This document shows, piece after piece, positions 1-64,000 of a stretch of 64,000 bases of DNA. Origin of the DNA: Patescibacteria group bacterium (GTDB lineage: Bacteria > Patescibacteriota > Dojkabacteria > JAKAPS01). The translations under genes were made by a program, and so were the position numbers. Within the stretch, counting starts at the first letter, position 1. The number at the start of each line of letters is the position of its first letter. Location: NCBI GenBank assembly GCA_025450075.1, contig JANWIC010000007.1, forward strand, positions 39,289 to 103,288, given 5' to 3'. The notes under the pieces are model-generated. The model was not told where the DNA came from and did not search any database. It was given only the letters and a program-made list of their open reading frames with translations.

Positions 1-1
1 T

Positions 2-649
2 GAAAGAAAATTACATACTTTTTTCTCCCATTATCCCCAGCATCATTTCAAAAAAGGTGAGACGATTATCGCATCAAGTGATAAAATTACTCATGTATAT
101 CTTCTTGAAGAAGGTCTTGTCCAGCAACGTATCATTACCCAGGAAGGAGAAGAAGTATCCGTCCATCTCTTTAAACCGTTATCATATTTTCCTATGATGG
201 TTGTTATGAGTGAAGAAGAAAATGAATTTGATTTTGTAGCATTACAAAATCTTCTTTTATACAAAGCTCCAACGGAAGAAGTCTTAGCATTTTTGAATAA
301 TAATCATGATGTTTTATTTGATCTTGCTAAAAGATTTGCACAGGGAATTAATGGTTTAACAAGAAAGATTGTCACATTAAGCTATACCGATTCTCATGCG
401 AAAGTCGCTTCCTTCATCTATTATTTTGCAAGCAGGCTTGGCATTCTTGAAGACGGATATATCCGGTTTCCGATACATGTCACACATGCTGATATCGCTT
501 CGTGGATAGGAATTTCACGAGAAACTGTTAGCAGGCATTTTGTTATTTTAGAGCGAAAGGGATTCATTTCCTATGAAGATGAATTTATTCTTGTAAAAGA
601 TTTATCCAAGCTTGAGAAAGAAATTCATAAGCTTAAACGTTCTAAATAA
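2..649 (+). CDS. Crp/Fnr-family transcriptional regulator, 5'-partial (cNMP-binding domain runs off the window start; C-terminal HTH)
   Basis: The frame is open from nt 2. Upstream translation FKKGETIIASSDKITHVYLLEEGLVQQRIITQEGEEVSVHLF looks like a cNMP-binding beta-roll. The C-terminal HADIASWIGISRETVSRHFVILERKGFI looks like a Crp-type HTH. Confidence 0.7.
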   Translation, partial: ERKLHTFFSHYPQHHFKKGETIIASSDKITHVYLLEEGLVQQRIITQEGEEVSVHLFKPLSYFPMMVVMSEEENEFDFVALQNLLLYKAPTEEVLAFLNNNHDVLFDLAKRFAQGINGLTRKIVTLSYTDSHAKVASFIYYFASRLGILEDGYIRFPIHVTHADIASWIGISRETVSRHFVILERKGFISYEDEFILVKDLSKLEKEIHKLKRSK

Positions 650-1001
650 ATTCAAATTTTCCTGTTATTGTCTCGTTTGCTGGAATTATTCGTTTTCTGG
701 TTTTATTATCTCTTGGCATTCCAGTTGGAAGCAAATAGCTTTGCCATTTCCTATTCCCAACAGATAGTTCAAGATGAGGAAGATCAACAAGTTGAGGTTC
801 ATCATCAACATCATATATCCTGTATTTTCCATTCACAAGTATATGATCAACTTTATGCGAATTATGTGAAGCAATGAGTAATTCACCAATTTCTGCAGCC
901 CAAATCCAAGCATACGTTTTTGTTTTGTCTAAACTAAGAATTTTCATTTGTCCGTTTGACTCAATTAGTTGATAAATGCCTTGTTGAACGAGTTTAATCA
1001 T
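642..1001 (-). CDS. hypothetical protein (119 aa)
   Basis: Only an open frame; no recognisable motif; overlaps the regulator stop by 8 nt. Confidence 0.3.
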   Translation of the reverse strand: MIKLVQQGIYQLIESNGQMKILSLDKTKTYAWIWAAEIGELLIASHNSHKVDHILVNGKYRIYDVDDEPQLVDLPHLELSVGNRKWQSYLLPTGMPRDNKTRKRIIPANETITGKFEFI

Positions 1002-1050
1002 AATGAATACTCAAATATATACATGCAGTGTAAATGAAGAAAGGTTACAC

Positions 1051-1072
1051 AACAGTGATGCTTATCACTGTT
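1051..1072. promoter_or_regulatory. 22-bp perfect palindrome aacaGTGATgcttATCACtgtt (FNR/CRP-type TGAT-N4-ATCA core)
   Basis: The 9-bp arms 1051-1059 and 1064-1072 are exact reverse complements. It sits ~145 bp upstream of the cytochrome b-like ORF and next to a Crp/Fnr-family gene. Confidence 0.5.
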
Positions 1073-1214
1073 CATTTTACCAAATAATAATACAACTTTC
1101 GTAAATCGCACTTCTTCAAAAAGTCTGATGAGATTTTGTTGGTTTACCGACTATACCTTATTTCTGATTTATGTGAGTGACAACTATCACTGATGGATAG
1201 CTAGCATTCTATTA

Positions 1215-2657
1215 TTGTTAAGCTATACTTTTTTCAATTTTATGAATGAGCAAGAAAAACCTGAATCTTTTCTCATTATTTTAAGTAAAACTATGATAGA
1301 AAAAGTTCCCTCTTATGGGAACAAATTTTTTTATTCCTTAGGTTTTTTGTCAATGATCTCTTTTGTGATATTGATCATCACTGGATGTATCATGGCATTT
1401 GAAGGATCTACATGGTGGCTCACATCGACACTTGGGATATATACGAGAAGTGTGCACATGTGGGCAACGCAGGCATTTGTTATTTTTATGCTTTTGCATT
1501 TACTTATTGTTTTTCTAACATCAGGCTTTAAAAAACCCAGACAATTAACGTGGGTATTGGGAGGATTAATGTTTTTCTTTGTATTACTTGAAGCAGAGTT
1601 TGGATATGTATTACGAGGGGATTTCTCTGCGCAATGGAGAAGTTTACAGGGTGCTGATTTATATAATGGAAGCGGAATAGGTCAGTTTATTAATAATCTG
1701 AATAATATGCAGATTATTGGCATTCATGCTGTCCTCATTCCATTGATTATTATTAGCCTGTTATTCTTCCATTATCTTTTAGTCAAATCAAGAGGTATAG
1801 CTGCACCTTACATAAAAGATGTGCAATATACTGTCGTAAAGGCGGATCATACAATCCTTTTTATCCGCGGTGGTGTTCTTGCAGGAGTTATATTACTGCT
1901 TGCAATATTTTTTAAATCTCCATTTATCGCAGCAACCACCATTCAAGATGTTGCGACACAAGATCCTACTCTTCTAGCAAAAACACTCATTTCCGAGATG
2001 GATCAAAGTTCTGATACTGCTATATATCTGGATAATATAGATCCGTATACTTTTAACACGAAACAGGTATTTATTGAAGATCCATATATGCAATATATCA
2101 AGTTATATAATTCACCGAATATGCTATCAGCATTTGATAGTCAGGATTCTCGTGTGAAACTACTGGAACTGCAGGAAGCAAAGGACTACTTTGCTACGAA
2201 TACTGATTATACATCTCTTCCATATTCAGCGAATCCGGTAGTTCCAGTGGTTACCACACTGGTTCGAATGGCACAAACTGGGCTTTATGAAGCGAGCTTA
2301 AGACAATCTCTTGAAAATGGTTCAAATGGGACATATGTAACACGTTTCTTGGCAGATACTGGGGTATTGCAGGATAAGGCAACAAACCTTTACCTTACTA
2401 CAGACCAGTATGGCATGGTGAGAGATGAGTCAGGAGGAACTTTGCCTCCAGGAGCTTGGTGGTTAACTCCATTAGGTTTTCTGGATCACACGCTCCTTTC
2501 TACTGATCCTAATCAGGATAGAGATGGAGCAATCATTATTGGAACATTCATTCTTCTTTTATTGGCGTTTCCATATATTCCTTTCTTTAATAGACTTCCT
2601 GAACTATTTAGGATTGACCGCCTGATTTGGAAAGAGAAAAATGCGAAGTCTTCATGA
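1215..2657 (+). CDS. cytochrome b6-like membrane protein fused to a ~270-aa extracytoplasmic domain plus a C-terminal TM
   Basis: Two His pairs sit in TM helices (HMWATQAFVIFMLLH with 14 spacing; HAVLIPLIIISLLFFH with 15 spacing, as in b6). RQLTWVLGGLMFFFVLLEAEFGYVLRGDFSAQW matches the cyt b RELNW..G..L......AF.GY.LPW motif. The true start may be an internal Met. Confidence 0.55.
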   Translation: MLSYTFFNFMNEQEKPESFLIILSKTMIEKVPSYGNKFFYSLGFLSMISFVILIITGCIMAFEGSTWWLTSTLGIYTRSVHMWATQAFVIFMLLHLLIVFLTSGFKKPRQLTWVLGGLMFFFVLLEAEFGYVLRGDFSAQWRSLQGADLYNGSGIGQFINNLNNMQIIGIHAVLIPLIIISLLFFHYLLVKSRGIAAPYIKDVQYTVVKADHTILFIRGGVLAGVILLLAIFFKSPFIAATTIQDVATQDPTLLAKTLISEMDQSSDTAIYLDNIDPYTFNTKQVFIEDPYMQYIKLYNSPNMLSAFDSQDSRVKLLELQEAKDYFATNTDYTSLPYSANPVVPVVTTLVRMAQTGLYEASLRQSLENGSNGTYVTRFLADTGVLQDKATNLYLTTDQYGMVRDESGGTLPPGAWWLTPLGFLDHTLLSTDPNQDRDGAIIIGTFILLLLAFPYIPFFNRLPELFRIDRLIWKEKNAKSS

Positions 2658-2680
2658 TGAGTATCTGATATAATGGAAGT

Positions 2681-3553
2681 ATGAGTAATACGAGACTTCT
2701 TTCTGTCCATACTTCTGACGACTTGTATCTTAATGGGATACTCTCAGAACCTGATCATGGAAGTAGGACTATCATAATCCATACTCACGGCATGCAGGGA
2801 GATCTCTTCTCTCATATGCAGCTTTATGTGAGTAAATATCCAGAATATGGAGTTGCATTCTTATCAGGAGAGAATAGAGGTGCAAATATAATAAGGCGTT
2901 TTGATACAAGTACTGATGGGAAGATAATTGGCGGTGCATATGAGATTTTTGAAGAATGTGTATATGATATTGCTTCTTGGGTAGATGAGGCAGAAGAATT
3001 AGGATATGCAAATATCTGGATATCTTCACACAGTCTTTCTCCTGCTAAAATAGCATATTATCTCTATACAACAAAAGATCCAAGAGTAAAGGGAGTTATA
3101 TTCCTCAGTCCATCTGATAATGTGGGACTTGTAAAAGACCCGATTGGTGCAGCTGACCATGCTATCTGCTTTCCAGAAGCATTGCAACTTATTCAGCAAG
3201 GGAAACCACAGCAACTTCTTACACATCTTTTATGGGGAGATAAGATGCTTTCTGCTAGAACTTATTTAAACCTTTTTAGCGATGAATCTGCAGCAAATGT
3301 CTTCCACTATTATGATCCTTCCCGAAGTTGGGAAGTTGTAGAAAGTATCCGTGTTCCTGTCATAGCTTTCAGTGGATCAGAAGATGATGGGATTTTACCC
3401 GTCATTGATCCACAAAAGGGGTTAGAAATGCTAAAAAATCATCTCTTAAAATCTCCTCATGTTGCAACACATGTATTTGAAAATGCCACACATTCATTTG
3501 CCGGATTTGAAGAAGAAATCATCAATCTTTGTGTTTCCTTTATTAATTCCTAA
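2681..3553 (+). CDS. alpha/beta-hydrolase fold protein
   Basis: Nucleophile-elbow-like ISSHSLSP, with later Asp/His candidates (SGSEDDG, ATHSFAG). It lies 24 nt after the cyt b-like gene. Confidence 0.5.
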   Translation: MSNTRLLSVHTSDDLYLNGILSEPDHGSRTIIIHTHGMQGDLFSHMQLYVSKYPEYGVAFLSGENRGANIIRRFDTSTDGKIIGGAYEIFEECVYDIASWVDEAEELGYANIWISSHSLSPAKIAYYLYTTKDPRVKGVIFLSPSDNVGLVKDPIGAADHAICFPEALQLIQQGKPQQLLTHLLWGDKMLSARTYLNLFSDESAANVFHYYDPSRSWEVVESIRVPVIAFSGSEDDGILPVIDPQKGLEMLKNHLLKSPHVATHVFENATHSFAGFEEEIINLCVSFINS

Positions 3554-3715
3554 TTTGGCATATTTTGCAGATGAAGAATATTCCAAAAAGGAGTTTTCTG
3601 ATATTATTCTGGTATTCGAGGTAGATTTGTAAAATCAAAAGAAGTGATAGGGATAATTTCAGCAAAAAATATTAGCAGAAGATATACGAATTAAAGTTAA
3701 TGGAAGTTAGAGGAA

Positions 3716-4438
3716 TCAATGGGATACGGGGTTTTCTGCATCTTGCGTTGATTCAGGCTTTCTAATGAAATGTGCTAGATTATATTTAAAGTACATTCTA
3801 CCACATATACTCATGATTTCAGAAACTGGAATTTCTCCTAAACCTTCAATCGTTAATAACTGTCTACAAATTTCCCGTTTTTTTAGTCTAAGCTTTTTTC
3901 CAAAGATTGGGCCAGATAATGCGTATAAAATATCTGCTCTCGGTGTCCGTTCAAATAGAAGTGGATATTTAATTTCGCCAGATTTTTTGGCACTTGGCAA
4001 TTCTGCAGCTTCTTTGATTGTTTGCATTATCTCTCGTAATGAATCTTCACCTAACCGATGAAACATTGTTCTTCTACTTTCCCCTTTGGTATATGGTACC
4101 ACAGGAATTGCCCCAGCCTCATATAGAATGTCACAATACGCATTTTGTAATTCGTACACTTGGGGTGAAAAAAAACCTCTTCGTGTATGATCAATAATTC
4201 CTAATACAAAGATTCGAGGCTCTCCTCTTCCTTCCTCAAGGACATGCCATCCTTCCCATACAACAAATCCTAGTAATTCATGGTGCTTATCAGCAAGACT
4301 TATAAGCTTATCACCGATTTCATTTATACATGCAAATCCTTCACTTGTAAATGCAAACACTTCTTTTCCATTTTTATGTGGACTATGAGGTGGTAGCCGA
4401 TCCGAGTTAGGGGTTGTTAAATCTTCCTGTGCGCTCAT
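3716..4438 (-). CDS. hypothetical protein (240 aa)
   Basis: Long ORF with coding-like composition; divergent from tyrS; no family recognised. Confidence 0.45.
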   Translation of the reverse strand: MSAQEDLTTPNSDRLPPHSPHKNGKEVFAFTSEGFACINEIGDKLISLADKHHELLGFVVWEGWHVLEEGRGEPRIFVLGIIDHTRRGFFSPQVYELQNAYCDILYEAGAIPVVPYTKGESRRTMFHRLGEDSLREIMQTIKEAAELPSAKKSGEIKYPLLFERTPRADILYALSGPIFGKKLRLKKREICRQLLTIEGLGEIPVSEIMSICGRMYFKYNLAHFIRKPESTQDAENPVSH

Positions 4439-4627
4439 ATCGCTTGGGTTATGGAGGAAGTATACATCGAGTATTTCAAGAGCGCAAATTATGCGACTTC
4501 ATTATTAATATTAAGATATCTAACAAGACACAAAAAAAGGAATATCGGTTTGGTATAAAAGAATAACTGAACAAATGATAGTAAAATAAAATGGTTATTA
4601 TAACAAAAAGTTTCATGAAGATTCAGA

Positions 4628-4656
4628 TTGAAGAATACTCTTAATTCCTGTACAAT
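4628..4656 (+). promoter_or_regulatory. sigma70-like promoter (TTGAAG -17- TACAAT) for tyrS
   Basis: -35 at 4628-4633, 17-nt spacer, -10 at 4651-4656, ~24 nt before the ATG. Confidence 0.4.
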
Positions 4657-4679
4657 AAGCCTCGTATTATATATATATT

Positions 4680-5798
4680 ATGGACACCACCTCATTGGAA
4701 AAACATGTTGAAGAGATTATCGGATTAGATGAGCTCAAAACATATCTGGCTGCCCATAAAACACTCCAACACTATATTGGCTTTGAAATATCAGGACTTG
4801 TCCACCTTGGTACAGGATTAATGACAGGAATAGTAGTTCGAGAACTTCAGAAGCTTGGAGTCAATACCTCATACTTCCTTGCAGATTGGCATACATGGAT
4901 TAATAACAAGCTAGGTGGAGATATGGATTTCATAAATAAAGTGTCACATGAATACTTCGGTCCTGCATTAAAAATTTCTGCAAAAATTGCAGGTGCAAAT
5001 GAATCAAAAATTGAACTGAAGTACGGAAGTGAACTTTATCATAATAACGATGATTACTGGAAAAGTATCATTGATATAAGCAAGAATTTAACATTATCGC
5101 GGGTTCTCAAATCAACTATGATTATGGGAAGAAAGGAAAGTGATTCAATGCAATTTAGCTTTCTCATTTATCCCCCTATGCAGGTAGCAGATATTTACGA
5201 AATGCAAGTAAATATAGCTCATGCAGGTATGGACCAAAGAAAAGTCCATGTTATAGCTCGAGAAGTTGCAGAGAAACTGGAGATCTCACCTCTAAAAGAT
5301 GATGGAGGGAAGAATATAAAGCCGGTTGCTGTGCATCATCGCCTCCTATTAGGACTTCAAAAACCATCAACTTGGCCGATTCCTGAAGGAGTAGAGAAAG
5401 ATTTTATCCGCACTGAAATGAAGATGAGCAAATCAATACCTGGTTCAGCTATATTTATTCATGATACTGAAGAAGAAATTAGAAGCAAAATCAAGAAAGC
5501 ATTTTGTCCTGAAAAAGAAACAGAAGTTAATCCTGTCCTCAATTGGGCCAAAAATATCATCTTCCCCATTGTTGGTGAATTGAGAGTAAATCGTGAAGAA
5601 AAGTATGGTGAAAGCTTTACGGCGAAATCATACGAAGAGCTGGAGGAGAGATATGCATCAGGAGAACTTTTTTCACTAGATTTGAAAAATGCTGTTGCAG
5701 ATATACTTGTGGATATGCTTACTCCTGCAAGAGAATACTTTTCCCAAGACAACCTTCCGGAACTTATTCAACAAATTAGAGATAGTCAGACAAGATAA
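4680..5798 (+). CDS. tyrS: tyrosyl-tRNA synthetase, archaeal/eukaryal-type (class Ic)
   Basis: GFEISGLVHLGTG (HIGH-region variant, cf. archaeal GFEPSGKIHLGH). YPPMQVADI...GMDQRKVHVIAREV, KMSKS, EIRSKIKKAFCP, SYEELEERY and LDLKNAVAD align along the whole length with archaeal TyrRS. It is not the bacterial TyrS/TyrZ type. Confidence 0.8.
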   Translation: MDTTSLEKHVEEIIGLDELKTYLAAHKTLQHYIGFEISGLVHLGTGLMTGIVVRELQKLGVNTSYFLADWHTWINNKLGGDMDFINKVSHEYFGPALKISAKIAGANESKIELKYGSELYHNNDDYWKSIIDISKNLTLSRVLKSTMIMGRKESDSMQFSFLIYPPMQVADIYEMQVNIAHAGMDQRKVHVIAREVAEKLEISPLKDDGGKNIKPVAVHHRLLLGLQKPSTWPIPEGVEKDFIRTEMKMSKSIPGSAIFIHDTEEEIRSKIKKAFCPEKETEVNPVLNWAKNIIFPIVGELRVNREEKYGESFTAKSYEELEERYASGELFSLDLKNAVADILVDMLTPAREYFSQDNLPELIQQIRDSQTR

Positions 5799-5812
5799 GT
5801 GCCTTACACTAA

Positions 5813-6892
5813 TTGAGGTCAGCCATAAAGTATGATAGAATCTTGATACTTTTTTGTATTAATGTGGAACATGACCGATTATCTTTTGCTTATTCCGAAA
5901 CATTTCCTGAAAGTTTGCTGCCTCTTTTTGAAACTAATGAATGTGAACTTGCAGAAGAACTGCTTTGTGAACTTCATGCATGGGGCGTTTATACTAGAAC
6001 TAAACTTAATAAAAGATATCTAAAATCAGGCATTATCAGTCCTAATAGGGACATAGCTAGGCAAGCAATTGAAAGAGGAAATGAAATATTTTCAGTATTA
6101 AATAAAACTCCTCTTTTAGTAGATACTAATCCAGAACAAGAACTTGCCATTCGGGTAACCGCCTTTGAAAAGATTCTTTGGCTGTTAGTTCCTGATGAGA
6201 TAAGAAAGATTCTGGAAAAAACAAGTGAAAGAATTGCAAAGGTAATACCGATGGGATTTGGAATTGCTTTGATTGGTGGAACGGGGTTTGGAGCGGTATA
6301 TGAAAGGATGCTGATGGGGCTGAATATAAAGAATGGAGATGTTGATATTAAGCATTTCGAAGATGATATTCTCCCGCCTCGTTTACAAATGATGATAAAT
6401 AATATTATTCAAGATGAATTAAGAAGTAATTCTCTTGGTATGCGCTTATGTTCACACTTTAATGGAAATAATAGGGGAGAGAATAATCTTACACATGAAG
6501 TAGATCCTATTAATCAATTGGAATATGATGTCTTTTTTAATTTGTCTTTTCCACAAGATATTAATCAAAGAAATAGAGAAGCAATTTTTAAAAGGCTTAG
6601 TTATTTTGCAAGAACCGATAGGGAACGTTGGATTAGGCTAATAGAAACGATAATGATTAGAATAACAAAAAATCCTATTGAATCAAAATATATTTCTCCA
6701 TGGTTAGCTATTCCTCTTCAACATGACCCAGTTGTCCATATTTCAAGGTTACGTATTTATCAACTTAATTTTGATATTTCAGAACAAGAGCTATTACGTG
6801 TCGCGCACATTGCAAAACTTGGGAAGAAACTTTATCAACTCCTCATACTTCGAATGCTACTTGCGACTGGAGTCCAGGAAGAAATTGCTTAA
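5813..6892 (+). CDS. hypothetical protein (359 aa; start uncertain)
   Basis: Long ORF; no recognisable motif. Confidence 0.4.
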   Translation: MRSAIKYDRILILFCINVEHDRLSFAYSETFPESLLPLFETNECELAEELLCELHAWGVYTRTKLNKRYLKSGIISPNRDIARQAIERGNEIFSVLNKTPLLVDTNPEQELAIRVTAFEKILWLLVPDEIRKILEKTSERIAKVIPMGFGIALIGGTGFGAVYERMLMGLNIKNGDVDIKHFEDDILPPRLQMMINNIIQDELRSNSLGMRLCSHFNGNNRGENNLTHEVDPINQLEYDVFFNLSFPQDINQRNREAIFKRLSYFARTDRERWIRLIETIMIRITKNPIESKYISPWLAIPLQHDPVVHISRLRIYQLNFDISEQELLRVAHIAKLGKKLYQLLILRMLLATGVQEEIA

Positions 6893-7242
6893 AGGCTGCT
6901 TTGATCTTGGATATATTGCATAATTTGCTTTGGTGTCATGTTGTAGTTCAGATGATTCATGATCCAGATTGATGCGACAATGACAACTACTACTGCTCCG
7001 AATGTAGATATAAAGAAGACAACATTCCACCGGGGAGCTGGCTCTTGTCCTAAATGGAGAAAGAATACAAGTTGCACAAATAATTGGATAAGTGCAATTA
7101 TTAAAATAATTGGTAGAAGAATTTCATGAGGGATTTGTTCATGATATGAATTAACATGAATCAAGACAAGGATATATGCGAGAAATGTTAAAATCAAAGA
7201 GAGTATAAAACCTGCAATGTATGTTTTAAGTGTTTTTGTCAT
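6889..7242 (-). CDS. cyoD: quinol oxidase subunit IV (CyoD/QoxD-like)
   Basis: ~117-aa, 3-TM protein. Its ATG overlaps the cyoC stop (ATGA). It is last in the oxidase operon. Confidence 0.6.
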   Translation of the reverse strand: MTKTLKTYIAGFILSLILTFLAYILVLIHVNSYHEQIPHEILLPIILIIALIQLFVQLVFFLHLGQEPAPRWNVVFFISTFGAVVVVIVASIWIMNHLNYNMTPKQIMQYIQDQSSL

Positions 7243-7808
7243 AGCGCGACTCCCATAAGATAGACAATTGTAAAGATAAAAATCCAAACAATATCAAGAA
7301 AATGCCAGAATAAACTCATCAAGGTAATTTTTCGTATTCCTCCTTGTGTCAATCCCTTTTTCAAGATGAAAATGATTAAAATAAGCATCCATAATAGTCC
7401 TGCTGTAATATGCAGCCCATGTGTTCCGACTAAGGCAAAATATGATGACAAGAAAGCGCTTTTTTGATATGTATGTCCTTCTGAAAATAAATGAGAAAAT
7501 TCATACAATTCCATTCCTAAAAACCCAGCTCCAAGAAGAAAAGTTGTACATAACATCGCTATTACTCCTTTTAATTTCTTCTCATGAGCAAGAAGCAATG
7601 CTACTCCGCAGGTAAAACTACTTGTCAAAAGGAAAAGTGTTTCTACAAGGACAAATGGCATATTAAAAATTTGCGAACCTCCAACTCCTCCAAAAGTATT
7701 ATTCCGTAATACAATAAATGCAGCAAAAAGTCCTGCAAACATTAACAAGTCTGTCATTAAGTATATCCAGAAACCTAAAAATGTTTTTTCGTTTTTTTCT
7801 TCATGCAT
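7239..7808 (-). CDS. cyoC: heme-copper quinol oxidase subunit III
   Basis: 189-aa polytopic protein directly downstream of subunit I, with a subunit-III-like hydrophobic profile. Confidence 0.65.
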   Translation of the reverse strand: MHEEKNEKTFLGFWIYLMTDLLMFAGLFAAFIVLRNNTFGGVGGSQIFNMPFVLVETLFLLTSSFTCGVALLLAHEKKLKGVIAMLCTTFLLGAGFLGMELYEFSHLFSEGHTYQKSAFLSSYFALVGTHGLHITAGLLWMLILIIFILKKGLTQGGIRKITLMSLFWHFLDIVWIFIFTIVYLMGVAL

Positions 7809-9789
7809 ATATGTGGTCCTTTCTTTCCTGTTCTAATTTTGCAATTTCTTGAGCAGTTAATATATATTCAGTTTCTTCATCAAAAGCCCTGATGATGAGG
7901 CATACCATCATTCCCACAAATCCTATACCTGCGATCAGAAACATATGCCATACCATTGCAAATCCAAATAATAGAGCAAATCCTGCAAGATAGATCCCAA
8001 ACGGTGTATTTTTTGGTAATTCAAAATCTTTGTATTCCACATTTGCAGGCTGCGGATTTTCTTTCATTTCTTTTTTCATCTCCCAGAAAGCATCTCTGCC
8101 ATGAACTTCAGGAATTACTGCATAGTTATAAAAGGGAGGAGGGGAAGATGTTGCCCATTCAAGGTTTCTGGCATCCCATGGGTCACCTGACAAGTCCATA
8201 TTTTGTTTTCTATTTTTTATACTAATGATGATTTGTAGGATTTGGGTAGTTACTCCTGCAAGTATTACCATAAATCCAAGAACCGATATGATAAACAATG
8301 GTTGCCAGGCTGGATTTGTATAATGGTCAAGCCGTCTCGTTGCACCCATATATCCGAGAATATATAACGGGATAAAGGCAAGGAAAAAACCGGTAAGCCA
8401 GAACCAGAAAGCAGTCTTCCCTAATTTTTCATTCAGTTTAAATCCCATAAACTTTGGGAACCAGTATGTAATCCCTGCGAACAATCCGAATAATGCACCT
8501 CCAACAATCATGGTATGGAAATGTGCGACAAGAAATAGTGAGTTATGTAATTGATAATCTGCAGTAGGAGATGCTAGCAAGACTCCTGCAATACCTCCGA
8601 ATGTAAAAGTTGCTACAAACCCTAAGAACCAGTAGAGCGAAGATGACAACACAATCCTTCCCCGATACATCGTTGATAACCAATTAAAGATCTGGACTCC
8701 GGTAGGGATAGCGATAATCATAGTTGAAATACCAAAGATTGCATTCACATCTGCTCCTGCTCCCATGGTAAAGAAATGATGAAGCCATACCATTAATGAA
8801 AGAATAGTTACAAAAATTGCTGCAAGAACTTGTGAGGTATATCCGGCAAGTTTTTTGTGACTAAATGTTGATACGACTTCAGAAAATATACCAAAAGAGG
8901 GGAGTACTAAAATATATACTTCCGGATGTCCCCACATCCAAATGAGGTTAATATACATCATCGGATTTCCGCCATTTGTGGTAGTAAAAAAATGCATTCC
9001 TAAATATCGATCAAGAGTTAACATGGCAATGGTTATTGCAAGAATTGGAAAAACAGTTACAACAAGAATACTGCTGCATAGAGTTGTCCATACAAAAAGT
9101 GGCATTCGCATCAAGGTCATGCCAGGTGCGCGCATCTTTAATATGGTTACAAGAAAGTTTAATCCAGCAAGCAAGCTTCCAAGTCCTGATACTTGTAAAC
9201 TCCATATCCAGTAATCAACTCCTACTCCAGGGCTAAATTGCAATTCTGATAATGGCGCTTGAGCAAGCCAACCGGTTGCAGCAAAATCTCCTCCAAATAC
9301 AAAGAACATATTAATGAGGATGGCACCTGCGACATAGAGCCAGAAACCAAGCGTGTTTAGAAAAGGAAATGCCAAATCACGTGCACCGATTTGTAACGGA
9401 ACAACAAGATTCATTAGTCCAACTAATAATCCCATGGTTGCAAAAAATACCATAATATCCCCATGAGCAGTAAATATTTGCTGGAAATGATCTGCACTTA
9501 AGTAACCTGTTGACGATCCCACGGAAAGTGCCTGTTGCATCCAAATCATGATTGCATCTAAAGCTCCTCGAAAAAGCATAAGAAGCGCAACAATGATATA
9601 CATAATTCCGATTCTCTTTGGGTCAGTTGAAGTAAGCCATTCATTCCATAGCCATTTCCACCGCTTTGTATACGTTAATACTGCAGCAGCTACAGCTCCC
9701 ATCAGCATGAGGGTAAGTGTTCCCCCGATGGTATACCATACATGTGGTAGAGAGTTCCAGGTTAATTTACCGAATAGTAAGTTCCACAT
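7801..9789 (-). CDS. cyoB: heme-copper oxidase subunit I
   Basis: WGHPEVYILVLP motif, His ligands (HHFFTMG, HFHT...) and 662 aa with 12+ TM helices. Confidence 0.9.
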   Translation of the reverse strand: MWNLLFGKLTWNSLPHVWYTIGGTLTLMLMGAVAAAVLTYTKRWKWLWNEWLTSTDPKRIGIMYIIVALLMLFRGALDAIMIWMQQALSVGSSTGYLSADHFQQIFTAHGDIMVFFATMGLLVGLMNLVVPLQIGARDLAFPFLNTLGFWLYVAGAILINMFFVFGGDFAATGWLAQAPLSELQFSPGVGVDYWIWSLQVSGLGSLLAGLNFLVTILKMRAPGMTLMRMPLFVWTTLCSSILVVTVFPILAITIAMLTLDRYLGMHFFTTTNGGNPMMYINLIWMWGHPEVYILVLPSFGIFSEVVSTFSHKKLAGYTSQVLAAIFVTILSLMVWLHHFFTMGAGADVNAIFGISTMIIAIPTGVQIFNWLSTMYRGRIVLSSSLYWFLGFVATFTFGGIAGVLLASPTADYQLHNSLFLVAHFHTMIVGGALFGLFAGITYWFPKFMGFKLNEKLGKTAFWFWLTGFFLAFIPLYILGYMGATRRLDHYTNPAWQPLFIISVLGFMVILAGVTTQILQIIISIKNRKQNMDLSGDPWDARNLEWATSSPPPFYNYAVIPEVHGRDAFWEMKKEMKENPQPANVEYKDFELPKNTPFGIYLAGFALLFGFAMVWHMFLIAGIGFVGMMVCLIIRAFDEETEYILTAQEIAKLEQERKDHIYA

Positions 9790-9790
9790 A

Positions 9791-10675
9791 TTACATTTGG
9801 CTCATATATATTGTGTTCCCGTTTGACATATATTTTGCAACAATCGAATTAAACAGGTTCTTGTTTGGTTGGGAGAATTCTTTTCCTTGGTTATTTGTAC
9901 TTGGCTCTACAAGTTTGTTATACCCATTCGTATCTAACATGTTAGCTGATTGATTAATTGATTGTACCCATTGAGAATATTCCTTATTCGATGTCGCTTT
10001 CACTGTAAAATTCATTCCTGAAAATCCTTCACCACTCATTTCAGCTGCACCACCAGGATAGTCTCCGGGTTTATTTGCCATGAGATGTATCTGAGTAACC
10101 ATTCCTGTCATTGCATAAATTTGACCTCCAAGGCTTGGGATCCAGAATGAATTCATCGGTGCATTATCTGCCGTAAGTTGGAAATCTATTGGAGTATTTG
10201 CAGGTATTTCTAAATAGTTAACTGTTGCTATATTTTCCTGGGGATATATGAAAAGCCATTTCCAACGAAGAGCAACAACCTCAATCTCAATAGGTTTTGA
10301 TTGAGCAATAATTGGGTTATATGGGTCATATGCATGTGCAGATTGCCAACCGATGATTGCCCACACAAAGATAATACATGCAGGAATACTCCACCATGCT
10401 GTTGTAAGCTTTTTACCTGCACTCCATTCAGGAGTATAGGCTTGGTTATTTCCTTCCTGATATCGAAATACAATAAATAATGTGAATAATATTAACGGGA
10501 TACCGATACAAAAAGCTAAAACAAGAGCCATGACAAGAAGTGTGCTTTGACCTTGTGCGACATATCCTTGAGGGTTAAGTAACTGGAGATTCCCGTTACG
10601 GGCAAGTATAACAAAAAGAGTTGCAATTGAAAGTGCATCAATAAGGAAGATAACGGTTTTTGCTTTATGTTTCAT
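9791..10675 (-). CDS. cyoA: quinol oxidase subunit II (CuA ligands lost)
   Basis: Subunit II fold with a cupredoxin C-terminal domain. The CuA site reads AEMSGEGFSGM (Cys->Ala/Ser, His->Phe), as in CyoA/QoxA quinol oxidases. Confidence 0.8.
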   Translation of the reverse strand: MKHKAKTVIFLIDALSIATLFVILARNGNLQLLNPQGYVAQGQSTLLVMALVLAFCIGIPLILFTLFIVFRYQEGNNQAYTPEWSAGKKLTTAWWSIPACIIFVWAIIGWQSAHAYDPYNPIIAQSKPIEIEVVALRWKWLFIYPQENIATVNYLEIPANTPIDFQLTADNAPMNSFWIPSLGGQIYAMTGMVTQIHLMANKPGDYPGGAAEMSGEGFSGMNFTVKATSNKEYSQWVQSINQSANMLDTNGYNKLVEPSTNNQGKEFSQPNKNLFNSIVAKYMSNGNTIYMSQM

Positions 10676-10857
10676 ATGGGCAGGATGTCTGTTTTACTCA
10701 TCTTTCTTTCACATTCAGCATATCCTTTTATCCTTTTCCCGTCAAGATCAATAGATAAAGACACAGGACCAAAGTCCCTCTGGCATTTCACTTCGGTTTT
10801 ACATGTTGAAGCGTGCTAATATAGAATGGTACTATTTACTGGATCAAGAATTCATCA

Positions 10858-11508
10858 ATGAATACAGATAAACAATATGATGCTATTTTAGTTCATGTAT
10901 ATTGGCTTTCAAACATAGATGGGGATGTGAAGTTAAGTACAAGAAGCAATCTCGTTGCAGCTTCTGCGGCAAGCCTTTATCTTCAAGGCAAAGTAAAAAA
11001 TATCGTTATAACGGGTGGTAAGATTTGGGGAAAAGAATACCCGTCTGTTGCTCGATTAATGGCAAATGAATTAACAAATACATTCACTATACCTCAAGAG
11101 CATATCTTTATCAAAGACATAGCTCTTAATACAAGTCAGGAAATTGATGAATTTTTAAAGATTGCAGAAAAAATGAATTGGCAATCATTACTTGATCTGG
11201 CATCAAAGAAACACTTCTGGACTATATCTAAACTATATATGAATAAAGGAGTGAAAGATAAAGTGGAATTTGTAAATATGGAAGATGTATTACTGAAAGG
11301 GAATAATGATGAATTAATAAAAAGAGTCAAAAAATTAATGTATTCCAAGTATGAATTCAATTATATCTTGTATGAACTAGTAATTCGTCTTGTTCTTTTC
11401 ATCGACCCTCAATATACATTACTTGGTAAGATAGCGGGCAAAGAGAGAATCAAAAAGACATTTGCCGGATTATTGCCGTTTCTTCCTATGGATGAATATC
11501 AGTTATAG
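10858..11508 (+). CDS. DUF218 (YdcF/SanA-like) domain protein
   Basis: AILVHV...R...AA.LYLQGKVKNIVITGG...LNTSQEIDEF matches the DUF218 core. Confidence 0.55.
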   Translation: MNTDKQYDAILVHVYWLSNIDGDVKLSTRSNLVAASAASLYLQGKVKNIVITGGKIWGKEYPSVARLMANELTNTFTIPQEHIFIKDIALNTSQEIDEFLKIAEKMNWQSLLDLASKKHFWTISKLYMNKGVKDKVEFVNMEDVLLKGNNDELIKRVKKLMYSKYEFNYILYELVIRLVLFIDPQYTLLGKIAGKERIKKTFAGLLPFLPMDEYQL

Positions 11509-11649
11509 AAGGCCAAAAATATAGGTATTTTCAATTATAAAAAGGAAAAATGTGTATGCAATACAGCATGTAAAATAATTGAACATTAATACTCTAATAT
11601 ATTGATATAATTAGGAAGAATGATATAATCAAAGCATTCTCACTATACT

Positions 11650-12738
11650 ATGGAACAACAACCAACTAATATATCACCTTTAATTGCGGCAGAAGCACTA
11701 CTTCCCACAAATGAAGAGAGGCTTCCTTTAGGAGAATATAGTCGCTTTGTTCGTAATGAATTAGCTGAAAAAGTCGCTGAGATGGATGCTTCTAACCAAT
11801 ATGAACAAAATGAGATGTTAAAAGCCTTACAAGTGTATACAGAAAGTTTATTACAAAATATTTCGGAAGATGAAATTAGGCAATTATTGGCAAAAGAAAA
11901 CATTCGGAACAGAAGAATAGCTCTTCTTGATCTCTATCTTTTGCAGCAAGTTATTGATAGGTATGAATATCATCAAAGCAAGGTAAATGATGAAAAACCT
12001 GCTTCTAATTTAGAAAAAATATTAAAGCGTCTTGCAAATAGGGAAGGATTTGATCCGCAAAAAATGCCATGGTCTTTAACCGGAAAAGATTATCCAATAG
12101 AGGATCCCCGATTTATGTTTATTGATGAGAGTGTTAGACAAAGTGAATGGGTATTACTTGTCATGCAATATTTATTAGAAAATAGATTTTCATCAGCTGC
12201 TAATGATTTGGTAGTAATTGCCGGTGACATCCGTAGAGGCGTTTCGCAAGATATGGTAACACAACAGTTACAAAAAGTCCTCGAAACATTGGCACCTATT
12301 CAGGACTTAATGAAGTTATATCAGCTTATCCCAGTTCCAAATTTTGATAAATTCCTAACCCGATATTATCCTTCAGGTGCATTTGCAGTAGATATTTATG
12401 TCGTCGAAGCACTTACGGGAAATGCACAAACAGCTAAATCTGCAAGAGTAAAGATGATAAAGTTATTACAAGATCTTAGAGGAGAAATCGATCCTGATAT
12501 GATCAGAAACATGGAATATGCATTAGCAATTGGTATGCCAATTGCTTCAATGGAGGAAGCAAACAGGTATCCAGGTTCAATAGATTTACTTGCTGCTTGT
12601 GCAAAAAGGGTAAACCTCTTTCTTGCATCTCATCTAGCAGCGGCTAAACATCATACACATGGAGGCGATGAAGAATTAAAAACGAGACCCTCCTTTGATC
12701 CCAATAATAATGCATGGAATTCCATGCGCCCTCTATAG
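11650..12738 (+). CDS. hypothetical protein (362 aa)
   Basis: Long ORF; no family recognised. Confidence 0.45.
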   Translation: MEQQPTNISPLIAAEALLPTNEERLPLGEYSRFVRNELAEKVAEMDASNQYEQNEMLKALQVYTESLLQNISEDEIRQLLAKENIRNRRIALLDLYLLQQVIDRYEYHQSKVNDEKPASNLEKILKRLANREGFDPQKMPWSLTGKDYPIEDPRFMFIDESVRQSEWVLLVMQYLLENRFSSAANDLVVIAGDIRRGVSQDMVTQQLQKVLETLAPIQDLMKLYQLIPVPNFDKFLTRYYPSGAFAVDIYVVEALTGNAQTAKSARVKMIKLLQDLRGEIDPDMIRNMEYALAIGMPIASMEEANRYPGSIDLLAACAKRVNLFLASHLAAAKHHTHGGDEELKTRPSFDPNNNAWNSMRPL

Positions 12739-12947
12739 GAAAAACGAAGAATATTATAACGGATAATTTCTATTCTATGGATGTTATTAAATGAATAATC
12801 TACTCTAGCGTGCTATTATGCTTGATGTATGGTATAATACATCTAGTGCAGACCCTTTACCATTTTGTTTTTTCCAGGAATTACATATGTAGAGAGATTA
12901 TTTATATATTTTGTTCCCTGCATGAACAAAAAGTGAAAGGAGCCAAA

Positions 12948-13235
12948 ATGGCAACAAAATTATTTATCGGAAGTCTTCCGTATAGTGTTACTTCCAGTGA
13001 TCTGGAAAATCTTTTTTCCCAGGTTGGGAAAGTTATTTCATCAGCTGTTATTCAGGATAGAATGACAAATAGAAGCAAAGGTTTTGCTTTTGTTGAGATG
13101 GAATCTGACGCTGAAGCTCAGGAAGCTATCAGACGATTCAATGGATATGACCTACAGGGTCGTGAAATTATCGTTAATGTAGCGAAACCAAGAGAAGAAT
13201 CTGACAATAGAGGTTTTTATAACTCAAGAGGATAA
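12948..13235 (+). CDS. RRM-type RNA-binding protein (Rbp-like)
   Basis: RNP2 KLFIGSLPY and RNP1 KGFAFVEM; ends ...VNVAKPREE. A strong SD (AAAGGAG) sits 6 nt before the ATG at 12948. Confidence 0.85.
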   Translation: MATKLFIGSLPYSVTSSDLENLFSQVGKVISSAVIQDRMTNRSKGFAFVEMESDAEAQEAIRRFNGYDLQGREIIVNVAKPREESDNRGFYNSRG

Positions 13236-13256
13236 GAATAATACTTGGTCACATAT

Positions 13257-13303
13257 GATCTAGGTAGACTTAGTATTAAGGATGCCTAGATCTTTATTTT
13301 TTA
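13257..13303 (+). terminator. rho-independent terminator-like hairpin after the RRM gene
   Basis: GATCTAG...CTAGATC stem followed by a tttattttttatt run. Confidence 0.4.
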
Positions 13304-13317
13304 TTGGAGGAATAGAT

Positions 13318-13602
13318 ATGAGTAATGTATGTATGAGATGCGGAAAAGAAAGAATTGTCATTGAAGAATGGATAGAACTTGTTGAAACTGAAAGAAGGAC
13401 AAACCAAATCCGTCATATGAAAACGACCTGTCCTGATCCTGAATGCCAGAAAATGGTTGATGAGAGTCTTGCAAAAGAAAAGGTAAAAAATGAGGAAAGA
13501 AAAGCAGAAAAAATTGAGAATGATAGGGTATTAAAAGAAGAAAGACAGAAGAGAATAGAGCAGGCTTTATTGAAACCAATAAAAGTAAAAGGTAGGAAGT
13601 AA
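13318..13602 (+). CDS. small zinc-ribbon protein (CxxC...CPDPEC) with a Lys/Glu-rich tail
   Basis: A GGAGG sits 8 nt before the ATG at 13318; CMRCGK and CPDPEC motifs. Confidence 0.45.
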   Translation: MSNVCMRCGKERIVIEEWIELVETERRTNQIRHMKTTCPDPECQKMVDESLAKEKVKNEERKAEKIENDRVLKEERQKRIEQALLKPIKVKGRK

Positions 13603-13608
13603 AAGAAT

Positions 13609-14610
13609 TTAAATTGAGAATACGAATTCTTTAAACAATTTCTCTAATTTTTCAACATTTTCGTTATACTGGCTTGATACAACAATTATATTCGTATTAT
13701 ATGCTTTTAATTTATCAGCTTTTTTCTCAATTGTTTCTTTATCGAATAGATCTGATTTCGTAAGGACTATTAATTCAGGTTTGTTACACAAACCTGTGCT
13801 AAACGCTTCAAGTTCTTTCCTGATTGTCAGGTAATCTTTTTCAACATCTTCAGATTCAAGGCTTATAAAATGGGCTACAAGTTTTGAATAGAAAGTATGT
13901 TTACTAAATCCCTTTCCTAAACCTTTTCCTTCTGCAACTCCTTCTATAAGTCCAGGAAGATCCATGAGCTTAATATGTGGATCCATTACCCCAATTTGGG
14001 GTACAATGGTAGTAAACGGATAGGAAGCAGTCTTCACATGTGCATTTGTTAGAGCGTTTAACATACTTGATTTTCCTGCATTAGGAAGACCAATAAACAC
14101 AATATCTGCTGCTAATTGGAGTTGAATAAAAACCTTCAATCTCTTCGGAATTCCTCCTTTTGTATGTTTCATCAATGTACTGACTTGACCTTGCCTAAAA
14201 GCAAAGTTTCCAATGCCCCCCTCTCCTCCTTTTGCAAGAAGTTTCTTTTCACCGTCTTTTTCAATTCGTAATATCTGTTTTCCGTTTGTATCCGCAATAA
14301 CGGTTACTAATGGCACTTTTATAATAAGTGGTCTTCCTGATTTTCCTTGTTTATTGGATGGCATGCCAATTACTCCATCCTCAGCCTTGTATTCCTGCTT
14401 ATTGGTAAAATCAGATAAGTCATAGATATTTGATGATCCTTCCAAAATAATATCTCCACCACGTCCGCCATTTCCGCCGTCAGGCTTACCTTTTGTAGGG
14501 TAATATATTTTGTTATTCTTTCCTAAAGACCTTCCGTATTTGGCAAAACTGACAAGACCATCCCCACCTTTTCCGGGGATAAAATCAATTCGTAATGTAT
14601 CTACCAGCAT
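13609..14610 (-). CDS. obg: GTPase Obg
   Basis: Gly-rich Obg fold at the N-terminus (GKGGDG, GGNGGRGGDI, GGEGGIGN). G1 motif GLPNAGKSSMLNALT. The DLPGLIEGA region is also present. Confidence 0.9.
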   Translation of the reverse strand: MLVDTLRIDFIPGKGGDGLVSFAKYGRSLGKNNKIYYPTKGKPDGGNGGRGGDIILEGSSNIYDLSDFTNKQEYKAEDGVIGMPSNKQGKSGRPLIIKVPLVTVIADTNGKQILRIEKDGEKKLLAKGGEGGIGNFAFRQGQVSTLMKHTKGGIPKRLKVFIQLQLAADIVFIGLPNAGKSSMLNALTNAHVKTASYPFTTIVPQIGVMDPHIKLMDLPGLIEGVAEGKGLGKGFSKHTFYSKLVAHFISLESEDVEKDYLTIRKELEAFSTGLCNKPELIVLTKSDLFDKETIEKKADKLKAYNTNIIVVSSQYNENVEKLEKLFKEFVFSI

Positions 14611-14737
14611 ATTTAATCTTTAATGGATTGATTTTACCATAAATAAAGAAATATCCCTATTTATTTGTACTCCGTTAGATTCATATATTTTTCTTTCAAA
14701 ATATTATATAATTCCCTTCAATATTTAAAAATCATTT

Positions 14738-15973
14738 ATGGGCTATGAAAATGGAGTTACTCAATCATATTCACCAACAGGTTTACCACTTATCACTGAA
14801 GGATTTGCTCTAGAATTATTAAGTAGTGAAATTGATTTTGACCACTTTTATACGGTTGTTCAATCTATCCTTGACGAGAATCCATATCTTGCATTGGTTA
14901 TTCATAACATAGTTTCCTTATTAAGATCGGAAGTCCCGAATACAATTGAAGGGTTACATCTTCCTGAAAAATTAAACAAAGAAGATTTAATTGGAGAAGT
15001 TAAACTAACGGGAGTCTATCAGGTATTAGAGGTAAGAAATACAATTTTAGAACATACATCGTTAGTATTATTATTTATACTTCATGAGCAATCTTTATAT
15101 CATTTGCAAAATTCAATTAGTTATCGAGATCAAGGAAAAGGTAGATTAACATCAAGTGGATTACCTTTTTTATCTGCTATTACATATGAACAAGTTATCA
15201 ATTTTGTAAATAATAAAATTAAAGAAGGTAATGGTCAATTACTTGGGTATCAAAATGCGCATCCTCCTGAAGATCATTTATATCATTTAATCGATGGAAT
15301 AGCTGAGGTATATGGAGATGTACTCGCACCTGATATAAAAATAGTTTTATATTACATTATTGCTATTTTAGAAACTCAGCATAATATAGATGCAGAATTA
15401 CCCGATTATATGAAAAACGGATTACCTGTTTTACATGCTGAAGATGTCGATTTGTATCATAAAAGTAGAACAAGGAGACTCCTTCCAAATAATTATTTTT
15501 TCTTGAGGACTAATATAAAAAACGATTTAAATCGTTGGAATTTCTTCAAAATTACTAATCCTGATGTTACAATAAAGTATATCCTTACCTTATTGGGAGG
15601 AGTTTGTACTAAAAATGAAGCAAATAAGATTTTTGATAGATGTATGCATCATTTAGGAGATTTATTAACATTTTTGTATGGTAGGGATTTAATTAGAAAT
15701 AATCATTCAAATGGTACTCGTCCTCATTCTAATGCTTTATTTGGTCCGCCATATATTACAGATAAGGTACTAAATGAGGCAATGAGAAGATATCCGGGTA
15801 AATTATGGCCTGAGTTTATGAATGAAGTACAAGAACGATTATTGAGAGATAATCCATATTTAGTTGAGTTGATGTATGCAATTGTTGAAGATTATCAGGA
15901 TGAAGAATTAAAAAAACTTGTATTACAAATGATGATGGGTTTTATAGCATTAAATGAATATAAAGGAAGATAA
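14738..15973 (+). CDS. hypothetical protein (411 aa)
   Basis: Long ORF; no family recognised. Confidence 0.45.
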   Translation: MGYENGVTQSYSPTGLPLITEGFALELLSSEIDFDHFYTVVQSILDENPYLALVIHNIVSLLRSEVPNTIEGLHLPEKLNKEDLIGEVKLTGVYQVLEVRNTILEHTSLVLLFILHEQSLYHLQNSISYRDQGKGRLTSSGLPFLSAITYEQVINFVNNKIKEGNGQLLGYQNAHPPEDHLYHLIDGIAEVYGDVLAPDIKIVLYYIIAILETQHNIDAELPDYMKNGLPVLHAEDVDLYHKSRTRRLLPNNYFFLRTNIKNDLNRWNFFKITNPDVTIKYILTLLGGVCTKNEANKIFDRCMHHLGDLLTFLYGRDLIRNNHSNGTRPHSNALFGPPYITDKVLNEAMRRYPGKLWPEFMNEVQERLLRDNPYLVELMYAIVEDYQDEELKKLVLQMMMGFIALNEYKGR

Positions 15974-15990
15974 TCAGTAGTTCATTTTAT

Positions 15991-17505
15991 CTAAAGTCCA
16001 GCGAAATAATCTTTTTTTATGTGTTTTTTCGGTATTCCCATTGTTAGAAGAAAATCCTGCGCACCGCTTACCATTGCTGTAGGACCAGAGATGTAATAAA
16101 TCCTATCCAAATAATCTGGAACTTCGGCTTGAATCATTTGTGAGTTAATCCTCCCTTTATTCCCCGGCCATCCTTGTGGAATAACTGATGTGTCAGTAAG
16201 CGTATAGATGGTTTTGATGCCAAGCTTCTGTTTTGCTTCTTTAAGCACATCAGTATAGGCAATTTCCTCAGCAGTTTTATTTGTATAAAATACAACAATA
16301 TCTCTTTTCTGGTTAGTATCAATAAGATATTTCAACATACTACGAAATGGAGTAATGCCGATACCACCAGCGATAAAGACTAATTTTTGATTTTTGTTTC
16401 TTGGCAAGGTAAAATCTCCTGAGATTTGTGAACCGACAATAACTGATCCTCTATCAAGTTGGCTCATCGCTTTTTTGTAACTGCTCCCGATACCATAAAA
16501 TTTAACTCCCAATCTGATATAATCTTCTGTTGGAGATGATGCTATGGTAAAAAATCTCCTGTTTCCTCTTGAATCATGGCCATCAGGTGGAAGTGTCCAT
16601 TCCATATACTGGCCGGGTTTGAATGAAACATTCTTATGAATATCCAAAAGAAAATCCATTCTATTCGGTGTTGTTTGGATTTTCTCTTTCACTATGGCAA
16701 AAATCTTATGTTTCGGACTAATGAGATATGAAAAAGCATTCCCTATAACAAGAGCAAGTTCCGGAGTTGTATAAAAACCCACAATATGAAATTCTGGCAC
16801 AAATAAGAACCCAACAAATGCTCCATAGAGAGATTGTAAAGTTTTTGTTGGAGGTGTTGTAAGTGGCTCCGTAAGCATGACAAATGCAAAGAAAAAGATC
16901 GAAGATGCAAAAATAGTATCATGTAAAGCTGAAAGGATATTTTGTCCGCTTAATAAGCTGAATACTATTAGACTTACAAAGGCACTTAAAAAAAAGTAGT
17001 ATACAAGGTCAAATCTTCTAATCCTTCTGACAATAAACACTCCAAGAAGGAGAAAAGGAAGCATTGATGCAGTCCCAATCCACCAGCTTGCAGACCCATT
17101 GAATGCATATGCTGTTAATACTACAGCAATTGCGACTGGATTAAAGATATGTTTTTTGTTAATCGCAAGAATAAATTTCGTTGCCATGGATAATATCCCT
17201 GCCCATATAAAAAGAGGGAAATCGGCAGCGCTTTTAATTGGTGTTAAAATCAGGGCTAAAATCAATGCGGTAATATATACTGATTCTGCATTCACCGGAA
17301 CCTGGAATACGTTTGCAAATATTACATTCGTAATAAGCGAAACACTCAAAAGGACAAGGACTGAGATACCAAGGGAAACAAGACTAAATGGCAGTATTCC
17401 CAAGATAGAATATATTCCCGCAATAATTAGAAGTAGGATGAGGAAATATAGTACCAAACGATACATGGTAATTGAGTTCAAAATTTCATCTATTTTTTTT
17501 AACAT
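15991..17505 (-). CDS. membrane-anchored FAD/NAD(P)-binding oxidoreductase (FNR-like C-terminal domain, ~8 TM at the N-terminus)
   Basis: RFFTIASS (RxYS-type FAD motif) and GGIGITPF (NAD(P) site) in the C-terminal 230 aa. The N-terminal half is polytopic with few His, so it is not a bis-heme ferric-reductase type. Confidence 0.65.
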   Translation of the reverse strand: MLKKIDEILNSITMYRLVLYFLILLLIIAGIYSILGILPFSLVSLGISVLVLLSVSLITNVIFANVFQVPVNAESVYITALILALILTPIKSAADFPLFIWAGILSMATKFILAINKKHIFNPVAIAVVLTAYAFNGSASWWIGTASMLPFLLLGVFIVRRIRRFDLVYYFFLSAFVSLIVFSLLSGQNILSALHDTIFASSIFFFAFVMLTEPLTTPPTKTLQSLYGAFVGFLFVPEFHIVGFYTTPELALVIGNAFSYLISPKHKIFAIVKEKIQTTPNRMDFLLDIHKNVSFKPGQYMEWTLPPDGHDSRGNRRFFTIASSPTEDYIRLGVKFYGIGSSYKKAMSQLDRGSVIVGSQISGDFTLPRNKNQKLVFIAGGIGITPFRSMLKYLIDTNQKRDIVVFYTNKTAEEIAYTDVLKEAKQKLGIKTIYTLTDTSVIPQGWPGNKGRINSQMIQAEVPDYLDRIYYISGPTAMVSGAQDFLLTMGIPKKHIKKDYFAGL

Positions 17506-17507
17506 AT

Positions 17508-18044
17508 TTATTGTGCTTTACTTAATGCATCTTGCAAGGATTGTATGAATGCCTGGCTGGAATCAGTTGCTCCAGAGACAATGTCGACATTTGCACTTTG
17601 AGCTTGAATAGCTTCTTGGGCTAAAATCGGATCGGCTTGTGAGTTTATATAAACTGATGTGGATCGGTCATTTGGCGCTTGCAAAAATGATATATTCGAA
17701 ATTTTTCCGTTTTTTACTGTTGTCTGGACTTGAATAATGCCATAAAATGCATCAGCTTGAGAACCTGTATACACACCATCTTTATACTTTCCAGAAGGAG
17801 TTGGAGTAGGTGTTGGAGTCGAAGTTGGTGTATCAGTTCCTGACTGTATCGATGTATCTGTTGGAGTTGGACTAGGAGATAGGCTTGGTGTTGTTGTCTG
17901 GGATGGAGAAGGTGATGGGACAATCTTTTGAGCGATTAATGCTGGTTGTCCAAGTCCGCTGTTTCTTGCAAAAACAGAGTAGATGAGAAACATTGTTATT
18001 ACACTTCCTGATAATAGTAGTTTTTTTCCCATAATATTATACAT
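17508..18044 (-). CDS. FMN-binding domain protein (NqrC/RnfG-like FMN_bind) with a signal/TM and a Pro/Ser/Thr-rich linker
   Basis: DIVSGATDSSQAF matches the flavinylation motif (S/T-G-A-T-x-S-S). Long PSPSPSQTTTPSLSPSPTPT... linker. Confidence 0.7.
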   Translation of the reverse strand: MYNIMGKKLLLSGSVITMFLIYSVFARNSGLGQPALIAQKIVPSPSPSQTTTPSLSPSPTPTDTSIQSGTDTPTSTPTPTPTPSGKYKDGVYTGSQADAFYGIIQVQTTVKNGKISNISFLQAPNDRSTSVYINSQADPILAQEAIQAQSANVDIVSGATDSSQAFIQSLQDALSKAQ

Positions 18045-18790
18045 TACAAATGTACAAATGATTGAAAATTGGAGGTATAGGTTGCTATCCCTTCCTTATC
18101 AACCATATATCCCTCATATCCTTCAAGATTTTCAATAAATATGATACCATCTTTTCCCATGGCAAATGCTGCAGTTGCAAACCTGTCTGCTTCATAAATA
18201 TTTGGACCAATAACACTTAAGCTGACTATATCAGTTATGTCACAATCTCTATCTTTTGGGTTGTATATATGGTTTCCTCTAAAATATGTGCCGGATGTTG
18301 CAATAGCAGTATCATGTAAAGTGATTTTTTTGATGATCTCATCCCTTTTAAAAGGATTCCTAATCCCGACTATCCATTCCTCATCGTTTTCATTTTTCCC
18401 TGACACTTGGATATCTCCTCCCGCTTCTATATAGAAGTTGTGGAATCCTTTGGAATGTAACTTTTTAGCTACTTCAAAAATTGCCCATCCTTTTACGAGT
18501 CCCGCTGGCTCTAAACTTCCATCTTTTCTATGTATATCAAAAAATCCATTAGTAGCAAGTCTGGTTTGTTCGCATAAAGTAAGAATATTACGCATTTCAC
18601 TGCTGTAATAGTCTTCTTTTTCTTCCCCTTTATTAATTTTGCTTATTTCACTATCTTCTTTGTAGGTGCTGAAGCGATTATCTATCTTATGGAAATATGA
18701 AAATATTTCATTGAAAATATTCTCATCAGTTTTACTATCAAGTATTTCAATTGTAATGGGAAGACCCATGATCCATTCTGTTTTTTTCAT
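18044..18790 (-). CDS. apbE: ApbE-family FAD:protein FMN transferase (short form, no signal peptide detected)
   Basis: MGLPITIEI start, IEAGGDIQVSG, ATSGTYFR and VIGPNIYEADRFATAAF motifs. Start and stop overlap the flanking FMN-bind genes. Confidence 0.7.
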   Translation of the reverse strand: MKKTEWIMGLPITIEILDSKTDENIFNEIFSYFHKIDNRFSTYKEDSEISKINKGEEKEDYYSSEMRNILTLCEQTRLATNGFFDIHRKDGSLEPAGLVKGWAIFEVAKKLHSKGFHNFYIEAGGDIQVSGKNENDEEWIVGIRNPFKRDEIIKKITLHDTAIATSGTYFRGNHIYNPKDRDCDITDIVSLSVIGPNIYEADRFATAAFAMGKDGIIFIENLEGYEGYMVDKEGIATYTSNFQSFVHL

Positions 18791-19227
18791 TATTTTGCTT
18801 GTTGTAATGCAATTTGGAGTGATGCAGCAAATGCCTGGCTGGATGCTGTTGCTCCTGAAACTATATCAACATTCGGACTCTGAGCTTGAATTGCTTCCTG
18901 AGCAAGATTAGGATCAGCTATAGTATTAATGGCAACTGACCGAATAGCTTCATTTGGTGCTTGAAGGAAAGATACATTTGCTATTTTACCATTTTTGATT
19001 GTTGATTGTACTTGGATTATCCCATAAAAAGCATTCTCGGCAGAACCTGTATAGACTCCATCTTTATATGGTGGAGAAAGAGAACTGGTTCTGGCTGCCT
19101 GAGCATTTGAATTGTTCGAGAAGAAACTATGATTAGCTAACATGACTAAAAATATTCTTCCCTGATCTTGATACAGAACTGCTCCAAAACTTAAGAGTAT
19201 TGCAAGTATAGTAAGAATCTTTTTCAT
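18790..19227 (-). CDS. FMN-binding domain protein (paralog of 17508..18044)
   Basis: DIVSGATASSQAF. The C-terminal ~100 aa is ~70% identical to the downstream paralog. It has an N-terminal signal/TM. Confidence 0.7.
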   Translation of the reverse strand: MKKILTILAILLSFGAVLYQDQGRIFLVMLANHSFFSNNSNAQAARTSSLSPPYKDGVYTGSAENAFYGIIQVQSTIKNGKIANVSFLQAPNEAIRSVAINTIADPNLAQEAIQAQSPNVDIVSGATASSQAFAASLQIALQQAK

Positions 19228-19579
19228 AAACTTTTCTCATACAACTCATTGTACGGTATTATGATGAAAATTTTATGAGAAGCTGGAAGAAATGAAACTG
19301 GTTGGTAATTTAAAGAGATGCCATAGCACTTCTAATACATGGGTGGCTATATTTGAACTTCAAACAATTACTATATAAAGAGGATCTTAAAAAACTTTCT
19401 ATGTTTTGTATAGTTTAGAACTATGAGAAGTAATTGAAACTTCAAAAATCAGATATTATGCATAATTATTTGTCTAGTTTTGTAAATGATCAGTTTTTAT
19501 TCAAATATAAATTTCTTAAAGAAATTAACTTGTGTTTTCAATGAGGATTGTTTAGAATAAAATAACAACTCAACTATTT

Positions 19580-21112
19580 ATGGCAGACCAACAATCCCCT
19601 GAACAAGATACTCCGAGAATAAATACCCCTTATTCAGGTGATAGTAGAAGTGAATTAGTTACAACTGATAGTGGAGATCCTGTCGTTTCGAGAAGAACTA
19701 TTTTAAAAAAAGGAGTTTGGGGTGCATTAGGAATTGTTTTGTTAGGAATGGGTGTAGAGGGTTGGAGGAATGCTGGGAGATTAGTACAATTAGCAGAAGA
19801 GGGTTTAGATCCTATCATGTATAACGAGACTCAAGAAGGGGATACAACAGTTATAGAATTCTTTGGATACAACCTTTCAACATTACAACATGTTCTCGAT
19901 GAAAAATTAAGATCAGGAACAAATCCTATCAAAGTAAAAATTCTTCAACCAGAGTTATATAATACTAAGAAGGAAGCCCGATCAGTAAAGGTACCTACAA
20001 GACCCGGACAACCAGAAGAATATGGAGAAGGAATAGCTGGATTATTTATTAAATGTAGACCAAGTGAGACAGGAGAGAAAAGAAAAGTAACAATAATCGG
20101 AGCAAATCCTCCAGAGCCAATAGCACTAGAATTTAATGGAAATGCTTCGATAGAACACCGAAAGAGTCCTCGATTAATTCATCAATCCCATTATGGAATC
20201 TATGCCGAAGGTGTAGATTTAACCATTGAAAATCTTGACTTTTATCAAGGAGATGGAAGTGGAACTAACAATACAGAAAGAGCACATATTTTTGCATATA
20301 ATTCTGAAATTCGCATTAATAATGTAGGGGTTGATGGAAGTTCTGATAATATCGGAACTTCTAATGTCCTTTCACCTGATGGGAAAGTTGTAGGCAAGAC
20401 CTCAAAAGGTTTATCCGGAATCTATCTATTAGATTGTTCTCAAGCTACGATTCAAAAAGTAACATTGACTAAAACGAGTTGGGATGGAATAACTTTGAAT
20501 GGTACAAATGGTAATATAGATAGTGCAACAATTAAAGGAACAATGCTTGATTCAAGTGCGGGAATTGGAATTACACAAAATGGGAGACTCCTGCCTAAGA
20601 ACACTGTCATTATAAGAAACACTCAAGTTGTGTCTCGAATTAAAGGAATTATTGGATTTGATAATGTAGATATTTCGCTTGAGGAAGTTAGTATTGATTA
20701 TAATGGAATGCCTGATAAATCTTATGGAATTGCTGCAACTGGATCAGAACAAACCCCATTAAATTTTTCTATGAAAAGATCTAGCATTAATGGCTTGGGT
20801 GATAATATATTGGCAACCAATGCTCATATAGATAATTCACTCTTTGTTTGCCATGCAGGGAGTAGAGATACAATTGCTTTGTATGGGAGATTTGCAGGTG
20901 ATTTAATTACAATAACACCTGATTCATTTAGAGTTTTTAGAAACAACACAGTACAAGTAAATAGTAGTTTATATACTGACTGTAATTATGAACCAGTGAA
21001 ATTGTTTGATGTGCTTTTCCAAATTTGGTCTTTTTCAATTAAGGATAGTGATTCAAAAGCCTTGTATGAGCAATTCTTAGCACAAGGTAATAAGTTTGAA
21101 ATAGTGGATTAG
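19580..21112 (+). CDS. Tat-signal secreted right-handed beta-helix (pectate-lyase-fold) protein
   Basis: Twin-arginine motif SRRTILKKGVWGALGIVLLG. Repeated NG/DG-rich parallel beta-helix turns (ITLNGTNGNIDSATIKGT...). Confidence 0.55.
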   Translation: MADQQSPEQDTPRINTPYSGDSRSELVTTDSGDPVVSRRTILKKGVWGALGIVLLGMGVEGWRNAGRLVQLAEEGLDPIMYNETQEGDTTVIEFFGYNLSTLQHVLDEKLRSGTNPIKVKILQPELYNTKKEARSVKVPTRPGQPEEYGEGIAGLFIKCRPSETGEKRKVTIIGANPPEPIALEFNGNASIEHRKSPRLIHQSHYGIYAEGVDLTIENLDFYQGDGSGTNNTERAHIFAYNSEIRINNVGVDGSSDNIGTSNVLSPDGKVVGKTSKGLSGIYLLDCSQATIQKVTLTKTSWDGITLNGTNGNIDSATIKGTMLDSSAGIGITQNGRLLPKNTVIIRNTQVVSRIKGIIGFDNVDISLEEVSIDYNGMPDKSYGIAATGSEQTPLNFSMKRSSINGLGDNILATNAHIDNSLFVCHAGSRDTIALYGRFAGDLITITPDSFRVFRNNTVQVNSSLYTDCNYEPVKLFDVLFQIWSFSIKDSDSKALYEQFLAQGNKFEIVD

Positions 21113-21561
21113 AGAATTATATTTAATGCAAAAATATAGCAATAAAGAAGGAGTTAGGGAAGTACCAATTGCAGGCGGGCCAGAGGGAGTTAAATTAAAT
21201 ATAATTTCTACACCTCCCGAAATTATGGAATTTGGCTATCATGAAAATACCTGTTCTAATGAAACTCCAGCTGGATTAAAATAGTGTGCTTAATTAATAG
21301 AACAAACTGAACATGTTGAATCATTTTGGGGAGTTGGTTATCCAATTAAACTTGGAGTACAAGCCGCAATTTTTCAGCCTGAAAAAGATTTTGGTCTAGT
21401 AGATATATCTTTGCAAAATATTTTCTATGCAATGATATTATTTGCTACATTTAAAAGCGGATTTACTATTCTAAAAAAGGTTATCATTGGATAAATAGGA
21501 AGATTAAAGGATATGTTGGAAAATAGAGAATACTTACAAAAACTTAAACAATAAAGATTAA

Positions 21562-22356
21562 TTATGAAATTTTTCGAATTTTTAATAGTTCTTCAAAATC
21601 GTTTTGATTAAATTCAATATCTACTTTCAAAGCTTTAGCATGTTTTCTAAATAATTCAAAGAGTTCCATAAGAGATTGAAGTAAAGAACCTTCTTCTCTT
21701 GATCTGATCTGTTCTCTATTAGAAAAGTCAATTAAAGTAACAATTGATTTCTTGTCTTGGGTGAAATGAAATAAAATATTGCCAGGATTTGGATCATACA
21801 TCCATATTCCTGTATTCAAAAATAAAGTAGCAGCTTTCCTAAATGCAATTGCATATGTGTCACTTATCAATTTCGTTGTTGCTATTCCATCTTTTACATA
21901 TCGTTCAATTGTTGGTCCTAAATGGGGACAAACAAATGCATCCAATTCTTGATTACCCACATTAACTTTAACCATTCGAAATTTAGCGCAGGCTTCTTGT
22001 TTAACTCCACACCAATTTGCAGCTTTTAAGCCATACTTGCATGCTTGAGTAAGTTGGTTTAAAAGTATGTGGTATCTTTTGCTTTCAATTGAATCAAGAT
22101 AGAACGGATTAACAATTTTAAGCCATTCTTCAGAGGTTGGATTAAAGAAAATTATGTAATAGTCTGGTGTATCATTAATTGGCTCATTATGGTTAGTGAT
22201 ATGTCCTTTAACTTGGTACCAAGTTGAAGTTCTTCCTTCAACTTGAATTGGGATAGCGGCTATTGATTCCCAAGCATTGGCAGTAACCTGTACTGTATCC
22301 AAATCAATTGAGTCGGTTTCACTGCTCAATAATAATTGTTCATTAACATTTGACAT
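21562..22356 (-). CDS. atypical protein-kinase-like (PKL) fold protein (Kdo/RIO/APH-like catalytic loop)
   Basis: MYDPNPGNILF (cf. HGDLHPGNIL) and LIDFSN (DFG-like). Confidence 0.45.
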   Translation of the reverse strand: MSNVNEQLLLSSETDSIDLDTVQVTANAWESIAAIPIQVEGRTSTWYQVKGHITNHNEPINDTPDYYIIFFNPTSEEWLKIVNPFYLDSIESKRYHILLNQLTQACKYGLKAANWCGVKQEACAKFRMVKVNVGNQELDAFVCPHLGPTIERYVKDGIATTKLISDTYAIAFRKAATLFLNTGIWMYDPNPGNILFHFTQDKKSIVTLIDFSNREQIRSREEGSLLQSLMELFELFRKHAKALKVDIEFNQNDFEELLKIRKIS

Positions 22357-22415
22357 TTTTATAAATTTTGAGATCTATAGTATAATATAAAAAATTTGAA
22401 AGTAATTAAAGTGTC

Positions 22416-22652
22416 ATGGAAAATCATATCTGGGTATGTGAATGTATAAATGGAAGTGATGGTGAAATAGTTATTAGAACACCATTATCTGAGGAACAAT
22501 TAGCTAGTTTGAAAAATAATCCTGATATTCCTGAAACAATATGTAATAATGGTGATATTGTTTGTCAGGATTGTGGGATAACTTTTGGTAACAAACCTAG
22601 AAAACATACTTCTCGAAATTCTGTTGCTGATATCGAAAATAATCTCGAATAG
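22416..22652 (+). CDS. small zinc-ribbon protein (78 aa)
   Basis: CECINGSDGE...CNNGDIVCQDC; lies between the divergent kinase-like genes. Confidence 0.35.
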   Translation: MENHIWVCECINGSDGEIVIRTPLSEEQLASLKNNPDIPETICNNGDIVCQDCGITFGNKPRKHTSRNSVADIENNLE

Positions 22653-22797
22653 GGTTAAAAGATATTGATGCAACAAAAGATTCTTAATGATAACCTCAGA
22701 TTAATTTTTATATTCAAAGTGTTTTAGAATCTTTCTTATAATAATAGATAGGGACTATATTTAGAGCAATATTCCATTTAAATGATATAAACCAAAC

Positions 22798-23799
22798 ATG
22801 CATACAAGTTCTTCAGGTAATATAAGCGAATATGACAAGTATCTTGCTTCGCTGCATAGTAATTTAGTAACTCCGGATGAGTTTATTCGTGATGTTGTAA
22901 AAGAGGGAAGTGGTAGTGAGATGCTTGAAAAGCATCGCATTATTGCAGGAGAAGTAAGTGAGGTATATAAAATCATTTTAGTAAATCATAAGGAATTAAT
23001 ACTCAGGATTTCAAGAAGTGGCTATCCTAACTTCCAGCAGGAAATATGGGCAATTAAACAAGTAAAGCAAGTTGGTGTTTCTGCTCCTACAATTTTATTG
23101 GTGAAATACTTACCAATAAATGGCAAAGAGTATTCTTTTTGTCTAATGGAGAAGCTAGAAGGAGGACCTCTCGAAAGAGGGGATATAAAGTTTTGGGAAT
23201 ATACTGCAGAAGAACAAGCAGCATATATACGACAAGCAGGGGAGCTGCTATCAAGGATTCATTCAATAAAAACGAATGGCTTTGGATGGATCATTGGAGA
23301 AGGAAAACCTCAATATGAAAATTCTGAAGATTTAATAAATGAATGGTTAAATAAAGTAGAACGATTCCAAAAGATTATGGAATCTCAAAATTTTGCCAAA
23401 ACTAAAATTGATAGAGCAATAAAAATCGTTTCTGAGCTAAAAGAAGTATATAAAAATGTCGTTCCCTCTCTTAATCATGCAGACTTTGGTCATAAGCATT
23501 TTATGGTAATTGGAGATAAAATAGTTGGGATAATAGATTGGGGTTCGGTAAGAAGTGATTCAGCTGTTTATGACTTTGCTTGTTGGGATTATTGGTTTGG
23601 ACATTATATTCCGACTAAATGGTTGCAGGAAGGCTACGTGAACAAAGATGTTTTTGACGATTCTTTTGAGGATATCCTGCATAGAATCCGTATTATGAAA
23701 GGATTGGAGGTTTTGGACTGGTATGATCGAGAACATTATATACAGATGGTAAAAGATGCCCTAGAAAAACTTCAAAAAGATATACAATACTTTAGTTAA
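22798..23799 (+). CDS. phosphotransferase-family (APH/choline-kinase-like) protein
   Basis: LNHADFGHKHFMV...GIIDWGSVRSD resembles the APH catalytic loop and DFG region. The loop Asn is replaced by His. Confidence 0.55.
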   Translation: MHTSSSGNISEYDKYLASLHSNLVTPDEFIRDVVKEGSGSEMLEKHRIIAGEVSEVYKIILVNHKELILRISRSGYPNFQQEIWAIKQVKQVGVSAPTILLVKYLPINGKEYSFCLMEKLEGGPLERGDIKFWEYTAEEQAAYIRQAGELLSRIHSIKTNGFGWIIGEGKPQYENSEDLINEWLNKVERFQKIMESQNFAKTKIDRAIKIVSELKEVYKNVVPSLNHADFGHKHFMVIGDKIVGIIDWGSVRSDSAVYDFACWDYWFGHYIPTKWLQEGYVNKDVFDDSFEDILHRIRIMKGLEVLDWYDREHYIQMVKDALEKLQKDIQYFS

Positions 23800-24540
23800 T
23801 CAATATAAATACATTAAAAATCTATAGCAACATCTATCAATAACTTAGGTTTCATAACTGAAGTAATACTTTGGCCTATGTAATAATGGAGATGTACTAT
23901 CATACATAATAAAGAAAGCTATTACAATAATTCCAACTGCAACAAAATCAGAAATCACCACGCATGTAACTACATCAACTTCTACACCTACTACACTCCC
24001 CTCATTGAATAAAAGTATCTCGCAATCTGTTGGACACATCCTCCAGGGAATGATGCTAAGGAATCTTTAAAATAATGAGCGGTGCAAACTGTACGATTGT
24101 TGTGTAATATAAAGTCTGGTTCAAGTAAAGCAGCAGGATTGACTTCTCATTATTGTCTAGTAAATGGAATTTGGAATAAGGATGCCATCAATAAAAAAAA
24201 TTAATTGCAGTTCGTACTTCAATAAAAAGAATAGTACGAAGTAAAATTCGTGCGCATAATGGATATGGAATCATCACTATTCTTAAAAAAGCCCTATATA
24301 ATAAGGCGTTTGGAAAAACATCAATTAGTCTTTTTGATATATTACATAAAAGAAAGATATATTAAGCATTATTCTTCAGAAAATATAAGTTATAACTATT
24401 CATCAAAGTGCTAAATAAACATAGAATACTCTAACCGCTTCTGCAGGTCTTATTCTTACAATGGGAGAAAGTAAAACCACCATTTCATGATGCATAGTGC
24501 ATATGTATGGTGTATAATTCAGCTATATAATTACTATAGT

Positions 24541-25191
24541 ATGAAGCTAATCGATGTTCCACTATATTTGCAAACTCCTGGTTCAATTGATTGTGGTCCA
24601 GCTTGTATACAAATGCTCTATGATCATTTCCTAGGAAAGAAGATTGATATTGAAGAGGTAAAGAAACAGTTGGATTATACTGAAGTTGGAACTACGCTTT
24701 ATCAGAATGGCTCTCAATTATTAAAGGAAGGACTAAAAGTAACAGCAATTTCAGCAAACCCATTAGTTTTTCCAGGTAATACATGGGACCAATTAAAAAC
24801 TAATGAAGATGTAAGAGAATATATACAAAAAAAATATGATGATTCATATTTAGATGATCATTTTAAGTTAATATATAGAACTCTTTTGCAATTTATTGAT
24901 GATGGGGGAGACTTTAAAGTTAAAATTCCAGATTTTAATGATATAAAAGATGCGATTGATAGGGATGCTATTGTATGTGCATTAAACTATACTCAGCCTT
25001 TAGGGGAAAATGAAGGAACTTTTCACTTTGTTTTAGTTACAGGATATGATGAGGGAAGAGTTTTTATAAATAACTCATGGCCATTATCTCAAAAGCAGGC
25101 ATGGTTTCCTATTGATAAATTCTTATTTGCTGTGCATAGTTCAGCGCTTGGAGATGCTGATAATGCAAGCTTTTTGATAGTTTCAAAATAA
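24541..25191 (+). CDS. C39-like papain-fold cysteine peptidase domain protein (stand-alone)
   Basis: Q..GSIDCGPACIQML (Gln/Cys oxyanion-catalytic pair) and HFVLVTGYD...N (His/Asp). Confidence 0.55.
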   Translation: MKLIDVPLYLQTPGSIDCGPACIQMLYDHFLGKKIDIEEVKKQLDYTEVGTTLYQNGSQLLKEGLKVTAISANPLVFPGNTWDQLKTNEDVREYIQKKYDDSYLDDHFKLIYRTLLQFIDDGGDFKVKIPDFNDIKDAIDRDAIVCALNYTQPLGENEGTFHFVLVTGYDEGRVFINNSWPLSQKQAWFPIDKFLFAVHSSALGDADNASFLIVSK

Positions 25192-25213
25192 TATATTTCA
25201 ACTGTATTAATAA

Positions 25214-25579
25214 CTACATCTTTTTAATCACTAAAGATCCTAATAATCCAGTTTCACCTGCAATATCATTTTTAACTATTTGAAAAGAGGAATTAGAAGT
25301 AATAATTCCTCTTTTCAAATATTCTTCAATTAGGGGATATAATTCATCAAAATGTCTAGCAATTTTACCACCAATAATAATTCTTTCAGGATCAAGAACA
25401 GAAATGATATTATAAATGACAATAGCAATATTTTTTGTCACTTTTTTTATTATATCCGTTGCAATAGGGTCAGATCTTGTATAACCATCAATAATATCTG
25501 AAACAGTAATCAGCGAAATATCTTCAAAAGTAAACTTTTGGATATTATCTCCCTTTCTTAAAAGTTCTTTAGCAAGTCC
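25214..25579 (-). pseudogene. truncated ROK-family sugar kinase/regulator, C-terminal ~120 aa only
   Basis: ...IAIVIYNIISVLDPERIIIGGKIARHF...DIAGETGLLGSLV is the ROK C-terminal half. The frame is closed by a TAA at 25580-25582, 40 nt from the ssrA 3' end. The N-terminal ATP-binding half is absent. Confidence 0.5.
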
Positions 25580-25620
25580 TTATGCAGTTTTTGAGTATGT
25601 TGGGCAGTGTGAATTTAAAG

Positions 25621-26045
25621 TGGTGGAGATGGGGGGAGTCGAACCCCCGTACAAGACAAAAGAACAGATATAGTACTACAAGCTTACTTAGCTTCGTTTT
25701 TTTACATTCAGATCCTCAAAGCTAAGAAAAAAGATCATGAAAGGATATAATTAAGTACATATCAAGTTGCTATATCAGACAGCATGACATATACCTGACT
25801 GTTTTTTTGCCCTACTATTCCCATCAGGCGAGGTTTAGTAAAACACCAGCGATCTAATTTAGATATATGCTGGAGTATAAGCTGGAGCTCTGAAGAAATT
25901 AACTACAGAAGCTACTGTTGCCTGTACTTTTTGACTGAATGTGTTTGCATTTATGTCATTGGTACGTTTTTTTACGAAGTTATTACCATAATCTTCGGCT
26001 TGCTATATAAGCCCTATTTACCCTGGCGAAACCAAATACATCCCC
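25621..26045 (-). ncRNA. ssrA: tmRNA (ssrA)
   Basis: 5' GGGGATGTATTTGGTTTCGCCAGGG (cf. conserved GGGG...GGAUUCGACGGG). 3' GGGGGTTCGACTCCCCC-CATCTCC-A-CCA. The acceptor has a G3:U70 (Ala identity) pair and an encoded CCA. A candidate tag ORF starts GCA AAC (A N...). Confidence 0.75.
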
Positions 26046-26067
26046 ATAGGTATAGACTTTTTTCAAT

Positions 26068-26715
26068 GTGCTGAGTGATAGTATTATATCAAATATTTAC
26101 GAAATTCTCAATTATGTGCTATTATTTCTAAGTACATCATTAACTGTCCATAACGTGAAGAATACGATTAATCTTCTATCCTTCAAAGAAGGTCCTCTCA
26201 CCTTTTGGGAGAAATTCTATATCTGGGCACTTTCAATTGGTAGGTATATCATTATCATTACAGAATTGATTGTCCTGATAGGCTTTTTCTTGAAATTCAA
26301 GGTTGATAATGATATCGCCAATATTAAGACGGATTTGAATGCAAATGTTGAGGTTTTAAAAGAGAACCAGGCGAAAGAAAATGAAATCAAGATATATCAA
26401 AAAAGGATTAGTACGCAGGAAGCTATCATGAATAACCAGTCTCCCATCTATTCTCTTTTAACTCACACTATTTCTCTTATCCCTCCAACAGTTAAAGTTG
26501 ATTCTCTTAATTTCCATAACAAGGGACAGATCTTGATCCAGGGAAGTATTACAGGAACGGGAAATGTCCAGTTGAATACGCTGCAAAACCTTGCCGATAC
26601 GTATCGTGGAGATAAGGCATATGTGAATGTTGCTGAAACGAATGTCTCGACAAATTCTCAGGAAAATCTGACCAATTTTTCAATTACTATGAACGTTAAT
26701 ACTTTAGGCCAATGA
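26068..26715 (+). CDS. PilN-like type IV pilus assembly protein (TM + coiled coil)
   Basis: Single TM followed by a charged coiled-coil region and then a Ser/Thr/Asn-rich domain. Assigned from architecture only. Confidence 0.35.
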   Translation: MLSDSIISNIYEILNYVLLFLSTSLTVHNVKNTINLLSFKEGPLTFWEKFYIWALSIGRYIIIITELIVLIGFFLKFKVDNDIANIKTDLNANVEVLKENQAKENEIKIYQKRISTQEAIMNNQSPIYSLLTHTISLIPPTVKVDSLNFHNKGQILIQGSITGTGNVQLNTLQNLADTYRGDKAYVNVAETNVSTNSQENLTNFSITMNVNTLGQ

Positions 26716-27341
26716 TCACATACAATAAATTAAGAAAAACAGTAACAGTAAATTTCCAAGATATAAGGACAAGGACTTATACTATTATGGCCTTTACATT
26801 TCTGACAGTTCTTGTGCTTGCTGTATTTGCCATCCGTCCCGTTGTATTCAAACTATCTGATGAAATCGGGCTATACAATGATTTACAGCAAAAAGACCAG
26901 CAGGTAAAACAAAATCTTTCGGACCTTGCCCAGGCTGAAAATGTGTATGAAGGGGCGGTGAAAGATAATATTAATATACTGAATACAGCTCTTCCGAGAA
27001 CTCCTGAAACAGGCCCTTTATTTGCAAATATAAATGCAATTGCTGGTTCCCATAATGTGGAGATTGATTCTACAAATTTCCAATCTACAACCCAGATCAC
27101 TTCCGAGCTGCAGAATGTGGATCCGAGTTTATTACCTCACTTTGTCGGTGCTGCACCGTTGTATTTCTCAGTATCGGGAAGCGGGGCACAATCCGATGTT
27201 GCTGCATTTGTATCTGATCTGGAAAATTATCCGCGTACCTTTACTATTTTAAACATTACCCTAAGCAACTCATATGATAAAACTGGAAATGTTATTTCCC
27301 AGCAATACTCAATACTCGGGTATGTATTTTACCTACTTTAG
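26712..27341 (+). CDS. PilO-like type IV pilus assembly protein
   Basis: TM, then a coiled coil (LQQKDQQVKQNLSDLAQAE), then a periplasmic domain. Overlaps the previous gene by 4 nt. Confidence 0.35.
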   Translation: MITYNKLRKTVTVNFQDIRTRTYTIMAFTFLTVLVLAVFAIRPVVFKLSDEIGLYNDLQQKDQQVKQNLSDLAQAENVYEGAVKDNINILNTALPRTPETGPLFANINAIAGSHNVEIDSTNFQSTTQITSELQNVDPSLLPHFVGAAPLYFSVSGSGAQSDVAAFVSDLENYPRTFTILNITLSNSYDKTGNVISQQYSILGYVFYLL

Positions 27342-27343
27342 CT

Positions 27344-27598
27344 ATGAATAGAAAAAACGTCACATTCTTGCTGTTATCCTGTATCGTAGCGGTTATCTGG
27401 ATTGTATATACGGTATATTCAAACTTAACAGCAGTGGATTATACGACACAGGAAAATATCCCGGTTTCCTTATCTCCAATAAGTACGAATTTACATCTAG
27501 AGACTTTAAAGAAAGTAAACGCGTTAGGAGCGAATATTAAAGTGAGTAATCAGAGCCTGCAGCCGAGCAGTACACCGACTCCCACTCCTGGGTCATAA
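27344..27598 (+). CDS. small membrane protein (84 aa) with a Pro/Thr tail
   Basis: N-terminal TM; continues the pilN/O-like operon. Confidence 0.35.
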   Translation: MNRKNVTFLLLSCIVAVIWIVYTVYSNLTAVDYTTQENIPVSLSPISTNLHLETLKKVNALGANIKVSNQSLQPSSTPTPTPGS

Positions 27599-27612
27599 TT
27601 GCCTTGAAGTGT

Positions 27613-27641
27613 TTGACATATTTGATAATTTTTGGTAGTAT
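27613..27641 (+). promoter_or_regulatory. sigma70-like promoter (TTGACA -17- TAGTAT) ~170 nt upstream of rpoB
   Basis: Consensus -35 at 27613-27618 and -10 at 27636-27641. Implies a long 5' leader for rpoB. Confidence 0.4.
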
Positions 27642-27810
27642 GAGCGTGTCCAAATTGATTCGCGGAGTTAAAAACCTACATGCTTACAATAAAATCGTGA
27701 TTAATTAGATTACGTGCTACCCTGTTGCCTGGGTGGTTTTGTGTGCGCTCTGAGGGTTTTTTATTCTTCGAATTACGTTCTTCTATTTTATTTAAGCCTC
27801 GATTAATACT

Positions 27811-30800
27811 ATGGCCAATCCAAATACAGTATCCGATAAAGCAAAGAAAAAGTCAAAGGTAGGAGTGAAGCAAGCAGAGGGACATACATTACGAGTGGAT
27901 ATATCAAAATCCCATCTCGACATGCCGATACCAAATCTAGTAGAGGCGCAACTTCGATCATACAATGAATTTTTAGATAAAACTTTGATTGAAGTATTCA
28001 AAGAAATTTCACCTGTAGATGATAATACAGGAAAATTGTGGACTCTTGAGTTCATGAATGCAAGACTTGGAGATACTAATAGGATGCCTGTTGAAGCAAT
28101 GAGCAAAGGTTTATCATATGATGCTCCATTATTTTTCACTGCACGACTTATTAACAAGCATACCGGTGAAATTAAGGAACAAGAATTGTTCATTTGCGAT
28201 CTCCCTCTTATGACAAACAGAGGGACTTTCATTATTAATGGAAATGAAAGAGCAGTTGTTCATCAGATCATCCGATCAGAAGGTGTACTTTTTATTGAAT
28301 CAGGAGAAAAAAGTGAAGCGGGTCCTTTGTATCTTGCCAAACTTATCCCTGAACGGGGAGCTTGGTTTAACTTTGAATTGAACAAGCATGATGTTATATC
28401 TATCAAACTTGCTCCAAAACGCCCAAAAATTCCTATTACTGAACTCCTTCGGGTTCTGGGTTATTCTACAAACCAGGAAATATTGTCACTCTTTAGTGAT
28501 GTTGACAGAAACCCTGACCGAAAGTTCATTGAATCAACTCTGTTAAAAGATCCGACTACAACAAAAGAAGAAGCTGTAATGGATATTTACAAAAAGCTTC
28601 GACCTGATGTAGCAACAACATATGATAATGCAAAAGCATTCATAGATAATATCTTTTTTAATGAAAGAAGAGTATATCTTGGAAAAACTGGACGATATCA
28701 ACTGAACAGAAAATTAGGAATTGACACTCCAGTTAGCTCAGAAAACTTTGTTTTGTATCCAAGTGATATTGTAGCTGTCATTAAGAGATTAATTGAAGTA
28801 AACAACGGAGACAAGCTTCCGGATGATATGGACAGTATGGAGAACCGAAGAGTAAAAAGCGTCGGAGAACTCGTAGCTGACTTTATCCGGGTTGGTGTCA
28901 GAAGAGTCGAAAAAAATATTAAAGACAGAATGAGTATCCATGCATCAGATGAGCTTTTAGTTCCTGCAACACTAGTTAGTACAAGACCTATTGCTGCGGC
29001 ATTAAATGAGTTTTTTGGTTCATCTGAAGTATCTAGATATATGGACCAGGAAAATGTCTTATCAGAACTTGGAAACAAGAGAAGACTGACATCAGGCGGT
29101 CCTGGTGGACTTACAAAAGAACGTGCAACGTTCTCAGTTCGAGATACCCATTATTCACAATACGGCAGGCTTTGCCCTATTGAGACTCCTGAAGGAGCAA
29201 ACATTGGTATTGTTAACCATCTTGCAGTTTATGCAAGAATTAATGAATATGGATTTTTAGAGACCCCTTACCGAAAAGTAATTACCTCATTCAACTTCCA
29301 AGAATTAAAGAAAGATCATAGCACAGATGAAATTGTTGCTATGATGCAAAACAGGATAAGCAGAGAAGATGTGGAGCATGATGGAAAAACCGTTATCTCT
29401 GCAGGAGAATATGTAAAATCAAAAGCACAAGCACAAGAAATTATGAAAGCTGTAGAAGCCTTCAACATCAAGCCATATGTAACAGATGATATTACCTACC
29501 TGAATGCAGGTGAGGAATATAATGTGAATATTACTTCAGCTAGTGTTGAGCGAGATGAATATGCAAACGTTGTCGCTGATCTCGTTCCTATCCGTTATAG
29601 AGGATCATTCAATATTGGATCAACTGAACATTTGCGATATATTGATGCAGCATCTATCCAAATTGCTGGAACAGGATTTGCATTAGTGCCATTTGCAGCA
29701 TCTGATGAGTCACAACGAACTCTTATGGCTGCAAACATGCAACGACAAGCAATTCCATTGATAAATCCTGAATCACCAATTGTAGGAACAGGATTTGAAG
29801 AAGTTGTAGCAAGAAATTCAGGAAGAGCAGTTTATGCTCCTGAAGATTGTCTCGTTGAATACGCAGATGCACAACGGGTTGTTATCAAATTAAAAGATGC
29901 AAAAGGAAAGAATACAAAACAGGAATTCAAGTTAGAGAAATTTGTTGGAACTAACCAGAATACTTCATTCTCACAAAAAGTACTTGTTAAGACCAACCAG
30001 GAAATCAAAAAAGGAGAAATTCTCATTGACGGACCTTGTATGGACAACGGTGAACTTGCTTTGGGAAAGAATATTACTGTTGCATATATGCTCTGGGAAG
30101 GATTCAACTACGAAGACGGAATTGTCATATCAGAAAGATTAGTTAAGGATGATATCCTTACCTCAATCCATGTAACTGAATACTCTCAAGAAATCAGAGA
30201 GACCCGTCTTGGAGATGAACTATTAACGTATGATATCCCTGGTGTAAGTGAACATGCACTTCGAAACCTTGACCAGAACGGAATTGTCCGAATCGGAGCT
30301 GAGGTAAAAGCAGGAGATGTTCTTGCAGGTATTATTGCACCAAAAGGAGAAACAGAATTAACTGCAGAAGAAAGACTTCTTCGTGCCATATTCGGAGAAT
30401 ATGCACGTGATGTCCGAGACAACTCACTCAAAGTTCCAAACGGAGAAGTAGGTATCGTTACAAACGTACAAGTCCTTTCAAAAGAAGCTGGTGATAAGTT
30501 ATCACCTGGCGTATTAAAAGTAGTAAAAGTATGGGTTGCAAAAACTCGAAAGATTACTATTGGAGATAAGCTTGCAGGACGACATGGAGATAAAGGAGTC
30601 ATTTCAAAGATATTACCGGTAGAAGATATGCCATATATGGCAGATGGAACTCCTGTTGATATCATCCTTTCCCCATTAGGCTTGACTAAACGTATGAACA
30701 TGGGACAGCTTCTTGAAACGCATCTTGGATTACGGGCACAAAAGCTTGGAGTAAAATTTGGTGTACCGATCTTTTCAAAGGTTGATACTGACAGATTAGA

Positions 30801-31395
30801 CAAGATGCTTAATGATGCAGGAATAGAAGTAAATAATAAAGTAACATTATATGACGGACGAACGGGAAAGCCATTTGCTGATAAGATTACGGTAGGACCT
30901 CGATATATTTTGAAGTTGAACCATTTGGCAGATGAAAAGATCCATGCTCGTGCAACTGGTGCTTACACTATGGTTACACAACAGCCACTCGGTGGAAAAG
31001 CGCAATTCGGAGGACAGAGGTTTGGAGAAATGGAAGTATGGGCATTGGAAGCTTATGGAGCAGGTGCAGTATTGCAAGAAATGCTAACAATCAAATCTGA
31101 TGATGTGATTGGCCGAGCAGAAGCATACAAAGCGATTATCCATGGGAAACCGGTACCAGTACCAGGTATTCCTGAAGGTTTTAAAGTGTTAATGAGTGAA
31201 CTTCGTGCTCTGGGATTAAACCTTGAAACAATCGAAGCAATCAGTAAACCGCAAACGAATGTAGAAATTGAAATGACGGAAGATACGAATGTGACCCCGG
31301 ATGAAGGAGTCATTGATGAAAACCTTGAACCTGTTAATGATATTCGTGTTGATGTAGCAACCGGCTCGGTTGAAGAACTTGAACGGTTAGCATAA
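27811..31395 (+). CDS. rpoB: DNA-directed RNA polymerase subunit beta
   Basis: 1194 aa; N-terminal EAQLRSYNEFL; GDKLAGRHGDKGV; NMQRQAIPL. Confidence 0.97.
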   Translation: MANPNTVSDKAKKKSKVGVKQAEGHTLRVDISKSHLDMPIPNLVEAQLRSYNEFLDKTLIEVFKEISPVDDNTGKLWTLEFMNARLGDTNRMPVEAMSKGLSYDAPLFFTARLINKHTGEIKEQELFICDLPLMTNRGTFIINGNERAVVHQIIRSEGVLFIESGEKSEAGPLYLAKLIPERGAWFNFELNKHDVISIKLAPKRPKIPITELLRVLGYSTNQEILSLFSDVDRNPDRKFIESTLLKDPTTTKEEAVMDIYKKLRPDVATTYDNAKAFIDNIFFNERRVYLGKTGRYQLNRKLGIDTPVSSENFVLYPSDIVAVIKRLIEVNNGDKLPDDMDSMENRRVKSVGELVADFIRVGVRRVEKNIKDRMSIHASDELLVPATLVSTRPIAAALNEFFGSSEVSRYMDQENVLSELGNKRRLTSGGPGGLTKERATFSVRDTHYSQYGRLCPIETPEGANIGIVNHLAVYARINEYGFLETPYRKVITSFNFQELKKDHSTDEIVAMMQNRISREDVEHDGKTVISAGEYVKSKAQAQEIMKAVEAFNIKPYVTDDITYLNAGEEYNVNITSASVERDEYANVVADLVPIRYRGSFNIGSTEHLRYIDAASIQIAGTGFALVPFAASDESQRTLMAANMQRQAIPLINPESPIVGTGFEEVVARNSGRAVYAPEDCLVEYADAQRVVIKLKDAKGKNTKQEFKLEKFVGTNQNTSFSQKVLVKTNQEIKKGEILIDGPCMDNGELALGKNITVAYMLWEGFNYEDGIVISERLVKDDILTSIHVTEYSQEIRETRLGDELLTYDIPGVSEHALRNLDQNGIVRIGAEVKAGDVLAGIIAPKGETELTAEERLLRAIFGEYARDVRDNSLKVPNGEVGIVTNVQVLSKEAGDKLSPGVLKVVKVWVAKTRKITIGDKLAGRHGDKGVISKILPVEDMPYMADGTPVDIILSPLGLTKRMNMGQLLETHLGLRAQKLGVKFGVPIFSKVDTDRLDKMLNDAGIEVNNKVTLYDGRTGKPFADKITVGPRYILKLNHLADEKIHARATGAYTMVTQQPLGGKAQFGGQRFGEMEVWALEAYGAGAVLQEMLTIKSDDVIGRAEAYKAIIHGKPVPVPGIPEGFKVLMSELRALGLNLETIEAISKPQTNVEIEMTEDTNVTPDEGVIDENLEPVNDIRVDVATGSVEELERLA

Positions 31396-31415
31396 TATAT
31401 TATATACCTACACCA

Positions 31416-34400
31416 ATGATTAAAGATTTTAAAGCACTTAAAATAACACTAGCATCTCCACAGCAAGTGCAAAGCTGGAGCCATGGTGAAGTGAAGAAAG
31501 CTGAAACAATAAACTACAGGACACAACGAGCAGAAGTTGACGGTCTAATGTGCGAAAGAATTTTCGGACCAACTAAAAACTTTGAATGTTACTGTGGAAA
31601 GTATAAGAAGGTACGATATAAGGGGATTATCTGTGACAAATGTGGAGTAGAAGTCACACAAAAAAGTGTCAGACGAGAACGAATGGGACATATTAAATTA
31701 GTCTCACCTGTTGTCCATGTCTGGTATTCCCACGGTGTACCAAACAAGCTCTCACTTCTTCTTGATATTATGCAAAAGAAGTTGACTGCTGTTATCTATT
31801 TCTCACGTTACATGGTAATTGATGTAATCGAAGAAGAGAAAAAAGCAGCAATCGCTCAAATTAATGATAAGTTGGAACTTGCAAAGAAAGAAAACAGCGA
31901 TGAATTAGAACTTCATATAGCCGAAATCAATAAAGAAAAAGATGAGGCAGTAGAAAAGACAAGAAGAGAATCAGATGAAAGTGGTGAAGTTCTCGATATG
32001 ACTATAGATAAAGTAGAAGTAAAATTCAGACAAAGGATTGCAAAACTTCGAGAAGAATATCTTGTAAAAGAAAATGAAATCGAAGCTGAATACAAGACAC
32101 TACTTGGTTTAGTTGATAAAATTGTAATCGGAGAAATCGTCTCAGAAGATGAATATTACCGATTGCTGGATAATGACTTGGAATTCTTTGAATTATCAAT
32201 GGGTGCTGAGGCAATTAAGACATTGTTACAAAAGCTTGATCTGGAAAAACTATCGGAAGAGCTGAAAAAAGATGTTCTTAGCCCATCAGTTCAAAAGAGA
32301 ATCAAAGCAATCCAACGACTCCGCATTATTGAAGGATTCAAGAACAACAAGATAGACCCATCATGGATCGTCATAGATATTGTTCCTGTTATCTCACCTG
32401 AACTACGTCCAATCATCCAACTTATGGGAGGCAGATTTGCTTCATCAGACTTGAATGACTTATACCGAAGAGTGATAAACAGAAACAACCGTTTGAAAAG
32501 ACTTATGGAACTTGGAGCACCTGAAATTATCCTTCGAAACGAAAAGAGAATGTTGCAAGAAGCAGTGGATGCTTTAATTGACAATAACCACAGACCAAGC
32601 GCACCTGTTATGAACACAAGAAAGATGCCATTGAAATCACTTTCTGATAACCTTCGAGGAAAACAGGGGCGATTCAGACAGAATCTGCTTGGAAAACGTG
32701 TTGACTACTCAGGTCGTGCCGTTATTGTTTCCGGAGCAGACCTTAGCCTTACAGAAGCAGGTCTTCCAAAGACAATGGCACTTGAGCTGTTCAGACCGTT
32801 TGTCATGAAAGAAATTTTAGAACGAGAATATGCGCCAAATATTAAGAGTGCAAAGTATTTCTTTGAAAAAGCAAGCAAGGAAGTATGGGATATCTTAGAA
32901 GAAGTAATCCAAAAAAGACCTATCCTATTAAACCGTGCACCTACTCTTCACAAACAGGGTATACAGGCATTTTATCCGGTACTTTCATCAGGAAATGCAA
33001 TCAGAATTAATCCTCTCGTATGTGCAGGATTTAATGCTGACTTCGATGGTGACCAGATGGCTGTCCATGTACCGTTATCTGAAGAAGCAGTAGAAGAGGC
33101 AAAAACACTTATGATGGCAAAGAATAACTTGCTATTGGATGCTGACGGCGGAGCTATCATGAACCCGAAATATGATATGGTTTATGGTTGTTACTTCTTA
33201 ACAGGAGTAGATACACATCTAGAAGCATCAAAGAGTGTATTTGCATCAGCAGATGATGCAGTTACAGCATTCCATAATGATGCATTAGCACTTCGACAGC
33301 TTACTAAGATCAGAGTTAACGGCAAAATTTTGGAGACAACGGTTGGAAGAATCATCTTCAATGAAATCCTTCCAAAAGACTTTAATTTTGTTAACTATCA
33401 GGTAGGCAGCGATGAAATTAAAAAGATTGTAGAAGAATTAATTGCAAAAGAAGGAATGGAAAGTTCTGTTGCTCTTCTTGATAGCATCAAAAATATCGGT
33501 TTTAAGTATGCAACGCTTTCAGGCTTCTCTATATCAATGGATGATTGTAAGATCATACCTGAGAGAGATGACATTATTAACGAAGCTGACCAAAAAGTTG
33601 CAGGACTTGAAGATAACTACCAGATGGGACTTATAACCAAAGGTGAAAAGAGCCGATTGGCACTTGTTATCTGGAAAGAAACTACAGACAGGATTGCACA
33701 ATTGACATGGGATAACTTAGGAGAAGAAAACCCGATCAGACAAGTAATCAAAGCAAAAGCTATGAAAGCAAATATTGACCAGGTGAAGCAGATTGCAGGT
33801 ATGCGAGGATTATTACTTGATCCAAATAACAAGACAATCGAACTTCCAGTCAGGTCTAACTTTGCACTAGGACTTTCTGAAATGGAATACTTTGTAGGTT
33901 CACGATCAACAAGAAAAGTGTTGGCTGATACTGCACTTCGAACTGCTGAATCAGGTTACCTGACTCGAAAACTTGTTGATGTTGCACAAGGTGTTATCGT
34001 CAGAGAAGAAGATTGTGGAACAATTGAAGGAATTGAAATGCTCAAGAATGATGACAGAAGAATTCCTTTTGTTGAGAGGATTGAAGGACGATGGAGTGCA
34101 CAGGAAGTGAAAGATGGAAAGAAAATACTAGTTGGTGCAAGCGAATTTATTACAAAAGAAATAGCAGAAAAAATCAATGAAACAGGTATCGAGTCAATTG
34201 TACTCCGCTCCCCGCTTACATGTCGTGCAAAGTTTGGTATTTGTGTTAAGTGTTACGGAAATGATCTTTCAACAAAAGAACCGGTACGAATTGGTACTGC
34301 TGTTGGAGTCATCGCAGCACAATCTCTTGGAGAATCAACCACACAGCTTACTTTGAACACAAAGCATAAAGCAGGTATTGCAGGCGTAGTGGATGTAACG

Positions 34401-35267
34401 CAAGGTTTGCCTAGAGCTGAAGAATTGTTTGAAGCTCGAATTCCAAAAGGAGAAGCAAAGATTGCAGACATTGACGGAATAGTACATATCATTGAAGTTG
34501 AAGAAAAGTTAAAAGTAAGAATTACCAGTAACAAGAAGACTACTTATGAAGTGATTTCCCTTGTAGGAGGAAGTGTAAATGTAAAGAATGACCAGAAAGT
34601 GAAAGCTGGAGATCTTCTCTATGTTTCACCAGAAAAATCAAATGTCGTTTCTCCATTCAGAGGAACTGTGAAAATTGAAGGGGATAAGATTCTTGTTGAA
34701 AGCGACAAGGTTCAGGAAGTGGAATACACTATCCCTGCAGATGCAGAACTTCTCGTAAATGAAGGAGATGAAATAAAGGCAGGCTTTTTGATCACAAAAG
34801 GAAATATCGATCCAAGAATTCTTCTTGAAACAATCGGTATGGTGAAAGCGCAAAAGTATATTATTGATAACATTCAACAAACTTATGGTGCACAGGGAAT
34901 TGCAATTAACGACAAGCATGTTGAAGTAATTGTTTCTCAGATGGGACGATATGTCAGGGTTACAAACCCAGGAGATAGTTCACTCCTTCCTGGAGAATAC
35001 AAAGACAAGTTTGAAGTTGAGACAATGAATGAAGTATTGCAAAAAGGTGGAAAGAAGAATATTGCGGTGAAACCACAACTTATTGGTATAACTGCAGCAT
35101 CCCTCAGGACTGAAAGTTTCTTGTCAGCAGCTTCATTCCAGGAACAGGTTAGAGTTTTGTCTGATGCCGCTATCATCGGAAAGGTCGACTACTTGCGAGG
35201 ATTAAAAGAAAATGTTATTATTGGGCGTCGAATACCTAGCGGATCACGAGTTCGTTTGGAAGAGTAA
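31416..35267 (+). CDS. rpoC: DNA-directed RNA polymerase subunit beta' (single unsplit gene)
   Basis: 1283 aa; Zn-finger CYCGKYKK...CDKCGVEV; NADFDGDQMAVHVP catalytic motif. Confidence 0.97.
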   Translation: MIKDFKALKITLASPQQVQSWSHGEVKKAETINYRTQRAEVDGLMCERIFGPTKNFECYCGKYKKVRYKGIICDKCGVEVTQKSVRRERMGHIKLVSPVVHVWYSHGVPNKLSLLLDIMQKKLTAVIYFSRYMVIDVIEEEKKAAIAQINDKLELAKKENSDELELHIAEINKEKDEAVEKTRRESDESGEVLDMTIDKVEVKFRQRIAKLREEYLVKENEIEAEYKTLLGLVDKIVIGEIVSEDEYYRLLDNDLEFFELSMGAEAIKTLLQKLDLEKLSEELKKDVLSPSVQKRIKAIQRLRIIEGFKNNKIDPSWIVIDIVPVISPELRPIIQLMGGRFASSDLNDLYRRVINRNNRLKRLMELGAPEIILRNEKRMLQEAVDALIDNNHRPSAPVMNTRKMPLKSLSDNLRGKQGRFRQNLLGKRVDYSGRAVIVSGADLSLTEAGLPKTMALELFRPFVMKEILEREYAPNIKSAKYFFEKASKEVWDILEEVIQKRPILLNRAPTLHKQGIQAFYPVLSSGNAIRINPLVCAGFNADFDGDQMAVHVPLSEEAVEEAKTLMMAKNNLLLDADGGAIMNPKYDMVYGCYFLTGVDTHLEASKSVFASADDAVTAFHNDALALRQLTKIRVNGKILETTVGRIIFNEILPKDFNFVNYQVGSDEIKKIVEELIAKEGMESSVALLDSIKNIGFKYATLSGFSISMDDCKIIPERDDIINEADQKVAGLEDNYQMGLITKGEKSRLALVIWKETTDRIAQLTWDNLGEENPIRQVIKAKAMKANIDQVKQIAGMRGLLLDPNNKTIELPVRSNFALGLSEMEYFVGSRSTRKVLADTALRTAESGYLTRKLVDVAQGVIVREEDCGTIEGIEMLKNDDRRIPFVERIEGRWSAQEVKDGKKILVGASEFITKEIAEKINETGIESIVLRSPLTCRAKFGICVKCYGNDLSTKEPVRIGTAVGVIAAQSLGESTTQLTLNTKHKAGIAGVVDVTQGLPRAEELFEARIPKGEAKIADIDGIVHIIEVEEKLKVRITSNKKTTYEVISLVGGSVNVKNDQKVKAGDLLYVSPEKSNVVSPFRGTVKIEGDKILVESDKVQEVEYTIPADAELLVNEGDEIKAGFLITKGNIDPRILLETIGMVKAQKYIIDNIQQTYGAQGIAINDKHVEVIVSQMGRYVRVTNPGDSSLLPGEYKDKFEVETMNEVLQKGGKKNIAVKPQLIGITAASLRTESFLSAASFQEQVRVLSDAAIIGKVDYLRGLKENVIIGRRIPSGSRVRLEE

Positions 35268-35294
35268 TTATATTTTATTTACGGACAAATTATT

Positions 35295-35717
35295 ATGGCG
35301 AGAATATCACAATTGGTAAGAAAACCAAGAAAGGTAAAAGAAAAGAAGGTAAAATACAAAGCAATGACGAAGTCATTTAATAGCGTGAAGAATCGTTACG
35401 TTGACGTAAATAGTCCTCTTAAAAGAGGAGTATGTACCGTTGTTCGTACAATGACTCCTAGAAAACCAAACTCTGCACTTCGAAAGATTGCAAGGGTAAG
35501 GCTATCAAACAGAATGGAAGTCAACGCATATATTCCAGGAATCGGCCATGATCTGCAGGAACACTCTGTTGTTCTTATCAGAGCAGGTAAAGTAGCAGAT
35601 TTGCCATTGGTGAAGTACCATATTGTCCGAGGTAAATATGATGCAAAAGGCGTCACAAACAGAAAACAAGGCCGATCTTTGTACGGAACAAAGAAGCCAA
35701 AAGAAGAATCTAAATAA
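35295..35717 (+). CDS. rpsL: 30S ribosomal protein S12
   Basis: KPNSALRK and VRGG-like motifs; 140 aa. Confidence 0.95.
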
Positions 35718-35729
35718 TCCATATAAGAC

Positions 35730-36194
35730 ATGAGAGGAAAACAAGCAACAAAAAGAAAATTAGAACCTGATATGATATATCAAAGCGTTCTCGTAACCAG
35801 ATTCATTAATAAACTGATGATGAGCGGAAAGAAAAGTACAGCACGTGCTATCTTTTATAACGCAATGGATGTTATTAAGGAAGATAAGAAGCTCGATCCG
35901 ATGAAAGTATTTGAAACAGCACTAAGAAATGCAATGCCGCAAATGGAAGTGCGATCTCGACGAATCGGAGGAGCAAATTACCAGGTTCCAATCCCGGTAG
36001 ATGGCGGAAGACAGGAATCACTTGGTATTAAATGGATTATTGAGGCATCTCGTACAAAGAAAGGCCAGCAAATGTATAAAAAATTAGCTAGCGAACTTAT
36101 GGATGCAGCTAACAATACTGGAAATGCAGTAAGAAGAAAAGAAGATGTTCACAAAATGGCAGATGCTAACAAAGCTTTCAGTCATTTTAGATAA
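35730..36194 (+). CDS. rpsG: 30S ribosomal protein S7
   Basis: 154 aa; IINKLMMSGKKSTARAIFY signature. Confidence 0.95.
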   Translation: MRGKQATKRKLEPDMIYQSVLVTRFINKLMMSGKKSTARAIFYNAMDVIKEDKKLDPMKVFETALRNAMPQMEVRSRRIGGANYQVPIPVDGGRQESLGIKWIIEASRTKKGQQMYKKLASELMDAANNTGNAVRRKEDVHKMADANKAFSHFR

Positions 36195-36216
36195 TATTTC
36201 ATAACCCCATAATACG

Positions 36217-38304
36217 ATGGCCCAGAAAATTTCATTAGACAAGATACGTAATATCGGTATCATTGCCCATATCGATGCCGGTAAAACAACCACAACAGAA
36301 AGAATCCTTTACTACACAGGAAAAATATATAAGATTGGTGAAGTGCATGAAGGTGCAGCAACTATGGACTGGATGGAACAAGAGAGAGAACGTGGAATTA
36401 CGATCACTTCTGCTGCAACAACAGCATTCTGGAATCTTGGAAATATTCAGTTTAGGGTAAATATTATTGATACACCGGGTCATGTAGACTTCACAGCTGA
36501 AGTTGAAAGATCTCTTCGTGTGCTAGATGGTGGTGTTGTTGTCTTCGATGGAAAAATGGGTGTTGAACCTCAGTCTGAAACTGTCTGGCGCCAGGCTGAT
36601 AAATATAACGTACCAAGAATCTGTTTTATCAATAAACTTGATGCAATTGGCGGTGACTTCTATATGTCATACGAATCAATTAAATCTCGACTTGGAGTGA
36701 ATGCTGTGCCAATTCAAATTCCTATCGGTATTGAAAATAATTTCAAAGGAATCATTGATTTGATTGCTATGAAAGCATATATGTATACAAATGATCTGGG
36801 GACTGATATTCAGGAAGTTGATATTCCGGAAGATTATAAAGAAAGAGCAAAAGAATACAGGACATATATGCTTGAAAAAGTTGCAGAAACATCTGATGAA
36901 CTCTTAGAAAAGTTTTTTGCTGGAGAATCATTTACTGAAGATGAAATCATAACTGGCCTTCGAAAAGGAACTTTGGACCAAACTATCTTTCCTGTTCTTG
37001 GAGGAGCTTCAAAAGCAAACAAAGGAGTACAACTTCTTTTGGATGCTGTTGTCAGATTCCTTCCATCTCCACTTGATATTGGTGCGGTTCATGGAACCGA
37101 TCCAAAAACAAGTGAAGAAATAACTCGAGACCCTGATGATAAAGAGCCATTTACTGCGCTTGCTTTTAAGATTGCTGTTGATGAACATGTTGGAAAACTT
37201 ACCTTTTTTAGAGTATATGCAGGAACTGTAAAAGAAGGTTCATATATACTAAACTCTACTACAGGTGAAAAAGAACGGGTTAGCAGAATAGTCATGATGC
37301 ATGCAAACCATCGTGAACAGGTTGCAGAAGTAACTGCAGGTGAAATTGCTGCTATGGTAGGATTAAAAGGCACTTCTACAGGAAATACACTTTGTGATGA
37401 GAATTCCCCGATTCTTCTTGAATCAATCAGCTTTCCAGAACCTGTTGTATCCGTTGCTGTCGAACCAAAAACCAAACAGGATCAGGAAAAAATGTCTACA
37501 GCTATTCATAAATTAGCGGAAGAAGATCCGACTTTCCGGGTAACTTCAGACCAGGAAACAGGTGAAACAATTATTTCAGGAATGGGAGAATTGCATCTTG
37601 ATATTATCGTTGATCGAATGAAACGTGAATACCACGTCGATGCAAATGTCGGAAAACCTCAGGTGGCATATAGGGAAACAATTACACAGGTAACACAGGT
37701 AGAAGGAAAATATATTAAACAAAGTGGAGGTCATGGACAATATGGCCACTGTTGGTTACGACTTGAGCCTCAAGAAAGAGGAAAAGGATATGAATTTGTA
37801 GATGAAGTAAAAGGAGGAGCGATTCCAAAAGAATTTATCCCTGCTATTAACAAAGGTATTGAACAATCGCTCCAAAATGGAGTACTTGGAGGTTATCCTG
37901 TTGTAGATGTAAAGGTTGCAGTATATGATGGATCTTATCATGACGTTGACTCTTCTGAACTTGCTTTTAAAGTAGCAGGATCTATGGCTTTCCGAGAAGG
38001 AATGAAAAAAGCGGATCCAGTACTTTTAGAACCAATCATGTATATTGAAGTTGTTACCCCTGCAGAATTCATGGGTGATATTACCGGTGCTTTGTCAGCA
38101 AAACGAGGTATTATACTTGGTATGGATGATCGGGGCAATGCAAAAGTAATTCGAGCAGAAGTCCCGCTTGAGAATATGTTCGGGTTTACCAATGAACTCC
38201 GATCCATGTCATCAGGACGTGCGTCCAACTCAATGGAATTCTCACATTACCAGCCTGTTCCTAAGAATGTAGCTGATGAGATATTAGGAAAACAGGAGAA
38301 GTAA
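36217..38304 (+). CDS. fusA: elongation factor G
   Basis: [23 protein letters not shown] and NKLD; 695 aa. Confidence 0.97.
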
Positions 38305-38305
38305 T

Positions 38306-38782
38306 ATGGGTCAAGAACGTGAAAGTTCTGCCCCAGATGATGTCTTACCTCCTATAACCTCACCGGATGAAGTTATATTAAACTTATACCTTTACTTCGG
38401 GTTTGAAGATGTTTACCCATTCTCATATATAAAGTCACGAATTGCAAATTATCGACCATATTTTGATTCTTGGAAAATGGCAATCCTTGAGAAAGATTCC
38501 AATGCTTCCGAAATTGATATTGATTATACAATAGCCCTTAAATGTTGCTTAATGTTAAGTGATATCTTTAAGGTAGAAGTAATGAGATGTCCTGATTATG
38601 AAAGAACTAAGAACGAACTATGGGTAATAAGCGATCCAAAAGATACCTTGGGTTTAGGACAATTTCATCTACTTACCTTTAAATTTTGGGGACAATTAGG
38701 AATAGTCCATCTAATGCAAGATAATAGAAATGATCTCGATGATGAAGTGATTATAGTTTTAGACAGAGACTCATTGAACTAA
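38306..38782 (+). CDS. hypothetical protein (158 aa) inserted between fusA and tuf
   Basis: Its ATG overlaps the fusA stop (TAATATG). No recognisable family. Confidence 0.5.
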   Translation: MGQERESSAPDDVLPPITSPDEVILNLYLYFGFEDVYPFSYIKSRIANYRPYFDSWKMAILEKDSNASEIDIDYTIALKCCLMLSDIFKVEVMRCPDYERTKNELWVISDPKDTLGLGQFHLLTFKFWGQLGIVHLMQDNRNDLDDEVIIVLDRDSLN

Positions 38783-38922
38783 TTTTTTATATGCCTAGTA
38801 ATGGCTAATCTATAGTTCTTTTAGGCGATCCTAATAATTGTAAGAAAGATTACGGACTCAACGATATATATACCCTCAAAACCCTTTACAAATGTTTTTA
38901 TCTATGGTATAAATACCACGGT

Positions 38923-38968
38923 ATTGTGAATGAAAAAATTTCACAATGTTTTGAGTGTGTGCTATAAT
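38923..38968 (+). promoter_or_regulatory. tuf promoter (TTCACA -17- TGcTATAAT, extended -10) with a perfect 8-bp inverted repeat ATTGTGAA-N9-TTCACAAT overlapping the -35
   Basis: -35 at 38940-38945 and -10 at 38963-38968 with TG at 38960-38961. Palindrome arms are 38923-38930 and 38940-38947. Confidence 0.45.
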
Positions 38969-39007
38969 GAACCCGCTCAGTCAAATTTTATATTACTTAC
39001 TACACAA

Positions 39008-40210
39008 ATGGCAACTTTCGACAGAAGCAAACCACACAAGAATGTAGGTACTATTGGTCACGTAGATCATGGTAAGACTACTCTTACAGCAGCAATTTTA
39101 AAAGTTCTTGCAGCAGCAGGTCATGCAGCACAAACAAAAGGAGTACAGGATCTTGATAAAGCTCCTGAATCCCGAAGTCGTGGTATTACTATTGCTACGG
39201 CTCATACAGAATATGAGACAGACAAGTTTCACTACGCACATGTAGACTGTCCTGGTCACGCTGACTATATTAAGAACATGATTACCGGTGCTGCTCAAAT
39301 GGATGGAGCTATCCTCGTTGTTGCAGCTACTGATGGACCTATGCCTCAAACACGAGAGCATATTTTGCTTTCCCGACAGGTAGGAGTTCCAAAAATTGTT
39401 GTATTTATGAACAAGGTTGATATGGTAGAAGATGCAGAGTTATTGGATCTTGTTGAACTTGAAATACGTGAAGTACTTTCCCGATACGAATTCCCAGGAG
39501 ATGATACTCCTGTAATTCGAGGCTCAGCTCTAAAGGCTTTAGAATGTGCTTGCGGAAAAAGAGATTGTGAATGGTGCGGAAAAATCTTGGAACTTATGGA
39601 TCAAGTCGATGATTATATCCCAGTACCAGAACGAGCAATTACTAAACCATTCTTGATGCCTGTTGAAGACGTTTTCTCAATTGAAGGACGTGGAACTGTA
39701 GCAACAGGAAGAGTTGAACGAGGAGAAGTAAAGGTAAACGAAGAAGTGGAACTGGTTGGAATTGTAAAAGATGCAAAAAAACTTGTCGTAACCGGTGTAC
39801 AGATGTTCAACAAAGATTTGGACAAAGGTATGGCAGGAGATAACATTGGAGTACTTCTCCGTGGTATTAAAAGAGAAGAAGTAGAACGAGGACAAGTTCT
39901 TGCAAAACCAGGAAGCATTACTCCTCATACAGATTTTGAAGCAGAAGTATACGTTTTAACTAAAGAAGAAGGTGGACGACATACTCCTTTCTTGAAAGGA
40001 TACAGACCACAATTCTATCTAAGAACTACTGATGTTACTGGAGAAGTCACCTCACTTCCCGATGGAGTTGAAATGGTGATGCCAGGAGACAATACCAAAG
40101 TAACAGTATCACTCGTTACTCCGGTAGCTATGGAAGATGGACTAAGATTTGCAATTCGTGAAGGTGGAAGAACAGTAGGAGCAGGAGTTGTAACTAAGAT
40201 TTTGAAGTAA
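39008..40210 (+). CDS. tuf: elongation factor Tu (with a 5-aa Cys-rich insertion)
   Basis: [26 protein letters not shown]. Full-length alignment to EF-Tu. Unusual [20 protein letters not shown] where E. coli has ALEGDAEWEAKILEL. Confidence 0.95.
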
Positions 40211-40227
40211 TTTAGTAATCAAGTCAG

Positions 40228-40253
40228 AAAAGCAGTTGTAAGACTGCTTTTTT
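40228..40253 (+). terminator. rho-independent terminator after tuf
   Basis: AGCAGT-tgtaag-ACTGC stem followed by TTTTTT. Confidence 0.6.
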
Positions 40254-40278
40254 GACCGCTATTTAAAAACAGCTTAAA

Positions 40279-40584
40279 ATGGCATTAAATCGCATAAGAG
40301 TAAAATTAAAAGGATATGATTCAAAAGTTGTCGACAAATCGGCAGCTCAGATTCTTGAAGCCGCGATGAGGACCGGTGCTAAGGCATCCGGACCTGTACC
40401 GTTGCCAACCCGGCTGAAGAAATATAGCGTTAACGAGTCTCCACATGTACACAAAAGATCTATGGAGCAATTTGAAATACGGGTTCACAAGAGACTTATT
40501 GATATTCTAGACCCGACTTCAAAAACGATTGATTCCCTGACACATTTGCAATTACCTGCAGGTGTAGGAATCGAGATAAAGTAA
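40279..40584 (+). CDS. rpsJ: 30S ribosomal protein S10
   Basis: IRVKLKGYD...[11 protein letters not shown]. Confidence 0.95.
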
Positions 40585-40630
40585 ATCCTGGTTTATTTTA
40601 TCGGCTTTACACATATAGCTATGTATATTT

Positions 40631-41236
40631 ATGAATACGATACTAGGAAGAAAAAAAGAAATGACACAAATCTTCGATCAGAAGACAGGAAGAGCTATTC
40701 CAGTCACGCTAGTTGATGCACGAGGATGTTTAGTCGTAGGAAAAAAATCTCAAGAAAAAGATGGATATGAAGCACTTAAGCTTGGACTTGGCGTCAGTAA
40801 GAATCCAACAATGCCTGAAGCAGGAAAATATAAAGGATTGCGCGTTCCCCAGTTTGTAAGAGAAGTAAAAACAAGTGAAGTTTTAGAAATAGGAACTCCA
40901 GTCTTAGTTGATAGTTTCGCAATCGGAGATAAAGTAAAAGTTATTGGTGTATCAAAAGGAAAAGGATTTTCAGGAGTTATGAAGAGATGGCATTTTGCAG
41001 GAACTGGTACACGAACTCATGGGCAATCTACAAAGCCAAGACATCCAGGATCTATTGGAGCTGGTACAACACCGGGTAGAGTTTTTAAAGGAAAGAAGAT
41101 GGCTGGTAGAATGGGAAATGATAGAGTAACAGTAAAAAATGTTGAAGTGGTATTTATTGATGTTAATTCACATCTTATTGGTTTAAAGGGAATGATTCCT
41201 GGAGCCAAAAATGGTTTAGTTGAAATAAGAAAGTAA
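40631..41236 (+). CDS. rplC: 50S ribosomal protein L3
   Basis: GKGFSGVMKRW...THGQSTKPRHPGSIGAG. Confidence 0.95.
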   Translation: MNTILGRKKEMTQIFDQKTGRAIPVTLVDARGCLVVGKKSQEKDGYEALKLGLGVSKNPTMPEAGKYKGLRVPQFVREVKTSEVLEIGTPVLVDSFAIGDKVKVIGVSKGKGFSGVMKRWHFAGTGTRTHGQSTKPRHPGSIGAGTTPGRVFKGKKMAGRMGNDRVTVKNVEVVFIDVNSHLIGLKGMIPGAKNGLVEIRK

Positions 41237-41238
41237 TT

Positions 41239-41985
41239 ATGAAAGCTGTTGTATTACAAAAAAACGGAAAGGTATCAAAGAAATTCTTCACATTACAGGA
41301 AGATATATTTGCAAATAAAGCAGGTACAAATGTCTTACGACAGGCTGTACATATCCATATGGCAAACACCCGAACTGGAACTGCTAAAGCAAAGAACAGA
41401 GGTGAAGTTTCTGGAACTGGTAAGAAACCATGGGCAAATAATAAAATCGGAAAAGCGCGAACAGGAGATGAAAGAACTCCTATCTTTAGACATGGTGGAG
41501 TATCACACGGCCCTGTTCCAATGAACTATGGATTGAAGCTTCCAAAAAAAATGGCTGAAATAGCACTATATCAAGCTCTCACTCACGCACAAAATCAAAA
41601 TCGATTATTTATTGTTGAAGACTTTACCATTTCTGGTGAAAAACTAACAAAAGCAGCGGCAGAAATAGTAAAGGCATTAACAACACAAGCAGGAATTCCA
41701 ATGAAAAGAGTTGTGATCTATACACTCCAGTATGACGAATTACTTAAGCGTGCATATAACAACATTCCAGGAATTGAGGTTCGGGCAATGCAGCATATGA
41801 ATGCATATGACGTGCTTTCAGCAGGAACAGTTATCCTGATGGAATCAGTAATGGAAGTATTGAACGGAACAAAAGCAGAAAATGAAAAACCAAAAGTTGA
41901 AGAAAAGAAAACTGAAGTAAAAACAAAGGCACCGGTAAAAGCAGCTACAAAAACCGCAACAAAATCAAAAGTAGTTAAGAAATAA
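41239..41985 (+). CDS. rplD: 50S ribosomal protein L4 (with a Lys/Ala-rich C-terminal extension)
   Basis: L4 core, then the tail KPKVEEKKTEVKTKAPVKAATKTATKSKVVKK. Confidence 0.9.
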   Translation: MKAVVLQKNGKVSKKFFTLQEDIFANKAGTNVLRQAVHIHMANTRTGTAKAKNRGEVSGTGKKPWANNKIGKARTGDERTPIFRHGGVSHGPVPMNYGLKLPKKMAEIALYQALTHAQNQNRLFIVEDFTISGEKLTKAAAEIVKALTTQAGIPMKRVVIYTLQYDELLKRAYNNIPGIEVRAMQHMNAYDVLSAGTVILMESVMEVLNGTKAENEKPKVEEKKTEVKTKAPVKAATKTATKSKVVKK

Positions 41986-41987
41986 TT

Positions 41988-42302
41988 ATGAATATACATA
42001 CTATATTAAAAAGTCCAAGATTAACAGAAAAAGCATATATGAACATTGCTAGAAGCGCATATGTGTTTGATGTCGACCTTAAGGCATCAAAGGGAGATAT
42101 TAAAGAAGCTGTTGAATCATTGTTTGATGTTGATGTTGTATCAGTCAGAACAATGACTATCCGAGGTAAGAAAAAGGCTCGTGGAAGAAGCAGAAAGATT
42201 GTAAAGACTGCAAAGTTAAAAAAGGCAGTCGTTGAAGTAGCTGAAGGACAGACAATATCAATTTTTGATGAAATATATAAGTCTGAAGAGGAAAAGAAAT
42301 AA
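41988..42302 (+). CDS. rplW: 50S ribosomal protein L23
   Basis: Position and size (104 aa); LKSPRLTEKA start. Confidence 0.9.
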   Translation: MNIHTILKSPRLTEKAYMNIARSAYVFDVDLKASKGDIKEAVESLFDVDVVSVRTMTIRGKKKARGRSRKIVKTAKLKKAVVEVAEGQTISIFDEIYKSEEEKK

Positions 42303-42304
42303 CC

Positions 42305-43135
42305 ATGGCATTAACGAAATATAAACCAACAACACCAACACGACGTTTTACGGTACTATTAAAATCCGAAAAACGAAATAACCCTGAGAAATCACTTCTT
42401 AGCCCGATGAAATCAAAGGCAGGAAGAAATAACCAGGGTAGAATCACCACCAGACATCAAGGTGGAGGTGTAAAACGAAGATATAGAAATATTGATTTTA
42501 AAAGAGATAAATATGATGTCCCTGCAGTAGTAAAAAGCATCGAATACGATCCAAACCGAACGGCAAATATTGCTCTTCTTGTATATAAAGACGGAGAAAA
42601 GCGATATATCATTGCTCCATCAGGTTTGAAAGAAGGTGCAATTCTAGTTTCTGGGGAAAAAGCTCCAATTAATATTGGAAATAGTCTTCCATTAAAGAAT
42701 ATTCCATTGGGAGCAACAATATATAATATTGAAATTCGCCGAGGAAAAGGAGGACAGCTTGTTCGATCAGCAGGTGCACTTGCCCAAATCCAATCAATGG
42801 ATAAGGGATATGTACAAATCAAACTTCCATCAGGTGAAATAAGATTGGTAAATGGCGAAAATTATGCTACAATAGGGGGCGTTGGAAACGAAGAACTTAT
42901 AAATATAAAGTTAGGGAAAGCAGGTAGAAGCAGGTATTTAGGTATAAGACCGGGAGTTCGAGGTATGGCAATGCATGCTGAACAGCATCCACACGGAGGA
43001 GGAGAAGGAAAGGGACAAGTTGGAGGTGTGGCAAAGGATATTTGGGGTAACCGACGAGGGAGAAATACAAGAAAAAATAAAGTAAGTTCAAGATTTATTA
43101 TAAAACGCAGAAAAGGAAAGAAACTTAATAAATAA
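42305..43135 (+). CDS. rplB: 50S ribosomal protein L2
   Basis: GRNNQGRITTRHQGGG...MHAEQHPHGGGEG. Confidence 0.97.
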   Translation: MALTKYKPTTPTRRFTVLLKSEKRNNPEKSLLSPMKSKAGRNNQGRITTRHQGGGVKRRYRNIDFKRDKYDVPAVVKSIEYDPNRTANIALLVYKDGEKRYIIAPSGLKEGAILVSGEKAPINIGNSLPLKNIPLGATIYNIEIRRGKGGQLVRSAGALAQIQSMDKGYVQIKLPSGEIRLVNGENYATIGGVGNEELINIKLGKAGRSRYLGIRPGVRGMAMHAEQHPHGGGEGKGQVGGVAKDIWGNRRGRNTRKNKVSSRFIIKRRKGKKLNK

Positions 43136-43138
43136 TAT

Positions 43139-43447
43139 ATGTCACGATCATCGAAAAAAGGTCCTTATGTGGACGAAAAATTATTAAAGAAAATATTACA
43201 TCAAAGAGAAGCTAATGATTATCGACCTATTAAAACATGGGCACGAGCATCAACAATCTCTCCTGAAATGGTTGGTTTTACCTTAGCTATCCATAACGGA
43301 AAAACTCATGTTCCTGTCATTGTGAATGAATCAATGGTAGGACATAAAGTCGGTGAATTTGCTTTGACTCGAATGTTTCGAGGTCATAGTAAAAAAGGTA
43401 AAATTGCTCAAAATACCGGATCTACCGGAAGAACTGAATCAAAGTAA
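43139..43447 (+). CDS. rpsS: 30S ribosomal protein S19
   Basis: HNGKTHVPV...[11 protein letters not shown]. Confidence 0.95.
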
Positions 43448-43450
43448 CAT

Positions 43451-43801
43451 ATGGATCCTAAAGCGCAAAAAATTGAAGCAAAAAACACAATGGTTCGTAT
43501 TTCACCACGTAAGTTACGTTTAGTGGCAGATACGGTCAGAGGTAAAGATGCATTAGTATCTGTAGATACATTGCAATTTCTGCCAAAAAAAGGAAGCATT
43601 ATGATCCTGAAGGTATTAAAGAGTGCAATGGCAAATGCAGAACATAATTTTAATTTGCGAGCTAAAGATTTGTATGTAAAAGAAATTCGAGTTGATGAAG
43701 GTCCAACATACAAGAGGTTTCGAGCAGTATCACGAGGAAGAGGAAGACAAATATTAAAACGTACAGCACGTATATCAATTACATTAGGATTAAAGAAGTA
43801 A
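43451..43801 (+). CDS. rplV: 50S ribosomal protein L22
   Basis: Position and size (116 aa); RISPRKLRLVAD. Confidence 0.93.
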   Translation: MDPKAQKIEAKNTMVRISPRKLRLVADTVRGKDALVSVDTLQFLPKKGSIMILKVLKSAMANAEHNFNLRAKDLYVKEIRVDEGPTYKRFRAVSRGRGRQILKRTARISITLGLKK

Positions 43802-43802
43802 T

Positions 43803-44447
43803 ATGGGACAAAAAATCCATCCAGTAGGATTTCGACTAGGAACAAATAGAACATGGTCATCAGTTTGGTTTGCAAATGATACCGCTACATATGTTAAAAA
43901 TTTACACTCCGATATTAAGGTAAGAAAATTTGTACTGAAAGCATTAAAAGCATCAGGTGTTGCAGAAGTTAATATCAAGAGAGCATTAAATAACGTCGTT
44001 ATTGAAATTCATGTTGCACGACCTGGTATGGTAATTGGAAAAGGTGGAAAAGGACTTGAAGATCTTACAAAAGAACTGACAAAGATGCTTGGTACAGAAC
44101 CAAGACTTGAAGTAAAAGAAGTAAAAAATCCATCATTAGAAGCTAGAATAATCGCACAAAACATTGTCGACGGAATCCAAAAACGTGTCAGTCCAAAATT
44201 TCTAATGACAAAGGAACTGGAAAGAATCAAAGATGCAGGAGCATTAGGTGGGAGAATCTGGATTTCAGGATTAATTGGCGGAAGCCAGATCCATAGAACA
44301 GAAAAAAAGAGCTTTGGAACTATTCCATTACAAACACTCCGAGCTGATATCAGCTATGCTGGACTTGACGCATTGACATATAACTCAGGAGTAATGGGAG
44401 TAAAGGTTTGGATTTATAGAGGAGAAAAGAAAGATTACGACGCTTAA
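43803..44447 (+). CDS. rpsC: 30S ribosomal protein S3
   Basis: MGQKIHPVGFRLG; KH domain. Confidence 0.95.
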   Translation: MGQKIHPVGFRLGTNRTWSSVWFANDTATYVKNLHSDIKVRKFVLKALKASGVAEVNIKRALNNVVIEIHVARPGMVIGKGGKGLEDLTKELTKMLGTEPRLEVKEVKNPSLEARIIAQNIVDGIQKRVSPKFLMTKELERIKDAGALGGRIWISGLIGGSQIHRTEKKSFGTIPLQTLRADISYAGLDALTYNSGVMGVKVWIYRGEKKDYDA

Positions 44448-44466
44448 TTAAACTATTTAGGAAATT

Positions 44467-44865
44467 ATGTTACAGCCTAAGAAACAAAAATACAGAAAAA
44501 GCTATAACGCAGCAATGAGAGGTGTCAATCATCAAACACTTAGTTTTGGTGAATTTGGTGTGCTTGCCGCAACTCCAGGGTTTATCACAGCAAGACAGAT
44601 TGAAGCAGCTCGAAAGGCTATGTCTCATTATACAAAGCGATATGGTAAAATCTGGATCAGAATTTTTCCCCAGATTCCTGTAACGAACAAACCACAAGGA
44701 CTTAGAATGGGTGGAGGAAAAGGTGCAGTTGTATCATTTGGTTCACCAATAAAGGTAGGAACAATTGTTTTTGAAATGGGAGGAGTTCCACGAGAGATTG
44801 CAAAAGAAGCATTCAGATTGGCAGGAAACAAATTACCTTTAAAATTAGAATTTATTGAAAAATAA
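44467..44865 (+). CDS. rplP: 50S ribosomal protein L16
   Basis: MLQPKKQKYRK...RMGGGKG. Confidence 0.95.
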   Translation: MLQPKKQKYRKSYNAAMRGVNHQTLSFGEFGVLAATPGFITARQIEAARKAMSHYTKRYGKIWIRIFPQIPVTNKPQGLRMGGGKGAVVSFGSPIKVGTIVFEMGGVPREIAKEAFRLAGNKLPLKLEFIEK

Positions 44866-45086
44866 TGATAAATTTAAACGAACTACGAAAAACAAACTTA
44901 AAGGATCTTGCAAAAAAGTTTCATGATTTGGACAAGGAAATTGCAATAGAATCTTTCCATATACAGTCACGAAGAAGTACGAAAACAGCACAACTTCGAG
45001 CAATGAAAAAAGATCTTGCAAGGATTGCAACAGTAATAAATGAATTAAAACTTTTATCTACAATACATGGAAAAGAAGAAAAGTAA
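44865..45086 (+). CDS. rpmC: 50S ribosomal protein L29
   Basis: 73 aa; LRKTNLKDLAKKF...QLRAMKKDLARI. Confidence 0.85.
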   Translation: MINLNELRKTNLKDLAKKFHDLDKEIAIESFHIQSRRSTKTAQLRAMKKDLARIATVINELKLLSTIHGKEEK

Positions 45087-45339
45087 TACAAAAAAACAGC
45101 AGGTACTCGTCCATAAGAGAAAATTAACGGGTATCGTAGTATCAAATAGTATGATAAATACTGTTGTCGTAAAAGTAACGACAAAAAAGATCCATCCTAT
45201 ATATAAAAAAGTTATTAAAACTTGGAAAAAATATAAAGCAGAAACTGCTGGAATACAATATGAAGTCGGTGAAGTTGTTACCATCCAGGAAGCCAGGAAG
45301 ATGTCAAAAGATAAGAAATGGCTAGTTTTATCTAAATAA
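45067..45339 (+). CDS. rpsQ: 30S ribosomal protein S17
   Basis: 90 aa; position; GIVVSNSM.NTVVVKV. Confidence 0.85.
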   Translation: MEKKKSNTKKQQVLVHKRKLTGIVVSNSMINTVVVKVTTKKIHPIYKKVIKTWKKYKAETAGIQYEVGEVVTIQEARKMSKDKKWLVLSK

Positions 45340-45348
45340 TACGAATCA

Positions 45349-45720
45349 ATGGTACAGTCACAAACAATATTAAAATGCGCAGATAACACAGGAGCAAAAG
45401 AACTTCTTGTTATTGGAGTAAGAGTCGGTTCTAACCATGAGTTTGCATCAGTTGGTGATATTGTCAGCTGCAGCGTAAAAAAAGCTCAGGCAGGCGGAAG
45501 CGTAAAGACTCATGAAAAAGTAAAGGCAGTGGTTGTTAGGACAAGAAAAGAAGTACGAAGACAAGACGGATCCTATATCCGATTTGACGATAATGCAGCA
45601 GTAATTATTGACCCTAAATCAAAAGAACCAAAAGGAACTGCAGTATTTGGCCCTGTTGCACGAGAGCTTCGGGATAGAGGATATATGAAGCTTATTAGTT
45701 TAGCTCCAGAAGTATTATGA
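45349..45720 (+). CDS. rplN: 50S ribosomal protein L14
   Basis: [19 protein letters not shown]. Confidence 0.95.
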
Positions 45721-46004
45721 AACTGAGAAAAAACGATAAAATAAAAATAGTACGTGGAAAAGACAAAGGGAAAGAGTCAGTGATTGAACGGGTTTTGCCT
45801 AAAAGCGGCAAAATATATGCAAAAGATATCAATATCGTTAAAAAACATGCAAAGGGGAGAGGTATTATCGACCTTATCAAGCCGGTTCAGGCTTCAAATG
45901 TTATGGTAATCTGTCCGAATTGCAATAAACCAACAAGAGTAGGATATAAAGTTGAAAAAGAGAAAAAAACCAGATTTTGTAAACAATGTCAAAAAGACTT
46001 CTAA
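45717..46004 (+). CDS. rplX: 50S ribosomal protein L24 (KOW) with a C-terminal C4 zinc-ribbon-like motif
   Basis: [14 protein letters not shown] (KOW), then CPNC...CKQC at the C-terminus where other L24 proteins have no Cys. Confidence 0.88.
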
Positions 46005-46774
46005 ATACGGACAATTTTGATGTCATTGGCGGAAGAAACCTGGTACAAGAAGCGCTGAAAGCAGGAAATGATGTAAAAAGGATATATATTGAAAATGCAA
46101 TAAAAGAATCGAAAAACTATGGCAATGATGCTAGAATTCATGATATAATCAGCATTGCCAGATCAAGGAATATTCCTGTTGAGTATATCTCAAGGGATGA
46201 TATCCGATTACTTGAAAAAGATGAAGGAGTAAGAACAGAAGGAGTAGCAGCATTCCTGCCACAACGAGTAGAGCTTACTGTTTCAGATATCTTTGCACTT
46301 TGTAAACAGAAAAATAAGGAACCTTTTATCATACTGGTAAATAATATCTTGTATGAGGAGAATCTTGGAGCAATACTTCGCACATGCGCTGCAGGTGGTG
46401 TTGATGCTCTCATTATTCCAAAACGGGATAACCGTTCCCTTACTCCAAATGTGAGGCGAATCTCAATGGGAGGAAGTGAATATGTACCATTAGTACGTTC
46501 AAATCTTTTTGAAGCACTTGATGAGATACATGATGAAGGAATTCAGATTATCGGTGTTGAACTAAATGGTTCAGCATACTACTATGATGCGAATCTTAGC
46601 GGCCCGATTGCAATTATCTTAGGTGGTGAAGATGCTGGTCTTACAGCTCCATTACAAAAGCGATGCGATCAGGTGGTGAAGATTCCTATGATAGGAATGA
46701 TCCAGTCACTGAATGTATCAGTAAGTACTGCGATTTTAATATATGAGAAAATACGACAGGAATGTCAAAATTAA
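45986..46774 (+). CDS. SpoU/TrmH-family RNA 2'-O-methyltransferase inserted between rplX and rplE
   Basis: LGAILRTCAAGGVDALIIP and a SPOUT C-terminal domain. Overlaps both flanking r-protein genes. Confidence 0.8.
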   Translation: MSKRLLNTDNFDVIGGRNLVQEALKAGNDVKRIYIENAIKESKNYGNDARIHDIISIARSRNIPVEYISRDDIRLLEKDEGVRTEGVAAFLPQRVELTVSDIFALCKQKNKEPFIILVNNILYEENLGAILRTCAAGGVDALIIPKRDNRSLTPNVRRISMGGSEYVPLVRSNLFEALDEIHDEGIQIIGVELNGSAYYYDANLSGPIAIILGGEDAGLTAPLQKRCDQVVKIPMIGMIQSLNVSVSTAILIYEKIRQECQN

Positions 46775-47304
46775 GAGAAAAATATAACAAAGAAATACAA
46801 CAGAAATTAATGAAAGAATTGCAGCTTTCAAATGTCCATTCTGTACCGGCACTTAAGAAAATTGTGCTTAATATTGGTGCAGGAGAGGCAGTTGCAAATC
46901 CAAAGGTTGTTGAGATTACACAAGAAATTCTGAGCGCAATAACTGGCCAACGTGCAGTTATTACAAAAGCAAAGAAGTCTATCTCAAACTTTAAGATTCG
47001 TGAAGGTTTGGCAATTGGATCAATGGTTACCCTACGTGGTGATAAGATGTGGGATTTTTACGAAAAACTTATTGATATTGTAATCCCTCGTATCAAGGAC
47101 TTTCGGGGATTGAACCCGTTCGCATTTGATAATGCAGGAAACTATACATTAGGAATAAAAGATCATACAATCTTTCCAGAGATTGATCCAAATGAAATTG
47201 ATAAGGTACGAAGTCTTGAAATAACTTTTGTAACAAGCGTAAATGATAAGGAAGCTTCAAAAAAACTTCTTCGTGAGTTAGGTCTTCCACTTAAGAAAGA
47301 ATAA
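46762..47304 (+). CDS. rplE: 50S ribosomal protein L5
   Basis: 180 aa; NVHSVPALKKIVLNIGAGEA. Confidence 0.95.
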   Translation: MSKLREKYNKEIQQKLMKELQLSNVHSVPALKKIVLNIGAGEAVANPKVVEITQEILSAITGQRAVITKAKKSISNFKIREGLAIGSMVTLRGDKMWDFYEKLIDIVIPRIKDFRGLNPFAFDNAGNYTLGIKDHTIFPEIDPNEIDKVRSLEITFVTSVNDKEASKKLLRELGLPLKKE

Positions 47305-47307
47305 AAA

Positions 47308-47502
47308 ATGGCAAAAAAATCACAAGTTGTAAAACAACAAAAATTAATGAAAAAATCAAAATACCCTACTCGTGTATATAACCGATGTCTTCGATGTGGG
47401 AGACAAGGTGCATACATGAGAGATTTTGGCATGTGCAGAATTTGTTTTAGAGAACTTGCACATAAAGGTGAAATACCGGGTGTAACAAAATCATCCTGGT
47501 AA
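47308..47502 (+). CDS. rpsN: 30S ribosomal protein S14 type Z (zinc-binding)
   Basis: 64 aa; [20 protein letters not shown]. Confidence 0.92.
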
Positions 47503-47522
47503 TATATATTTTACATTGAACA

Positions 47523-47918
47523 ATGACAGATCCAATAGCTGACTTATTAACACAAATACGAAATGCAGGACTAAGAAGAATAGCTTCCATTAATGTTCCT
47601 CATTCTAAAATGAAAGAACAGATTGTTCAGATTTTAAGAGATGAGCATTTCATTACAGATTATTCTGTAACAACTGATGAAGTAACCGGATTTAAGTACT
47701 TGCATATTGTCCTTCGATACACAAAGACTAGAATGGCTATTGAAAAATTGAAGAGAGTTTCTAAACCTGGTATTCGAAGATATGTCAGTTATGATAAAAT
47801 TCCTACGGTAAGAGGAGGAATTGGAATATGTGTTGTCAGTACATCAAAAGGAGTCATGACAGGAAGAAGAGCAAAAGAGGAAAAAGTTGGGGGAGAATTA
47901 CTTTGTACTATCTATTAA
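47523..47918 (+). CDS. rpsH: 30S ribosomal protein S8
   Basis: MTDPIADLLTQIRNA. Confidence 0.95.
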   Translation: MTDPIADLLTQIRNAGLRRIASINVPHSKMKEQIVQILRDEHFITDYSVTTDEVTGFKYLHIVLRYTKTRMAIEKLKRVSKPGIRRYVSYDKIPTVRGGIGICVVSTSKGVMTGRRAKEEKVGGELLCTIY

Positions 47919-47925
47919 TACATAT

Positions 47926-48489
47926 ATGTCACGTATAGGAAAACAACCAGTTACAATTCCATCAGGCGTAGAAGTTATGGTTGATGAAGCAATGATTCGT
48001 GTAAAAGGACCTAAAGGTGAATTGAGCATTGTACGTCCTCCATTGGTAACAATCGAGCAGGATGCAAATGAAGTAAGAGTTTCAATTCCTGAAGACAAAA
48101 AAGGAGATAGGATCTACAAATCATATTATGGACTTACCAGAAGCTTGATTAATAATCTGGTATTAGGTGTAACACAAGGATATAAGAAAGAATTGGAGAT
48201 GAAAGGAATTGGTTATCGTGCAGCAATGCAAGGAAATAACCTTGTTCTAAATGTAGGATACTCACACCAAGTGAATATTCCACAAGAAGAAGGGATCACT
48301 TTTAATGTAGTAGATAATGTTAATATCACAGTTGAAGGGATTGATAAACAACGGGTTGGTCAGGTAGCTGCAAATATTCGAAAAGTACGAGAACCGGAAC
48401 CATATAAAGGGAAGGGAATAAGATATAAAGATGAAATTGTACGAAGGAAGAGTGGAAAGAGCGGAAAAGGTGCAAAAGGAGCTAAATAA
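47926..48489 (+). CDS. rplF: 50S ribosomal protein L6
   Basis: MSRIGKQPVTIPSGV. Start moved to the ATG at 47926, after the rpsH stop. Confidence 0.93.
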   Translation: MSRIGKQPVTIPSGVEVMVDEAMIRVKGPKGELSIVRPPLVTIEQDANEVRVSIPEDKKGDRIYKSYYGLTRSLINNLVLGVTQGYKKELEMKGIGYRAAMQGNNLVLNVGYSHQVNIPQEEGITFNVVDNVNITVEGIDKQRVGQVAANIRKVREPEPYKGKGIRYKDEIVRRKSGKSGKGAKGAK

Positions 48490-48510
48490 TATATTATAGT
48501 TTTTACAGCA

Positions 48511-48858
48511 ATGTCAGTACGAACGGTTAAAAGACACAGAAGACTCAGAAAAAAAATTCATGGAACTCATGAAAGACCGAGACTATCTGTCTATCGAAGT
48601 TTGAAAGGCTTGTATGCCCAGATTATTGATGATGATAAATCAGTAACTCTTCTTGGCATGAGCGATAAAGTTGTTCAAAAAGGATCAAAAACAAAATTAA
48701 CGAAAAAAGATGCAGCTTATGAATTAGGTAAGGCAATGGCGAAACAGGCAAAAGATCAAAAGATTTCAGCTGTTGTATTTGACCGAGGCGGAAATAAATA
48801 TCATGGAAGAATAGCTGAATTTTCACGAGGTGCTCGCGAAGGTGGACTAATATTTTAA
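48511..48858 (+). CDS. rplR: 50S ribosomal protein L18
   Basis: 115 aa; position; FDRGGNKYHGRI. Confidence 0.92.
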   Translation: MSVRTVKRHRRLRKKIHGTHERPRLSVYRSLKGLYAQIIDDDKSVTLLGMSDKVVQKGSKTKLTKKDAAYELGKAMAKQAKDQKISAVVFDRGGNKYHGRIAEFSRGAREGGLIF

Positions 48859-48873
48859 TCTAAATATATTCGT

Positions 48874-49383
48874 ATGGCAGAAGAAAAAACTAATCAAAGG
48901 ATTAACACAAAAGATGACAGAAAAGGTGCTCCAAGAGCTGGTGCAGAAGATGGATTTGACCAGATTGCTGTTGAAACAAGAAGAGTGACAAAAGTAACAA
49001 AAGGTGCAAAGCGATTCAGATTCAGTTCTGTCGTTGTAGTCGGAAATAGATCTGGCAAAGTAGGTATTGGAATTGGAAAAGGCGGAGACCCAAAACAGGC
49101 TATAGAAAAGGCAGCAAAATATGCTAAGACGCACTTATTTGATGTAACATTAAAAGGAACGACAATTCCTCATATTATTGAAACTGATTATGGTGCTTCA
49201 AAGGTATTATTAAAACCAGCTGCACAAGGTACAGGAATTATTGCAGGAAGCAGCGTTCGAGCAGTTGTTGAACTTGCAGGTATAAAAGATATCCGTGGAA
49301 AAATTATTGGCAGTAACAATAAAGTAAATAATGTGTACTGTACATTAAAAGCACTTACACTACTTAGGGATAAAAGAATATAA
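48874..49383 (+). CDS. rpsE: 30S ribosomal protein S5
   Basis: VTKVTKGAKRFRFSSVVVVGN...GKVGIGIGKG. Confidence 0.95.
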   Translation: MAEEKTNQRINTKDDRKGAPRAGAEDGFDQIAVETRRVTKVTKGAKRFRFSSVVVVGNRSGKVGIGIGKGGDPKQAIEKAAKYAKTHLFDVTLKGTTIPHIIETDYGASKVLLKPAAQGTGIIAGSSVRAVVELAGIKDIRGKIIGSNNKVNNVYCTLKALTLLRDKRI

Positions 49384-49384
49384 T

Positions 49385-49822
49385 ATGGAACTACACTCTC
49401 TCAAAAAAATTACAGATAAAAAGAAAAAAGTTGTCGGACGCGGATACGGATCTGGAAAAGGTGGACATACTTCAGGAAGAGGATCAAAAGGACAAAATGC
49501 AAGAGCAGGCGGAAAATTACGTCCACTATTTGAAGGAGGACAAAATCCATTAAGTATGCGAATTCCACACAAACGTGGATTTAAAAGAGCATTTAAAGAA
49601 AATAGTGAAATTGTAAAGCTAGACAGCCTTAACATGTTTGAAGACGGAAATACCGTTAGCCCGGCAGAATTGTTCAAAACAGGCCTTATCACAGGGAACG
49701 GAACTCCAAAGATATTGGATCACGGAACTCTTACAAAAAAAATTAATCTTATCGGTGTGATGTGTTCCAAATCTGCAAAAGAAAAAATTGAAAAGCAGGG
49801 AGGAAGCGTATCATGGAAATAA
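49385..49822 (+). CDS. rplO: 50S ribosomal protein L15 (follows S5 directly; no L30 gene)
   Basis: GRGYGSGKGGHTSGRGSKGQNARAG. Only 1 nt separates it from the rpsE stop. Confidence 0.95.
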   Translation: MELHSLKKITDKKKKVVGRGYGSGKGGHTSGRGSKGQNARAGGKLRPLFEGGQNPLSMRIPHKRGFKRAFKENSEIVKLDSLNMFEDGNTVSPAELFKTGLITGNGTPKILDHGTLTKKINLIGVMCSKSAKEKIEKQGGSVSWK

Positions 49823-51090
49823 TAGACAATCTGAAAAGAGCTTTCAACAATCCTGAAATACGGAAGAAAGTACTTTTCACTCTTATAATTCTTGTCATTT
49901 ATCGTTTATTAGCAAATATTCCAACCCCGGGTATTAACAGAACCGCACTCCAGTCTCTCTTCTCACAAAACCAATTTTTAGGATTATTAAATGTCTTCTC
50001 AGGAGGAACATTTGCAAATTTTGCTATTATTACAGTCGGTTTGACTCCATATATCACCGCATCTGTTGTCGTACAGCTTCTAACTTCAATATTTCCTCGA
50101 CTTGAAGAATTACAACAAGAAGGAGAAAGAGGAAGAAGAGTTCTTATTCAGCTTACTAGAATTCTTACAGTACCGTTGGCAGTCGTTCAGGCTTTAAGTG
50201 TCTTTTTCCTATTGAAAAACCAGAATGTAATCCAAAGCATTGATACGCTTTCAGCAATTACATTGCTTGTTACGTTAACTGCAGGTGCAATCTTACTTAT
50301 GTGGTTGGGAGAAATATTGACGGAAAGCGGTATCGGTCAAGGAATTTCATTTTTGATTGCATGTAATGTACTATCAGCATTCCCACATGCATTAGTGCAG
50401 ACATTTCAATCCCAAACAATTGACTTTATCACTATTATTGCATTAGTAGGTTTATTTTTGCTTGTAATAGTCGGCATTGTCTTTATTAATGAGGCGGTAC
50501 GAAATATCCCACTCAATTATACGAAGCGTATACGAGGAAACAAAACGATGGGAGGAAATTCTGGTTCATTACCAATGAAAGTTAATACTGCAGGTGTTAT
50601 GCCGGCTATTTTTGCCTTGTCTATGATTATCTTTCCTCTTACAGTTGGAAAATTCCTTTCAAACGCATCATCTGCACAGGTACGAACTATTGCAACAAAT
50701 ATCGTAAATTTCTTGAATAATCAAACATATTATGCGATTATATACTTCCTTTTAGTATTTATATTTACCTATTTCTATGCATATATCGTTTTTAGTCCAG
50801 ATAAGGTAGCAGAAAACTTGCAATCTCAAGGCGGCTTTATTCCAGGAATTAGGCCGGGAGAGAAAACTGCAGAATACTTATCTAAAATACTTGGAAGAAT
50901 TACTTTTGTTGGTGGAATTTTCTTAGCAGTAATAGTCACCCTTCCAATTATCATGCAGAATGCAACAAATATCACAACGCTTTCTGTCGGTGGAACTGGT
51001 CTTATCATCGTTATTGGAGTGATATTACAAACCGTAAGCCAATTGAAGTCATACATGGTAACTCGCTCTTACGAAAATTTTGCCAGATAA
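49813..51090 (+). CDS. secY: preprotein translocase subunit SecY
   Basis: 425 aa with 10 TM; plug and TM2 region TPGINRTALQSLF...; position. Confidence 0.95.
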   Translation: MEIIDNLKRAFNNPEIRKKVLFTLIILVIYRLLANIPTPGINRTALQSLFSQNQFLGLLNVFSGGTFANFAIITVGLTPYITASVVVQLLTSIFPRLEELQQEGERGRRVLIQLTRILTVPLAVVQALSVFFLLKNQNVIQSIDTLSAITLLVTLTAGAILLMWLGEILTESGIGQGISFLIACNVLSAFPHALVQTFQSQTIDFITIIALVGLFLLVIVGIVFINEAVRNIPLNYTKRIRGNKTMGGNSGSLPMKVNTAGVMPAIFALSMIIFPLTVGKFLSNASSAQVRTIATNIVNFLNNQTYYAIIYFLLVFIFTYFYAYIVFSPDKVAENLQSQGGFIPGIRPGEKTAEYLSKILGRITFVGGIFLAVIVTLPIIMQNATNITTLSVGGTGLIIVIGVILQTVSQLKSYMVTRSYENFAR

Positions 51091-51144
51091 TTCGCAAGAT
51101 ATGCCATTATTATGGTATGATTTTTGATATATTAGCCCAATATT

Positions 51145-51726
51145 ATGCTCATTTTCATTATAGGACCATCTGCATCAGGAAAGGGGACGCAAGCTGAGTT
51201 GCTTGCTCAGCATTATCATGTTCCTCACATCAGTATTGGAGACTTGTTTCGACAAGAGATCCATAACGGAACAGAGATAGGAAAACAAATACAGCCGATT
51301 GTTGAAAAAGGAGATTTTGTTCCAGGATTAATAGCACAACAGGTATTAAAACAGCATCTCGAAAATGCATTTGTAGAACAAGGAGGAGCAATTGTTGACG
51401 GGTTTCCAAGATTACATGATCAGGCACATGAGATTCAACCAGTTGTTGATACATACAAAGGACCGTTTAGAGTAATCCATTATGTCCTTTCATATGAAGA
51501 ATGTGAAAAAAGAGAAGAAGTAAGAAAGCAAGCAGGAGGTGCCAGAAAAGATGATTTTGTCTTAAAAGAAAGGTATGATGCATATGCTGTAGAAATTGAG
51601 GCAATAAGGCAATATTATCAGGAGCAAGGCAAGCTTATTGAAATTGATGCAAGACCTGATATCGATCATATTTTCCATGAATCCTTAGCCCGACTAGAAG
51701 AAAGTATCGCAAATGAAAAAATATGA
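51145..51726 (+). CDS. adk: adenylate kinase (short-LID type)
   Basis: IIGPSASGKGTQAE; 193 aa; no zinc lid. Confidence 0.92.
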   Translation: MLIFIIGPSASGKGTQAELLAQHYHVPHISIGDLFRQEIHNGTEIGKQIQPIVEKGDFVPGLIAQQVLKQHLENAFVEQGGAIVDGFPRLHDQAHEIQPVVDTYKGPFRVIHYVLSYEECEKREEVRKQAGGARKDDFVLKERYDAYAVEIEAIRQYYQEQGKLIEIDARPDIDHIFHESLARLEESIANEKI

Positions 51727-52468
51727 TTTAAAAACAAAGGAACAAATTGCAATTATGGCCGAAGGAGGCCATATTCTTGGGAATATCCTAAAAGAACTCG
51801 GAAATGCATCTCAAGTTGGTGTCAGTACCAAATCAATAGAAATTCTAGCGGACAAGTTATGCAAAGAATATGCTGTAACGGCAGCGACAAAGGGATACAA
51901 AGGGTTTCCTGCAAGTTATTGTTCGTGTGTGAATGATGTTGTAGTTCATGGCATTCCATCGAGTCATGAAATACTAAAAGATGGTGATGTTTTCACCATT
52001 GACATGGTATTAAAGTATAAAGGACTTCATACCGATGCAGCTATCACTGTTCCAATCGGAAATGTTTCTAAGGAAAACCTGGATTTTCTCGCAACCGTTA
52101 AAAAGGCAAGAGATGAGGCAATTGCAAAGGTAAAACCGGGAAGAAGGATCGGAGATTTATCAGCAATCATGGAATATACTGTTCGTTTAAAGGGCTATAG
52201 CCCAGTACGTGAGCTCATTGGACATGGTATAGGACGAACAATGCATGAGGAACCGGAAATCCCTTGTTATGGCCTTCCGGGAACCGGTCCGGTCATTGAA
52301 GAAGGTATGACGCTAGCAATTGAGGCAATTATTGCTAAAGGAAAGCCAGATGTGACGTTTTCACGTGAAGACGGATGGACAGTTAGGACAAAAGATGGTA
52401 ATATAGCTGCGGTGTTTGAACATACTGTTGCAGTCACGAAAAATGGCTGTATGATTTTGACAGTTTAA
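51713..52468 (+). CDS. map: methionine aminopeptidase type I
   Basis: 251 aa; metal ligands in the VVHGIP, DMVLKYKG.HTD, HGIGR.MHE and EHTVAV regions. Confidence 0.93.
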   Translation: MKKYDLKTKEQIAIMAEGGHILGNILKELGNASQVGVSTKSIEILADKLCKEYAVTAATKGYKGFPASYCSCVNDVVVHGIPSSHEILKDGDVFTIDMVLKYKGLHTDAAITVPIGNVSKENLDFLATVKKARDEAIAKVKPGRRIGDLSAIMEYTVRLKGYSPVRELIGHGIGRTMHEEPEIPCYGLPGTGPVIEEGMTLAIEAIIAKGKPDVTFSREDGWTVRTKDGNIAAVFEHTVAVTKNGCMILTV

Positions 52469-52470
52469 TA

Positions 52471-52499
52471 TTGCAAACTCCTTGTTTGTTTGATATAAT
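52471..52499 (+). promoter_or_regulatory. sigma70-like promoter (TTGCAA -17- TATAAT) before infA, flanked by an 8-bp inverted repeat CCTTGTTT...AAACAAGG
   Basis: -35 at 52471-52476, -10 at 52494-52499, IR arms at 52480-52487 and 52512-52519. Confidence 0.4.
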
Positions 52500-52526
52500 T
52501 CGTGCGTTCTTTATAAACAAGGCCAT

Positions 52527-52754
52527 ATGAGTGATAATGACAAGAAATATGAGGTTGACGCAAGAGTGTTGGAAGTGCTTCCAAACTCTTCTTTCAAACT
52601 AAATATTGAAGGAACAGATCACGAAATAATTGGCTATATATCAGGCAAAATGAGGATGAACTATATCCGAATCACAGTAGGTGACCGGGTAAAGGTTGAA
52701 CTGTCCCCATATGATTTAAAACGGGGACGTATTACATACAGATATAATAAGTAG
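52527..52754 (+). CDS. infA: translation initiation factor IF-1
   Basis: 75 aa; S1-like; [18 protein letters not shown]. Confidence 0.95.
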
Positions 52755-52757
52755 GAT

Positions 52758-52874
52758 ATGAAAATTAAAGCTTCTATAAAAAAACGATGCACGGGTTGTT
52801 ACCTGGTAAAACGGGAAGGTGTTTTGTATATCTATTGCAAAACAAACCCCAAACATAAGCAAAGACAAGGATAA
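52758..52874 (+). CDS. rpmJ: 50S ribosomal protein L36 (38 aa; not in the ORF track)
   Basis: Manual translation gives [38 protein letters not shown], with the C-x2-C-x12-C-x4-H zinc motif. It starts 4 nt after infA. Confidence 0.85.
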
Positions 52875-52892
52875 TATATTACATCTTAACTA

Positions 52893-53288
52893 ATGGCTCA
52901 ATCAATTAGAATCGCAGGAGTAGAAATACCAACACAAAAAAAAGTAAATATAGCACTTACCTATATCTACGGAATTGGAATGACATCTGCAGCAAAGATT
53001 GTAGAACAGGCAAAAATTGATAAATCAAAGAGGGCTAAAGACCTTACTGATGATGAAATCAATCGGATGCGGGCAATTGTAGAAGGCGGATCATATAAGA
53101 TTGAAGGTGAACTTCGCCAGCAACTATACCAGAACATTAAAAGACTTAAAGATATTAGATCCTACCGAGGTGTTCGTCATAAACTGGGACTTCCAGTAAG
53201 AGGACAACGAACCCGAAGCAATGCAAAAACCCGAAAAGGAAGACATATTGCAGTCGGAGGATTAAAGCATAAGCTTGAGAAAACTTAA
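52893..53288 (+). CDS. rpsM: 30S ribosomal protein S13
   Basis: [13 protein letters not shown]...[15 protein letters not shown]. Confidence 0.95.
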
Positions 53289-53305
53289 TTTAACATTATT
53301 CCAGT

Positions 53306-53737
53306 ATGGCTAAGAAAAAGGACGAAAAAAAGGCTGCAAAGAAAATTGTAAAAAAGACAAAGCCGGTAAAAGCAAAGAAGATTAAAGAAATGGTGACAAA
53401 GGGGAATGCATATATCTATTCCACTTTTAACAATACTGTTGTTACCTTAACGGATGAATCAGGAAAAGTTTTAAGTGCAAGCAGCGGTGGTGTTGTTGGG
53501 TTTAAGGGAACTAGGAAATCTACACCTTATGCTGCATCACGTGCATCTGAAGATGCTGTAAATAAATCATTAAAATACGGATTAAAAGAAGTTGATGTTT
53601 TTGTCAAAGGTCCAGGACCGGGAAGACAAATGGCTGTAAAAGCCATCCGAAGTGCCGGACTGAAGGTCACTTCATTAACTGATGTTACTCCTATCCCACA
53701 TAATGGGTGCAGGCCAAAAAAGAGGCCGAGAAAATAA
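53306..53737 (+). CDS. rpsK: 30S ribosomal protein S11
   Basis: [12 protein letters not shown]...[12 protein letters not shown]. Confidence 0.95.
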
Positions 53738-53755
53738 TATATTATTTGTTATACA

Positions 53756-54520
53756 ATGTTAGATCCTAATGTAACTCAGGTAAAAGTTGTTGAAGAAACG
53801 GAAAATTTTGGACGTTTTGAAATTGAACCGTTAGAACGGGGATACGGTCAGACAGTTGGAAATACACTACGACGTGTATTACTATCATCCCTTAGCGGCG
53901 CCGCTGTATCATCCGTAAAAATTAACGGTGCAAAACATGAATATACGACTCTTGCAGGCGTAGAAGAAGATTTATTAAATATTGTTTTGAATTTGAAAGA
54001 GTTACGAATCAGATCATTTACTTCTGAAAAACAAACTATCTATTTAAATATCAAAAAAGCAGGGGAAGTAAAAGCAGTAGATCTTGAAACTGGATCTGAT
54101 CTTGAAATCTTAAACCCTGAACTGGTTATCGCAACCCTTGCTGATTCAAAAAATCCACTTAGTATGGAAATTACTGTTGAAACAGGTGTTGGGTATAATA
54201 CGATGGAAGATAGAAGACAGGAAATTGGTTTAATTCCAGTTGATGCTAACTTCAGCCCTGTTGAACGTGTGAATTTTGAAGTAGGATCAGCACGTCTAGG
54301 TCAGGTTACTGATCTTGATAAACTGACGATTGAAATATATACAAAGACAATTAAACCATCAGAGGCACTTGCTCAGGCATTAGACCTGTATGTAGTAAAG
54401 CTTCAAGAAATAAGAAGCCAGGTGCAAGTAGAAGCTCTTGTAGCAGTAGAAGAGAAAGCCCCTAAAGCTGTTAAGAAAATAGCTGCAAAAAAGACAACAA
54501 CTAAAAAAGCTAAAAAATAA
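53756..54520 (+). CDS. rpoA: RNA polymerase alpha subunit, N-terminal domain only (254 aa, no alpha-CTD; Lys-rich tail)
   Basis: GNTLRRVLLSSLSGAAV..VKINGAKHEYTTLAGVEED (alpha NTD). Ends ...EEKAPKAVKKIAAKKTTTKKAKK, 3 nt before rplQ. Confidence 0.88.
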   Translation: MLDPNVTQVKVVEETENFGRFEIEPLERGYGQTVGNTLRRVLLSSLSGAAVSSVKINGAKHEYTTLAGVEEDLLNIVLNLKELRIRSFTSEKQTIYLNIKKAGEVKAVDLETGSDLEILNPELVIATLADSKNPLSMEITVETGVGYNTMEDRRQEIGLIPVDANFSPVERVNFEVGSARLGQVTDLDKLTIEIYTKTIKPSEALAQALDLYVVKLQEIRSQVQVEALVAVEEKAPKAVKKIAAKKTTTKKAKK

Positions 54521-54523
54521 CGC

Positions 54524-54880
54524 ATGAGACATCTTGTAAAAAAACATAAATTAAATAAAGCTAAAAGCCATAGAGAAGCAATGTTAAAGAACTTGGCAGC
54601 TCAAGTGATTCAATATGAACACGTTGATACAACAAGTGCTAAAGCAAAAGCTGTTCTCCCCCTCATTGATAAAATGATTAATATCGGAAAGAAAAACAAT
54701 ATACAATCAATCCGAAGATTGCACCAGAAACTCTATGATGAGCTTGCTATTAAAAAGATTCAAGATGTACTTGCAAAAAGATATGAAAATAAAAATTCAG
54801 GATATGCAAGTATTATAAAGATTAAGAACAGATCTGGAGACAATGCCCAGATTGTTCGCATTATGCTAACGGAGGAATAA
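54524..54880 (+). CDS. rplQ: 50S ribosomal protein L17
   Basis: MRHLVKKHKLNKAKSHREAMLKNLA. Confidence 0.93.
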   Translation: MRHLVKKHKLNKAKSHREAMLKNLAAQVIQYEHVDTTSAKAKAVLPLIDKMINIGKKNNIQSIRRLHQKLYDELAIKKIQDVLAKRYENKNSGYASIIKIKNRSGDNAQIVRIMLTEE

Positions 54881-54881
54881 T

Positions 54882-55316
54882 ATGCAAAAAACTAAATCAA
54901 TAAAAAAAGCAGATCTACAACTTAACTGGTATGTTATTGATGCAAAAGAAATGAACCTTGGAAGGCTTGCAGTTGAAGCTTCGGGACTTCTAATGGGAAA
55001 AAAGAAGGTAACATATGCAAAAAATCTTTTCTCAGGTGATAATGTTATTATCATAAATGCAAAAGATGTAAAAGTTACTCCTCGAAAAGTAACAGATAAA
55101 ATGTATTACAGACACTCAGGATTTCCTGGAGGACTACGGGCATTATCTTTTGAAGGAATGATGAAGAAGAATCCATCAGCAGTTATTCGAGAAGCTATCC
55201 ACGGAATGGTTCCAAAAACCAAAATGGGAGCAGAAATACTTTCTCACTTGTATGTATACAATGATGAGAAAAACCCTCATGAAGCACAAAAGCCAATTAA
55301 ATTAGAAAGAAAATAA
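54882..55316 (+). CDS. rplM: 50S ribosomal protein L13
   Basis: 144 aa; WYVIDAKEMNLGRLA. Confidence 0.93.
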   Translation: MQKTKSIKKADLQLNWYVIDAKEMNLGRLAVEASGLLMGKKKVTYAKNLFSGDNVIIINAKDVKVTPRKVTDKMYYRHSGFPGGLRALSFEGMMKKNPSAVIREAIHGMVPKTKMGAEILSHLYVYNDEKNPHEAQKPIKLERK

Positions 55317-55727
55317 ATGGAAACGAAAAAAGTCAAAAAAAATACAGAAGTACATTCCGTAGGTAGAAGAAAAGAATCTATTTGTACAATTACCTTCTTT
55401 AAAGGAGAAGGAGAAAATATGGTAAATGGAAAGAAGGTTGAAGAATACTTTACTGAGCAATCTCATAAAGCGCTTATCATGCTTCCATTAATTGCAACGA
55501 ATACGTTAGGACATTACCATTTTACTGCACGCGTATCAGGAGGAGGACTTGTCGGACAAGCCGATGCACTCCGACTTGCTATTGCACGTTCTTTATCAGA
55601 AGCAGAACCTGAATTACACCATATTCTTGCAAAGGAAGGGTTGTTGAGCAGGGATCCTCGAGTCAAAGAAAGAAAGAAAGTTTTCTTTGTCAGAGCACGT
55701 AAAAGACCACAATACTCAAAACGTTAA
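55317..55727 (+). CDS. rpsI: 30S ribosomal protein S9
   Basis: 136 aa; ends KKVFFVRARKRPQYSKR. Confidence 0.95.
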   Translation: METKKVKKNTEVHSVGRRKESICTITFFKGEGENMVNGKKVEEYFTEQSHKALIMLPLIATNTLGHYHFTARVSGGGLVGQADALRLAIARSLSEAEPELHHILAKEGLLSRDPRVKERKKVFFVRARKRPQYSKR

Positions 55728-56953
55728 TCATTATCCGAATGTTCCGGTAAATAGAACCCGTGAATTTTTCGTTCTATTCTGTTTTTCATATAATAGGTGG
55801 AAAGCGGAGCAATCATCGTTTGGCCATATTTTCTTTTAATCTTTTGAAGAGCATTTTGTAATTGAGAAGAGGACTCTGAAAAAAGATCTACAGGAAGATC
55901 ATATTCTGAAACAAGAAGTGATGTATGTACTCCAATCTGTCTAATAGTACTTCCCTCAGTAAAAATAGATGAAAATATTCCCTTGCTTTGGGTAAATAGG
56001 ATATGTGGGTCATATGTATATATTTCCATTGTCCTATTCGAATAGAGAGAAGTAAAATCTGTGAATCTTGCATGTACGCCAATACATCGTGCTTTCATCC
56101 CTTTTTCTTTCATCCGAAATGCTACTCTTTGTACAAGACCATAAAGGACTTTCTCACATGATTTCCTATCTACCAGGTCATTTGGGAGCGTTATCTCGTG
56201 GCTGAATGATTTAGGAGCATCCTTGGTCGGTACAACTTCTTCCAGGTCAATACCTGCTGCTGTATTATATAAAAAGATTGCTAAATACTCCCCGAATTCA
56301 TTTTTAATAATTTCTATGGGAAAATTATTTAATTCTTTAAATGTATAGATACCAAGACTATGAAGCCTTTTGGTAATTCTTCTTCCGATTCCGGATATTT
56401 CTTCAACCCGAGTGTTAGGGATAATCCGGGATATATCTTCTTGGGTGAGAATCGTTAATCCATCCGGCTTATGGAGATTTGAAGCAAATTTTGCCATTCG
56501 CTTGTTTTGAGCAATTCCGATAGAGCAGGTAATTGCTTCTCCAAGCTGGCTTTTAAAATCCTTTTTAATCTCTTTTGCAATAGATTCCAATTTTTTCCAA
56601 TCAGTTATCCCCTGCGAATCTATATATACTTCATCGATACTTGCAACTTCAATACATAAGAAATATTTGGAAAGAATGGAAATGAAAGCATCGTGGATTG
56701 ATGCATACTTATCCCCATCCCCATATACCCGCATAACAAACGGGCAGAGTTTTTCTGCCTCATATATTTTCATGCCCGTCTTTATCCCATATAGCTTTGC
56801 TTCTCTTGAGGCAGCCACTACTATTGTTCGTTTTTCTTCACCTGTGACAATAATGGGTTTTCCACGAAGAGAAGGATGATCCTGCTGCTCAACTGAAGCG
56901 AAATATGAATTCATATCAAGACAGATTATCCTTCTGTCAGTTTTCGATTTCAT
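55724..56953 (-). CDS. dinB: Y-family DNA polymerase IV
   Basis: ICLDMNSYFASVEQ (catalytic Asp), the GIGRRITKRL helix-hairpin-helix region, and the little-finger domain. Start set at MKSKTDRR. Convergent with rpsI (4-nt overlap). Confidence 0.85.
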   Translation of the reverse strand: MKSKTDRRIICLDMNSYFASVEQQDHPSLRGKPIIVTGEEKRTIVVAASREAKLYGIKTGMKIYEAEKLCPFVMRVYGDGDKYASIHDAFISILSKYFLCIEVASIDEVYIDSQGITDWKKLESIAKEIKKDFKSQLGEAITCSIGIAQNKRMAKFASNLHKPDGLTILTQEDISRIIPNTRVEEISGIGRRITKRLHSLGIYTFKELNNFPIEIIKNEFGEYLAIFLYNTAAGIDLEEVVPTKDAPKSFSHEITLPNDLVDRKSCEKVLYGLVQRVAFRMKEKGMKARCIGVHARFTDFTSLYSNRTMEIYTYDPHILFTQSKGIFSSIFTEGSTIRQIGVHTSLLVSEYDLPVDLFSESSSQLQNALQKIKRKYGQTMIAPLSTYYMKNRIERKIHGFYLPEHSDND

Positions 56954-57179
56954 GAAGGGTACAGATGTTGTTTTTTCCATGGATAGAAATTTTGTAATAG
57001 GTATCTTGGCATTGAAGAGAATAATAGTAGATTCGGTATGACCCCTCCCATTTGGTATATGCCATATGGATGTTATCTACCATGATTTTCTTATTTTTCC
57101 ATGAAAATGCTATCGGAACAATTGATCCGTTTTTAAATACTGAAAATACATTGATATGTTCGTTTATTGCCATATACAA
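56937..57179 (-). CDS. small hypothetical protein (80 aa) immediately upstream of and overlapping dinB
   Basis: Overlaps the dinB start by 17 nt. No motif. It sits where a YolD/UmuD-like accessory gene sits in other bacteria, by position only. Confidence 0.3.
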   Translation of the reverse strand: MYMAINEHINVFSVFKNGSIVPIAFSWKNKKIMVDNIHMAYTKWEGSYRIYYYSLQCQDTYYKISIHGKNNICTLHEIEN

Positions 57180-57219
57180 GAGAATATATACAAAATGATA
57201 GCCGAAGAAGAACCGAATG

Positions 57220-57855
57220 TCAATATGTGGAAGTTATGAAGAACAGGAGGACACAGACACTTAACGGGATAAGAATATCATCAATCCCCTTTTGTGAAAT
57301 ATATTCTACTCCACTGACTAGTAAGGCTACAATGGGAAGAATGAAAATATATTGTGATTTAAATATGAGGATAAGAATGAAATATGCAGAAAGTGCAAAG
57401 ACAAACGAGCCGGTAATTGATTTATGTGTGTTTTTTCTTATCTTTCCGGCAATTGATGCTAATGGATCAGAAAGAGATAGGATTAGGATTGCAGCAGCAA
57501 AATGAGTAAGAGTTGAACTGACCAGATACGTTAAAAGAATTCCTACTGGAAAAAATAGTTCACCATATGTTTGACGGTTTGTCATATGGATTGCCTTAAA
57601 TATTTTGAAACGATAGGAGAAAGTTATTACTAAAATATATAAAGCACACAAAAGAATGAAATATGCAAAGGGAAGTACAACTGCAAGAAGTAATGCAATG
57701 ATCCCAGATAAAGCATGGATAATTGGCCGTGCAAAAGGCTGGAAAGCTATAGATTTCCTGGAAAATATCTCAATAAGTATGAGAAAAAATGCCTGAAGGA
57801 TTAAAAGAACTGCAGTAATAAAGAATGTTTGTAGATCCATAATATGTATTTTCAA
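57220..57855 (-). CDS. polytopic membrane protein, CTP-dependent polyprenol/dolichol-kinase (CdsA/DUF92) family-like
   Basis: SDPLASIAGKIRKNTHKSITGSFVFALSAYF resembles the D...G..K...K(S/T).EGS motif of that family; ~7 TM. Confidence 0.4.
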   Translation of the reverse strand: MKIHIMDLQTFFITAVLLILQAFFLILIEIFSRKSIAFQPFARPIIHALSGIIALLLAVVLPFAYFILLCALYILVITFSYRFKIFKAIHMTNRQTYGELFFPVGILLTYLVSSTLTHFAAAILILSLSDPLASIAGKIRKNTHKSITGSFVFALSAYFILILIFKSQYIFILPIVALLVSGVEYISQKGIDDILIPLSVCVLLFFITSTY

Positions 57856-57879
57856 TTCTCATCCTATTTAGGATATAAT
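57851..57879 (+). promoter_or_regulatory. promoter (TTCAAT -17- TATAAT) for tRNA-Pro
   Basis: -35 at 57851-57856 and -10 at 57874-57879. The tRNA 5' end is 10 nt downstream. Confidence 0.45.
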
Positions 57880-57888
57880 AGCAAAAAG

Positions 57889-57963
57889 CGGGGTGTAGCT
57901 TAGTTGGATGAAAGCGCCAGGCTGGGGGTCTGGAGACCGTCCGTTCGAGTCGGATCACCCCGA
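57889..57963 (+). tRNA. tRNA-Pro (anticodon GGG)
   Basis: Hand-folded cloverleaf. Acceptor CGGGGTG/CACCCCG with C1:G72. T8 A9. D-stem GCTT/AAGC. Anticodon stem CCAGG/TCTGG with loop CTGGGGG (G37). 5-nt variable loop. T-arm GTCCG-TTCGAGT-CGGAT. Discriminator A. CCA is not encoded. Confidence 0.8.
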
Positions 57964-58302
57964 TTACAAGTTATTCGTATATCCCGCTTCTAGATCATCC
58001 CTTCGTATAAACTTAGAGCTGACAAGAGTATAGTTTGAATTCTCAGTATTTGCTACCTGATTTGTTGTAATTAAGCTTCTTTGCAATTGTTCATTAACGC
58101 TTTGGATATTGGAGAAGTTGCTGTTACTGCTCGGGTTATTCGGATTTGTAATAAAACCTTTTGAATTAATAAAGAAGAATAGGATAACAGTAAGAAAAAT
58201 TACCAACGGTATTGCTATCATGATAATCGGATACAGATAGGAATTCTTTCTAGGATATATTGTTGGGACTTCTTCATTTTGAGCAGGTGTGACGTGATCC
58301 AT
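57964..58302 (-). CDS. small single-TM membrane protein (112 aa)
   Basis: N-terminal TM IIMIAIPLVIFLTVILFFFI, then an Asn/Ser-rich tail. Directly downstream of the large surface protein gene. Confidence 0.4.
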   Translation of the reverse strand: MDHVTPAQNEEVPTIYPRKNSYLYPIIMIAIPLVIFLTVILFFFINSKGFITNPNNPSSNSNFSNIQSVNEQLQRSLITTNQVANTENSNYTLVSSKFIRRDDLEAGYTNNL

Positions 58303-58303
58303 G

Positions 58304-60673
58304 TTAACCGTTTACTAATGTATTAAAATTTGTAATATATGCTTGTACATCTCCTTGCATCTTTTTAATATCACCATGTGATTGTGTTATCGCATTTTGT
58401 ATTTGCTGCATTGCAGATACATCTACGTTTCCATTTAACAATCCCGATATATTTGAAATATCTGTCCCAATTGTCGAGACATCTCCAGACACAGCATCAT
58501 TATCCTTTTGTATGAAAGTTGTATCATAATTTTTCAGCTTTGCAAATATTGTTGCTTTCGTTATTACCTCCGATACATTGGAAAGTGAGGCATCAGCTAC
58601 TTTCAAGTATGCAAGATGCATGAGAGCATATGCCTTAGGAATGTCAATTTCATAAATATATTTTGTGACAATAGATTTAAGAATTGGAACTAATTGTGAA
58701 TCAATTTGAGTATTGTTATTAAATTCATCTATTTGTGATTTAAAACTATTCAAGCTTGCAGTATCACTTGTTAAAAGATTAAGTGCAGTTTGAACTTCAC
58801 TCGATTTTGCTACACTCGAATTTTTGAGGTCATTTTCAGTGGTAGCAATTGCGCTAATCCTTTCATTAACAAACAAATCTCCTTGTGCCTTTACATATGC
58901 AAGTTTCGTTTGAGGAGTATTTTGAATAGTTGGAGTCGGGATTGGTGCTTCTGTTGGTGTCGGTAATGGAGTATAGACGACAGGTGCTACAGTTGGAACA
59001 GGTGTTGAGGTTGGTTTAATAGTTGTTGGTGTTGGCGTAGATGTTGCTGTTGGTTTTGGATTCGAAGTTGGGGATGGTACTGTTGTTGGAGTCACTGTAA
59101 CGGTCTGAATAGGTGTAAAGGTAATATTTGATGTCCCTGGTGCTTGGAACGGTGGCATTTGAACGAGGCTTGCTAAGCTTGACCAGTCAGTCGGTGAAGC
59201 TGGTTGGCTTGCTGGAAGAACTTCCATTCCCATATTATCCCAATGTCTTTCATCACTAAACTTAAATTCATTTATCCAGTAGGTTTCATATGGTTGATAT
59301 TTCGGAAGGTCAAATTGTTCATCTTTCGGATATTCGGTATGAATAAAATATGCCTTTGCCTGGGTAAATCCAAGTCCTCCAGGAATATCACTTTGTATGA
59401 CCATCTTACCGTCTTCAAAAAGCGCAGCATGTGTTTGGCTTACAAATAGATCAAATCGTGACCTGTTATCAAATCCTCTTCCATCTCCTCCTATTCCTGA
59501 TGTTCTTGGACAATAGAGGTGTGAACCGGCAGCACCCCAGAAGGAAAACATTCCCCCAGATGGGTAATATACATCTCCACTACATGTTCCATCAAAAATA
59601 CCAATGTATAATGCGTTGTTGCTGGCATTTGGCCTAAAAGGCACAAACGCATCTTCTTCCAATTTTATATTGGGATCATTTACAGGTGCTAAAGCAAACC
59701 TCATCCATCTGCCGATATTATCGACATGTGAATCAACCTCCATTGTTAAATGTACTATTTGTCCATTGCTGAAATCTAGAGTAGGACTTGGAGACATTCC
59801 CATTGAAGAAACAAGCACATGCAGTGGATCATTACTTCCAGGAGTTCCGCCATCAAAAAGGACATCCATAAAATGGTCATCCATGATAAATGGCATTGAA
59901 TTCGTTGTATCAGCCTGCTGGTAGAAAATATCCCATGCATTTGATTTTCCGGAATTGATAGTATAATGGGCTGTTCCTGCATTCGGGTCAGGAGATCCTA
60001 TTTCTTTAATTGAAGGTGCTTCGGAATCAGGAAATGTATCAAAAAAGGTTTGAGTCGCATTCTTCGTAGATGGTATTGCCTGGAACGTCGGGTTTGCCTG
60101 TACAACAAATGGAGTACTTGCTGCAATTACATTTGGTGTATTCGTATAGGGACCTTGTCCGTTAATGGAACGGTTACCATCCTGGGTTTGTCCAGAATTA
60201 GATCCTAGCATGCCTCCTAATGCAAGTTGAGGGAATAGGGCAGCATTACTGCTGTTATATAAGTTACCTGGAGGTACTGGTCCTATTGAGTCAAGCGCTT
60301 CAACAACTAACGTATGAGGTTTGTTATCACCAAGAAGATTCCATTCAATTTCGGTAGCAGGAACATCGGTATTACCGCTGACATGGACAAGCCCGGCATA
60401 TTTAACTACCGACGGGTTTGCTACATCAAAGGCACGGTAATCAGCAGCACCCTGAACAGGGTTAAAATCAATTTTGACACTACTATTGTCTGCTTGTACT
60501 CCGGTAACCACTAATGAGCCTGTAGAGGCGAGGGCACTTTTAAATGGTTTACTAAGATTGGCACTATTGGAAAAATATATGAATGCGTCGAGTAGACCTA
60601 TTGTGATAAGACCTAGTATAACAACTGCTAGCGGTACTAGCTGAAATGTAATGCGTTTTCCGTTCTCTTCCAC
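58304..60673 (-). CDS. large membrane-anchored cell-surface protein (789 aa) with a Pro/Thr-rich linker
   Basis: N-terminal TM/signal anchor. 520 aa of beta-rich Gly/Asn-rich domain. Linker PTTVPSPTSNPKPTATSTPTPTTIKPTSTPVPT.... C-terminal ~230-aa helical domain. Confidence 0.5.
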   Translation of the reverse strand: MEENGKRITFQLVPLAVVILGLITIGLLDAFIYFSNSANLSKPFKSALASTGSLVVTGVQADNSSVKIDFNPVQGAADYRAFDVANPSVVKYAGLVHVSGNTDVPATEIEWNLLGDNKPHTLVVEALDSIGPVPPGNLYNSSNAALFPQLALGGMLGSNSGQTQDGNRSINGQGPYTNTPNVIAASTPFVVQANPTFQAIPSTKNATQTFFDTFPDSEAPSIKEIGSPDPNAGTAHYTINSGKSNAWDIFYQQADTTNSMPFIMDDHFMDVLFDGGTPGSNDPLHVLVSSMGMSPSPTLDFSNGQIVHLTMEVDSHVDNIGRWMRFALAPVNDPNIKLEEDAFVPFRPNASNNALYIGIFDGTCSGDVYYPSGGMFSFWGAAGSHLYCPRTSGIGGDGRGFDNRSRFDLFVSQTHAALFEDGKMVIQSDIPGGLGFTQAKAYFIHTEYPKDEQFDLPKYQPYETYWINEFKFSDERHWDNMGMEVLPASQPASPTDWSSLASLVQMPPFQAPGTSNITFTPIQTVTVTPTTVPSPTSNPKPTATSTPTPTTIKPTSTPVPTVAPVVYTPLPTPTEAPIPTPTIQNTPQTKLAYVKAQGDLFVNERISAIATTENDLKNSSVAKSSEVQTALNLLTSDTASLNSFKSQIDEFNNNTQIDSQLVPILKSIVTKYIYEIDIPKAYALMHLAYLKVADASLSNVSEVITKATIFAKLKNYDTTFIQKDNDAVSGDVSTIGTDISNISGLLNGNVDVSAMQQIQNAITQSHGDIKKMQGDVQAYITNFNTLVNG

Positions 60674-60728
60674 AGTACAGATTAATAACTCATTACCAAT
60701 ATATCACACTCTGGAAAATAATCAAGAT

Positions 60729-60801
60729 TCCAAGGGGTAGGAGTTGAACCTACTTAAACTGGTTTTACAGACCAGCGCATCAACCGTTCTGCCACCCTTG
60801 G
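60729..60801 (-). tRNA. tRNA-Tyr (anticodon GUA), class I (short variable loop) with a C1:G72 pair and A73
   Basis: Reverse complement is CCAAGGG-TG-GCA-GAACGGTTGA-TGC-G-CTGGT-CTGTAAA-ACCAG-TTTAA-GTAGG-TTCAACT-CCTAC-CCCTTGG-A. All stems pair. U33 is present and the anticodon is GTA. Confidence 0.75.
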
Positions 60802-60812
60802 ATGACGTTGAT

Positions 60813-60841
60813 ATTTTAATGAATAATCGCTATATTGTCAA
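60813..60841 (-). promoter_or_regulatory. promoter (TTGACA -17- TAAAAT) for tRNA-Tyr
   Basis: Reverse-complement -35 at 60836-60841, 17-nt spacer, -10 at 60813-60818. The tRNA 5' end is 11 nt downstream. Confidence 0.45.
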
Positions 60842-60846
60842 ACTTT

Positions 60847-61338
60847 TTAATAGTCAAGGCTTTCCCATGGGAATACTGCCCACTCCTCCTTCTTAATCAT
60901 TGAAGCACTGAAGGATGGGGTCAGTAAAGGTGATTCACATTCTTTTTGGACAAGGGTGAGGATAGATGTTTGTTGAACTGAAAAGTTCCGTAAAAACTCC
61001 AAGAGTACGCTTAGCTTTTCTCCTCTTTCAATAATATTGTCTACTATGATTACTTTCTTCATGTTTAATTGCAAAATATCTTTCGGATACACTACACCTC
61101 CCTCTCCAATTTTAAAGTCATAAATCTCGCTCGTTTTTAGTAAATATGAGAGCATGGCGCTTGGAATAAGGCCTCCTTTATGAATAGTTATAATGCTATC
61201 AGGTTCAAAAGAAATTGAAGTAAGATATTTTTGAATAGCCTGGACATATGCCATGATATCGCTCCATTCCAAAAATACCTTGTTTGTTGTAACAGAGTAA
61301 TCCCGTTGTCCCTCGTAGTTATGCAGCAGCATGGTCAT
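60847..61338 (-). CDS. phosphoribosyltransferase (type I PRT) family protein
   Basis: KVIIVDNIIERGEKL resembles the PRPP-binding motif; 163 aa. Confidence 0.5.
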   Translation of the reverse strand: MTMLLHNYEGQRDYSVTTNKVFLEWSDIMAYVQAIQKYLTSISFEPDSIITIHKGGLIPSAMLSYLLKTSEIYDFKIGEGGVVYPKDILQLNMKKVIIVDNIIERGEKLSVLLEFLRNFSVQQTSILTLVQKECESPLLTPSFSASMIKKEEWAVFPWESLDY

Positions 61339-62797
61339 GTATGATATCTAATGTTACTAATTCTTTAGTATCCAGGTCAAATTTTCTGATAAGATGGTTA
61401 TTTGTATCAGAAATGATGAGCTTATTATTATAATAGACTACATCACTCGGTTCATACAAAGGAAGAATATCACATGATTTACTATCGATATAGCAGACAT
61501 TCCCTTCACCTTTATGCAAGAGAGTTGCGACTAAACCATCTGCAAGATTAATTGTTCGTATTGCGTTGTTATATGTATCAGCAACATAGACAATACCTTG
61601 ATGAACTGCTACCCCTAAAGGATGCTGAAATAGCGCTTCATACACATTCCCGTCAGCAAACCCGAAGACAAATAAACCATCTCCTACCACCGTTGCTACC
61701 TGATAGGGAGGATTTAGAGAGATAGTGCGAATAGAAGATGTTTCACTATCTGCCACAAAAAGGATTGAATCCTGGATACTTAATCCGCTTGGTTGTGCAA
61801 ATGATGCTTGAAGTGCTAGACCATCAACGATATTTTCATACCTATTTCCTGCAAAAATTTCATATTTCTTTTCTATTAAATTATATTTTCCAATCTGATG
61901 TGTTCCTGCTAGCGCAAGATACAATATTCCATCTATGTGAACAACATCCCAAACGGATCTGAGTTCAGGAGTGTTAATTGTATTAACTTGTTTTGTTTTC
62001 AAGTTTACTGATCGAAGTATACCGTTTTGCGTGTCTGCTACATATATCAAATCTCCTACGAGAGCGACACCTTGAGGATGGTCAAATGATGCATTGGAAA
62101 AATCACCGTTATCTTTTCCTGCTACCATCGATCCGATTTTATCTGAAATCCTAATACATTCTTCTTCAAGTTTTCCAACCAATATAGAATTATTATTGGT
62201 ATTTGCAATTACAATCTTGTCATTTTCGATAGCAATCTTGCCAGGATAATATAGGTAGGGTTTTTCAATAGTTAGGGTCTGGATAGGAGAAAATTTAAGT
62301 TTTATTAAATGCTGCTTTTCTCCTTCGTGAAGCAAGCTTCGTATGTCTTTTTCAAGCTCATCTTTATGTCCTTCTCCAGTATATATTTTTCGAATAAAGC
62401 CACCTGCATCGATTACGATGAGGGTTGGCCAAGCATTGACCGCAAATGCATCCCATACTTGCCTGTTTTTATCTAAAATCACCGGATGAGAAATTTCATA
62501 CCTTCTTACTGCCTGCAATACGTTTTCATTATTATTTTCATTTGAGAATTTTGCACTATGTACACCAATAAACTGAACAGGATCATCATTAAATCTTTCT
62601 TCAAGTTCTCGTAAATCAGGTATAGTACGAATACAGTTAATACAACAATAGGTCCAAAAATCAAGTATGATAATATTGCCGCTTATATCCTGTTTTGAGA
62701 AAGGTTCAGTCGTGATATAATCAATATATTCTTCATGCAAAAAATCCGGTGCATGAATATGTTTAAAAAAGTTTGTCATAATATGAGTATACCACAT
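61319..62797 (-). CDS. thioredoxin-like domain plus NHL-repeat beta-propeller protein
   Basis: N-terminal TlpA/thioredoxin-like WTYCCINC (CxxC) motif. Four or more NHL-like repeats (ADTQNGILRSVNL, ADSETSSIRTISL, ADTYNNAIRTINL, SDTNNHLIRKFDL). Confidence 0.65.
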   Translation of the reverse strand: MWYTHIMTNFFKHIHAPDFLHEEYIDYITTEPFSKQDISGNIIILDFWTYCCINCIRTIPDLRELEERFNDDPVQFIGVHSAKFSNENNNENVLQAVRRYEISHPVILDKNRQVWDAFAVNAWPTLIVIDAGGFIRKIYTGEGHKDELEKDIRSLLHEGEKQHLIKLKFSPIQTLTIEKPYLYYPGKIAIENDKIVIANTNNNSILVGKLEEECIRISDKIGSMVAGKDNGDFSNASFDHPQGVALVGDLIYVADTQNGILRSVNLKTKQVNTINTPELRSVWDVVHIDGILYLALAGTHQIGKYNLIEKKYEIFAGNRYENIVDGLALQASFAQPSGLSIQDSILFVADSETSSIRTISLNPPYQVATVVGDGLFVFGFADGNVYEALFQHPLGVAVHQGIVYVADTYNNAIRTINLADGLVATLLHKGEGNVCYIDSKSCDILPLYEPSDVVYYNNKLIISDTNNHLIRKFDLDTKELVTLDIIHDHAAA

Positions 62798-62802
62798 AGG
62801 AA

Positions 62803-63039
62803 ATGATTAGAGTCTATGGAACAAAAACTTGTGCTGATTGTATAAGGGCAAAAATGTTCTTTGAACATTTTTCTATTCCTTATTCATTTATTGATATCGA
62901 AGAAGATGAAAAGGGAAAAGAAATAGTATATGAGAAGAATAAAGATAAAAACCACCGAGTTCCCGTTATCTTATTTGATGACGAGTCAGTATTAATCGAA
63001 CCTTCATTAAGCCAGTTACAAGAAAGGATGGGGATTTAA
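62803..63039 (+). CDS. glutaredoxin/NrdH-like small redoxin
   Basis: 78 aa; CADC active site after a beta-strand (VYGTKTCADC); ...VPVILFD. Confidence 0.6.
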   Translation: MIRVYGTKTCADCIRAKMFFEHFSIPYSFIDIEEDEKGKEIVYEKNKDKNHRVPVILFDDESVLIEPSLSQLQERMGI

Positions 63040-63078
63040 CATTCAGATTTTGTATGCTATATTGGATGAAGAATAACC

Positions 63079-63516
63079 ATGAGTCAGAAAGAAATAGCGT
63101 TTAACACCTCAATACAAGATCATGATTTGCATGAATGGAGAATGATTTGTCATGCAAGTTCTCTTATTATGCTTATTGGTATCCCATACGGCAATCTTAT
63201 CGGACCATATATAGTTTGGCGATTAAAAAGAGATGAATATGGAGAAATTGATACGGAAGCAAAGGATTTGCTTAATTTCCAGATTCTTATTTCTATGATT
63301 ACAACCTTTTTATTTATCTGCATTATTGCGCTGGAGGTATTAATCACACTTTTTAATATGCTGCCTAGCACACAAATTCTTTTTGCCATCCCCATATTTA
63401 CTTTGATTCTTATGATTCTACTTATTGATGTGTTTTTTGTTGTTCGGCAATGCATTGCTATTCATGAGAACAGACAATTTCAACCATATCCACTTTTATA
63501 CCGATTCGTCAAATAA
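63079..63516 (+). CDS. DUF4870-family small membrane protein
   Basis: GPYIVWRLKRDEY...NFQILIS pattern and ~3 TM. Confidence 0.45.
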   Translation: MSQKEIAFNTSIQDHDLHEWRMICHASSLIMLIGIPYGNLIGPYIVWRLKRDEYGEIDTEAKDLLNFQILISMITTFLFICIIALEVLITLFNMLPSTQILFAIPIFTLILMILLIDVFFVVRQCIAIHENRQFQPYPLLYRFVK

Positions 63517-63849
63517 CTAGTGCTCTCTTTGAGTTCTTGATGTTAACAGGACACCAATAATAAAATATCCGACTAGTCCGTATACGAGTAGGGCTAAAAG
63601 AGAAGAAAATTCAATAACAAACCCATTAATAACAGGAGTAGGGAATGCACCTTCAAATGGATGGATTAACCCTTGTGTATTGGTATATATCCAGGAAACA
63701 AAGGTGGAAGAAGAGCTTGCCCCAAACAGCCTGAAAAGAAATCGGATTACCAAAAGAATTTCAATAAATCCAAAGATAATTTCAACTAGGATAAGGAGCA
63801 TATATCGAACTGTATTCATGCAAATCACCTCCTTTAAAAATTGACTCAA
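63517..63849 (-). CDS. YggT-family membrane protein
   Basis: RFLFRLFGASSSSTFVSWIYTNTQGLIHPF.. matches the YggT signature (R...F.....PF........TEP...P). True start may be the internal Met. Confidence 0.5.
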   Translation of the reverse strand: MSQFLKEVICMNTVRYMLLILVEIIFGFIEILLVIRFLFRLFGASSSSTFVSWIYTNTQGLIHPFEGAFPTPVINGFVIEFSSLLALLVYGLVGYFIIGVLLTSRTQREH

Positions 63850-63895
63850 CTATCTTTATGGTATAGTATCAAAAGTGCTCAGTAAAATCTGTAAT

Positions 63896-64000
63896 ATGCA
63901 AACAATTTTTGATACAATCCTTTCTTTAATTCATGACTCTGGTGTCACTTTTACACTTCTTGAACATGAACAAGTCAGGACTAGTGAAGATGCAGCAAAG
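63896..64000 (+). CDS. hypothetical protein, 3'-partial (runs off the window)
   Basis: ATG at 63896 preceded by a TTGACT ... TGgTATAGT promoter-like sequence. Only 35 codons are visible. Confidence 0.3.
   Translation, partial: MQTIFDTILSLIHDSGVTFTLLEHEQVRTSEDAAK

Follow-up and report, generated by a model that had tools for sequence, protein, structure and literature searches.

Among the described systems closest to the cytochrome b6-like fusion protein studied here are cytochrome b6 (PetB) with subunit IV (PetD) and the short QcrB of Firmicutes. The protein is encoded in the window, by which we mean the whole 64-kb stretch of DNA that was analysed. PetB and short QcrB have the same four-helix bundle with bis-His spacings of 14 and 15 residues, and the cytoplasmic-side motifs VPxxxNxFYxLG, GFKKPRxLTW, and RxxGIxxP are common to them and the b6-like protein. 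The second module of PetB/PetD likewise begins with a transmembrane (TM) helix returning to the outer side, and PetB/PetD and short QcrB occur in split and fused versions, as does the b6-like family. Unlike PetB/PetD, the b6-like protein lacks the CxGG cysteine and its AB and cd loops are shortened. PetD consists of three helices with the PEWY motif, whereas the partner module here comprises two TM helices and an outer domain of 200 aa; sequence similarity to PetD or PF00032 was not detectable, and there is neither a Rieske protein (for exceptions in two related loci, see below) nor a cytochrome f or c. Against the NCBIfam model for b6f/Firmicute bc cytochromes (PRK03735), the protein scored 66.5 bits, below the cut-off of 325.

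Long cytochromes b, represented by actinobacterial QcrB (PDB 9ftz and 7q21), gave the best whole-chain Foldseek matches (E ~1e-8, TM-score 0.38–0.42) and have a helix E after the heme bundle, as is the case for the b6-like protein. They possess at least eight TM helices, whereas the b6-like protein has six and lacks PF00032 and PEWY; its score against the NCBIfam QcrB model was 38.8 bits (cut-off, 500). ExtP and the Cbc-type quinol oxidoreductases, which come from extracellular electron-transfer clusters, are Rieske-free b6-type cytochromes that link the quinone pool to outer-side carriers. Geobacter ExtP (NF040969) was the best NCBIfam match of the b6-like protein (E = 1.4e-19), although the 70.7 bits obtained were far under the cut-off of 290. 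The ExtP/Cbc-type cytochromes are short, have no outer domain, and are paired with multiheme c-type cytochromes, whereas the window of the b6-like protein has no c-type cytochrome.

An NQR/RNF-like system is present as a complete copy in the window, recurs near the b6-like gene elsewhere, and overlaps with it in range (Actinobacteria and CPR), but no cytochrome b has been described as part of this system and the linkage is loose. According to Meheust et al. 2021 (eLife, PMC8238504), such clusters occur mainly in Actinobacteria and CPR and have one of the two NQR electron paths. In a study of cytochrome b evolutionary subfamilies, sequences from Saccharibacteria, a Patescibacteria group, and Ktedonobacteria were added to subfamily G (Dibrova et al. 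2017, PMC5600118). The same three taxa are found in the b6-like family, a likeness by taxa alone, and the available part of that paper does not describe an outer domain or a missing subunit IV/Rieske protein for those sequences.

CPR/Patescibacteria have been described as lacking electron-transport chains except for a horizontally acquired quinol oxidase, and the supply of quinol is the question at stake. The b6-like family, for which surveys use only the labels "cytochrome b domain protein" and "partial complex III", is a candidate part of the CPR chain, and the fusion protein could be a piece so far missing from the minimal respiratory chains in these bacteria. As a b6-type core with a new module on the outer side and no Rieske protein, the family is also a natural example for bioenergetics, and its split and fused forms, which parallel the history of b6/subunit IV, bear on the modular assembly of bc complexes. 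The available texts of CPR respiration papers and of the flavinylation survey contained no mention of the fusion protein that we could find.

The gene and its heme-bundle domain

The longest open reading frame (ORF) of the gene extends from 1215 to 2657 on the forward strand, with a TTG start and 480 aa; residues are numbered throughout according to the 471-aa form, which starts at the ATG at 1242. More than 500 full-length homologues with 54–61% identity were found across CPR classes, and an alignment of 120 homologues contains approximately 70 invariant columns, all four His residues described below among them. The ORF (1215/1242..2657) is a real gene. The coordinates of the features are summarized in Table 1.

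Table 1 Positions of the features in the window.
Feature	Position	Strand	Basis and remarks
Crp/Fnr-family regulator ORF, 151 aa, N-terminally short	194..649	+	HTH_Crp_2 9.9e-15; candidate box binder
Perfect inverted repeat AACAGTGAT-GCTT-ATCACTGTT, CRP-type box GTGAT-N4-ATCAC	1051..1072	.	~175 nt upstream of ATG
Second CRP-type box, GTGACAACTATCAC	1177..1190	.	1 mismatch
Cytochrome b6-like fusion gene	1242..2657	+	471 aa; ATG 1242 is the start of database copy P0001
b6-type four-helix (A–D) di-heme domain (predicted), residues 1–189	1242..1808	+	Pfam, PDB profile, Foldseek, invariant columns
Third CRP-type box	1365-1378		Inside 5' end of b6-like gene
His ligand codons (predicted)	H72 1455-1457; H86 1497-1499; H162 1725-1727; H177 1770-1772	+
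TM helix E, residues 203–223	1848..1910	+	AF2 secondary structure, hydropathy, alignment
Acidic all-helical extracytoplasmic domain, residues 224–424	1911..2513	+	AF2, hydropathy, alignment
TM helix F (residues 425–445) and basic cytoplasmic tail	2514..2654	+	Alignment, AF2, hydropathy
Weakly alpha/beta-hydrolase-like ORF, 290 aa	2681..3553	+	Weak matches; adjoins b6-like gene, outside system
cyoDCBA quinol oxidase operon	6889..10675	-	NCBIfam CyoA–D matches; context, consumes quinol pool
NQR/RNF-like flavinylation cluster: FMN_bind, ApbE, second FMN_bind, RnfD-like/NAD-binding fusion	15991..19227	-	Pfam; candidate outer-side partner

Judged by sequence and predicted structure, residues 1–190 are a genuine cytochrome b6-type four-helix bundle, which bears out the b-type cytochrome signature that an earlier note on this DNA had pointed out. 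The Pfam models PF13631 (cytochrome b N-terminal) and PF00033 matched the protein with 51.9 and 40.2 bits (cut-offs, 27 and 27.2), and the family profile matched cytochrome b6 in the PDB (7r0w_I) at profile positions 10–188 with E = 2.7e-23. The full-length AF2 model had a pLDDT of 85 and a pTM of 0.83, and Foldseek superposed the predicted bundle on cytochrome b6 (4ogq_A) with an rmsd of 2.6 Å over 182 columns at 27% identity. The two His pairs with 14- and 15-residue spacing that had been noticed before are H72/H86 (i, i+14) and H162/H177 (i, i+15). Each of the four residues is invariant in the 120 homologues and aligns with a heme ligand position of b6 (helices B and D, hemes bp and bn). 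Helices A–D thereby contribute all four bis-His ligands of two predicted b hemes, located one by each membrane face, and the protein probably binds both hemes. The RQLTW...LEAEFGYVLRGDFSAQW motif, also listed in the earlier note, is present and nearly invariant family-wide.

The segment FYSLGF of the b6-like protein aligns to FYCLGG of b6. Most aligned superfamily members have Ser or Thr at the heme-cn Cys position, and none has Cys. Because this cysteine is missing, no heme cn is expected. The cytoplasmic-side segments are 38–70% identical to those of b6 and gap-free, and the outer loops are 8–11% identical with 25–42% gaps, a pattern also seen in the profile match to 7r0w_I. The cd loop is polar (GYVLRGDFSSQWRSLQGAD) and shortened by 11 residues, and the hydrophobic cd1 helix and ef loop of a Qo pocket are not conserved. 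The elements of the b6-type Qn/Qi quinone pocket on the cytoplasmic side are conserved, and the outer loops that form the Qo pocket and the Rieske docking crater in b6 are shortened and rebuilt here. The b6-like motifs on the cytoplasmic side, together with the genomic context, suggest that the protein interacts with quinol.

Helix E, the outer domain, and helix F

Six hydrophobic segments and the AF2 helices delineate helices A–D, helix E (203–223), a soluble stretch (224–424), and helix F (425–445). The order of a fifth TM helix, a soluble domain, and a final TM helix after the bundle was correctly given in the earlier note, but the soluble domain is approximately 200 aa long and not approximately 220 aa. 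With six TM helices and without PF00032, subunit IV/PEWY homology, or the heme-cn cysteine, the layout is not that of a standard bc1 or b6f complex, as had been stated. The predicted inner loops and tails contain 15 Lys and Arg residues and the short outer loops contain 2; this distribution puts the large domain on the outside, in agreement with the extracytoplasmic location proposed before. A conserved cytoplasmic-side motif, VKANHxxLFxRG, precedes helix E, and the cytoplasmic tail after helix F carries a conserved P-x-IP-x-LN-x-LP...IW[KR].

The helical outer domain of approximately 200 aa, which sits between helices E and F, has no redox-cofactor ligands: Cys is absent, and none of its His or Met residues is invariant. 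It is net acidic (24 D+E versus 12 K+R) and contains an invariant SDT-x2-Y...PY as well as PPGAWWL (2445–2465). PGAWWL recalls PEWY, a resemblance only. As a possible flavinylation site in the domain, SSDTAT was rejected, since it does not fit Dxx[ST]GA[ST] and the window protein has Ile in place of its final Thr.

No Pfam family matched the C-terminal half, PF00032 remaining unmatched in 16 of 16 members even at E ≤ 10, and a search of the PDB gave no solved-fold relative of the outer domain (best Foldseek E = 0.78). When the C-terminal half was compared by hhalign with spinach PetD and with the C-terminal portion of bovine cytochrome b, no subunit IV/PEWY homology was detected. With Pfam empty and hhalign stopping at helix D, the possibility that this half is a divergent subunit IV or cytochrome b C-domain was rejected. 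Homologues of the outer domain were found in four phyla, stand-alone proteins of 316–347 aa among them. The partner domain is thus novel, as had been suggested, in having no Pfam or PDB relative, yet it is kept across four phyla and forms a separate gene in Firmicutes.

Distribution and genomic neighbourhood

An actinobacterial clade is nested within the CPR homologues of the fusion protein, and Ktedonobacteria have a distant fused form. In Sulfobacillus and Alicyclobacillus (Firmicutes), the two halves are adjacent separate genes. Free-living bacteria with large genomes are among the carriers of the family, and the direct neighbours of the b6-like gene in related loci are mostly locus-unique. 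The family is widespread, under strong constraint, and autonomous. As part of the explanation that we favour overall, and with the same slightly less than even confidence, the gene may have arisen by fusion of a short b6-type cytochrome with a two-helix partner subunit. One homologue (P0121, 982 aa) has a beta-propeller-like extension with weak PQQ_2 matches; this is a single case, and the extension is unrelated to a 501-aa gene that lies downstream of the homologous gene in one locus (L003).

The ORF that follows the b6-like gene starts 23 nt past its stop codon (24 nt in the earlier note). Its naming as an alpha/beta hydrolase is weakly supported by matches to Hydrolase_4 (E = 1.6e-3), DLH (E = 7.6e-3), and MHETase in the PDB (E = 5.5e-3). 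No homologue of this ORF was found in the 83 related loci, which marks it as an incidental neighbour, and a hydrolase as functional partner was rejected. The cyoABCD genes are located ~4 kb from the b6-like gene, and the CuA cysteines are absent from CyoA of the window. Among the related loci, seven have an NDH-2-type gene and two (L003 and L006) have a cupredoxin-DUF420-cytochrome b operon.

Possible functions

In our preferred reading, held with a confidence just short of even, the b6-like protein belongs to the cytochrome b6 lineage, is self-contained and independent of a Rieske protein, and serves as a transmembrane electron wire linked to the quinone pool. One end of the wire would be the cytoplasmic-side site, in contact with the quinone pool, and the other would be the capped outer face, where electrons would be exchanged with a redox partner or a substrate. 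There would be no Q-cycle bifurcation, and the protein would feed or drain the quinone pool that serves the cyoABCD quinol oxidase here. On the outer side, the likeliest partners would be the FMN-binding proteins of the NQR/RNF-like cluster, which would be secreted and covalently flavinylated; in some lineages, this place may be taken by a cupredoxin or a Rieske lipoprotein. Several observations speak against this reading: no partner gene is consistently adjacent in the related loci, an FMN_bind gene follows directly in only 5 of 82 of them, with tight adjacency largely in one clade, the NQR-like cluster of the window is 13 kb distant and has no CRP-type box, and no docking or cofactor motif was recognised in the outer domain. 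CPR bacteria were reported to lack quinone biosynthesis (PMC6031116), so that the availability of a quinone pool is presumed.

The cluster in the window, 13 kb from the b6-like gene, has the make-up of an NQR/RNF-like system, namely ApbE, a secreted FMN_bind protein with DxxSGAT, and an NqrB/RnfD-like domain fused to an NqrF-type one. Both the DIVSGAT flavinylation motifs and signal anchors are present in the FMN_bind proteins. Four related loci (L034, L043, L052, and L053) show the order cytochrome b, FMN_bind, ApbE, RnfD-NqrF, and in a fifth (L017) an FMN_bind gene lies 44 nt downstream of the cytochrome b gene. A cluster is directly downstream in at least two clades and within ~10 kb of the gene in 15 other loci from several CPR classes. 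This arrangement, the secretion and motifs of the FMN proteins, a CRP-type box upstream of the RnfD-NqrF gene in two loci (L042 and L056), and the overlap of the family's range with that of the single-path clusters surveyed by Meheust et al. 2021 would all agree with a more specific role, in which the protein is the return path of the NQR/RNF-like system. The two would form a joint modular NADH:quinone oxidoreductase supplying cyoABCD, with electrons running from NAD(P)H via the RnfD/NqrF-like fusion, the secreted FMN proteins, heme bp, and heme bn to quinone. However, most loci are unlinked: tight adjacency is largely confined to one clade, and in the loci examined from Firmicutes, Ktedonobacteria, and Actinobacteria the cluster does not adjoin the gene. 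In one locus from Ktedonobacteria, an ApbE gene lies 6 kb from the cytochrome gene. In addition, the available main text and supplements of the flavinylation survey (PMC8238504) do not mention cytochrome b. We regard the return path as unlikely.

A little less likely still is a generalization of it, namely that the family as a whole (a fusion in CPR, Actinobacteria, and Ktedonobacteria but two genes in acidophilic Firmicutes) is an unrecognised class of respiratory module in which the Rieske/Qo machinery was exchanged for the outer domain and which offers a heme return path from half-NQR flavoproteins to the quinone pool. If true, the return path together with cyoABCD would make up a complete, minimal chain from NAD(P)H to O2 in bacteria that are currently described as having neither complex I nor complex III.

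CybB of E. coli is a stand-alone di-heme cytochrome that functions as a superoxide:ubiquinone oxidoreductase. By analogy, the b6-like protein could be an autonomous quinone reductase for stress or oxidant handling, in which electrons from an outer reductant or superoxide would pass through heme bp to the quinone pool. The gene is essentially monocistronic in four phyla, its lineages also carry O2-linked genes, and it is under putative Crp/Fnr-type control (see below). Stress genes are often nearby, such as those for HSP20 (L001 and L086), AhpC/thioredoxin-type proteins (L003), and, in Ktedonobacteria, Usp, ferritin/Dps, and sigma factors. We nevertheless consider such a role quite improbable, because the protein showed no homology to CybB (PF01292, 19 bits versus a cut-off of 30.1) and the net acidic outer domain would be unfavourable for attracting superoxide.

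Neither an ORF with a Rieske motif (CxH...CxxH) nor a credible CxxCH (cytochrome c) ORF was found in the 64-kb window, in accordance with the earlier note, which had reported no such gene adjacent and proposed a stand-alone protein. The latter description holds for the family in general, in that a Rieske ORF was found in 2 of the 83 related loci, at 164 nt downstream as a lipoprotein gene in an actinobacterial locus (L045) and at a distance of 7.6 kb in locus L081. Those two genes could be read as signs that the protein is the cytochrome b subunit of a true Rieske/cytochrome b complex, with the genes for the Rieske and acceptor subunits located elsewhere in the genome, as Rieske genes can sit apart from cytochrome b genes (PMC5600118) and surveys score Saccharimonadia as "partial complex III" (PMC13293708). 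This reading has to contend with the lack of a Rieske ORF in the window and the remaining 81 loci, with the short and polar cd loop, and with the absence of PEWY, PF00032, and helices G/H. Moreover, the 200-aa domain fills the face where the Rieske head would dock, and since the oxidase of the window is of the quinol type and no cytochrome c is encoded in the window, no acceptor is evident here for a complex that reduces cytochrome c. The probability of this reading is lower again than that of a stress-related reductase. That the gene is a decaying leftover from a bc complex that was lost, or that the protein has a structural, non-redox role in the membrane, is conceivable given the reduced CPR genomes, in which respiratory complexes are generally absent. 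Both are very improbable in view of the intact ORF, the full-length identity across CPR classes, the invariant columns with the four His residues, the conservation in four phyla (among them free-living bacteria whose genomes are large), and the conserved upstream regulatory box.

CRP-type boxes and a candidate regulator

The boxes at 1051, 1177, and 1365 are the only matches with at most one mismatch in the 64-kb window, and no CRP-type box was found upstream of the cyo and NQR-like operons of the window. At the starts of the homologous genes, a CRP-type box occurs in 22 of 82 loci, a 14-fold enrichment (0.58 per kb versus a background of 0.040 per kb). An FNR-type box (TTGAT-N4-ATCAA) was rejected, as it was not enriched (91 matches versus 98 expected), whereas the CRP-type variant was. 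The conserved CRP-type box and the cultivable homologues (Sulfobacillus, Alicyclobacillus, and Ktedonobacter) make the family experimentally tractable. A Crp/Fnr-type regulator would control expression through the GTGAT-N4-ATCAC boxes, and a Crp-family gene is located within 10 kb of the homologous gene in nine loci.

Cytochrome b core and outer domain

The open reading frame that the earlier note had described as a cytochrome b6-like core fused to a large extracytoplasmic domain is real, and residue numbers used here count from its ATG start. The cytochrome b signature read from the sequence was borne out by Pfam, in which residues 37–236 belong to the cytochrome b/b6 N-terminal families with scores above the gathering thresholds (PF13631, 51.9 bits; PF00033, 40.2 bits). 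The top NCBIfam scores were those of the Rieske-less ExtP cytochrome and cytochrome b6, both far under the curated cut-offs. When a profile of 120 homologues was compared with the PDB, solved cytochrome b6 chains matched at E=2.7e-23 over profile positions 10–188, and no solved chain matched past position 188. The two histidine pairs noticed earlier, H72/H86 and H162/H177, are invariant in the 120 sequences and align with the b6 heme ligands, and their spacings of 14 and 15 are of the b6 type and not of the bc1 type. In the AlphaFold2 model (pLDDT 85.1, pTM 0.83), the helix bundle superposed on cytochrome b6 (4ogq_A) with an rmsd of 2.6 Å over 182 columns; by homology, the heme geometry of the four-helix bundle is presumably that of b6. 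The b6-type di-heme scaffold is present with all ligands.

Hydropathy and the model agreed on six transmembrane helices, A–D, E (203–223) and F (425–445). The fifth helix, soluble domain and final helix expected after the core were all found, with a soluble stretch of 201 residues instead of ~220. The predicted cytoplasmic loops and tails carry 15 Lys+Arg and the short outer loops 2, a bias that places the N-terminus inside and the large domain outside in the predicted topology. The outer domain consists entirely of helices and has a net acidic composition (24 Asp+Glu versus 12 Lys+Arg). It has no cysteine and no invariant histidine or methionine, and so offers no obvious conventional site for heme, an iron-sulfur cluster or copper. 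Its description as a novel partner domain is supported by the absence of any Pfam family even at E<=10 in the 16 members scanned and of any similar solved fold when it was modelled alone (top Foldseek match, E=0.78). Profile comparison with PetD and full-length bovine cytochrome b gave no match past helix D. Immediately ahead of helix F lies an invariant PPGAWWL, which recalls the PEWY motif by position only. A 982-aa metagenomic homologue (P0121) runs on past helix F through one more transmembrane segment into a beta-propeller-like extension of ~500 aa (weak PQQ_2 match), possibly an outer-side partner fused to the protein, or an artefact of assembly.

Comparison with cytochrome b6 and known complexes

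The b6, PetD and bovine cytochrome b reference sequences used for comparison agreed with the PDB alignments. The cytoplasmic-side segments of the fusion protein are 38–70% identical to spinach b6 without gaps, and share VPxxxNxFYxLG ahead of helix A, GFKKPRxLTW in the stretch linking B and C, and RxxGIxxP following helix D. In contrast, the outer AB and cd loops of the family are only 8–11% identical with 25–42% gaps, the cd loop of b6 being 11 residues longer. The hydrophobic Qo-site helix of b6 is replaced by the invariant polar residues R125, D127, R133, Q136 and D139, and the position of the heme-cn cysteine is occupied by Ser or Thr in most of the aligned sequences, and by Cys in none, across the whole superfamily. 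The cytoplasmic-side pocket is preserved, and the outer side is rebuilt and capped. From these segments, the quinone-reduction side looks preserved, and the side for quinol oxidation and Rieske docking has been replaced.

The protein carries every testable defining feature of the cytochrome b/b6 N-terminal domain superfamily and is a member of it. It belongs to no complex family characterised so far: it scores below the PetB/QcrB cut-offs, has no heme-cn cysteine, and comes with neither a subunit IV bearing PEWY nor a Rieske partner; the ExtP and cytochrome b561 cut-offs were not reached either. With six helices, the layout is indeed non-standard for bc1 or b6f, as had been remarked.

Distribution and split and fused forms

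Full-length homologues (445–480 aa, 54–61% identity) form more than 500 clusters and, where annotated at the source, are called "cytochrome b N-terminal domain-containing protein". A data set with one genome per species showed the gene in Saccharimonadia, Levyi-, Davies-, Doudna-, Berkel-, Adler- and Parcubacteria. Six loci of 65–70% G+C labelled Propionibacteriaceae or Actinomycetes (L045, L047, L054, L063, L075 and L081) also have the fused gene, with products 54–55% identical to the CPR protein. These six form a single clade within the Saccharimonadia sequences in a neighbour-joining tree drawn without support values, and this nesting suggests gene transfer between CPR epibionts and the phylum of their hosts.

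Searching with a profile built from the last 282 residues retrieved 136 representatives. Among its matches is a distant fused form that further searching found to be very common in Ktedonobacteraceae, together with stand-alone proteins of 316–347 aa from Sulfobacillus, Alicyclobacillus, Thermaerobacter and relatives. In Sulfobacillus thermosulfidooxidans and one Alicyclobacillus, a 204–219-aa b6-like gene overlaps at its end with the stand-alone gene. Judged from these adjacent split genes in Firmicutes, the CPR protein is the fused version of a two-gene module. Every form, split or fused, keeps the four histidines, the shortened loops, A-x-Y...PY, PG-x2-W and P-x-IP-x-LN-x-LP...IW[KR]. The Ktedonobacteria copies have an uncharacterised overlapping upstream ORF of 68–73 aa (L086:7783–8004, L087:7798–8004), and genes for HSP20, Usp, ferritin/Dps and sigma factors surround them; the CPR copy in L001 has an HSP20 neighbour as well.

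Dibrova et al. (2017, PMC5600118) extended "subfamily G" of cytochrome b with sequences from Saccharibacteria, Patescibacteria and Ktedonobacteria without further description; these are probably the same proteins. The available literature does not take up the fusion protein, CPR papers being confined to such components as the cyo operon and NDH-2; "partial complex III" is the wording of a 2026 review (PMC13293708). The b6 scaffold is familiar, and databases already contain family members. Undescribed so far are the Rieske-less architecture, the unassigned outer domain, the split and fused history, the conserved CRP-type box and the part that the protein may play in the minimal respiratory chain of CPR bacteria.

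Gene neighbourhood and regulation

All ORFs of 83 related loci and the first 22 kb of the window were clustered, and neither a Rieske protein nor a c-type cytochrome was a recurrent neighbour. A motif scan found no Rieske ORF in the entire 64-kb window, in keeping with the earlier remark that none is adjacent, and only two in the 83 loci, both actinobacterial. The gene is autonomous from Rieske and cytochrome c proteins. It also stands alone in that most of the genes directly flanking it on the same strand are confined to a single locus, likewise in Ktedonobacteria and Firmicutes. The adjoining downstream ORF (290 aa, starting after 23 nt) exists as described, although its alpha/beta-hydrolase identity is weak; having no homologue in any related locus, it was set aside as an incidental neighbour.

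Table. Features of the window and Rieske genes of related loci (L045, L081).
Feature	Position	Strand	Remarks
Short Crp/Fnr-family ORF	194–649	+	151 aa; neighbours cytochrome b gene
Perfect inverted repeat AACAGTGAT-GCTT-ATCACTGTT	1051–1072		Upstream of cytochrome b gene
GTGAT-N4-ATCAC boxes	1177–1190, 1365–1378
Cytochrome b6-like fusion ORF	1215–2657	+	480 aa from TTG; 471 aa from ATG 1242 (identical to database protein P0001)
ORF	3716–4438	-	240 aa; no Pfam or NCBIfam match
Archaeal-type tyrosyl-tRNA synthetase	4680–5798	+	NF006330, 1.2e-115
ORF	5813–6892	+	359 aa; no Pfam or NCBIfam match
cyoDCBA heme-copper quinol oxidase operon	6889–10675	-	4 kb from cytochrome b gene
ORF	11650–12738	+	362 aa; no Pfam or NCBIfam match
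ORF	14738–15973	+	411 aa; no Pfam or NCBIfam match
Complete NQR/RNF-like flavinylation cluster	15991–19227	-	13 kb from cytochrome b gene
tmRNA gene	25621–26045	-	Rfam, 125 bits
ORF	58304–60673	-	789 aa; no Pfam match
tRNA-Tyr	60729–60801	-	73 nt; short variable arm, C1-G72 pair, A73
Small Rieske [2Fe-2S] protein	L045:3088–3573		164 nt downstream of cytochrome b gene; lipoprotein-type signal peptide; PF00355, 3e-13
Rieske ORF	L081:9880–10302		Motif scan

The three CRP-type boxes in the table are the only GTGAT-N4-ATCAC sites with <=1 mismatch in the 64 kb. In the related loci, box density is 0.58 per kb around homologous gene starts versus 0.040 per kb elsewhere (14-fold enrichment). A box occurs at the gene start in 22 of 82 loci, including L007, L011, L033, L043, L044, L056, L057 and L059. 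Further boxes stand ahead of the cupredoxin-led operon (cupredoxin-DUF420-cytochrome b) in L006 and of the RnfD-NqrF gene in L042 and L056. From this enrichment and the Crp-family ORF nearby, regulation of the cytochrome b gene by a CRP/FNR-type protein appears to be conserved. Compared with the NtcA and Fnr profiles, that ORF is missing about 60 residues at the start of its cNMP-binding domain; it may be a short variant, or a truncated or frameshifted gene.

Possible function

As a general model, plausible if still short of probable, the protein would bind two hemes and act as an electron link through the membrane, joining the quinone pool (at the cytoplasmic-side site) to a redox partner or substrate on the outer face. 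As it lacks both a high-potential Rieske acceptor and the Qo determinants, it would not run a bifurcating Q cycle.

Quinone-linked genes and genes for outer flavoproteins recur nearby. The window CyoA lacks the CuA cysteines and the cyo product is therefore a quinol oxidase; operons of this kind are known from CPR bacteria of soil and freshwater as products of horizontal transfer. The flavinylation cluster comprises ApbE, a fusion of an RnfD-like membrane domain with an NqrF-type NAD-binding domain, and two FMN_bind proteins that are predicted to be secreted (signal anchors, DIVSGAT flavinylation motifs). Similar genes (FMN_bind, ApbE, RnfD-like/NAD-binding fusion) lie within about 10 kb in 15 other loci, which, like all loci counted here, are not phylogenetically independent; the cluster is directly downstream of the cytochrome b gene in L034, L043, L052 and L053, and an FMN_bind gene follows it in L017. 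P-type ATPases (13 loci), Crp/Fnr-family regulators (9) and NDH-2-type flavoproteins (7) are likewise loosely linked, and one Levyibacteriota genome has a cupredoxin-DUF420-cytochrome b operon. The cluster, found mainly in Actinobacteria and CPR, was assigned a one-way path from NAD(P)H to outer FMN in a survey that mentions no cytochrome b (Meheust et al., 2021, PMC8238504). That the fusion protein serves as the return path for this system is rather unlikely.

Monocistronic organisation and stress-gene neighbours point to an autonomous CybB-like oxidant or small-reductant:quinone reductase, which we consider improbable. A true Rieske/cytochrome b complex that has this protein as a subunit and its partners encoded at unlinked sites is a little harder still to credit; the L045 Rieske gene is the sole adjacent one in any related locus. 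A relic or non-redox protein is highly improbable, the family being under strong constraint in four phyla.

Other features of the window

Five ORFs had no Pfam match; the NCBIfam scan covered those of 411, 362, 359 and 240 aa, and the 789-aa ORF was scanned against Pfam only. The tyrosyl-tRNA synthetase and tRNA-Tyr represent archaeal tRNA-Tyr identity in a bacterium, already reported for CPR (Mukai et al., 2017, PMC5370408). The tmRNA gene lies just ahead of a PilO-like gene and an rpoBC/ribosomal-protein block whose genes are all on the + strand. The tag peptide predicted for the tmRNA is unusually long, ending in ...APAYTPAYI.

Follow-up and report, generated by a model that had tools for sequence, protein, structure and literature searches.

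The 64-kb stretch of DNA analysed here (the window) encodes an archaeal/eukaryal-type tyrosyl-tRNA synthetase (TyrRS; gene tyrS, 4680..5798, plus strand) and a class I tRNA-Tyr(GUA) with a C1:G72 pair (60729..60801, minus strand), and its host is a CPR/Patescibacteria bacterium. The two genes very probably constitute the tyrosine-charging system of this bacterium, working by archaeal identity rules. This reading builds on direct observation of the enzyme type, the conservation of its tRNA-reading residues, the features of the tRNA, the CPR host, and the grouping of the enzyme with CPR sequences in a clade adjoining DPANN archaea. The pair is likely to be active and to serve as the main or only Tyr pair of the cell, and the enzyme appears to have come long ago from DPANN-like archaea, replacing the bacterial TyrS within CPR lineages.

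The tyrosyl-tRNA synthetase and its relatives

The tyrS product is a protein of 372 aa with a Rossmann-fold catalytic domain and an anticodon-binding domain. Membership in the archaeal/eukaryal type was defined by NCBIfam NF006330/PRK08560. The archaeal-type model NF006330 scored 386.2 bits, well over its cut-off of 220, while the bacterial tyrS model TIGR00234 reached 71.1 bits, below its cut-off of 113.8, and aligned with residues 13-199 only. The TIGR00234 match is thus confined to the N-terminal half of the enzyme. The sole Pfam domain, PF00579 (the class Ic catalytic family), fills residues 27-347, leaving no space for an S4-like domain; such a C-terminal domain was absent both from the Pfam results and from the alignment with Pyrococcus horikoshii TyrRS (PDB 2CYC), which extends to residue 364. 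A PDB-wide search with the enzyme gave 48 matches at E<1e-5, every one of them an archaeal or eukaryal TyrRS and none bacterial, the top match being P. horikoshii 2CYC (390 bits, residues 6-364). Motifs IGFEISGLVHLGT, YPPMQVADI, MDQRKVH, KMSKS, EIRSKIKKAFCP, SYEELE and LDLKNAVAD were all located in the 4680-5798 reading frame. The window enzyme is an archaeal/eukaryal-type TyrRS, and the proposal of the initial annotation that it follows archaeal TyrRS over its full length and does not resemble bacterial TyrS or TyrZ holds on both counts. No second class Ic synthetase was found within the 64-kb window.

The closest matches of the enzyme were CPR TyrRS sequences (56-73% identity), followed by those of DPANN archaea (Iainarchaeum, Woesearchaeota, Pacearchaeota and Nanoarchaeia, about 50-52%). 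The former included the unclassified ‘bacterium YF1.bin83’ (73%), a 945-kb chromosome labelled ‘Saccharibacteria’ (67%), Patescibacteria PATE-7 (62%) and Doudnabacteria (61%), all of them located on long bacterial contigs. In a neighbour-joining tree of 32 sequences (200 bootstraps), which contains no bacterial-type or eukaryal outgroup and has low support at the deep nodes, the window TyrRS pairs with the sequence of locus L001 (bootstrap 99) inside a purely CPR clade (bootstrap 100). MAGs in this clade are labelled Dojkabacteria, Saccharibacteria, Doudnabacteria, Roizmanbacteria and Patescibacteria. Outside it lie a second CPR group (Microgenomates) and DPANN sequences, the latter being the nearest non-CPR relatives of the clade; the TyrRS of Methanocaldococcus jannaschii and of one member of Thermoplasmatales are more distant. 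A separate CPR lineage, composed of Andersenbacteria and two MAGs labelled Alphaproteobacteria and Rickettsiaceae, is placed elsewhere in the tree, which is consistent with more than one transfer. When the surroundings of nine related loci were compared, none of the genes of the tyrS region (window positions 194-15973) had a counterpart there, so gene order is uninformative on vertical descent.

The tRNA-Tyr and its predicted recognition

The tRNA gene was found by Infernal with the Rfam model RF00005 exactly at 60729-60801 of the minus strand (60.6 bits, E 1.2e-10), and ARAGORN typed it as tRNA-Tyr(GTA). The 73-nt sequence reads CCAAGGG-UG-GCAGAACGGUUGAUGC-G-CUGGU-CUGUAAA-ACCAG-UUUAA-GUAGG-UUCAACU-CCUAC-CCCUUGG-A; the 3' CCA is not encoded. 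The Infernal alignment and direct reading agree on C1:G72, A73 and the anticodon GUA. UUUAA forms a 5-nt variable loop with no V-arm, the anticodon loop is CUGUAAA with A37, position 9 is G, and the D stem consists of three Watson-Crick pairs and G13·A22. The other RNA genes detected in the window by ARAGORN and Infernal/Rfam were tRNA-Pro(GGG) and tmRNA only; no further tRNA-Tyr, including one of class II with G1:C72, was found by these programs within the 64 kb. The description of the only tRNA-Tyr in the window as a class I molecule with a 5-nt loop, C1:G72 and A73 was therefore borne out by Infernal, ARAGORN and direct reading alike. C1:G72, A73 and GUA form the identity set of archaeal/eukaryal tRNA-Tyr (PMC9976931, Table 1), and the tRNA matches the archaeal/eukaryal type of enzyme in these elements as well as in the lack of a long variable arm.

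Residues of the enzyme were mapped on the M. jannaschii TyrRS sequence, identical to chain A of PDB 1J1U. The class I signatures HLGT and KMSKS are at residues 42-45 and 248-252, respectively. The tyrosine pocket of M. jannaschii (Y32, E36, H70, Y151, Q155, D158 and Q173) corresponds to Tyr32, Glu36, His71, Tyr164, Gln168, Asp171 and Gln186 of the window enzyme, and all seven are invariant among the 32 aligned TyrRS sequences. Asp286 of M. jannaschii, which we take to be the residue reading G34, is conserved as Asp334, and the residues stacking on G34, Phe261 and His283, are replaced by Tyr309 and Phe331. A structural comparison across the three kingdoms identified Arg132, Arg174 and Lys175 of M. 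jannaschii as the readers of C1-G72 (PMC1934993); Arg174 and Lys175 are conserved as Arg187 and Lys188, and Arg132, which makes a water-mediated contact to C1, is conservatively replaced by Lys144. The three substitutions at tRNA contacts (R132K, F261Y and H283F) are conservative and shared by only some of the aligned relatives.

By analogy with the solved complexes, the window enzyme would act as a class Ic synthetase, presumably a homodimer. The HLGT and KMSKS motifs would support activation of tyrosine with ATP to tyrosyl-adenylate, the tyrosine hydroxyl being held by Tyr32 and Asp171. Selection of tRNA-Tyr would depend on Arg187 and Lys188, together with Lys144, for the C1:G72 pair, on Asp334 for G34 of the GUA anticodon, and on reading of the A73 discriminator, and tyrosine could then be passed to the selected tRNA. 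The variable arm would not be used: as the enzyme lacks the S4-like domain by which bacterial TyrRS grips the long variable arm, its tRNA would need no such arm.

Upstream of the tRNA gene, a consensus scan found a promoter-like site matching 11 of 12 positions (TTGACA-17-TAAAAT, 60813..60841, minus strand), the end of which is 12 nt from the tRNA 5' end. It is probably the gene's own promoter, and this near-consensus site adjoining the tRNA suggests that the tRNA is transcribed by itself. The site preceding tyrS is weak (TTGAAG-17-TACAAT, 9/12, 4628..4656, plus strand, 24 nt upstream of the ATG), with no clear Shine-Dalgarno sequence between it and the start codon, and promoter-like sites in the region upstream of tyrS are no more numerous than in shuffled sequence. 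Rfam gave no match ahead of tyrS, and a T-box or similar leader RNA was rejected on this ground.

The bacterial host and alternative explanations

Several genes of the window identify the host. It carries a tmRNA (125 bits, Infernal/Rfam), bacterial rpoB and rpoC, and a bacterial-type ribosomal protein operon in the bacterial order L18-S5-L15-SecY. With the end of S5 at 49383 and the start of L15 at 49385, the two leave no room for an L30 gene; loss of L30 is typical of CPR. Among named sequences, the closest to RpoB were those of Patescibacteria group bacterium and Ca. Dojkabacteria, at about 57%, with Nomurabacteria and Moranbacteria next. The host belongs to CPR/Patescibacteria and is neither an archaeon nor a contaminant, and the tmRNA, RpoB/RpoC and ribosomal proteins on the same contig uphold the earlier view that a complete archaeal-style Tyr pair resides in a bacterium. 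The composition of tyrS is native (GC 0.372 and GC3 0.290, as compared with gene means of 0.365±0.025 and 0.259±0.036) and GC is uniform along the whole window, which argues against contamination, chimerism and recent transfer. Recent transfer of tyrS was rejected on this ground of base composition, and the native GC and GC3 suggest that lateral transfer led to a lineage-level replacement long ago.

Three other explanations of the pair itself were considered. CPR bacteria and DPANN archaea occur together, and cross-contamination of their bins is possible, as noted in PMC5370408, so archaeal DNA might have been assembled into a bacterial contig or placed in the same bin; however, tyrS, the tRNA, tmRNA, rpoB/rpoC and the ribosomal operon lie on one continuous 64-kb stretch of uniform GC, and the closest TyrRS relatives are also found on long bacterial contigs, including the 945-kb chromosome, which makes an assembly or binning artefact extremely improbable. 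A different register of the tRNA is hardly more credible. ARAGORN drew an 8-bp acceptor stem in which the flanking U(-1) pairs with A73, as these bases indeed can, and a mature tRNA of this form would have A74 as the discriminator and U:A rather than C:G as the top pair. Under this register the C:G pair would shift to the second position. The Infernal alignment, however, yields the canonical 7-bp stem with U8 in place, a -1/73 combination able to pair should arise by chance in about a quarter or more of genes, and the window TyrRS has kept the Arg and Lys readers of C1:G72. Related C1:G72 genes also favour the canonical register, as the one in L013 has A at -1, which makes pairing with position 73 impossible, and the one in L051 encodes CCA directly after A73. 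We therefore judge a genuine U(-1):A73 pair unlikely and take the one drawn as incidental. Finally, the archaeal-type pair could be an accessory system, perhaps with a use in stress or resistance, next to a canonical bacterial TyrS and tRNA-Tyr encoded outside the window, which is a 64-kb part of a contig whose length is at least 108,882 bp. Such an arrangement is at odds with the small size of CPR genomes, in which aminoacyl-tRNA synthetases are as a rule present in single copy. The location of tyrS and the tRNA among housekeeping genes, dispersed rather than in a cassette and with native composition, also counts against it, as do the strong promoter-like site at the tRNA and the lack of a second class Ic enzyme in the window. 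Coexisting bacterial and archaeal pairs are on record for Trp, TrpRS-A of Ca. Beckwithbacteria occurring together with a bacterial Trp pair, but for Tyr the same study reports no coexisting bacterial pair (PMC5370408). An accessory role thus seems improbable, and the pair of the window is better regarded as the tyrosine-charging system of the cell.

The origin of the tRNA body is a separate matter, and two histories compete. The window tRNA may, tentatively, descend from a bacterial class II tRNA-Tyr native to this lineage that was remodelled, once the enzyme had been exchanged, by a flip of the first pair and then deletion of the long arm. The other history, which we find rather doubtful, is co-transfer of enzyme and tRNA from a DPANN-like archaeon, with the tRNA being archaeal by descent and not a remodelled bacterial one. 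The class I form, C1:G72 and A73, as in archaeal tRNA-Tyr, would fit co-transfer. In L013 (Microgenomates) a C1:G72 tRNA-Tyr lies immediately upstream of tyrS, a layout permitting joint transfer, and CPR tRNA-Tyr genes have been described as of ‘bacterial or archaeal origins’ (PMC5370408). Yet the L013 tRNA has a long arm and so looks like an intermediate; C1:G72 combined with a V-arm was found in L051 as well. Moreover, A37 in the CUGUAAA loop, G9 and the three-pair D stem with G13·A22 are bacterial-looking features. In M. jannaschii tRNA-Tyr, position 37 is G. The body of that tRNA differs further, having A9 and a D stem of 4 bp (PMC6337575). A pattern built from the D-arm, A37 and G9 features of the window tRNA fitted at least 118 metagenomic tRNA-Tyr; among the 118 matches listed, 116 have G1:C72 (107 of these with A73), most are 82-86 nt long, that is, of the long-arm kind, and neither new class I examples nor archaeal tRNAs occur. 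In the D region the window tRNA is 0.60 identical to that of M. jannaschii and a median of 0.70 identical to the bacterial set; this contrast is weak, and it is biased in that the set was itself picked by the window-derived pattern. A nearly identical class I C1:G72 tRNA-Tyr, matching the window tRNA throughout the variable loop and T arm, was found in L017 (Andersenbacteria); a metagenome scan with the anticodon-to-T-arm pattern common to these two tRNAs gave zero matches, and no tRNA-Tyr was found in ten archaeal loci. The initial annotation had offered either ancient lineage-level replacement or joint acquisition of the enzyme and its identity set. The former fits the CPR clade, its DPANN neighbours and the native GC and GC3 of tyrS; the latter is rather doubtful, given the bacterial-looking features of the tRNA and the 55 kb separating its gene from tyrS. 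If remodelling did occur, it would represent a natural conversion of a class II tRNA into class I, with intermediates (C1:G72 with a V-arm, as in L013 and L051) still present in sister CPR lineages, and would provide a stepwise record of the rewriting of a natural tRNA identity set. The window example could perhaps be useful for asking how a tRNA lost its long arm.

Comparison with known tyrosine systems

Archaea/eukarya-type TyrRS and C1-G72 tRNA-Tyr in CPR were reported by Mukai, Reynolds, Crnković and Söll (2017, Life 7:8, PMC5370408) for OD1, OP11, WS6 and WWE3 (Parcubacteria, Microgenomates, Dojkabacteria and Katanobacteria), with the enzymes predicted to derive from DPANN archaea and the tRNAs occurring both with and without a V-arm. 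The window thus adds to the instances of a known phenomenon, and the earlier description of the pair as unusual in a bacterial genome applies to bacteria in general but not to CPR. Like the published CPR cases, the window TyrRS lacks the S4-like domain and is related to DPANN enzymes, and its C1-G72 tRNA-Tyr is devoid of a V-arm; RpoB groups the host with Patescibacteria/Dojkabacteria, and WS6 is among the phyla reported. Unlike the forms highlighted in that study, the window enzyme has no N-terminal OB-fold fusion and is of the plain single-domain-architecture form. The window genome and its closest TyrRS relatives (‘Saccharibacteria’ and ‘bacterium YF1.bin83’) are not named in PMC5370408, and Saccharibacteria/TM7 do not appear in its text; our search found no later literature on Patescibacteria with archaeal-type TyrRS. 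The Saccharibacteria-labelled nearest relatives could thus be at most a modest extension of the 2017 report, as the labels of MAGs are uncertain.

Among characterized enzymes, the window TyrRS resembles that of P. horikoshii (2CYC) from end to end (residues 6-364 aligned with 11-369; 372 and 375 aa), and both have an insertion after MDQRK that is absent from the 306-aa M. jannaschii enzyme. It differs from the P. horikoshii TyrRS in being encoded by a bacterium and in clustering with CPR rather than with Thermococcales. With the M. jannaschii pair (1J1U) it shares the identity logic of C1:G72, A73 and G34 and the conserved Tyr32, Asp158, Gln173, Arg174, Lys175 and Asp286 (M. jannaschii numbering). 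The two enzymes are nevertheless only about 35% identical, the window one having KMSKS instead of KMSSS in addition to R132K, F261Y and H283F, and the tRNAs differ in A37, G9 and the 3-bp D stem of the window molecule. Bacterial TyrS and TyrZ catalyze the same reaction with the same class Ic Rossmann-fold core (PF00579), and the anticodon loop and D-arm of the window tRNA resemble those of bacterial tRNA-Tyr; unlike in bacterial class II tRNA-Tyr (G1:C72, long variable arm), the first pair is inverted and the long arm is absent.

TyrRS and tRNA-Tyr provide the textbook identity rule separating Bacteria from Archaea and Eukarya, and to this separation the M. jannaschii pair owes its orthogonality in E. 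coli. The pair of the window would be a natural equivalent of this M. jannaschii pair, which is used for genetic code expansion. In earlier synthetic-biology work an archaeal-type Tyr pair was able to replace the endogenous pair of E. coli (PMC5370408). Bacteria that follow the archaeal rule indicate, as argued already in 2017, that the barrier can be crossed in nature, and they bear on the question of which identity set is ancestral. To these the window adds a clean contiguous example, with the enzyme, its partner tRNA and bacterial markers all on one contig.

Gene neighbourhood of tyrS

The gene for archaeal-type TyrRS (tyrS, 4680-5798, plus strand) is located near a haem-copper quinol/cytochrome oxidase gene cluster (6889-10675, minus strand). 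A cytochrome b-like membrane protein is also encoded (1215-2657, plus strand). Subunit I of the oxidase was identified by a match to PF00115 (454 bits), and the ORFs on either side of its gene resemble subunits II, III, and IV. Oxidases of this respiratory type are seldom encoded by CPR bacteria.

Four sizeable ORFs in the window had no match in Pfam or NCBIfam (for 38306-38782, the scan covered NCBIfam only). Two of them flank tyrS (3716-4438, minus strand, and 5813-6892, plus strand), the latter starting 15 nt past the tyrS stop codon; the third, of 158 amino acids (38306-38782, plus strand), lies between the genes for EF-G and EF-Tu, and the fourth, of 789 amino acids (58304-60673, minus strand), is located directly downstream of the tRNA-Tyr gene.

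In the closest relative, the queuosine synthesis gene queA is found 1.5 kb from tyrS (locus L140, 5307-6329). As G34 of bacterial tRNA-Tyr is the site of queuosine modification, tRNA-Tyr of archaeal identity may be a target of the bacterial queuosine pathway.

Ribosomal protein operon and tmRNA

The ribosomal protein operon contains a gene for an RlmB-type 23S rRNA 2'-O-methyltransferase (45986-46774, plus strand; TIGR00186, 166 bits), with the L24 gene on one side and the L5 gene on the other. The L30 gene is absent between those of S5 and L15 (49383-49385), the gene order being L18-S5-L15-SecY, which is consistent with a CPR host.

A tmRNA gene (25621-26045, minus strand) was found with a good Rfam match (125 bits). 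The tag predicted by ARAGORN, ANTFSQKVQATVASVVNFFRAPAYTPAYI, is unusually long (29 residues) and lacks the usual LAA ending; this prediction may be wrong, as the central part of the Rfam alignment is poor.

TyrRS of related genomes

In the neighbor-joining tree of TyrRS (32 sequences, 200 bootstraps), archaeal-type enzymes from two MAGs labelled Alphaproteobacteria and Rickettsiaceae (loci L015 and L019) group with a sequence from Andersenbacteria, a CPR lineage (bootstrap 93-100). Either these bins are mislabelled, or archaeal-type TyrRS is present outside CPR.

Outside the window, CPR proteins closely related to this TyrRS (P0013, P0056, P0014, P0025, and P0090) have an N-terminal fusion to PF01588 (tRNA_bind OB fold), PF03483 (B3/4 domain), or PF04073 (YbaK-type aminoacyl-tRNA editing domain). 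No mention of an editing domain fused to TyrRS was found in the sections consulted of Mukai et al. (2017; PMC5370408), which describes fusion of the PheRS-beta B2 (OB-fold) domain to TyrRS.

Follow-up and report, generated by a model that had tools for sequence, protein, structure and literature searches.

The window, a 64,000-nucleotide stretch of DNA from a candidate phyla radiation (CPR) bacterium, contains a real four-gene operon on its minus strand, read 5′ to 3′ as FMN_bind-1, ApbE, FMN_bind-2 and a membrane/FNR fusion protein (Table 1). The genes are closely packed; FMN_bind-1 and ApbE, and likewise ApbE and FMN_bind-2, overlap by 1 nt at a TAATG junction, and a 2-nt spacer separates FMN_bind-2 from the fusion gene. 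Such overlaps and short spacers make the translational coupling stated in the initial annotation plausible. The HMM searches suggested earlier returned PF04205 for both small proteins, PF02424 for ApbE and PF00175 for the fusion (E 1.4e-17), and the motifs quoted at that stage (DIVSGATASSQAF, DIVSGATDSSQAF, GGDIQVSG, TSGTYFR, ADRFATAAF, RFFTIASS and GGIGITPF) are all present in the ORF translations. In the divergent intergenic region upstream of the operon, an Rfam search found neither a riboswitch nor any other Rfam family, and consensus promoter matches were no more frequent than in shuffled sequence.

Table 1. Genes and features of the operon, with positions in the window.
Feature	Position	Strand	Remarks
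FMN_bind-1	18790-19227	-	145 aa; ORF, PF04205 E 1.2e-8
ApbE-type FAD:protein FMN transferase (predicted), short	18044-18790	-	248 aa; PF02424 E 1.9e-38
FMN_bind-2	17508-18044	-	178 aa; PF04205 E 9.2e-10
Fusion protein gene	15991-17505	-	504 aa ORF; PF03116 + PF00175
Predicted flavinylation motif SGAT, Thr127 of FMN_bind-1	18847-18858	-	Context DIVSGATASS, translation
Predicted flavinylation motif SGAT, Thr160 of FMN_bind-2	17565-17576	-	Context DIVSGATDSS, translation
RnfD/NqrB-like membrane domain of fusion, residues 1-265	16711-17505	-	~10 helices
NqrF/FNR-like FAD + NAD(P)H module of fusion, residues 268-504	15994-16704	-	Predicted cytoplasmic
AT-rich divergent intergenic region, 352 bp, upstream of operon	19228-19579	.	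Presumed promoter region, role inferred only

The FMN-binding proteins and conservation of the module

FMN_bind-1 starts with MKK and a single hydrophobic anchor (residues 1-19), from which a short linker leads to the FMN-binding domain at the C-terminus; FMN_bind-2 has an N-terminal anchor, a Pro/Ser/Thr-rich linker of ~60 residues and then the FMN-binding domain. The two domains share 75% identity over 92 residues, in agreement with the earlier view of the two small genes as paralogs, and are homologous to a solved FMN-binding domain, 8p2a_A. Both proteins carry DIVSGAT, a match to the ApbE recognition motif Dxx[ST]GA[ST] known for the family (review PMC12052999).

Among 185,579 species-representative genomes the module is conserved at no fewer than 577 confirmed loci, mostly in Patescibacteria and Chloroflexota. 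In the neighbourhood comparison proposed earlier, the gene order is kept in relatives: FMN_bind-ApbE-fusion dominates, with 53 of the 72 loci that have enough upstream flank, the others being FMN-fusion (7), FMN-ApbE-FMN-fusion as in the window (5), ApbE-FMN-fusion (3), ApbE-fusion (2), FMN-FMN-fusion (1) and the fusion alone (1). The FMN_bind partners across the related loci all have the MKK start and TM anchor, a Pro/Ser/Thr-rich linker and an [ST]GA[ST] motif, which is near the C-terminus in every listed partner and ~20 residues from it in nearly all; a further candidate (L033, 2241-2750) gave a weak 20-bit match and was rejected as not a true FMN_bind protein. An FMN2-type partner adjoins the fusion in nearly all related loci, and the FMN_bind-2 type is the universal partner of the fusion protein. 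Only five of the 80 related loci have an FMN1-type copy: L001, L002, L004 and L005 have it upstream of ApbE, and L007, which has no adjacent ApbE, has it upstream of the second FMN_bind gene. FMN_bind-1 is a lineage-specific, recent extra copy. Among the same 80 loci no acceptor gene is conserved beside the module; neighbours vary, and the sole recurring one is a two-component system (12/80).

The short ApbE

The ApbE of the cluster belongs to a distinct short clade of ~245 aa in which the helical insert is largely missing and the catalytic motifs are intact. The ApbE domain matches PF02424 at 133 bits, and the AF2 model (pLDDT 93.7), compared by Foldseek with all solved ApbE/FmnB/Ftp structures, gives query-normalised TM scores of 0.81-0.89 with E down to 4e-21 (0.87 against FmnB/ApbE structures), the target-normalised values being only 0.64-0.72. 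In the phmmer alignment, query residues 2-78 correspond to chain residues 23-87 and query residues 91-242 to chain residues 161-322, so that the ~70 residues of the insert are reduced to ~12 (query 79-90 versus chain 88-160 of the solved ApbE). The helical insert domain comprises residues 88-190 of T. maritima ApbE (PMC12052999). Residues invariant in 35 ApbE homologues are H174, K100-G101-W102, G125-D126, A164-T165-S166-G167 and A201-D202-R203-F204-A205-T206. The counterpart of H174 in 6nxi is the His of HIIDP; the catalytic His of V. cholerae ApbE is H257, numbered here after entry 6nxj, whose title reads "H257G mutant". On its domain, double T-fold and catalytic motifs, the ApbE of the window is predicted to be a FAD:protein FMN transferase. 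As described for entries 4xdr and 4xdt, certain ApbE/Ftp proteins combine the functions of FMN transferase and FAD pyrophosphatase.

The N-terminus of this ApbE belongs to the fold. Its start, MKKTEWIMGLPITIEIL, is the first beta strand, and residues 2-16 make up the first two beta strands of the AF2 model; an upstream extension of the ORF is impossible in the sequence, and all 35 aligned homologues start with MKQTxxxMGMP. Characterised bacterial ApbEs typically carry a lipoprotein or secretion signal at the N-terminus. The window ApbE has neither a signal peptide nor a lipobox, a signal peptide is absent from 35/35 aligned homologues, and none of 111 representatives of the short clade has a hydrophobic N-terminal extension. 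The earlier description of an unusually short ApbE devoid of a signal peptide thus stands.

The membrane/FNR fusion protein

The C-terminal part of the fusion matches PF00175 (NAD_binding_1, residues 377-483), and its membrane domain matches PF03116 (NQR2_RnfD_RnfE, residues 135-263) at 28.5 bits versus a cut-off of 27.7, an assignment supported by fold comparison. This match corrects the statement in the initial annotation that the architecture is not that of Nqr/Rnf; the membrane domain also has ~10 helices instead of the ~8 first counted. RnfD aligns to the fusion only from residue 202 onward. The membrane domain has lost the RnfD flavinylation loop: the loop between helices 123-135 and 149-162 is a vestige of 13 residues (136-148), and the [ST]GA[ST] motif is absent from the window fusion and from 40 of 41 homologues. 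By the positive-inside pattern, the FNR module shares one side with the RRIRR and KKH loops, and the vestigial loop 136-148 is on the other. The fusion contains no Cys and no haem-type His pairs, its membrane domain having only two conserved His residues, H119 and H240, on opposite faces; Pfam gives no PF01794 (ferric reductase) match, and the view that it is not a ferric-reductase protein is sustained. With no Cys, haem-type His pairs or flavinylated loop in the fusion, any transmembrane path must be all-flavin.

The RnfD/NqrB homology of the membrane domain is compatible also with ion coupling or quinone binding. In an ion-coupled device, the RnfD/NqrB-like domain would keep a putative cation path and pump Na+/H+, or a gradient would drive reverse flow in which electrons from an external donor are taken up to give NAD(P)H. 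The domain is homologous to the NqrB/RnfD subunits of ion-translocating complexes, and three invariant acidic residues, E74, E213 and E249, are membrane-embedded or interfacial, E213 lying within LTEPLTTPP, which aligns to ATDPVTSP of RnfD. We nevertheless consider ion coupling unlikely, as neither the operon nor its flanks encode NqrD/E or RnfA/E, the subunits that form the first transmembrane electron path and have been linked to coupling, and electron flow would be single-pass rather than semicircular (PMC8238504).

Relation to known flavin-based systems

By its domain content, the operon is assigned to the already described "NQR/RNF-like" system, which was defined by Méheust 2021 (eLife, PMC8238504), modelled by Huang 2024 (mSystems, PMC11334425) and is so far known from bioinformatics only; no experimental characterisation of any member was found in the literature searched. 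The operational definition is a PF03116+PF00175 fusion beside FMN_bind/ApbE (PMC8238504, including supplementary file 2), and the window has N-terminal PF03116 and C-terminal PF00175 on one protein, with FMN_bind, ApbE and FMN_bind directly upstream at overlaps or spacers of ≤2 nt. Huang 2024 described an RnfD/NqrB-like subunit without the conserved flavinylated Thr and, in an AlphaFold-multimer model, placed the covalent FMN of FMN_bind in the flavin site of its RnfD-like partner (PMC11334425); the RnfD/NqrB-like part of the window fusion has no flavinylated Thr either. The anchored NqrC/RnfG-like FMN_bind, the ApbE and the occurrence in CPR genomes are also common to both. The reading as a flavinylation/membrane electron-transfer operon is upheld by this content (two ApbE-type substrates, an ApbE and an FNR-fused polytopic reductase), but the novelty of the architecture had been overestimated, since the same fusion in a flavinylation cluster was already published (PMC8238504, PMC11334425). 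What differs is that two FMN_bind paralogs flank ApbE in the window (and in only 4 of the 80 related loci), whereas the published system has two structural subunits, and that the short, signal-less form of ApbE is not discussed in PMC8238504 or PMC11334425. The module also seems far commoner here (≥577 loci in 185,579 genomes) than in the published survey (127 clusters from 31,910 genomes).

The operon shares with Na+-NQR and Rnf the NqrB/RnfD fold, an anchored NqrC/RnfG-type FMN_bind with the SGAT Thr, an NqrF-like FAD/NAD module and maturation by ApbE. In contrast to Na+-NQR (NqrA-F) and Rnf (RnfABCDEG), it lacks NqrA, NqrD/E, RnfA/E and RnfB/C, and Pfam analysis of all flanking genes and phmmer searches of the window ORFs revealed no further Nqr/Rnf subunits; its fusion, which joins the B/D-type subunit to the F-type module, has no 2Fe-2S domain, and the loop for covalent FMN is gone from the B/D-type part. 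A single-pass instead of a semicircular electron flow is predicted, and any ion pumping would be hypothetical. Canonical complexes carry FMN covalently on the NqrB/RnfD Thr and have an Fe-S centre in the subunit that oxidises NADH or faces ferredoxin. The incomplete subunit set, the missing flavinylation motif and the absence of Cys from the fusion rule out a canonical Na+-NQR/Rnf complex.

The Listeria-type flavin-based extracellular electron transfer (EET) set consists of Ndh2, EetA/B, PplA and FmnB, with the RibU/FmnA FAD exporter. It resembles the present operon in the ApbE-family flavinylation of a surface-anchored FMN_bind protein thought to serve extracellular acceptors; its membrane step, however, is Ndh2, demethylmenaquinone and EetA/B, all absent at the window locus, and of the two Listeria lipoproteins, PplA has two FMN_bind domains and the secreted FmnB a complete helical domain. 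Against the NCBIfam PplA model, whose cut-off is 325, the window FMN_bind proteins reach 20.5 and 22.4 bits, and there are no Ndh2 or Eet genes among the genes neighbouring the operon, which rules out a Listeria PplA/FmnB/Ndh2 locus and agrees with the different membrane partner that had been noted.

In other lineages (L082-L084, L088, L090) the pair of short ApbE and anchored FMN_bind also adjoins NOX-like fusions of Ferric_reduct and NAD_binding_1. These clusters, the "MsrQ-like" class of Méheust 2021, share with the window an FNR-fused transmembrane reductase, an anchored FMN_bind, a signal-less ApbE of the same clade and a recurrent neighbouring two-component system; they differ in having the di-haem ferric-reductase fold (PF01794) where the window has an RnfD/NqrB fold without haem ligands.

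Proposed electron path

NOX-like ferric-reductase fusions carry electrons outward from cytoplasmic NAD(P)H, and their association with the same ApbE + FMN_bind pair supports an outward direction here. A moderately probable reading, proposed here, is that the four genes specify an "NQR/RNF-like" module that moves electrons across the membrane by way of flavins, together with a dedicated maturation enzyme. In the cytoplasm, the NqrF/FNR-like part of the 504-aa fusion would oxidise NAD(P)H on FAD, and the electrons would enter the fused RnfD/NqrB-like domain, presumably through a non-covalent flavin at the site used by RnfD/NqrB. They would then pass to the FMN phosphoester-linked to the SGAT Thr of an anchored FMN_bind protein at the outer face and from there to a putative extracytoplasmic acceptor, e.g. 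Fe(III), free flavins, O2 or a partner cell. The ApbE homologue would attach FMN to the FMN_bind proteins; FMN_bind-1, with its short tether, may serve as a membrane-proximal relay, and FMN_bind-2, the universal partner, has the long Pro/Ser/Thr tether. The net effect would be NAD(P)+ regeneration in a largely fermentative CPR cell.

Respiratory genes in the window suggest another destination for the electrons. A cyo-like quinol oxidase operon is real and complete (COX2+COX_ARM, COX1, COX3 and COX4_pro at 6889-10675), as is a cytochrome b-like gene (1215-2657). NqrB of Na+-NQR hosts riboflavin and a quinone site. As NqrB is the quinone-reducing subunit of that complex (see also PMC11334425), the FNR module might oxidise NAD(P)H, the NqrB-like domain reduce quinone and the cyo-type oxidase reoxidise the quinol, with the FMN_bind subunits as intermediates or accessories, a scheme close to the "small non-canonical redox chain" suggested earlier. 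We hold such a quinone reductase to be quite unlikely. The oxidase and cytochrome b genes lie 5-14 kb outside the operon with unrelated genes between and no operon link that we could find, and in the 80 related loci neither is found again next to the module. Moreover, the most conserved partner is the extracytoplasmic subunit with its long tether and predicted covalent flavin, which a quinone reductase could do without, and to our knowledge quinone biosynthesis is absent from most CPR genomes.

Compartments and the maturation route

One feature of the operon seems unexplained: ApbE is apparently inside the cell and its FMN_bind targets outside. By hydropathy, both FMN_bind proteins have an N-terminal hydrophobic segment that would be an anchor or a cleavable signal, and ApbE has none; Méheust 2021 selected extracytosolic systems by requiring that FMN_bind or ApbE carry a signal peptide or a lipidation site. 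An ApbE without export signal beside extracytoplasmic-looking substrates points to something unconventional, be it in the inferred topology or in the maturation route. The initial annotation had counted a placement in different compartments with no plausible route against its own reading; at the level of prediction the compartments do differ, which we take as a puzzle and not as a refutation. The question is not addressed in PMC8238504 or PMC11334425.

The compartments would become consistent if the FMN_bind domains acted on the cytoplasmic side, or if ApbE had another cytoplasmic job, such as supplying the membrane domain with flavin or acting as a FAD pyrophosphatase; the operon would then encode no extracytoplasmic exporter. 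The uniform lack of hydrophobic extensions (0/111) and signal peptides (0/35) in the clade fits this arrangement, as does the existence of bifunctional ApbE/Ftp proteins (4xdr, 4xdt) and of cytoplasmic ApbEs, namely that of Klebsiella pneumoniae and the ApbE domains fused to trypanosomatid fumarate reductases, which likewise have no secretion signal and act inside the cell (PMC12052999). The substrates of these cytoplasmic ApbEs are soluble cytoplasmic enzymes, however, whereas the only apparent substrates in the window are membrane-anchored and of extracytoplasmic type, and the window ApbE additionally lacks most of the helical insert domain. We regard this reading as very unlikely, because the FMN_bind partners uniformly show a basic start, hydrophobic helix and Pro/Ser/Thr linker, the signature of N-in/C-out anchored surface proteins; because the RnfD/NqrB flavin loop is outward by homology, the vestigial loop lying opposite the K/R-rich loops; and because the transferase catalytic His and Mg/FAD motifs are invariant in ApbE and the canonical acceptor motifs are conserved in the FMN_bind partners.

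For the outward electron path we tentatively suggest a different solution, namely that a minimal cytoplasmic ApbE flavinylates SGAT before or during translocation ("modify inside, then export") and that the Cys- and haem-free fusion is a purely flavin-based wire. ApbE accepts motifs down to seven residues, best at termini (PMC12052999), and nearly all partners have the motif ~20 residues before the C-terminal end, so that such a route is allowed. If this is true, the targets would be the C-terminal SGAT motifs of Sec-type membrane-anchored FMN_bind proteins, no FAD exporter would be needed, and the same ApbE route would serve this module and the related NOX-like modules. The fusion and its FMN_bind partner would then make up a transmembrane wire of two proteins that uses flavins only, the first of its kind, with a wide distribution in CPR and Chloroflexota.

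Organization of the operon

The four genes packed on the minus strand form one operon encoding two FMN_bind proteins, an ApbE and a fusion of a membrane domain with an FNR module (see table). All four open reading frames reported in the initial annotation were found, the sequence motifs quoted from them were all present in the translations, and Pfam matches were obtained for FMN_bind (E-values of 1.2e-8 and 9.2e-10), ApbE (1.9e-38) and NAD_binding_1 (1.4e-17). The FMN_bind-1/ApbE and ApbE/FMN_bind-2 junctions are both TAATG with a 1-nt overlap and the FMN_bind-2/fusion junction is TAA-AT-ATG, making translational coupling across them plausible. FMN_bind-1 and FMN_bind-2 are indeed paralogs, their domains sharing 75% identity across 92 residues; no extra homologue of ApbE, FMN_bind or the fusion exists elsewhere in the window. 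FMN_bind-2 possesses two in-frame ATGs, M1 and M5, and since the sequence from M5 (MGKKLLL) resembles the MKK-type N-termini of its relatives, its real start may lie 12 nt downstream of the annotated overlap. Upstream of the operon, no riboswitch or other Rfam family was detected at gathering thresholds (chance-level matches only, 19150-19650), and a promoter and terminator scan gave nothing beyond shuffled sequence.

Coordinates of the operon and of other features in the window and in related loci (L numbers)
Feature	Location	Coordinates	Strand	Description
FMN_bind-1	window	18790-19227	-	145 aa; PF04205 match
ApbE	window	18044-18790	-	248 aa; Pfam ApbE
FMN_bind-2	window	17508-18044	-	178 aa; PF04205 match
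FMN_bind-2 ATGs	window	18030-18044	-	M1 and M5
Fusion	window	15991-17505	-	504 aa; NQR2_RnfD_RnfE + NAD_binding_1
Fusion G-S-A-S-W-W	window	17083-17097	-	residues 137-141
Cytochrome b-like gene	window	1215-2657	+	480 aa
Quinol oxidase operon	window	6889-10675	-	cyo-type, haem-copper
Flanking ORF	window	11650-12738	+	362 aa; no Pfam match
Flanking ORF	window	14738-15973	+	411 aa; no Pfam match
Beta-helix protein	window	19580-21112	+	510 aa; right-handed
Flanking ORF	window	21562-22356	-	264 aa; no Pfam match
tmRNA	window	25621-26045	-	Rfam 125 bits; 425 nt
OmpR/HisKA pair	L082	6876-8885		near NOX-like cluster
OmpR/HisKA pair	L090	1-1053		near NOX-like cluster
Glutathione-peroxidase-family gene	L086	1867-2376		PF00255
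Glutathione-peroxidase-family gene	L087	1369-1878		PF00255
Apparent FMN_bind::ApbE fusion	L066	4660-6004		artefact

The fusion protein and its partners

The product of the last gene is an NqrB/RnfD-NqrF fusion, an identity that follows from a PF03116 match to its membrane half (28.5 bits against a gathering score of 27.7) together with fold comparison of the membrane domain with RnfD and NqrB structures: 8ahx_D (RnfD; 22.7, 240, 2.6 Å), 7xk3_B (NqrB; 22.3, 251) and 7zc6_D (RnfD; 21.8, 237). The NCBIfam rnfD and NqrB models match this half weakly, and comparison with the PDB by sequence alone found RnfD only, also weakly (E 0.003-0.012), so that the comparison of folds was required. The initial annotation had set the protein apart from the Nqr/Rnf architecture; this holds insofar as the flanking genes include no other subunits of a canonical Nqr or Rnf complex, to which the protein therefore does not belong, but it is built from Nqr/Rnf parts.

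The FNR module carries the RxFT and GGxGxTP motifs in a complete FAD/NAD fold. The membrane domain has about 10 helices, with K/R-rich loops (residues 1-16, KKH 117-119 and RRIRR 160-164) on the same side as the FNR module and, on the opposite side, a 13-residue loop (136-148) at the place where RnfD and NqrB bear their flavinylated loop. The window fusion contains no Cys, the only conserved His residues of its membrane domain, H119 and H240, lie on opposite faces, and the [ST]GA[ST] motif is absent from it as well as from 40 of 41 homologues. Judged from these sequences, Fe-S clusters and haem are effectively excluded from the fusion, and any transmembrane path would have to consist of non-covalent flavin(s) in the RnfD-like domain and the covalent FMN of the partner. 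A near-invariant G-S-A-S-W-W, including Ser140, occupies the outward-facing loop of the window fusion and the corresponding site in 41 homologues; it is similar to the canonical [ST]GA[ST] motif without matching it.

In the related loci, all FMN_bind partners have an N-terminal basic-then-hydrophobic anchor and an [ST]GA[ST] motif near the C-terminus, while a Pro/Ser/Thr-rich linker is usual and not invariable. Among solved structures, the FMN-binding domain 8p2a_A is a homologue of the FMN_bind domain.

Relation to a published system and distribution

Méheust et al. 2021 (PMC8238504) defined "NQR/RNF-like" as a flavinylation-associated cluster with a PF03116+PF00175 fusion, and the window operon falls within this definition. 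It is very probable that the operon belongs to this system, as a new member in which the FMN_bind subunit is duplicated; the architecture as such had been published before and is no new discovery. An AlphaFold-multimer model of the Ktedonobacter complex (Huang et al. 2024, PMC11334425) has an RnfD-like subunit without its flavinylated Thr, and in it the FMN of the NqrC/RnfG-like subunit nears the membrane subunit at its flavin site. A full-text literature search returned no further papers and no experiments on the NQR/RNF-like system. Taken as a whole, what the initial annotation observed is confirmed, and its interpretation is supported in part.

When one genome from each of 185,579 species was scanned, at least 577 loci were confirmed by tblastn. 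The best 80 are 50-62% identical and belong, by record title, either to the Patescibacteria (Levyi-, Ames-, Uhr-, Azam-, Taylor- and Wirthbacteria, WWE3 and Saccharibacteria) or to the Chloroflexota (Anaerolineae, Aggregatilineales, Caldilineales and Herpetosiphonaceae). Open reading frames were called in the related loci and searched with the four window proteins; gene orders were compared across the 72 loci in which the upstream flank spans at least 1.5 kb. Gene order, on whose conservation the initial annotation had staked its reading, is kept in relatives, as the orders recur across these loci: FMN_bind-ApbE-fusion is found in 53 of the 72 and FMN-ApbE-FMN-fusion in five (the window and the related loci L001, L002, L004 and L005), followed by FMN-fusion (7/72), ApbE-FMN-fusion (3/72), ApbE-fusion (2/72), FMN-FMN-fusion (1/72) and the fusion without partners (1/72). 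The universal type of partner is FMN_bind-2, FMN_bind-1 being a lineage-specific added copy. There is essentially no synteny between the window flanks and the related loci. The window SecY is about 50% identical to that of Candidatus Gottesmanbacteria and 69-78% identical to metagenomic sequences, and the GC content of the window is 32-39%; together these values point to a CPR genome of the Microgenomates group.

A clade of short ApbE proteins

The ApbE is as unusually short as had been noted: residues 2-78 and 91-242 align with residues 23-87 and 161-322 of the solved ApbEs, and between these blocks some 12 residues stand for about 70. The reduction falls in the largely helical insert domain, which comprises residues 88-190 in the T. 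maritima enzyme (PMC12052999). An AF2 model of high confidence (pLDDT 93.7) resembles FmnB, ApbE and Ftp (TM 0.81-0.89 query-normalised, 0.64-0.72 target-normalised), and 35 homologues show no variation in the catalytic His (H174) or in the KGW, GGD, ATSG and ADRFAT motifs; from this model and these residues the enzyme looks active.

A HMMER search of 1.84 billion representatives gave 206 clusters at E <= 1e-30, and among the 150 matches listed nearly all complete sequences are about 225-300 aa long. None of the 111 clade representatives with a locatable MG[MT] fold start has a hydrophobic N-terminal extension. Distant members (32-38% identity) reside in Ferric_reduct+NAD_binding_1 - FMN_bind - ApbE clusters on GC-rich actinobacteria-like contigs: in L082-L084, L088 and L090, a short signal-less ApbE of this clade and an anchored FMN_bind protein adjoin NOX-like Ferric_reduct+FAD_binding_8+NAD_binding_1 fusions. 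Since the pair is found beside both RnfD-like and NOX-like fusions, it is a maturation pair common to two unrelated kinds of FNR-fused transmembrane reductase. In two further loci, L086 and L087, a glutathione-peroxidase-family gene directly follows FMN_bind and the short ApbE, a hint that the acceptor in some lineages may be related to peroxide or thiols.

Predicted location of enzyme and substrate in different compartments

ApbE is predicted to be cytoplasmic, with its only apparent substrates outside, a mismatch discussed in neither PMC8238504 nor PMC11334425. Tat export was rejected as the answer: twin arginines occur within the N-terminal 25 residues of only two FMN_bind partners (L012 and L055), and the two full-length partners of actinobacterial type lack them as well. 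Export of ApbE by fusion to or read-through from FMN_bind was also rejected, the sole apparent case, in a long-read Chloroflexia MAG (L066), stemming from indels in the FMN_bind gene; longer ApbE frames at other loci are upstream extensions overlapping the FMN_bind gene in another frame. The window encodes no second, secreted ApbE, and the one additional ApbE among the related loci, a 313-aa protein in L023, is likewise devoid of a signal peptide. ApbE modifies tags down to seven residues, best at termini (PMC12052999), and because the motif lies near the C-terminus here, it may be speculated that this linear motif is flavinylated before or during Sec translocation.

Proposed electron path and neighbouring genes

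It is proposed that NAD(P)H would reduce the FAD of the FNR module, that electrons would pass onward to the flavin site(s) of the RnfD-like domain, and that FMN bound covalently to the anchored FMN_bind protein(s) would take them up and hand them to an external acceptor. We lean towards this route from NAD(P)H to the outside as the mechanism. NOX/ferric-reductase proteins carry electrons outward, and the maturation pair shared with this type supports, by analogy, an outward direction for the RnfD-like version too.

Clustering of the flanking ORFs of 80 loci revealed no conserved terminal acceptor gene. An OmpR-type response regulator and a HisKA sensor kinase recur in 12 of the 80 (including L007 and L040) and also near NOX-like clusters (L082 and L090), suggesting dedicated regulation of FMN_bind/short-ApbE clusters; the pair is missing from the window.

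The window also carries, in what seems to be a CPR genome of the Microgenomates group, a complete quinol oxidase operon (subunit II with COX_ARM and subunits I, III and IV) and a gene whose product, the "cyt b6-like fusion" of the initial annotation, matches cytochrome b/b6 in its N-terminal half (PF13631 and PF00033; weakly DUF4405) and has no Pfam match in its C-terminal ~240 residues. The presence of both would accord with a chain in which the flavin operon, as a mini-NQR, feeds the quinone pool. Such a chain is possible but unsupported: the oxidase and cytochrome b-like genes lie 5-14 kb away, outside the flavin operon, and do not occur near any of the 80 related modules, and transfer to the outside is still the reading we prefer.

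Among the other neighbours, the 411-aa gene converges on the operon end with 17 nt between the two stop codons. At its N-terminus the divergent beta-helix protein has SRRTILKKG ahead of a run of hydrophobic residues; this resembles a Tat signal, in which case the organism would possess a Tat pathway. The tag peptide predicted for the tmRNA, ANTFSQKVQATVASVVNFFRAPAYTPAYI, is unusually long.

Implications

CPR bacteria are regarded as largely fermentative and as having very few outlets for reducing equivalents. The main points of interest are the conserved short signal-less ApbE clade, the all-flavin path and the speculative pre-export flavinylation, and the compartment mismatch poses a concrete question on the maturation and export of covalent flavoproteins. 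Extracytosolic flavinylation was described as "strikingly underrepresented" in CPR by a survey that filtered out genes lacking signal peptides (Méheust et al. 2021, PMC8238504); because the short ApbE clade is signal-less, the system may be commoner than reported. The compact three-gene module, a predicted all-flavin exporter of electrons from NAD(P)H to the outside conserved in many Patescibacteria and Chloroflexota, could be an important, overlooked route for redox balancing or for interaction with hosts or minerals.

Follow-up and report, generated by a model that had tools for sequence, protein, structure and literature searches.

Islands and prophages with tyrosine integrases, such as CP4-57 in E. 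coli and VPI-1 in Vibrio, are the classical elements of the tmRNA gene and are reportedly treated in Williams' 'Traffic at the tmRNA gene'. The ssrA islands (ssrA-GIs) of Dehalococcoides comprise ssrA, a serine recombinase of ~540 aa and 20-bp repeats that start in the T-loop; some of them have no integration module, and a fixed region further downstream is described as 'devoid of ssrA-GI signatures' (McMurdie et al. 2011, PMC3146451). Little is known about gene gain and loss in the tiny genomes of the CPR (candidate phyla radiation)/Patescibacteria.

We analysed a 64-kb stretch of DNA from a CPR bacterium (hereafter the window), in which a gene-poor segment of 6.4 kb (19.2-25.6 kb) adjoins ssrA. 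As in Dehalococcoides, a variable region lies directly downstream of the tmRNA gene, which is present in a single copy, and the genome is small and streamlined; a hallmark of those islands, a large serine recombinase of ~540 residues beside ssrA, is shared by one relative (locus L083). However, the window itself has neither recombinase nor repeat, the six-gene integration module is seen in no relative, and the host belongs to the CPR/Patescibacteria instead of the Chloroflexota; the state proposed here for the window corresponds to the signature-less fixed region. With the classical islands the segment shares the position at the 3' end of ssrA, whose last 23 nt occur unchanged in 80 loci of the public viral-contig collection IMG/VR, but it lacks a P4-type or other tyrosine integrase, an att duplication and phage genes. 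We interpret the segment, with a probability of about one half, as a variable region that is lineage-specific and in decay, situated at a recombination and integration hot spot that the clade has at the ssrA 3' end, the ROK-family gene having been cut at the ssrA flank.

Layout and composition of the segment

The first-pass annotation had described an accessory segment bounded by ssrA and a truncated ROK gene. This description holds, with an intact ssrA, the C-terminal third of the ROK gene and the expected gene content (Table 1), and the segment starts 1-41 nt past the CCA end of ssrA. Inside it fall the window's three largest intergenic gaps. Where two AT-rich, gene-free stretches of 440 bp were noted earlier, there are three, of 449, 687 and 352 nt; Pfam and Rfam searches of these gaps gave no match. 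Coding density is 72.5%, compared to 94.9% in the rest of the window.

Table 1. Features of the segment and its flanks, in window coordinates.
Feature	Position	Strand	Evidence or remark
Left conserved flank, ApbE + FMN_bind gene	18044..19227	-	homologues 3.5 kb from pilN in relative L084
Gene-free stretch	19228..19579	.	352 nt, GC 0.256; left edge of the variable segment
Right-handed beta-helix protein, 510 aa	19580..21112	+	Beta_helix 2.5e-7
Gene-free stretch	21113..21561	.	449 nt, GC 0.30
Orphan ORF, 264 aa, weakly kinase-like	21562..22356	-	ABC1 E 0.014, sub-threshold
Cys-rich ORF (CxC ... CxxC), 78 aa, putative Zn ribbon	22416..22652	+	GATA E 0.036, below threshold
APH-family (eukaryotic-like) kinase, 333 aa	22798..23799	+	PF01636 73 bits (cut-off 23), E 3.9e-20
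Gene-free stretch	23800..24486	.	687 nt, GC 0.31; largest intergenic gap of the window
Stand-alone C39-like cysteine peptidase	24487..25191	+	Peptidase_C39_2 4.2e-9, Peptidase_C39 2.5e-8
ROK-family pseudogene remnant, C-terminal third only	25217..25579	-	stop-to-stop frame, 121 stop-free codons
Perfect 19-bp inverted repeat, 7-nt loop, inside the ROK remnant	25277..25321	.	-26 kcal/mol, z = -6.8
ssrA 3' trailer, ~21 nt, alignable with L082 (76% rpoB)	25600..25620	-	blastn + alignment
ssrA (tmRNA)	25621-26045	-	ARAGORN; Rfam RF00023 125 bits, E 1.8e-48
Promoter-like site for ssrA	26083..26111	-	TTGAGA-17-TATAAT, extended TG, 11/12 matches; consensus match only
Right conserved flank, pilN-like + pilO-like + small ORF	26068..27598	+	rpoB then at 27811; synteny in relatives (loci in text); true start of the pilN-like gene probably near 26155

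The GC content of the segment (0.322 compared to 0.365) is the lowest of any 6-kb stretch of the window, although much of this difference of ~4 points is due to the 27% of non-coding DNA. A comparison of composition had been proposed as a check; besides GC, the segment stands out in tetranucleotide distance (top ~10%), while its dinucleotide signature is unremarkable and the synonymous codon choice of all its genes is host-typical or above average for the window.

According to a somewhat less probable reading, there was never an island: the segment would hold ordinary chromosomal genes, evolving fast and specific to the lineage, in a reduced CPR genome, the ROK gene would be one of many being lost, and its deletion next to ssrA would be coincidental. 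This is consistent with the host-typical codon usage and with the database status of the contig, since every protein checked is a singleton, including PilN and PilO of the core flank, so that being an orphan does not set the segment's genes apart. It accounts less well for the segment being the most AT-rich and gene-poor part of the window.

The truncated ROK gene and the search for mobility marks

The tmRNA gene is intact: it covers the full RF00023 model (1-374), its covariance-model score exceeds the threshold of 47 bits, the CCA end is encoded, and ARAGORN finds a tag ORF for a 29-residue tag, ANTFSQKVQATVASVVNFFRAPAYTPAYI. The promoter-like site lies ~37 nt upstream of its 5' end.

On the 3' side, as first annotated, a stop-bounded C-terminal ROK fragment lies close to the CCA end, with its frame beginning 41 nt beyond. 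It matches positions 186-290 of 294 of the Pfam ROK model (PF00480; E 7.6e-11) and, in ROK proteins of solved structure, aligns with the final ~100 residues, such as residues 209-316 of 326 of glucokinase 2qm1. Compared to ROK sugar kinases and regulators (2qm1, Mlc 1z6r), the remnant thus shares the C-terminal part with the I-I-G-G motif region, but the N-terminal ATPase half is missing entirely, as is the Zn-binding CxCGxxGC region. There is no room for the N-terminal two thirds at this position, since they would overlap the intact ssrA. Judged from its sequence, the remnant is a pseudogene fragment and no functional member of the family; a 75-aa 'ROK' protein, the product of the earliest possible start (GTG at 25441), should be annotated as a pseudogene remnant. 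It is also the ORF with the lowest GC in the window (0.263). An exhaustive HMMER search yielded no homologue above 34% identity, and a word-based search with the fragment recovered only itself. The ROK frame contains no stops, compared to 3-18 in the other frames (probability by chance ~1e-5), and has thus not been through long neutral decay: either the gene was truncated fairly recently or its frame remains under constraint. The stable hairpin inside the remnant may serve as a terminator between the C39 gene and ssrA, which converge there.

The site of the cut was located by comparison with L082. Positions 121-648 of that locus align by blastn with positions 25600-26125 of the window at 70% identity and the homology stops at 25600, placing the breakpoint between about 25580 and 25600, i.e. 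~20-40 nt from the ssrA end. A breakpoint this close to the ssrA 3' end speaks against a coincidental deletion. The 5' two thirds of the ROK gene were most likely lost by deletion or by illegitimate or site-specific recombination with one endpoint at this breakpoint, for example during the imprecise loss of an ssrA-integrated element, whose recombinase would have left along with it; that an element once integrated here was behind the truncation is our inference. On this reading, the present segment is long-resident DNA and not a mobile element, with host-like codons, a low coding density and a single clear pseudogene. The remaining genes may equally be old cargo, or native neighbours left after deletion of an island together with the 5' part of the ROK gene.

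The content of the window bears no mark of a mobile element. Neither the 28-nt nor the 16-nt ssrA end recurs in the 64 kb with up to 3 mismatches, and the best Smith-Waterman score for such a repeat is 22, compared to a mean of 23 in shuffled sequences; applied to the relatives, this test gave a positive result for L085 and a marginal one for L180. When all window ORFs were searched with Pfam and NCBIfam, they revealed no integrase or recombinase, at the ssrA junction or elsewhere, and a six-frame tblastn search of the window for a relic of the L083 recombinase gave only noise at E values up to 50. No phage or defence genes were matched in the window by PHROG and PADLOC, and no phage or plasmid DNA matching it was found. 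The first-pass observation by eye of no integrase and no direct repeat matching the ssrA 3' end is thereby borne out, and the same absences agree with the reading in which no island ever existed.

They also speak against the idea that the segment is a recently acquired integrative island, or what is left of such a prophage, with an att repeat and an integrase that simply escaped notice; this idea is largely refuted and very improbable. The position directly 3' of ssrA and the lowest GC of the window are in its favour, as are the IMG/VR loci carrying the 23-nt end, 32 of which have no full tmRNA gene according to ARAGORN, a program that also missed the genuine tmRNAs of L085 and L180. Against it stand the exhaustive mismatch and local-alignment searches without a repeat, the six-frame searches without a recombinase, the fully ameliorated codon usage and the lack of PHROG matches. 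The first-pass annotation had named a composition that cannot be told from that of the core, combined with a missing repeat, as grounds for refutation. Judged by this rule, the idea of a recent island comes close to being refuted; what is left standing is at most an island that is old, fixed or mostly deleted. Its proposal of a degraded island at the tmRNA 3' end survives as far as the variable locus, the conserved flanks, the cut ROK gene and the hot spot in relatives are concerned, but finds no counterpart in recombinase, repeat, phage, plasmid or defence homology, or codon usage. The neighbouring genes should therefore not be labelled island or prophage in annotation.

The ssrA locus in relatives

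The loci available for comparison come from distant relatives, with rpoB 57-76% identical. The order ssrA (minus strand), pilN, pilO and small ORF is kept in L082, L083, L085, L086/87 and L180, and rpoB comes next in each of these loci but L180, where none was found downstream. The DNA beyond the ssrA 3' end is different in each of the five lineages that are readable there: L083 has CRISPR-Cas and a recombinase, and L085 a GIY-YIG nuclease and Cu-resistance genes; in L180 it is a Fic gene, in L086 ychF. The L082 contig ends 138 nt past ssrA. Homologues of the six segment genes were not found in the relatives' loci, nor was an empty site. The comparison of the ssrA flank suggested earlier thus reveals unique content between conserved flanks. 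Flanks that are conserved in other lineages around content that is not speak against the absence of any island, although differing content is also expected from ordinary synteny decay because the relatives are so distant. The closest relative, L081 (84% rpoB), has a longer contig with unrelated genes upstream of rpoB, and its pilO does not adjoin rpoB. The ssrA-pilN adjacency is absent from L084, from L177 and from 32 of the 33 metagenomic pilN loci obtained by a scan with a three-sequence PilN alignment, the exception being L180.

In L083, a large serine recombinase of 541 codons, with a full Resolvase domain and one in-frame TAG, overlaps the ssrA 3' end with its last codons and is adjacent to CRISPR-Cas. 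Its detected domains are Resolvase and Zn_ribbon_recom only, which do not establish orthology to DsiB/CcrB. A scan of viral contigs revealed no relatives of this enzyme. L085 carries a significant direct repeat of its own ssrA 3' end just downstream, and in L180 the ssrA end is repeated, together with a hairpin, around a 155-aa ORF, with a borderline score of 33 compared to a null maximum of 29. The abutting recombinase, the clear repeat and the borderline one demonstrate that recombination targets the ssrA 3' end in this Dojkabacteria-like CPR clade. The first two of these marks also count against a purely coincidental deletion in the window.

A bolder interpretation, which we regard as unlikely, is that the segment represents what remains, fixed and without its recombinase, of an ssrA island of the Dehalococcoides serine-recombinase type, and that the clade as a whole offers such elements a landing pad at its tmRNA 3' ends, one element (that of L083) carrying CRISPR-Cas. 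If so, a mechanism described until now in Dehalococcoides would extend to ultra-small CPR genomes and would point to a route by which CPR bacteria exchange defence and accessory genes. The finding in the window is by itself ordinary and of modest interest; together with the relatives, the locus suggests that the tmRNA 3' end is a site of gene turnover in one CPR clade, marked by a serine recombinase and att-like scars.

Genes carried by the segment

The stand-alone C39-like peptidase of the first-pass annotation is confirmed by both Pfam models (PF13529, 37.5 bits with a cut-off of 24; PF03412, 34.3 bits with a cut-off of 22). Its likely start is Met19 (24541), it is not fused to an ABC transporter, and catalytic-type residues were recognised by inspection only (Cys in CGPAC, His in FHFVLV). 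One of the two genes called atypical kinase-like belongs to the APH/protein-kinase-like phosphotransferases and keeps catalytic-type motifs by inspection. The other, on the minus strand, has only a sub-threshold match to ABC1 (15 bits, cut-off 22.9) and a D-x4-N / I-D-F pattern seen by eye; it has no significant similarity to the APH gene, a PDB search was negative, and its single-sequence AlphaFold model (pLDDT 33) is unusable. The Cys-rich ORF reported as a Zn ribbon is present, although it matches no family.

It is improbable, but conceivable, that these genes form a functional accessory module, in which a secreted beta-helix enzyme or adhesin, the C39 peptidase, two kinase-fold proteins and the Zn-ribbon protein would act, e.g., in peptide maturation or signalling, with the gaps regulatory or coding for small peptides and the 75-aa ROK tail expressed. 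All five full ORFs are intact and host-like in codon usage, the C39 and APH genes retain their motifs, the ROK frame is free of stops, and promoter-like sites are present in the gaps. However, these sites are not enriched (37 compared to 36.8 in shuffles), the gaps are without Pfam or Rfam signal, and an ORF resembling a double-glycine precursor was not seen. Nor is the gene set conserved: homologues of the APH kinase (50-58% identity) are scattered over other CPR phyla in unrelated gene contexts, and those in L172 and L174-176 have none of the segment's neighbour genes alongside, already suggesting that the families do not co-occur elsewhere. A conserved cassette of C39, kinase and Zn-ribbon genes was rejected because the APH homologues elsewhere lack such neighbours. 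The stand-alone spread of this kinase family through CPR phyla in varied contexts is also what would be expected if the segment had never been an island.

The protein at the left end of the segment had been described as a Tat-exported beta-helix protein. This agrees with its Beta_helix match and with a twin-arginine motif, S-R-R-T-I-L-K followed by a hydrophobic stretch, recognised by inspection, from which export is predicted.

Truncation of a ROK gene at the 3' end of ssrA

The tmRNA gene ssrA scores 125 bits over the full RF00023 model, with an encoded CCA end according to Rfam; about 37 nt before its 5' end stands a strong promoter-like site, TTGAGA-17-TATAAT plus an extended TG. On the same minus strand, ssrA is followed by a 38-nt trailer, a TAA stop codon and a frame related to the ROK family, whose breakpoint lies about 20-40 nt or less from where ssrA ends. 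This frame has no in-frame stop, against 3-18 in the other frames (chance about 1e-5 at its base composition), and its GC of 0.263 is the lowest among the window ORFs. It aligns only with positions 186-290 of 294 of the Pfam ROK model, with residues 209-316 of 326 of the glucokinase 2qm1, and with residues ~195-315 of proteins of ~320 aa, all matches in an exhaustive HMMER search being at most 34% identical. As the ~185 missing N-terminal codons would need to overlap the intact ssrA, the ROK gene is truly truncated. The first-pass annotation, which had placed a C-terminal ROK fragment beside ssrA, is borne out by ARAGORN, Rfam, Pfam and the 2qm1 alignment.

The remnant contains, in frame, a perfect 19-bp inverted repeat whose arms enclose a 7-nt loop; its folding energy is -26 kcal/mol (z = -6.8). 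This hairpin may terminate transcription between the C39 gene and ssrA, which are convergent, or may instead have arisen by template-switch 'palindromisation'. Directly after its own end, the window ssrA has no hairpin, while the ssrA genes of two relatives' loci (L085 and L180) have one. The tag encoded by the window ssrA is long (29 residues) and ends in ...APAYTPAYI, an odd C-terminus that might alter protease recognition; the tags of the relatives' loci L082 and L083 (29 and 33 residues) both have the canonical ...ALA end.

Features of the window and of the relatives' loci (L handles)
Feature	Locus	Position	Strand	Remark
ssrA (tmRNA)	window	25621-26045	-	intact; ARAGORN and Rfam concordant
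tmRNA tag ORF	window	25862-25951	-	
ROK remnant frame	window	25217-25579	-	121 stop-free codons
Inverted repeat	window	25277-25321		
Beta-helix protein	window	19580-21112		
FMN_bind paralogues	window	17508-18044, 18790-19227		flank ApbE
pilN-like, pilO-like, small ORF	window	26068-27598		annotated pilN GTG start at 26068
Two higher-GC ORFs	L081	1-1007		
Serine recombinase	L083	6233-7858	+	
ssrA	L083	7837-8278	-	
CRISPR array	L083	4153-5167		14 units
tmRNA gene	L085	7481-7931		
Repeat of ssrA end	L085	7306-7326, 7480-7500		
tmRNA gene	L180	4432-4883		
Repeat of ssrA end	L180	3788-3830, 4402-4436		

Content and composition of the adjoining segment

Leftward from the ROK remnant, the segment (window 19.2-25.6 kb) carries a stand-alone C39-like peptidase gene, a 687-nt gap, an APH-family kinase gene, a 78-aa Cys-rich ORF, a 264-aa ORF, a 449-nt gap, a 510-aa beta-helix protein with the twin-arginine signal SRRTILK, and a 352-nt gap before the FMN_bind/ApbE pair. 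The peptidase, kinase, Cys-rich ORF and twin-arginine beta-helix protein are as first described. However, the second of two supposed kinase-like genes, the 264-aa ORF, is weakly supported, with a sub-threshold ABC1 match and nothing better, and the long gene-free stretches number three rather than two. These are the longest intergenic gaps of the 64-kb window and contain no protein or RNA family recognisable in Pfam and Rfam searches; coding density is 72.5% in the segment versus 94.9% in the rest of the window. In 90%-identity clustering, the other 11 members of the beta-helix protein's cluster are 55-57-aa peptides from many metagenomes, probably an artefact. The FMN_bind paralogues, 71-74% identical in DNA over ~280 nt, are a local tandem duplication, and their group with ApbE adjoins a 504-aa membrane reductase-like gene.

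With a GC of 0.322 versus 0.365 elsewhere, the segment is the lowest-GC 6-kb stretch of the window, and its tetranucleotide distance from the rest falls in the top tenth, a value reached by no other part than the rpoB/rpoC region. The segment is, however, ordinary in its dinucleotide signature, and the synonymous codon choice of each gene equals the window average or better, with GC3 within about 1-2 sd. The segment is unusual as a zone of decay, not as foreign DNA. Beyond ssrA, the pilN-like and pilO-like genes and the small ORF have the highest GC3 of the neighbourhood (0.32-0.41) and locally the least typical synonymous codon usage, more atypical than that of the supposed island genes; alignment with relatives suggests that pilN is probably annotated ~29 codons too early.

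Searches for mobility marks gave no signal. Even when 3 mismatches are allowed, the 64 kb contain no second copy of the terminal 28 or 16 nt of ssrA, and aligning the ssrA end and trailer locally with 15-25.56 kb gives a best score of 22, equal to the mean for shuffled queries. No window ORF or gap matched an integrase, tblastn of the window with a relative's recombinase gave only noise for a serine recombinase relic, and PHROGs, PADLOC, phage DNA and plasmid DNA searches returned no match. The initial reading likewise saw neither an integrase nor an ssrA repeat. A recent island is very improbable. A functional peptidase/kinase module is also unlikely: homologues of the APH kinase (50-58% identity; Levy-, Beckwith- and Kaiserbacteria and many metagenomes) are always stand-alone in unrelated contexts, with no conserved cassette around them and no sign that the segment genes travel together.

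The ssrA neighbourhood in relatives

The host is an uncultured CPR bacterium whose rpoB matches carry Dojkabacteria or Patescibacteria labels and whose proteins, where checked, are database singletons. Anchoring on rpoB homologues gave six related lineages (57-84% rpoB identity), and a metagenome scan with PilN gave one more. L081 and L082 come from samples ERR11571144 and ERZ27245399, and L083 is contig_84278 of sample ERZ25039480. Minus-strand ssrA followed by pilN, pilO and the small ORF is present in L082, L083, L085 and L086/87 (76%, 64%, 59% and 57% rpoB identity), with rpoB next, and in L180, where rpoB was not found downstream; the ssrA-pilN-pilO arrangement is absent from L084, L177 and 32 of 33 metagenomic pilN loci. 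ApbE/FMN_bind lie 3.5 kb from pilN in L084, so both flanks of the segment recur elsewhere. While pilN, pilO, ApbE and FMN_bind do have homologues in the relatives' loci, all six segment genes lack them in every locus examined. In L081, the closest relative (84%), two unrelated ORFs directly upstream of rpoB replace pilN/pilO, reflecting a genuine rearrangement or else chimerism of the Logan contig.

Beyond the ssrA 3' end, every lineage carries different DNA. L086/87 continue with ychF and housekeeping genes, and the L082 contig stops 138 nt after ssrA, its similarity to the window reaching only 21 nt past the gene. In L083, the last ~20 nt of a 541-codon large serine recombinase gene overlap the ssrA 3' end; the product combines a complete Resolvase domain with a Zn-ribbon and the catalytic motif YARKS, and the gene is interrupted by one in-frame TAG. 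Its neighbours are a CRISPR array with a 36-nt repeat, cas2/cas1/cas4 and RuvC-like ORFs; the block is possibly a CRISPR-Cas-bearing element that integrated at ssrA in a CPR genome. In L085, 21 nt (GATTCCCGCCATCTCCACCAG) from the mid T-loop of ssrA through CCA are perfectly repeated ~155 nt downstream (score 42, shuffle maximum 28). This repeat looks like an att-type scar; after it come genes for a GIY-YIG nuclease, a B-box protein and copper resistance. In L180, copies of the ssrA end and a terminator-like hairpin stand on either side of one 155-aa orphan ORF (33 versus 29, the weakest of the three scars); a Fic/DOC gene follows, and the layout resembles the insertion of one gene at ssrA. Neither the tmRNA gene of L085, found by Rfam (123 bits), nor that of L180, a putative gene proposed from end-motif matches and 70% similarity to L085, was picked up by ARAGORN.

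Integration scars and the origin of the segment

The features of L083, L085 and L180 are marks of site-specific integration at ssrA, and in this clade the 3' end of that gene is a hot spot of recombination. These marks closely resemble the ssrA islands of Dehalococcoides, with a ~540-aa serine recombinase (DsiB) adjoining ssrA, 20-bp repeats and insertion in the T-loop (PMC3146451); some of those islands have no integration module, and a fixed region that bears no signatures also occurs (PMC3146451). Further copies of the ssrA 3' end are up to 100 kb distant in Dehalococcoides.

With a probability of about one half, we favour the following reading: the segment would be a variable region of the ssrA hot spot, old, fixed and in decay, and a deletion or recombination event with an endpoint at the ssrA flank would have cut ROK. 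An element would have integrated at ssrA and later been imprecisely lost along with its recombinase, plausibly truncating ROK. The decayed island first proposed here is partly supported: it is consistent with the variable locus and the scars in relatives, but the window itself lacks mobility signatures and its codon usage is host-like. The main rival, by which the segment owes its shape to the normal loss of genes from a reduced genome and never involved an element, would fit the latter and is somewhat less likely than the favoured reading. Judged against relatives as distant as these, the surviving genes could be either ancient cargo or native neighbours. As a decaying variable region, the segment is probably a new, degenerate example of the known tmRNA-adjacent variable regions or islands. 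The more interesting lead lies in the relatives, with their serine-recombinase-type ssrA elements, one of them beside a CRISPR-Cas locus.

An exact match to the last 23 nt of the window ssrA is present in 80 IMG/VR loci, none from this clade. ARAGORN finds no complete tmRNA gene in 32 of the 80, some of which may hold a full gene because it also missed those of L085 and L180.
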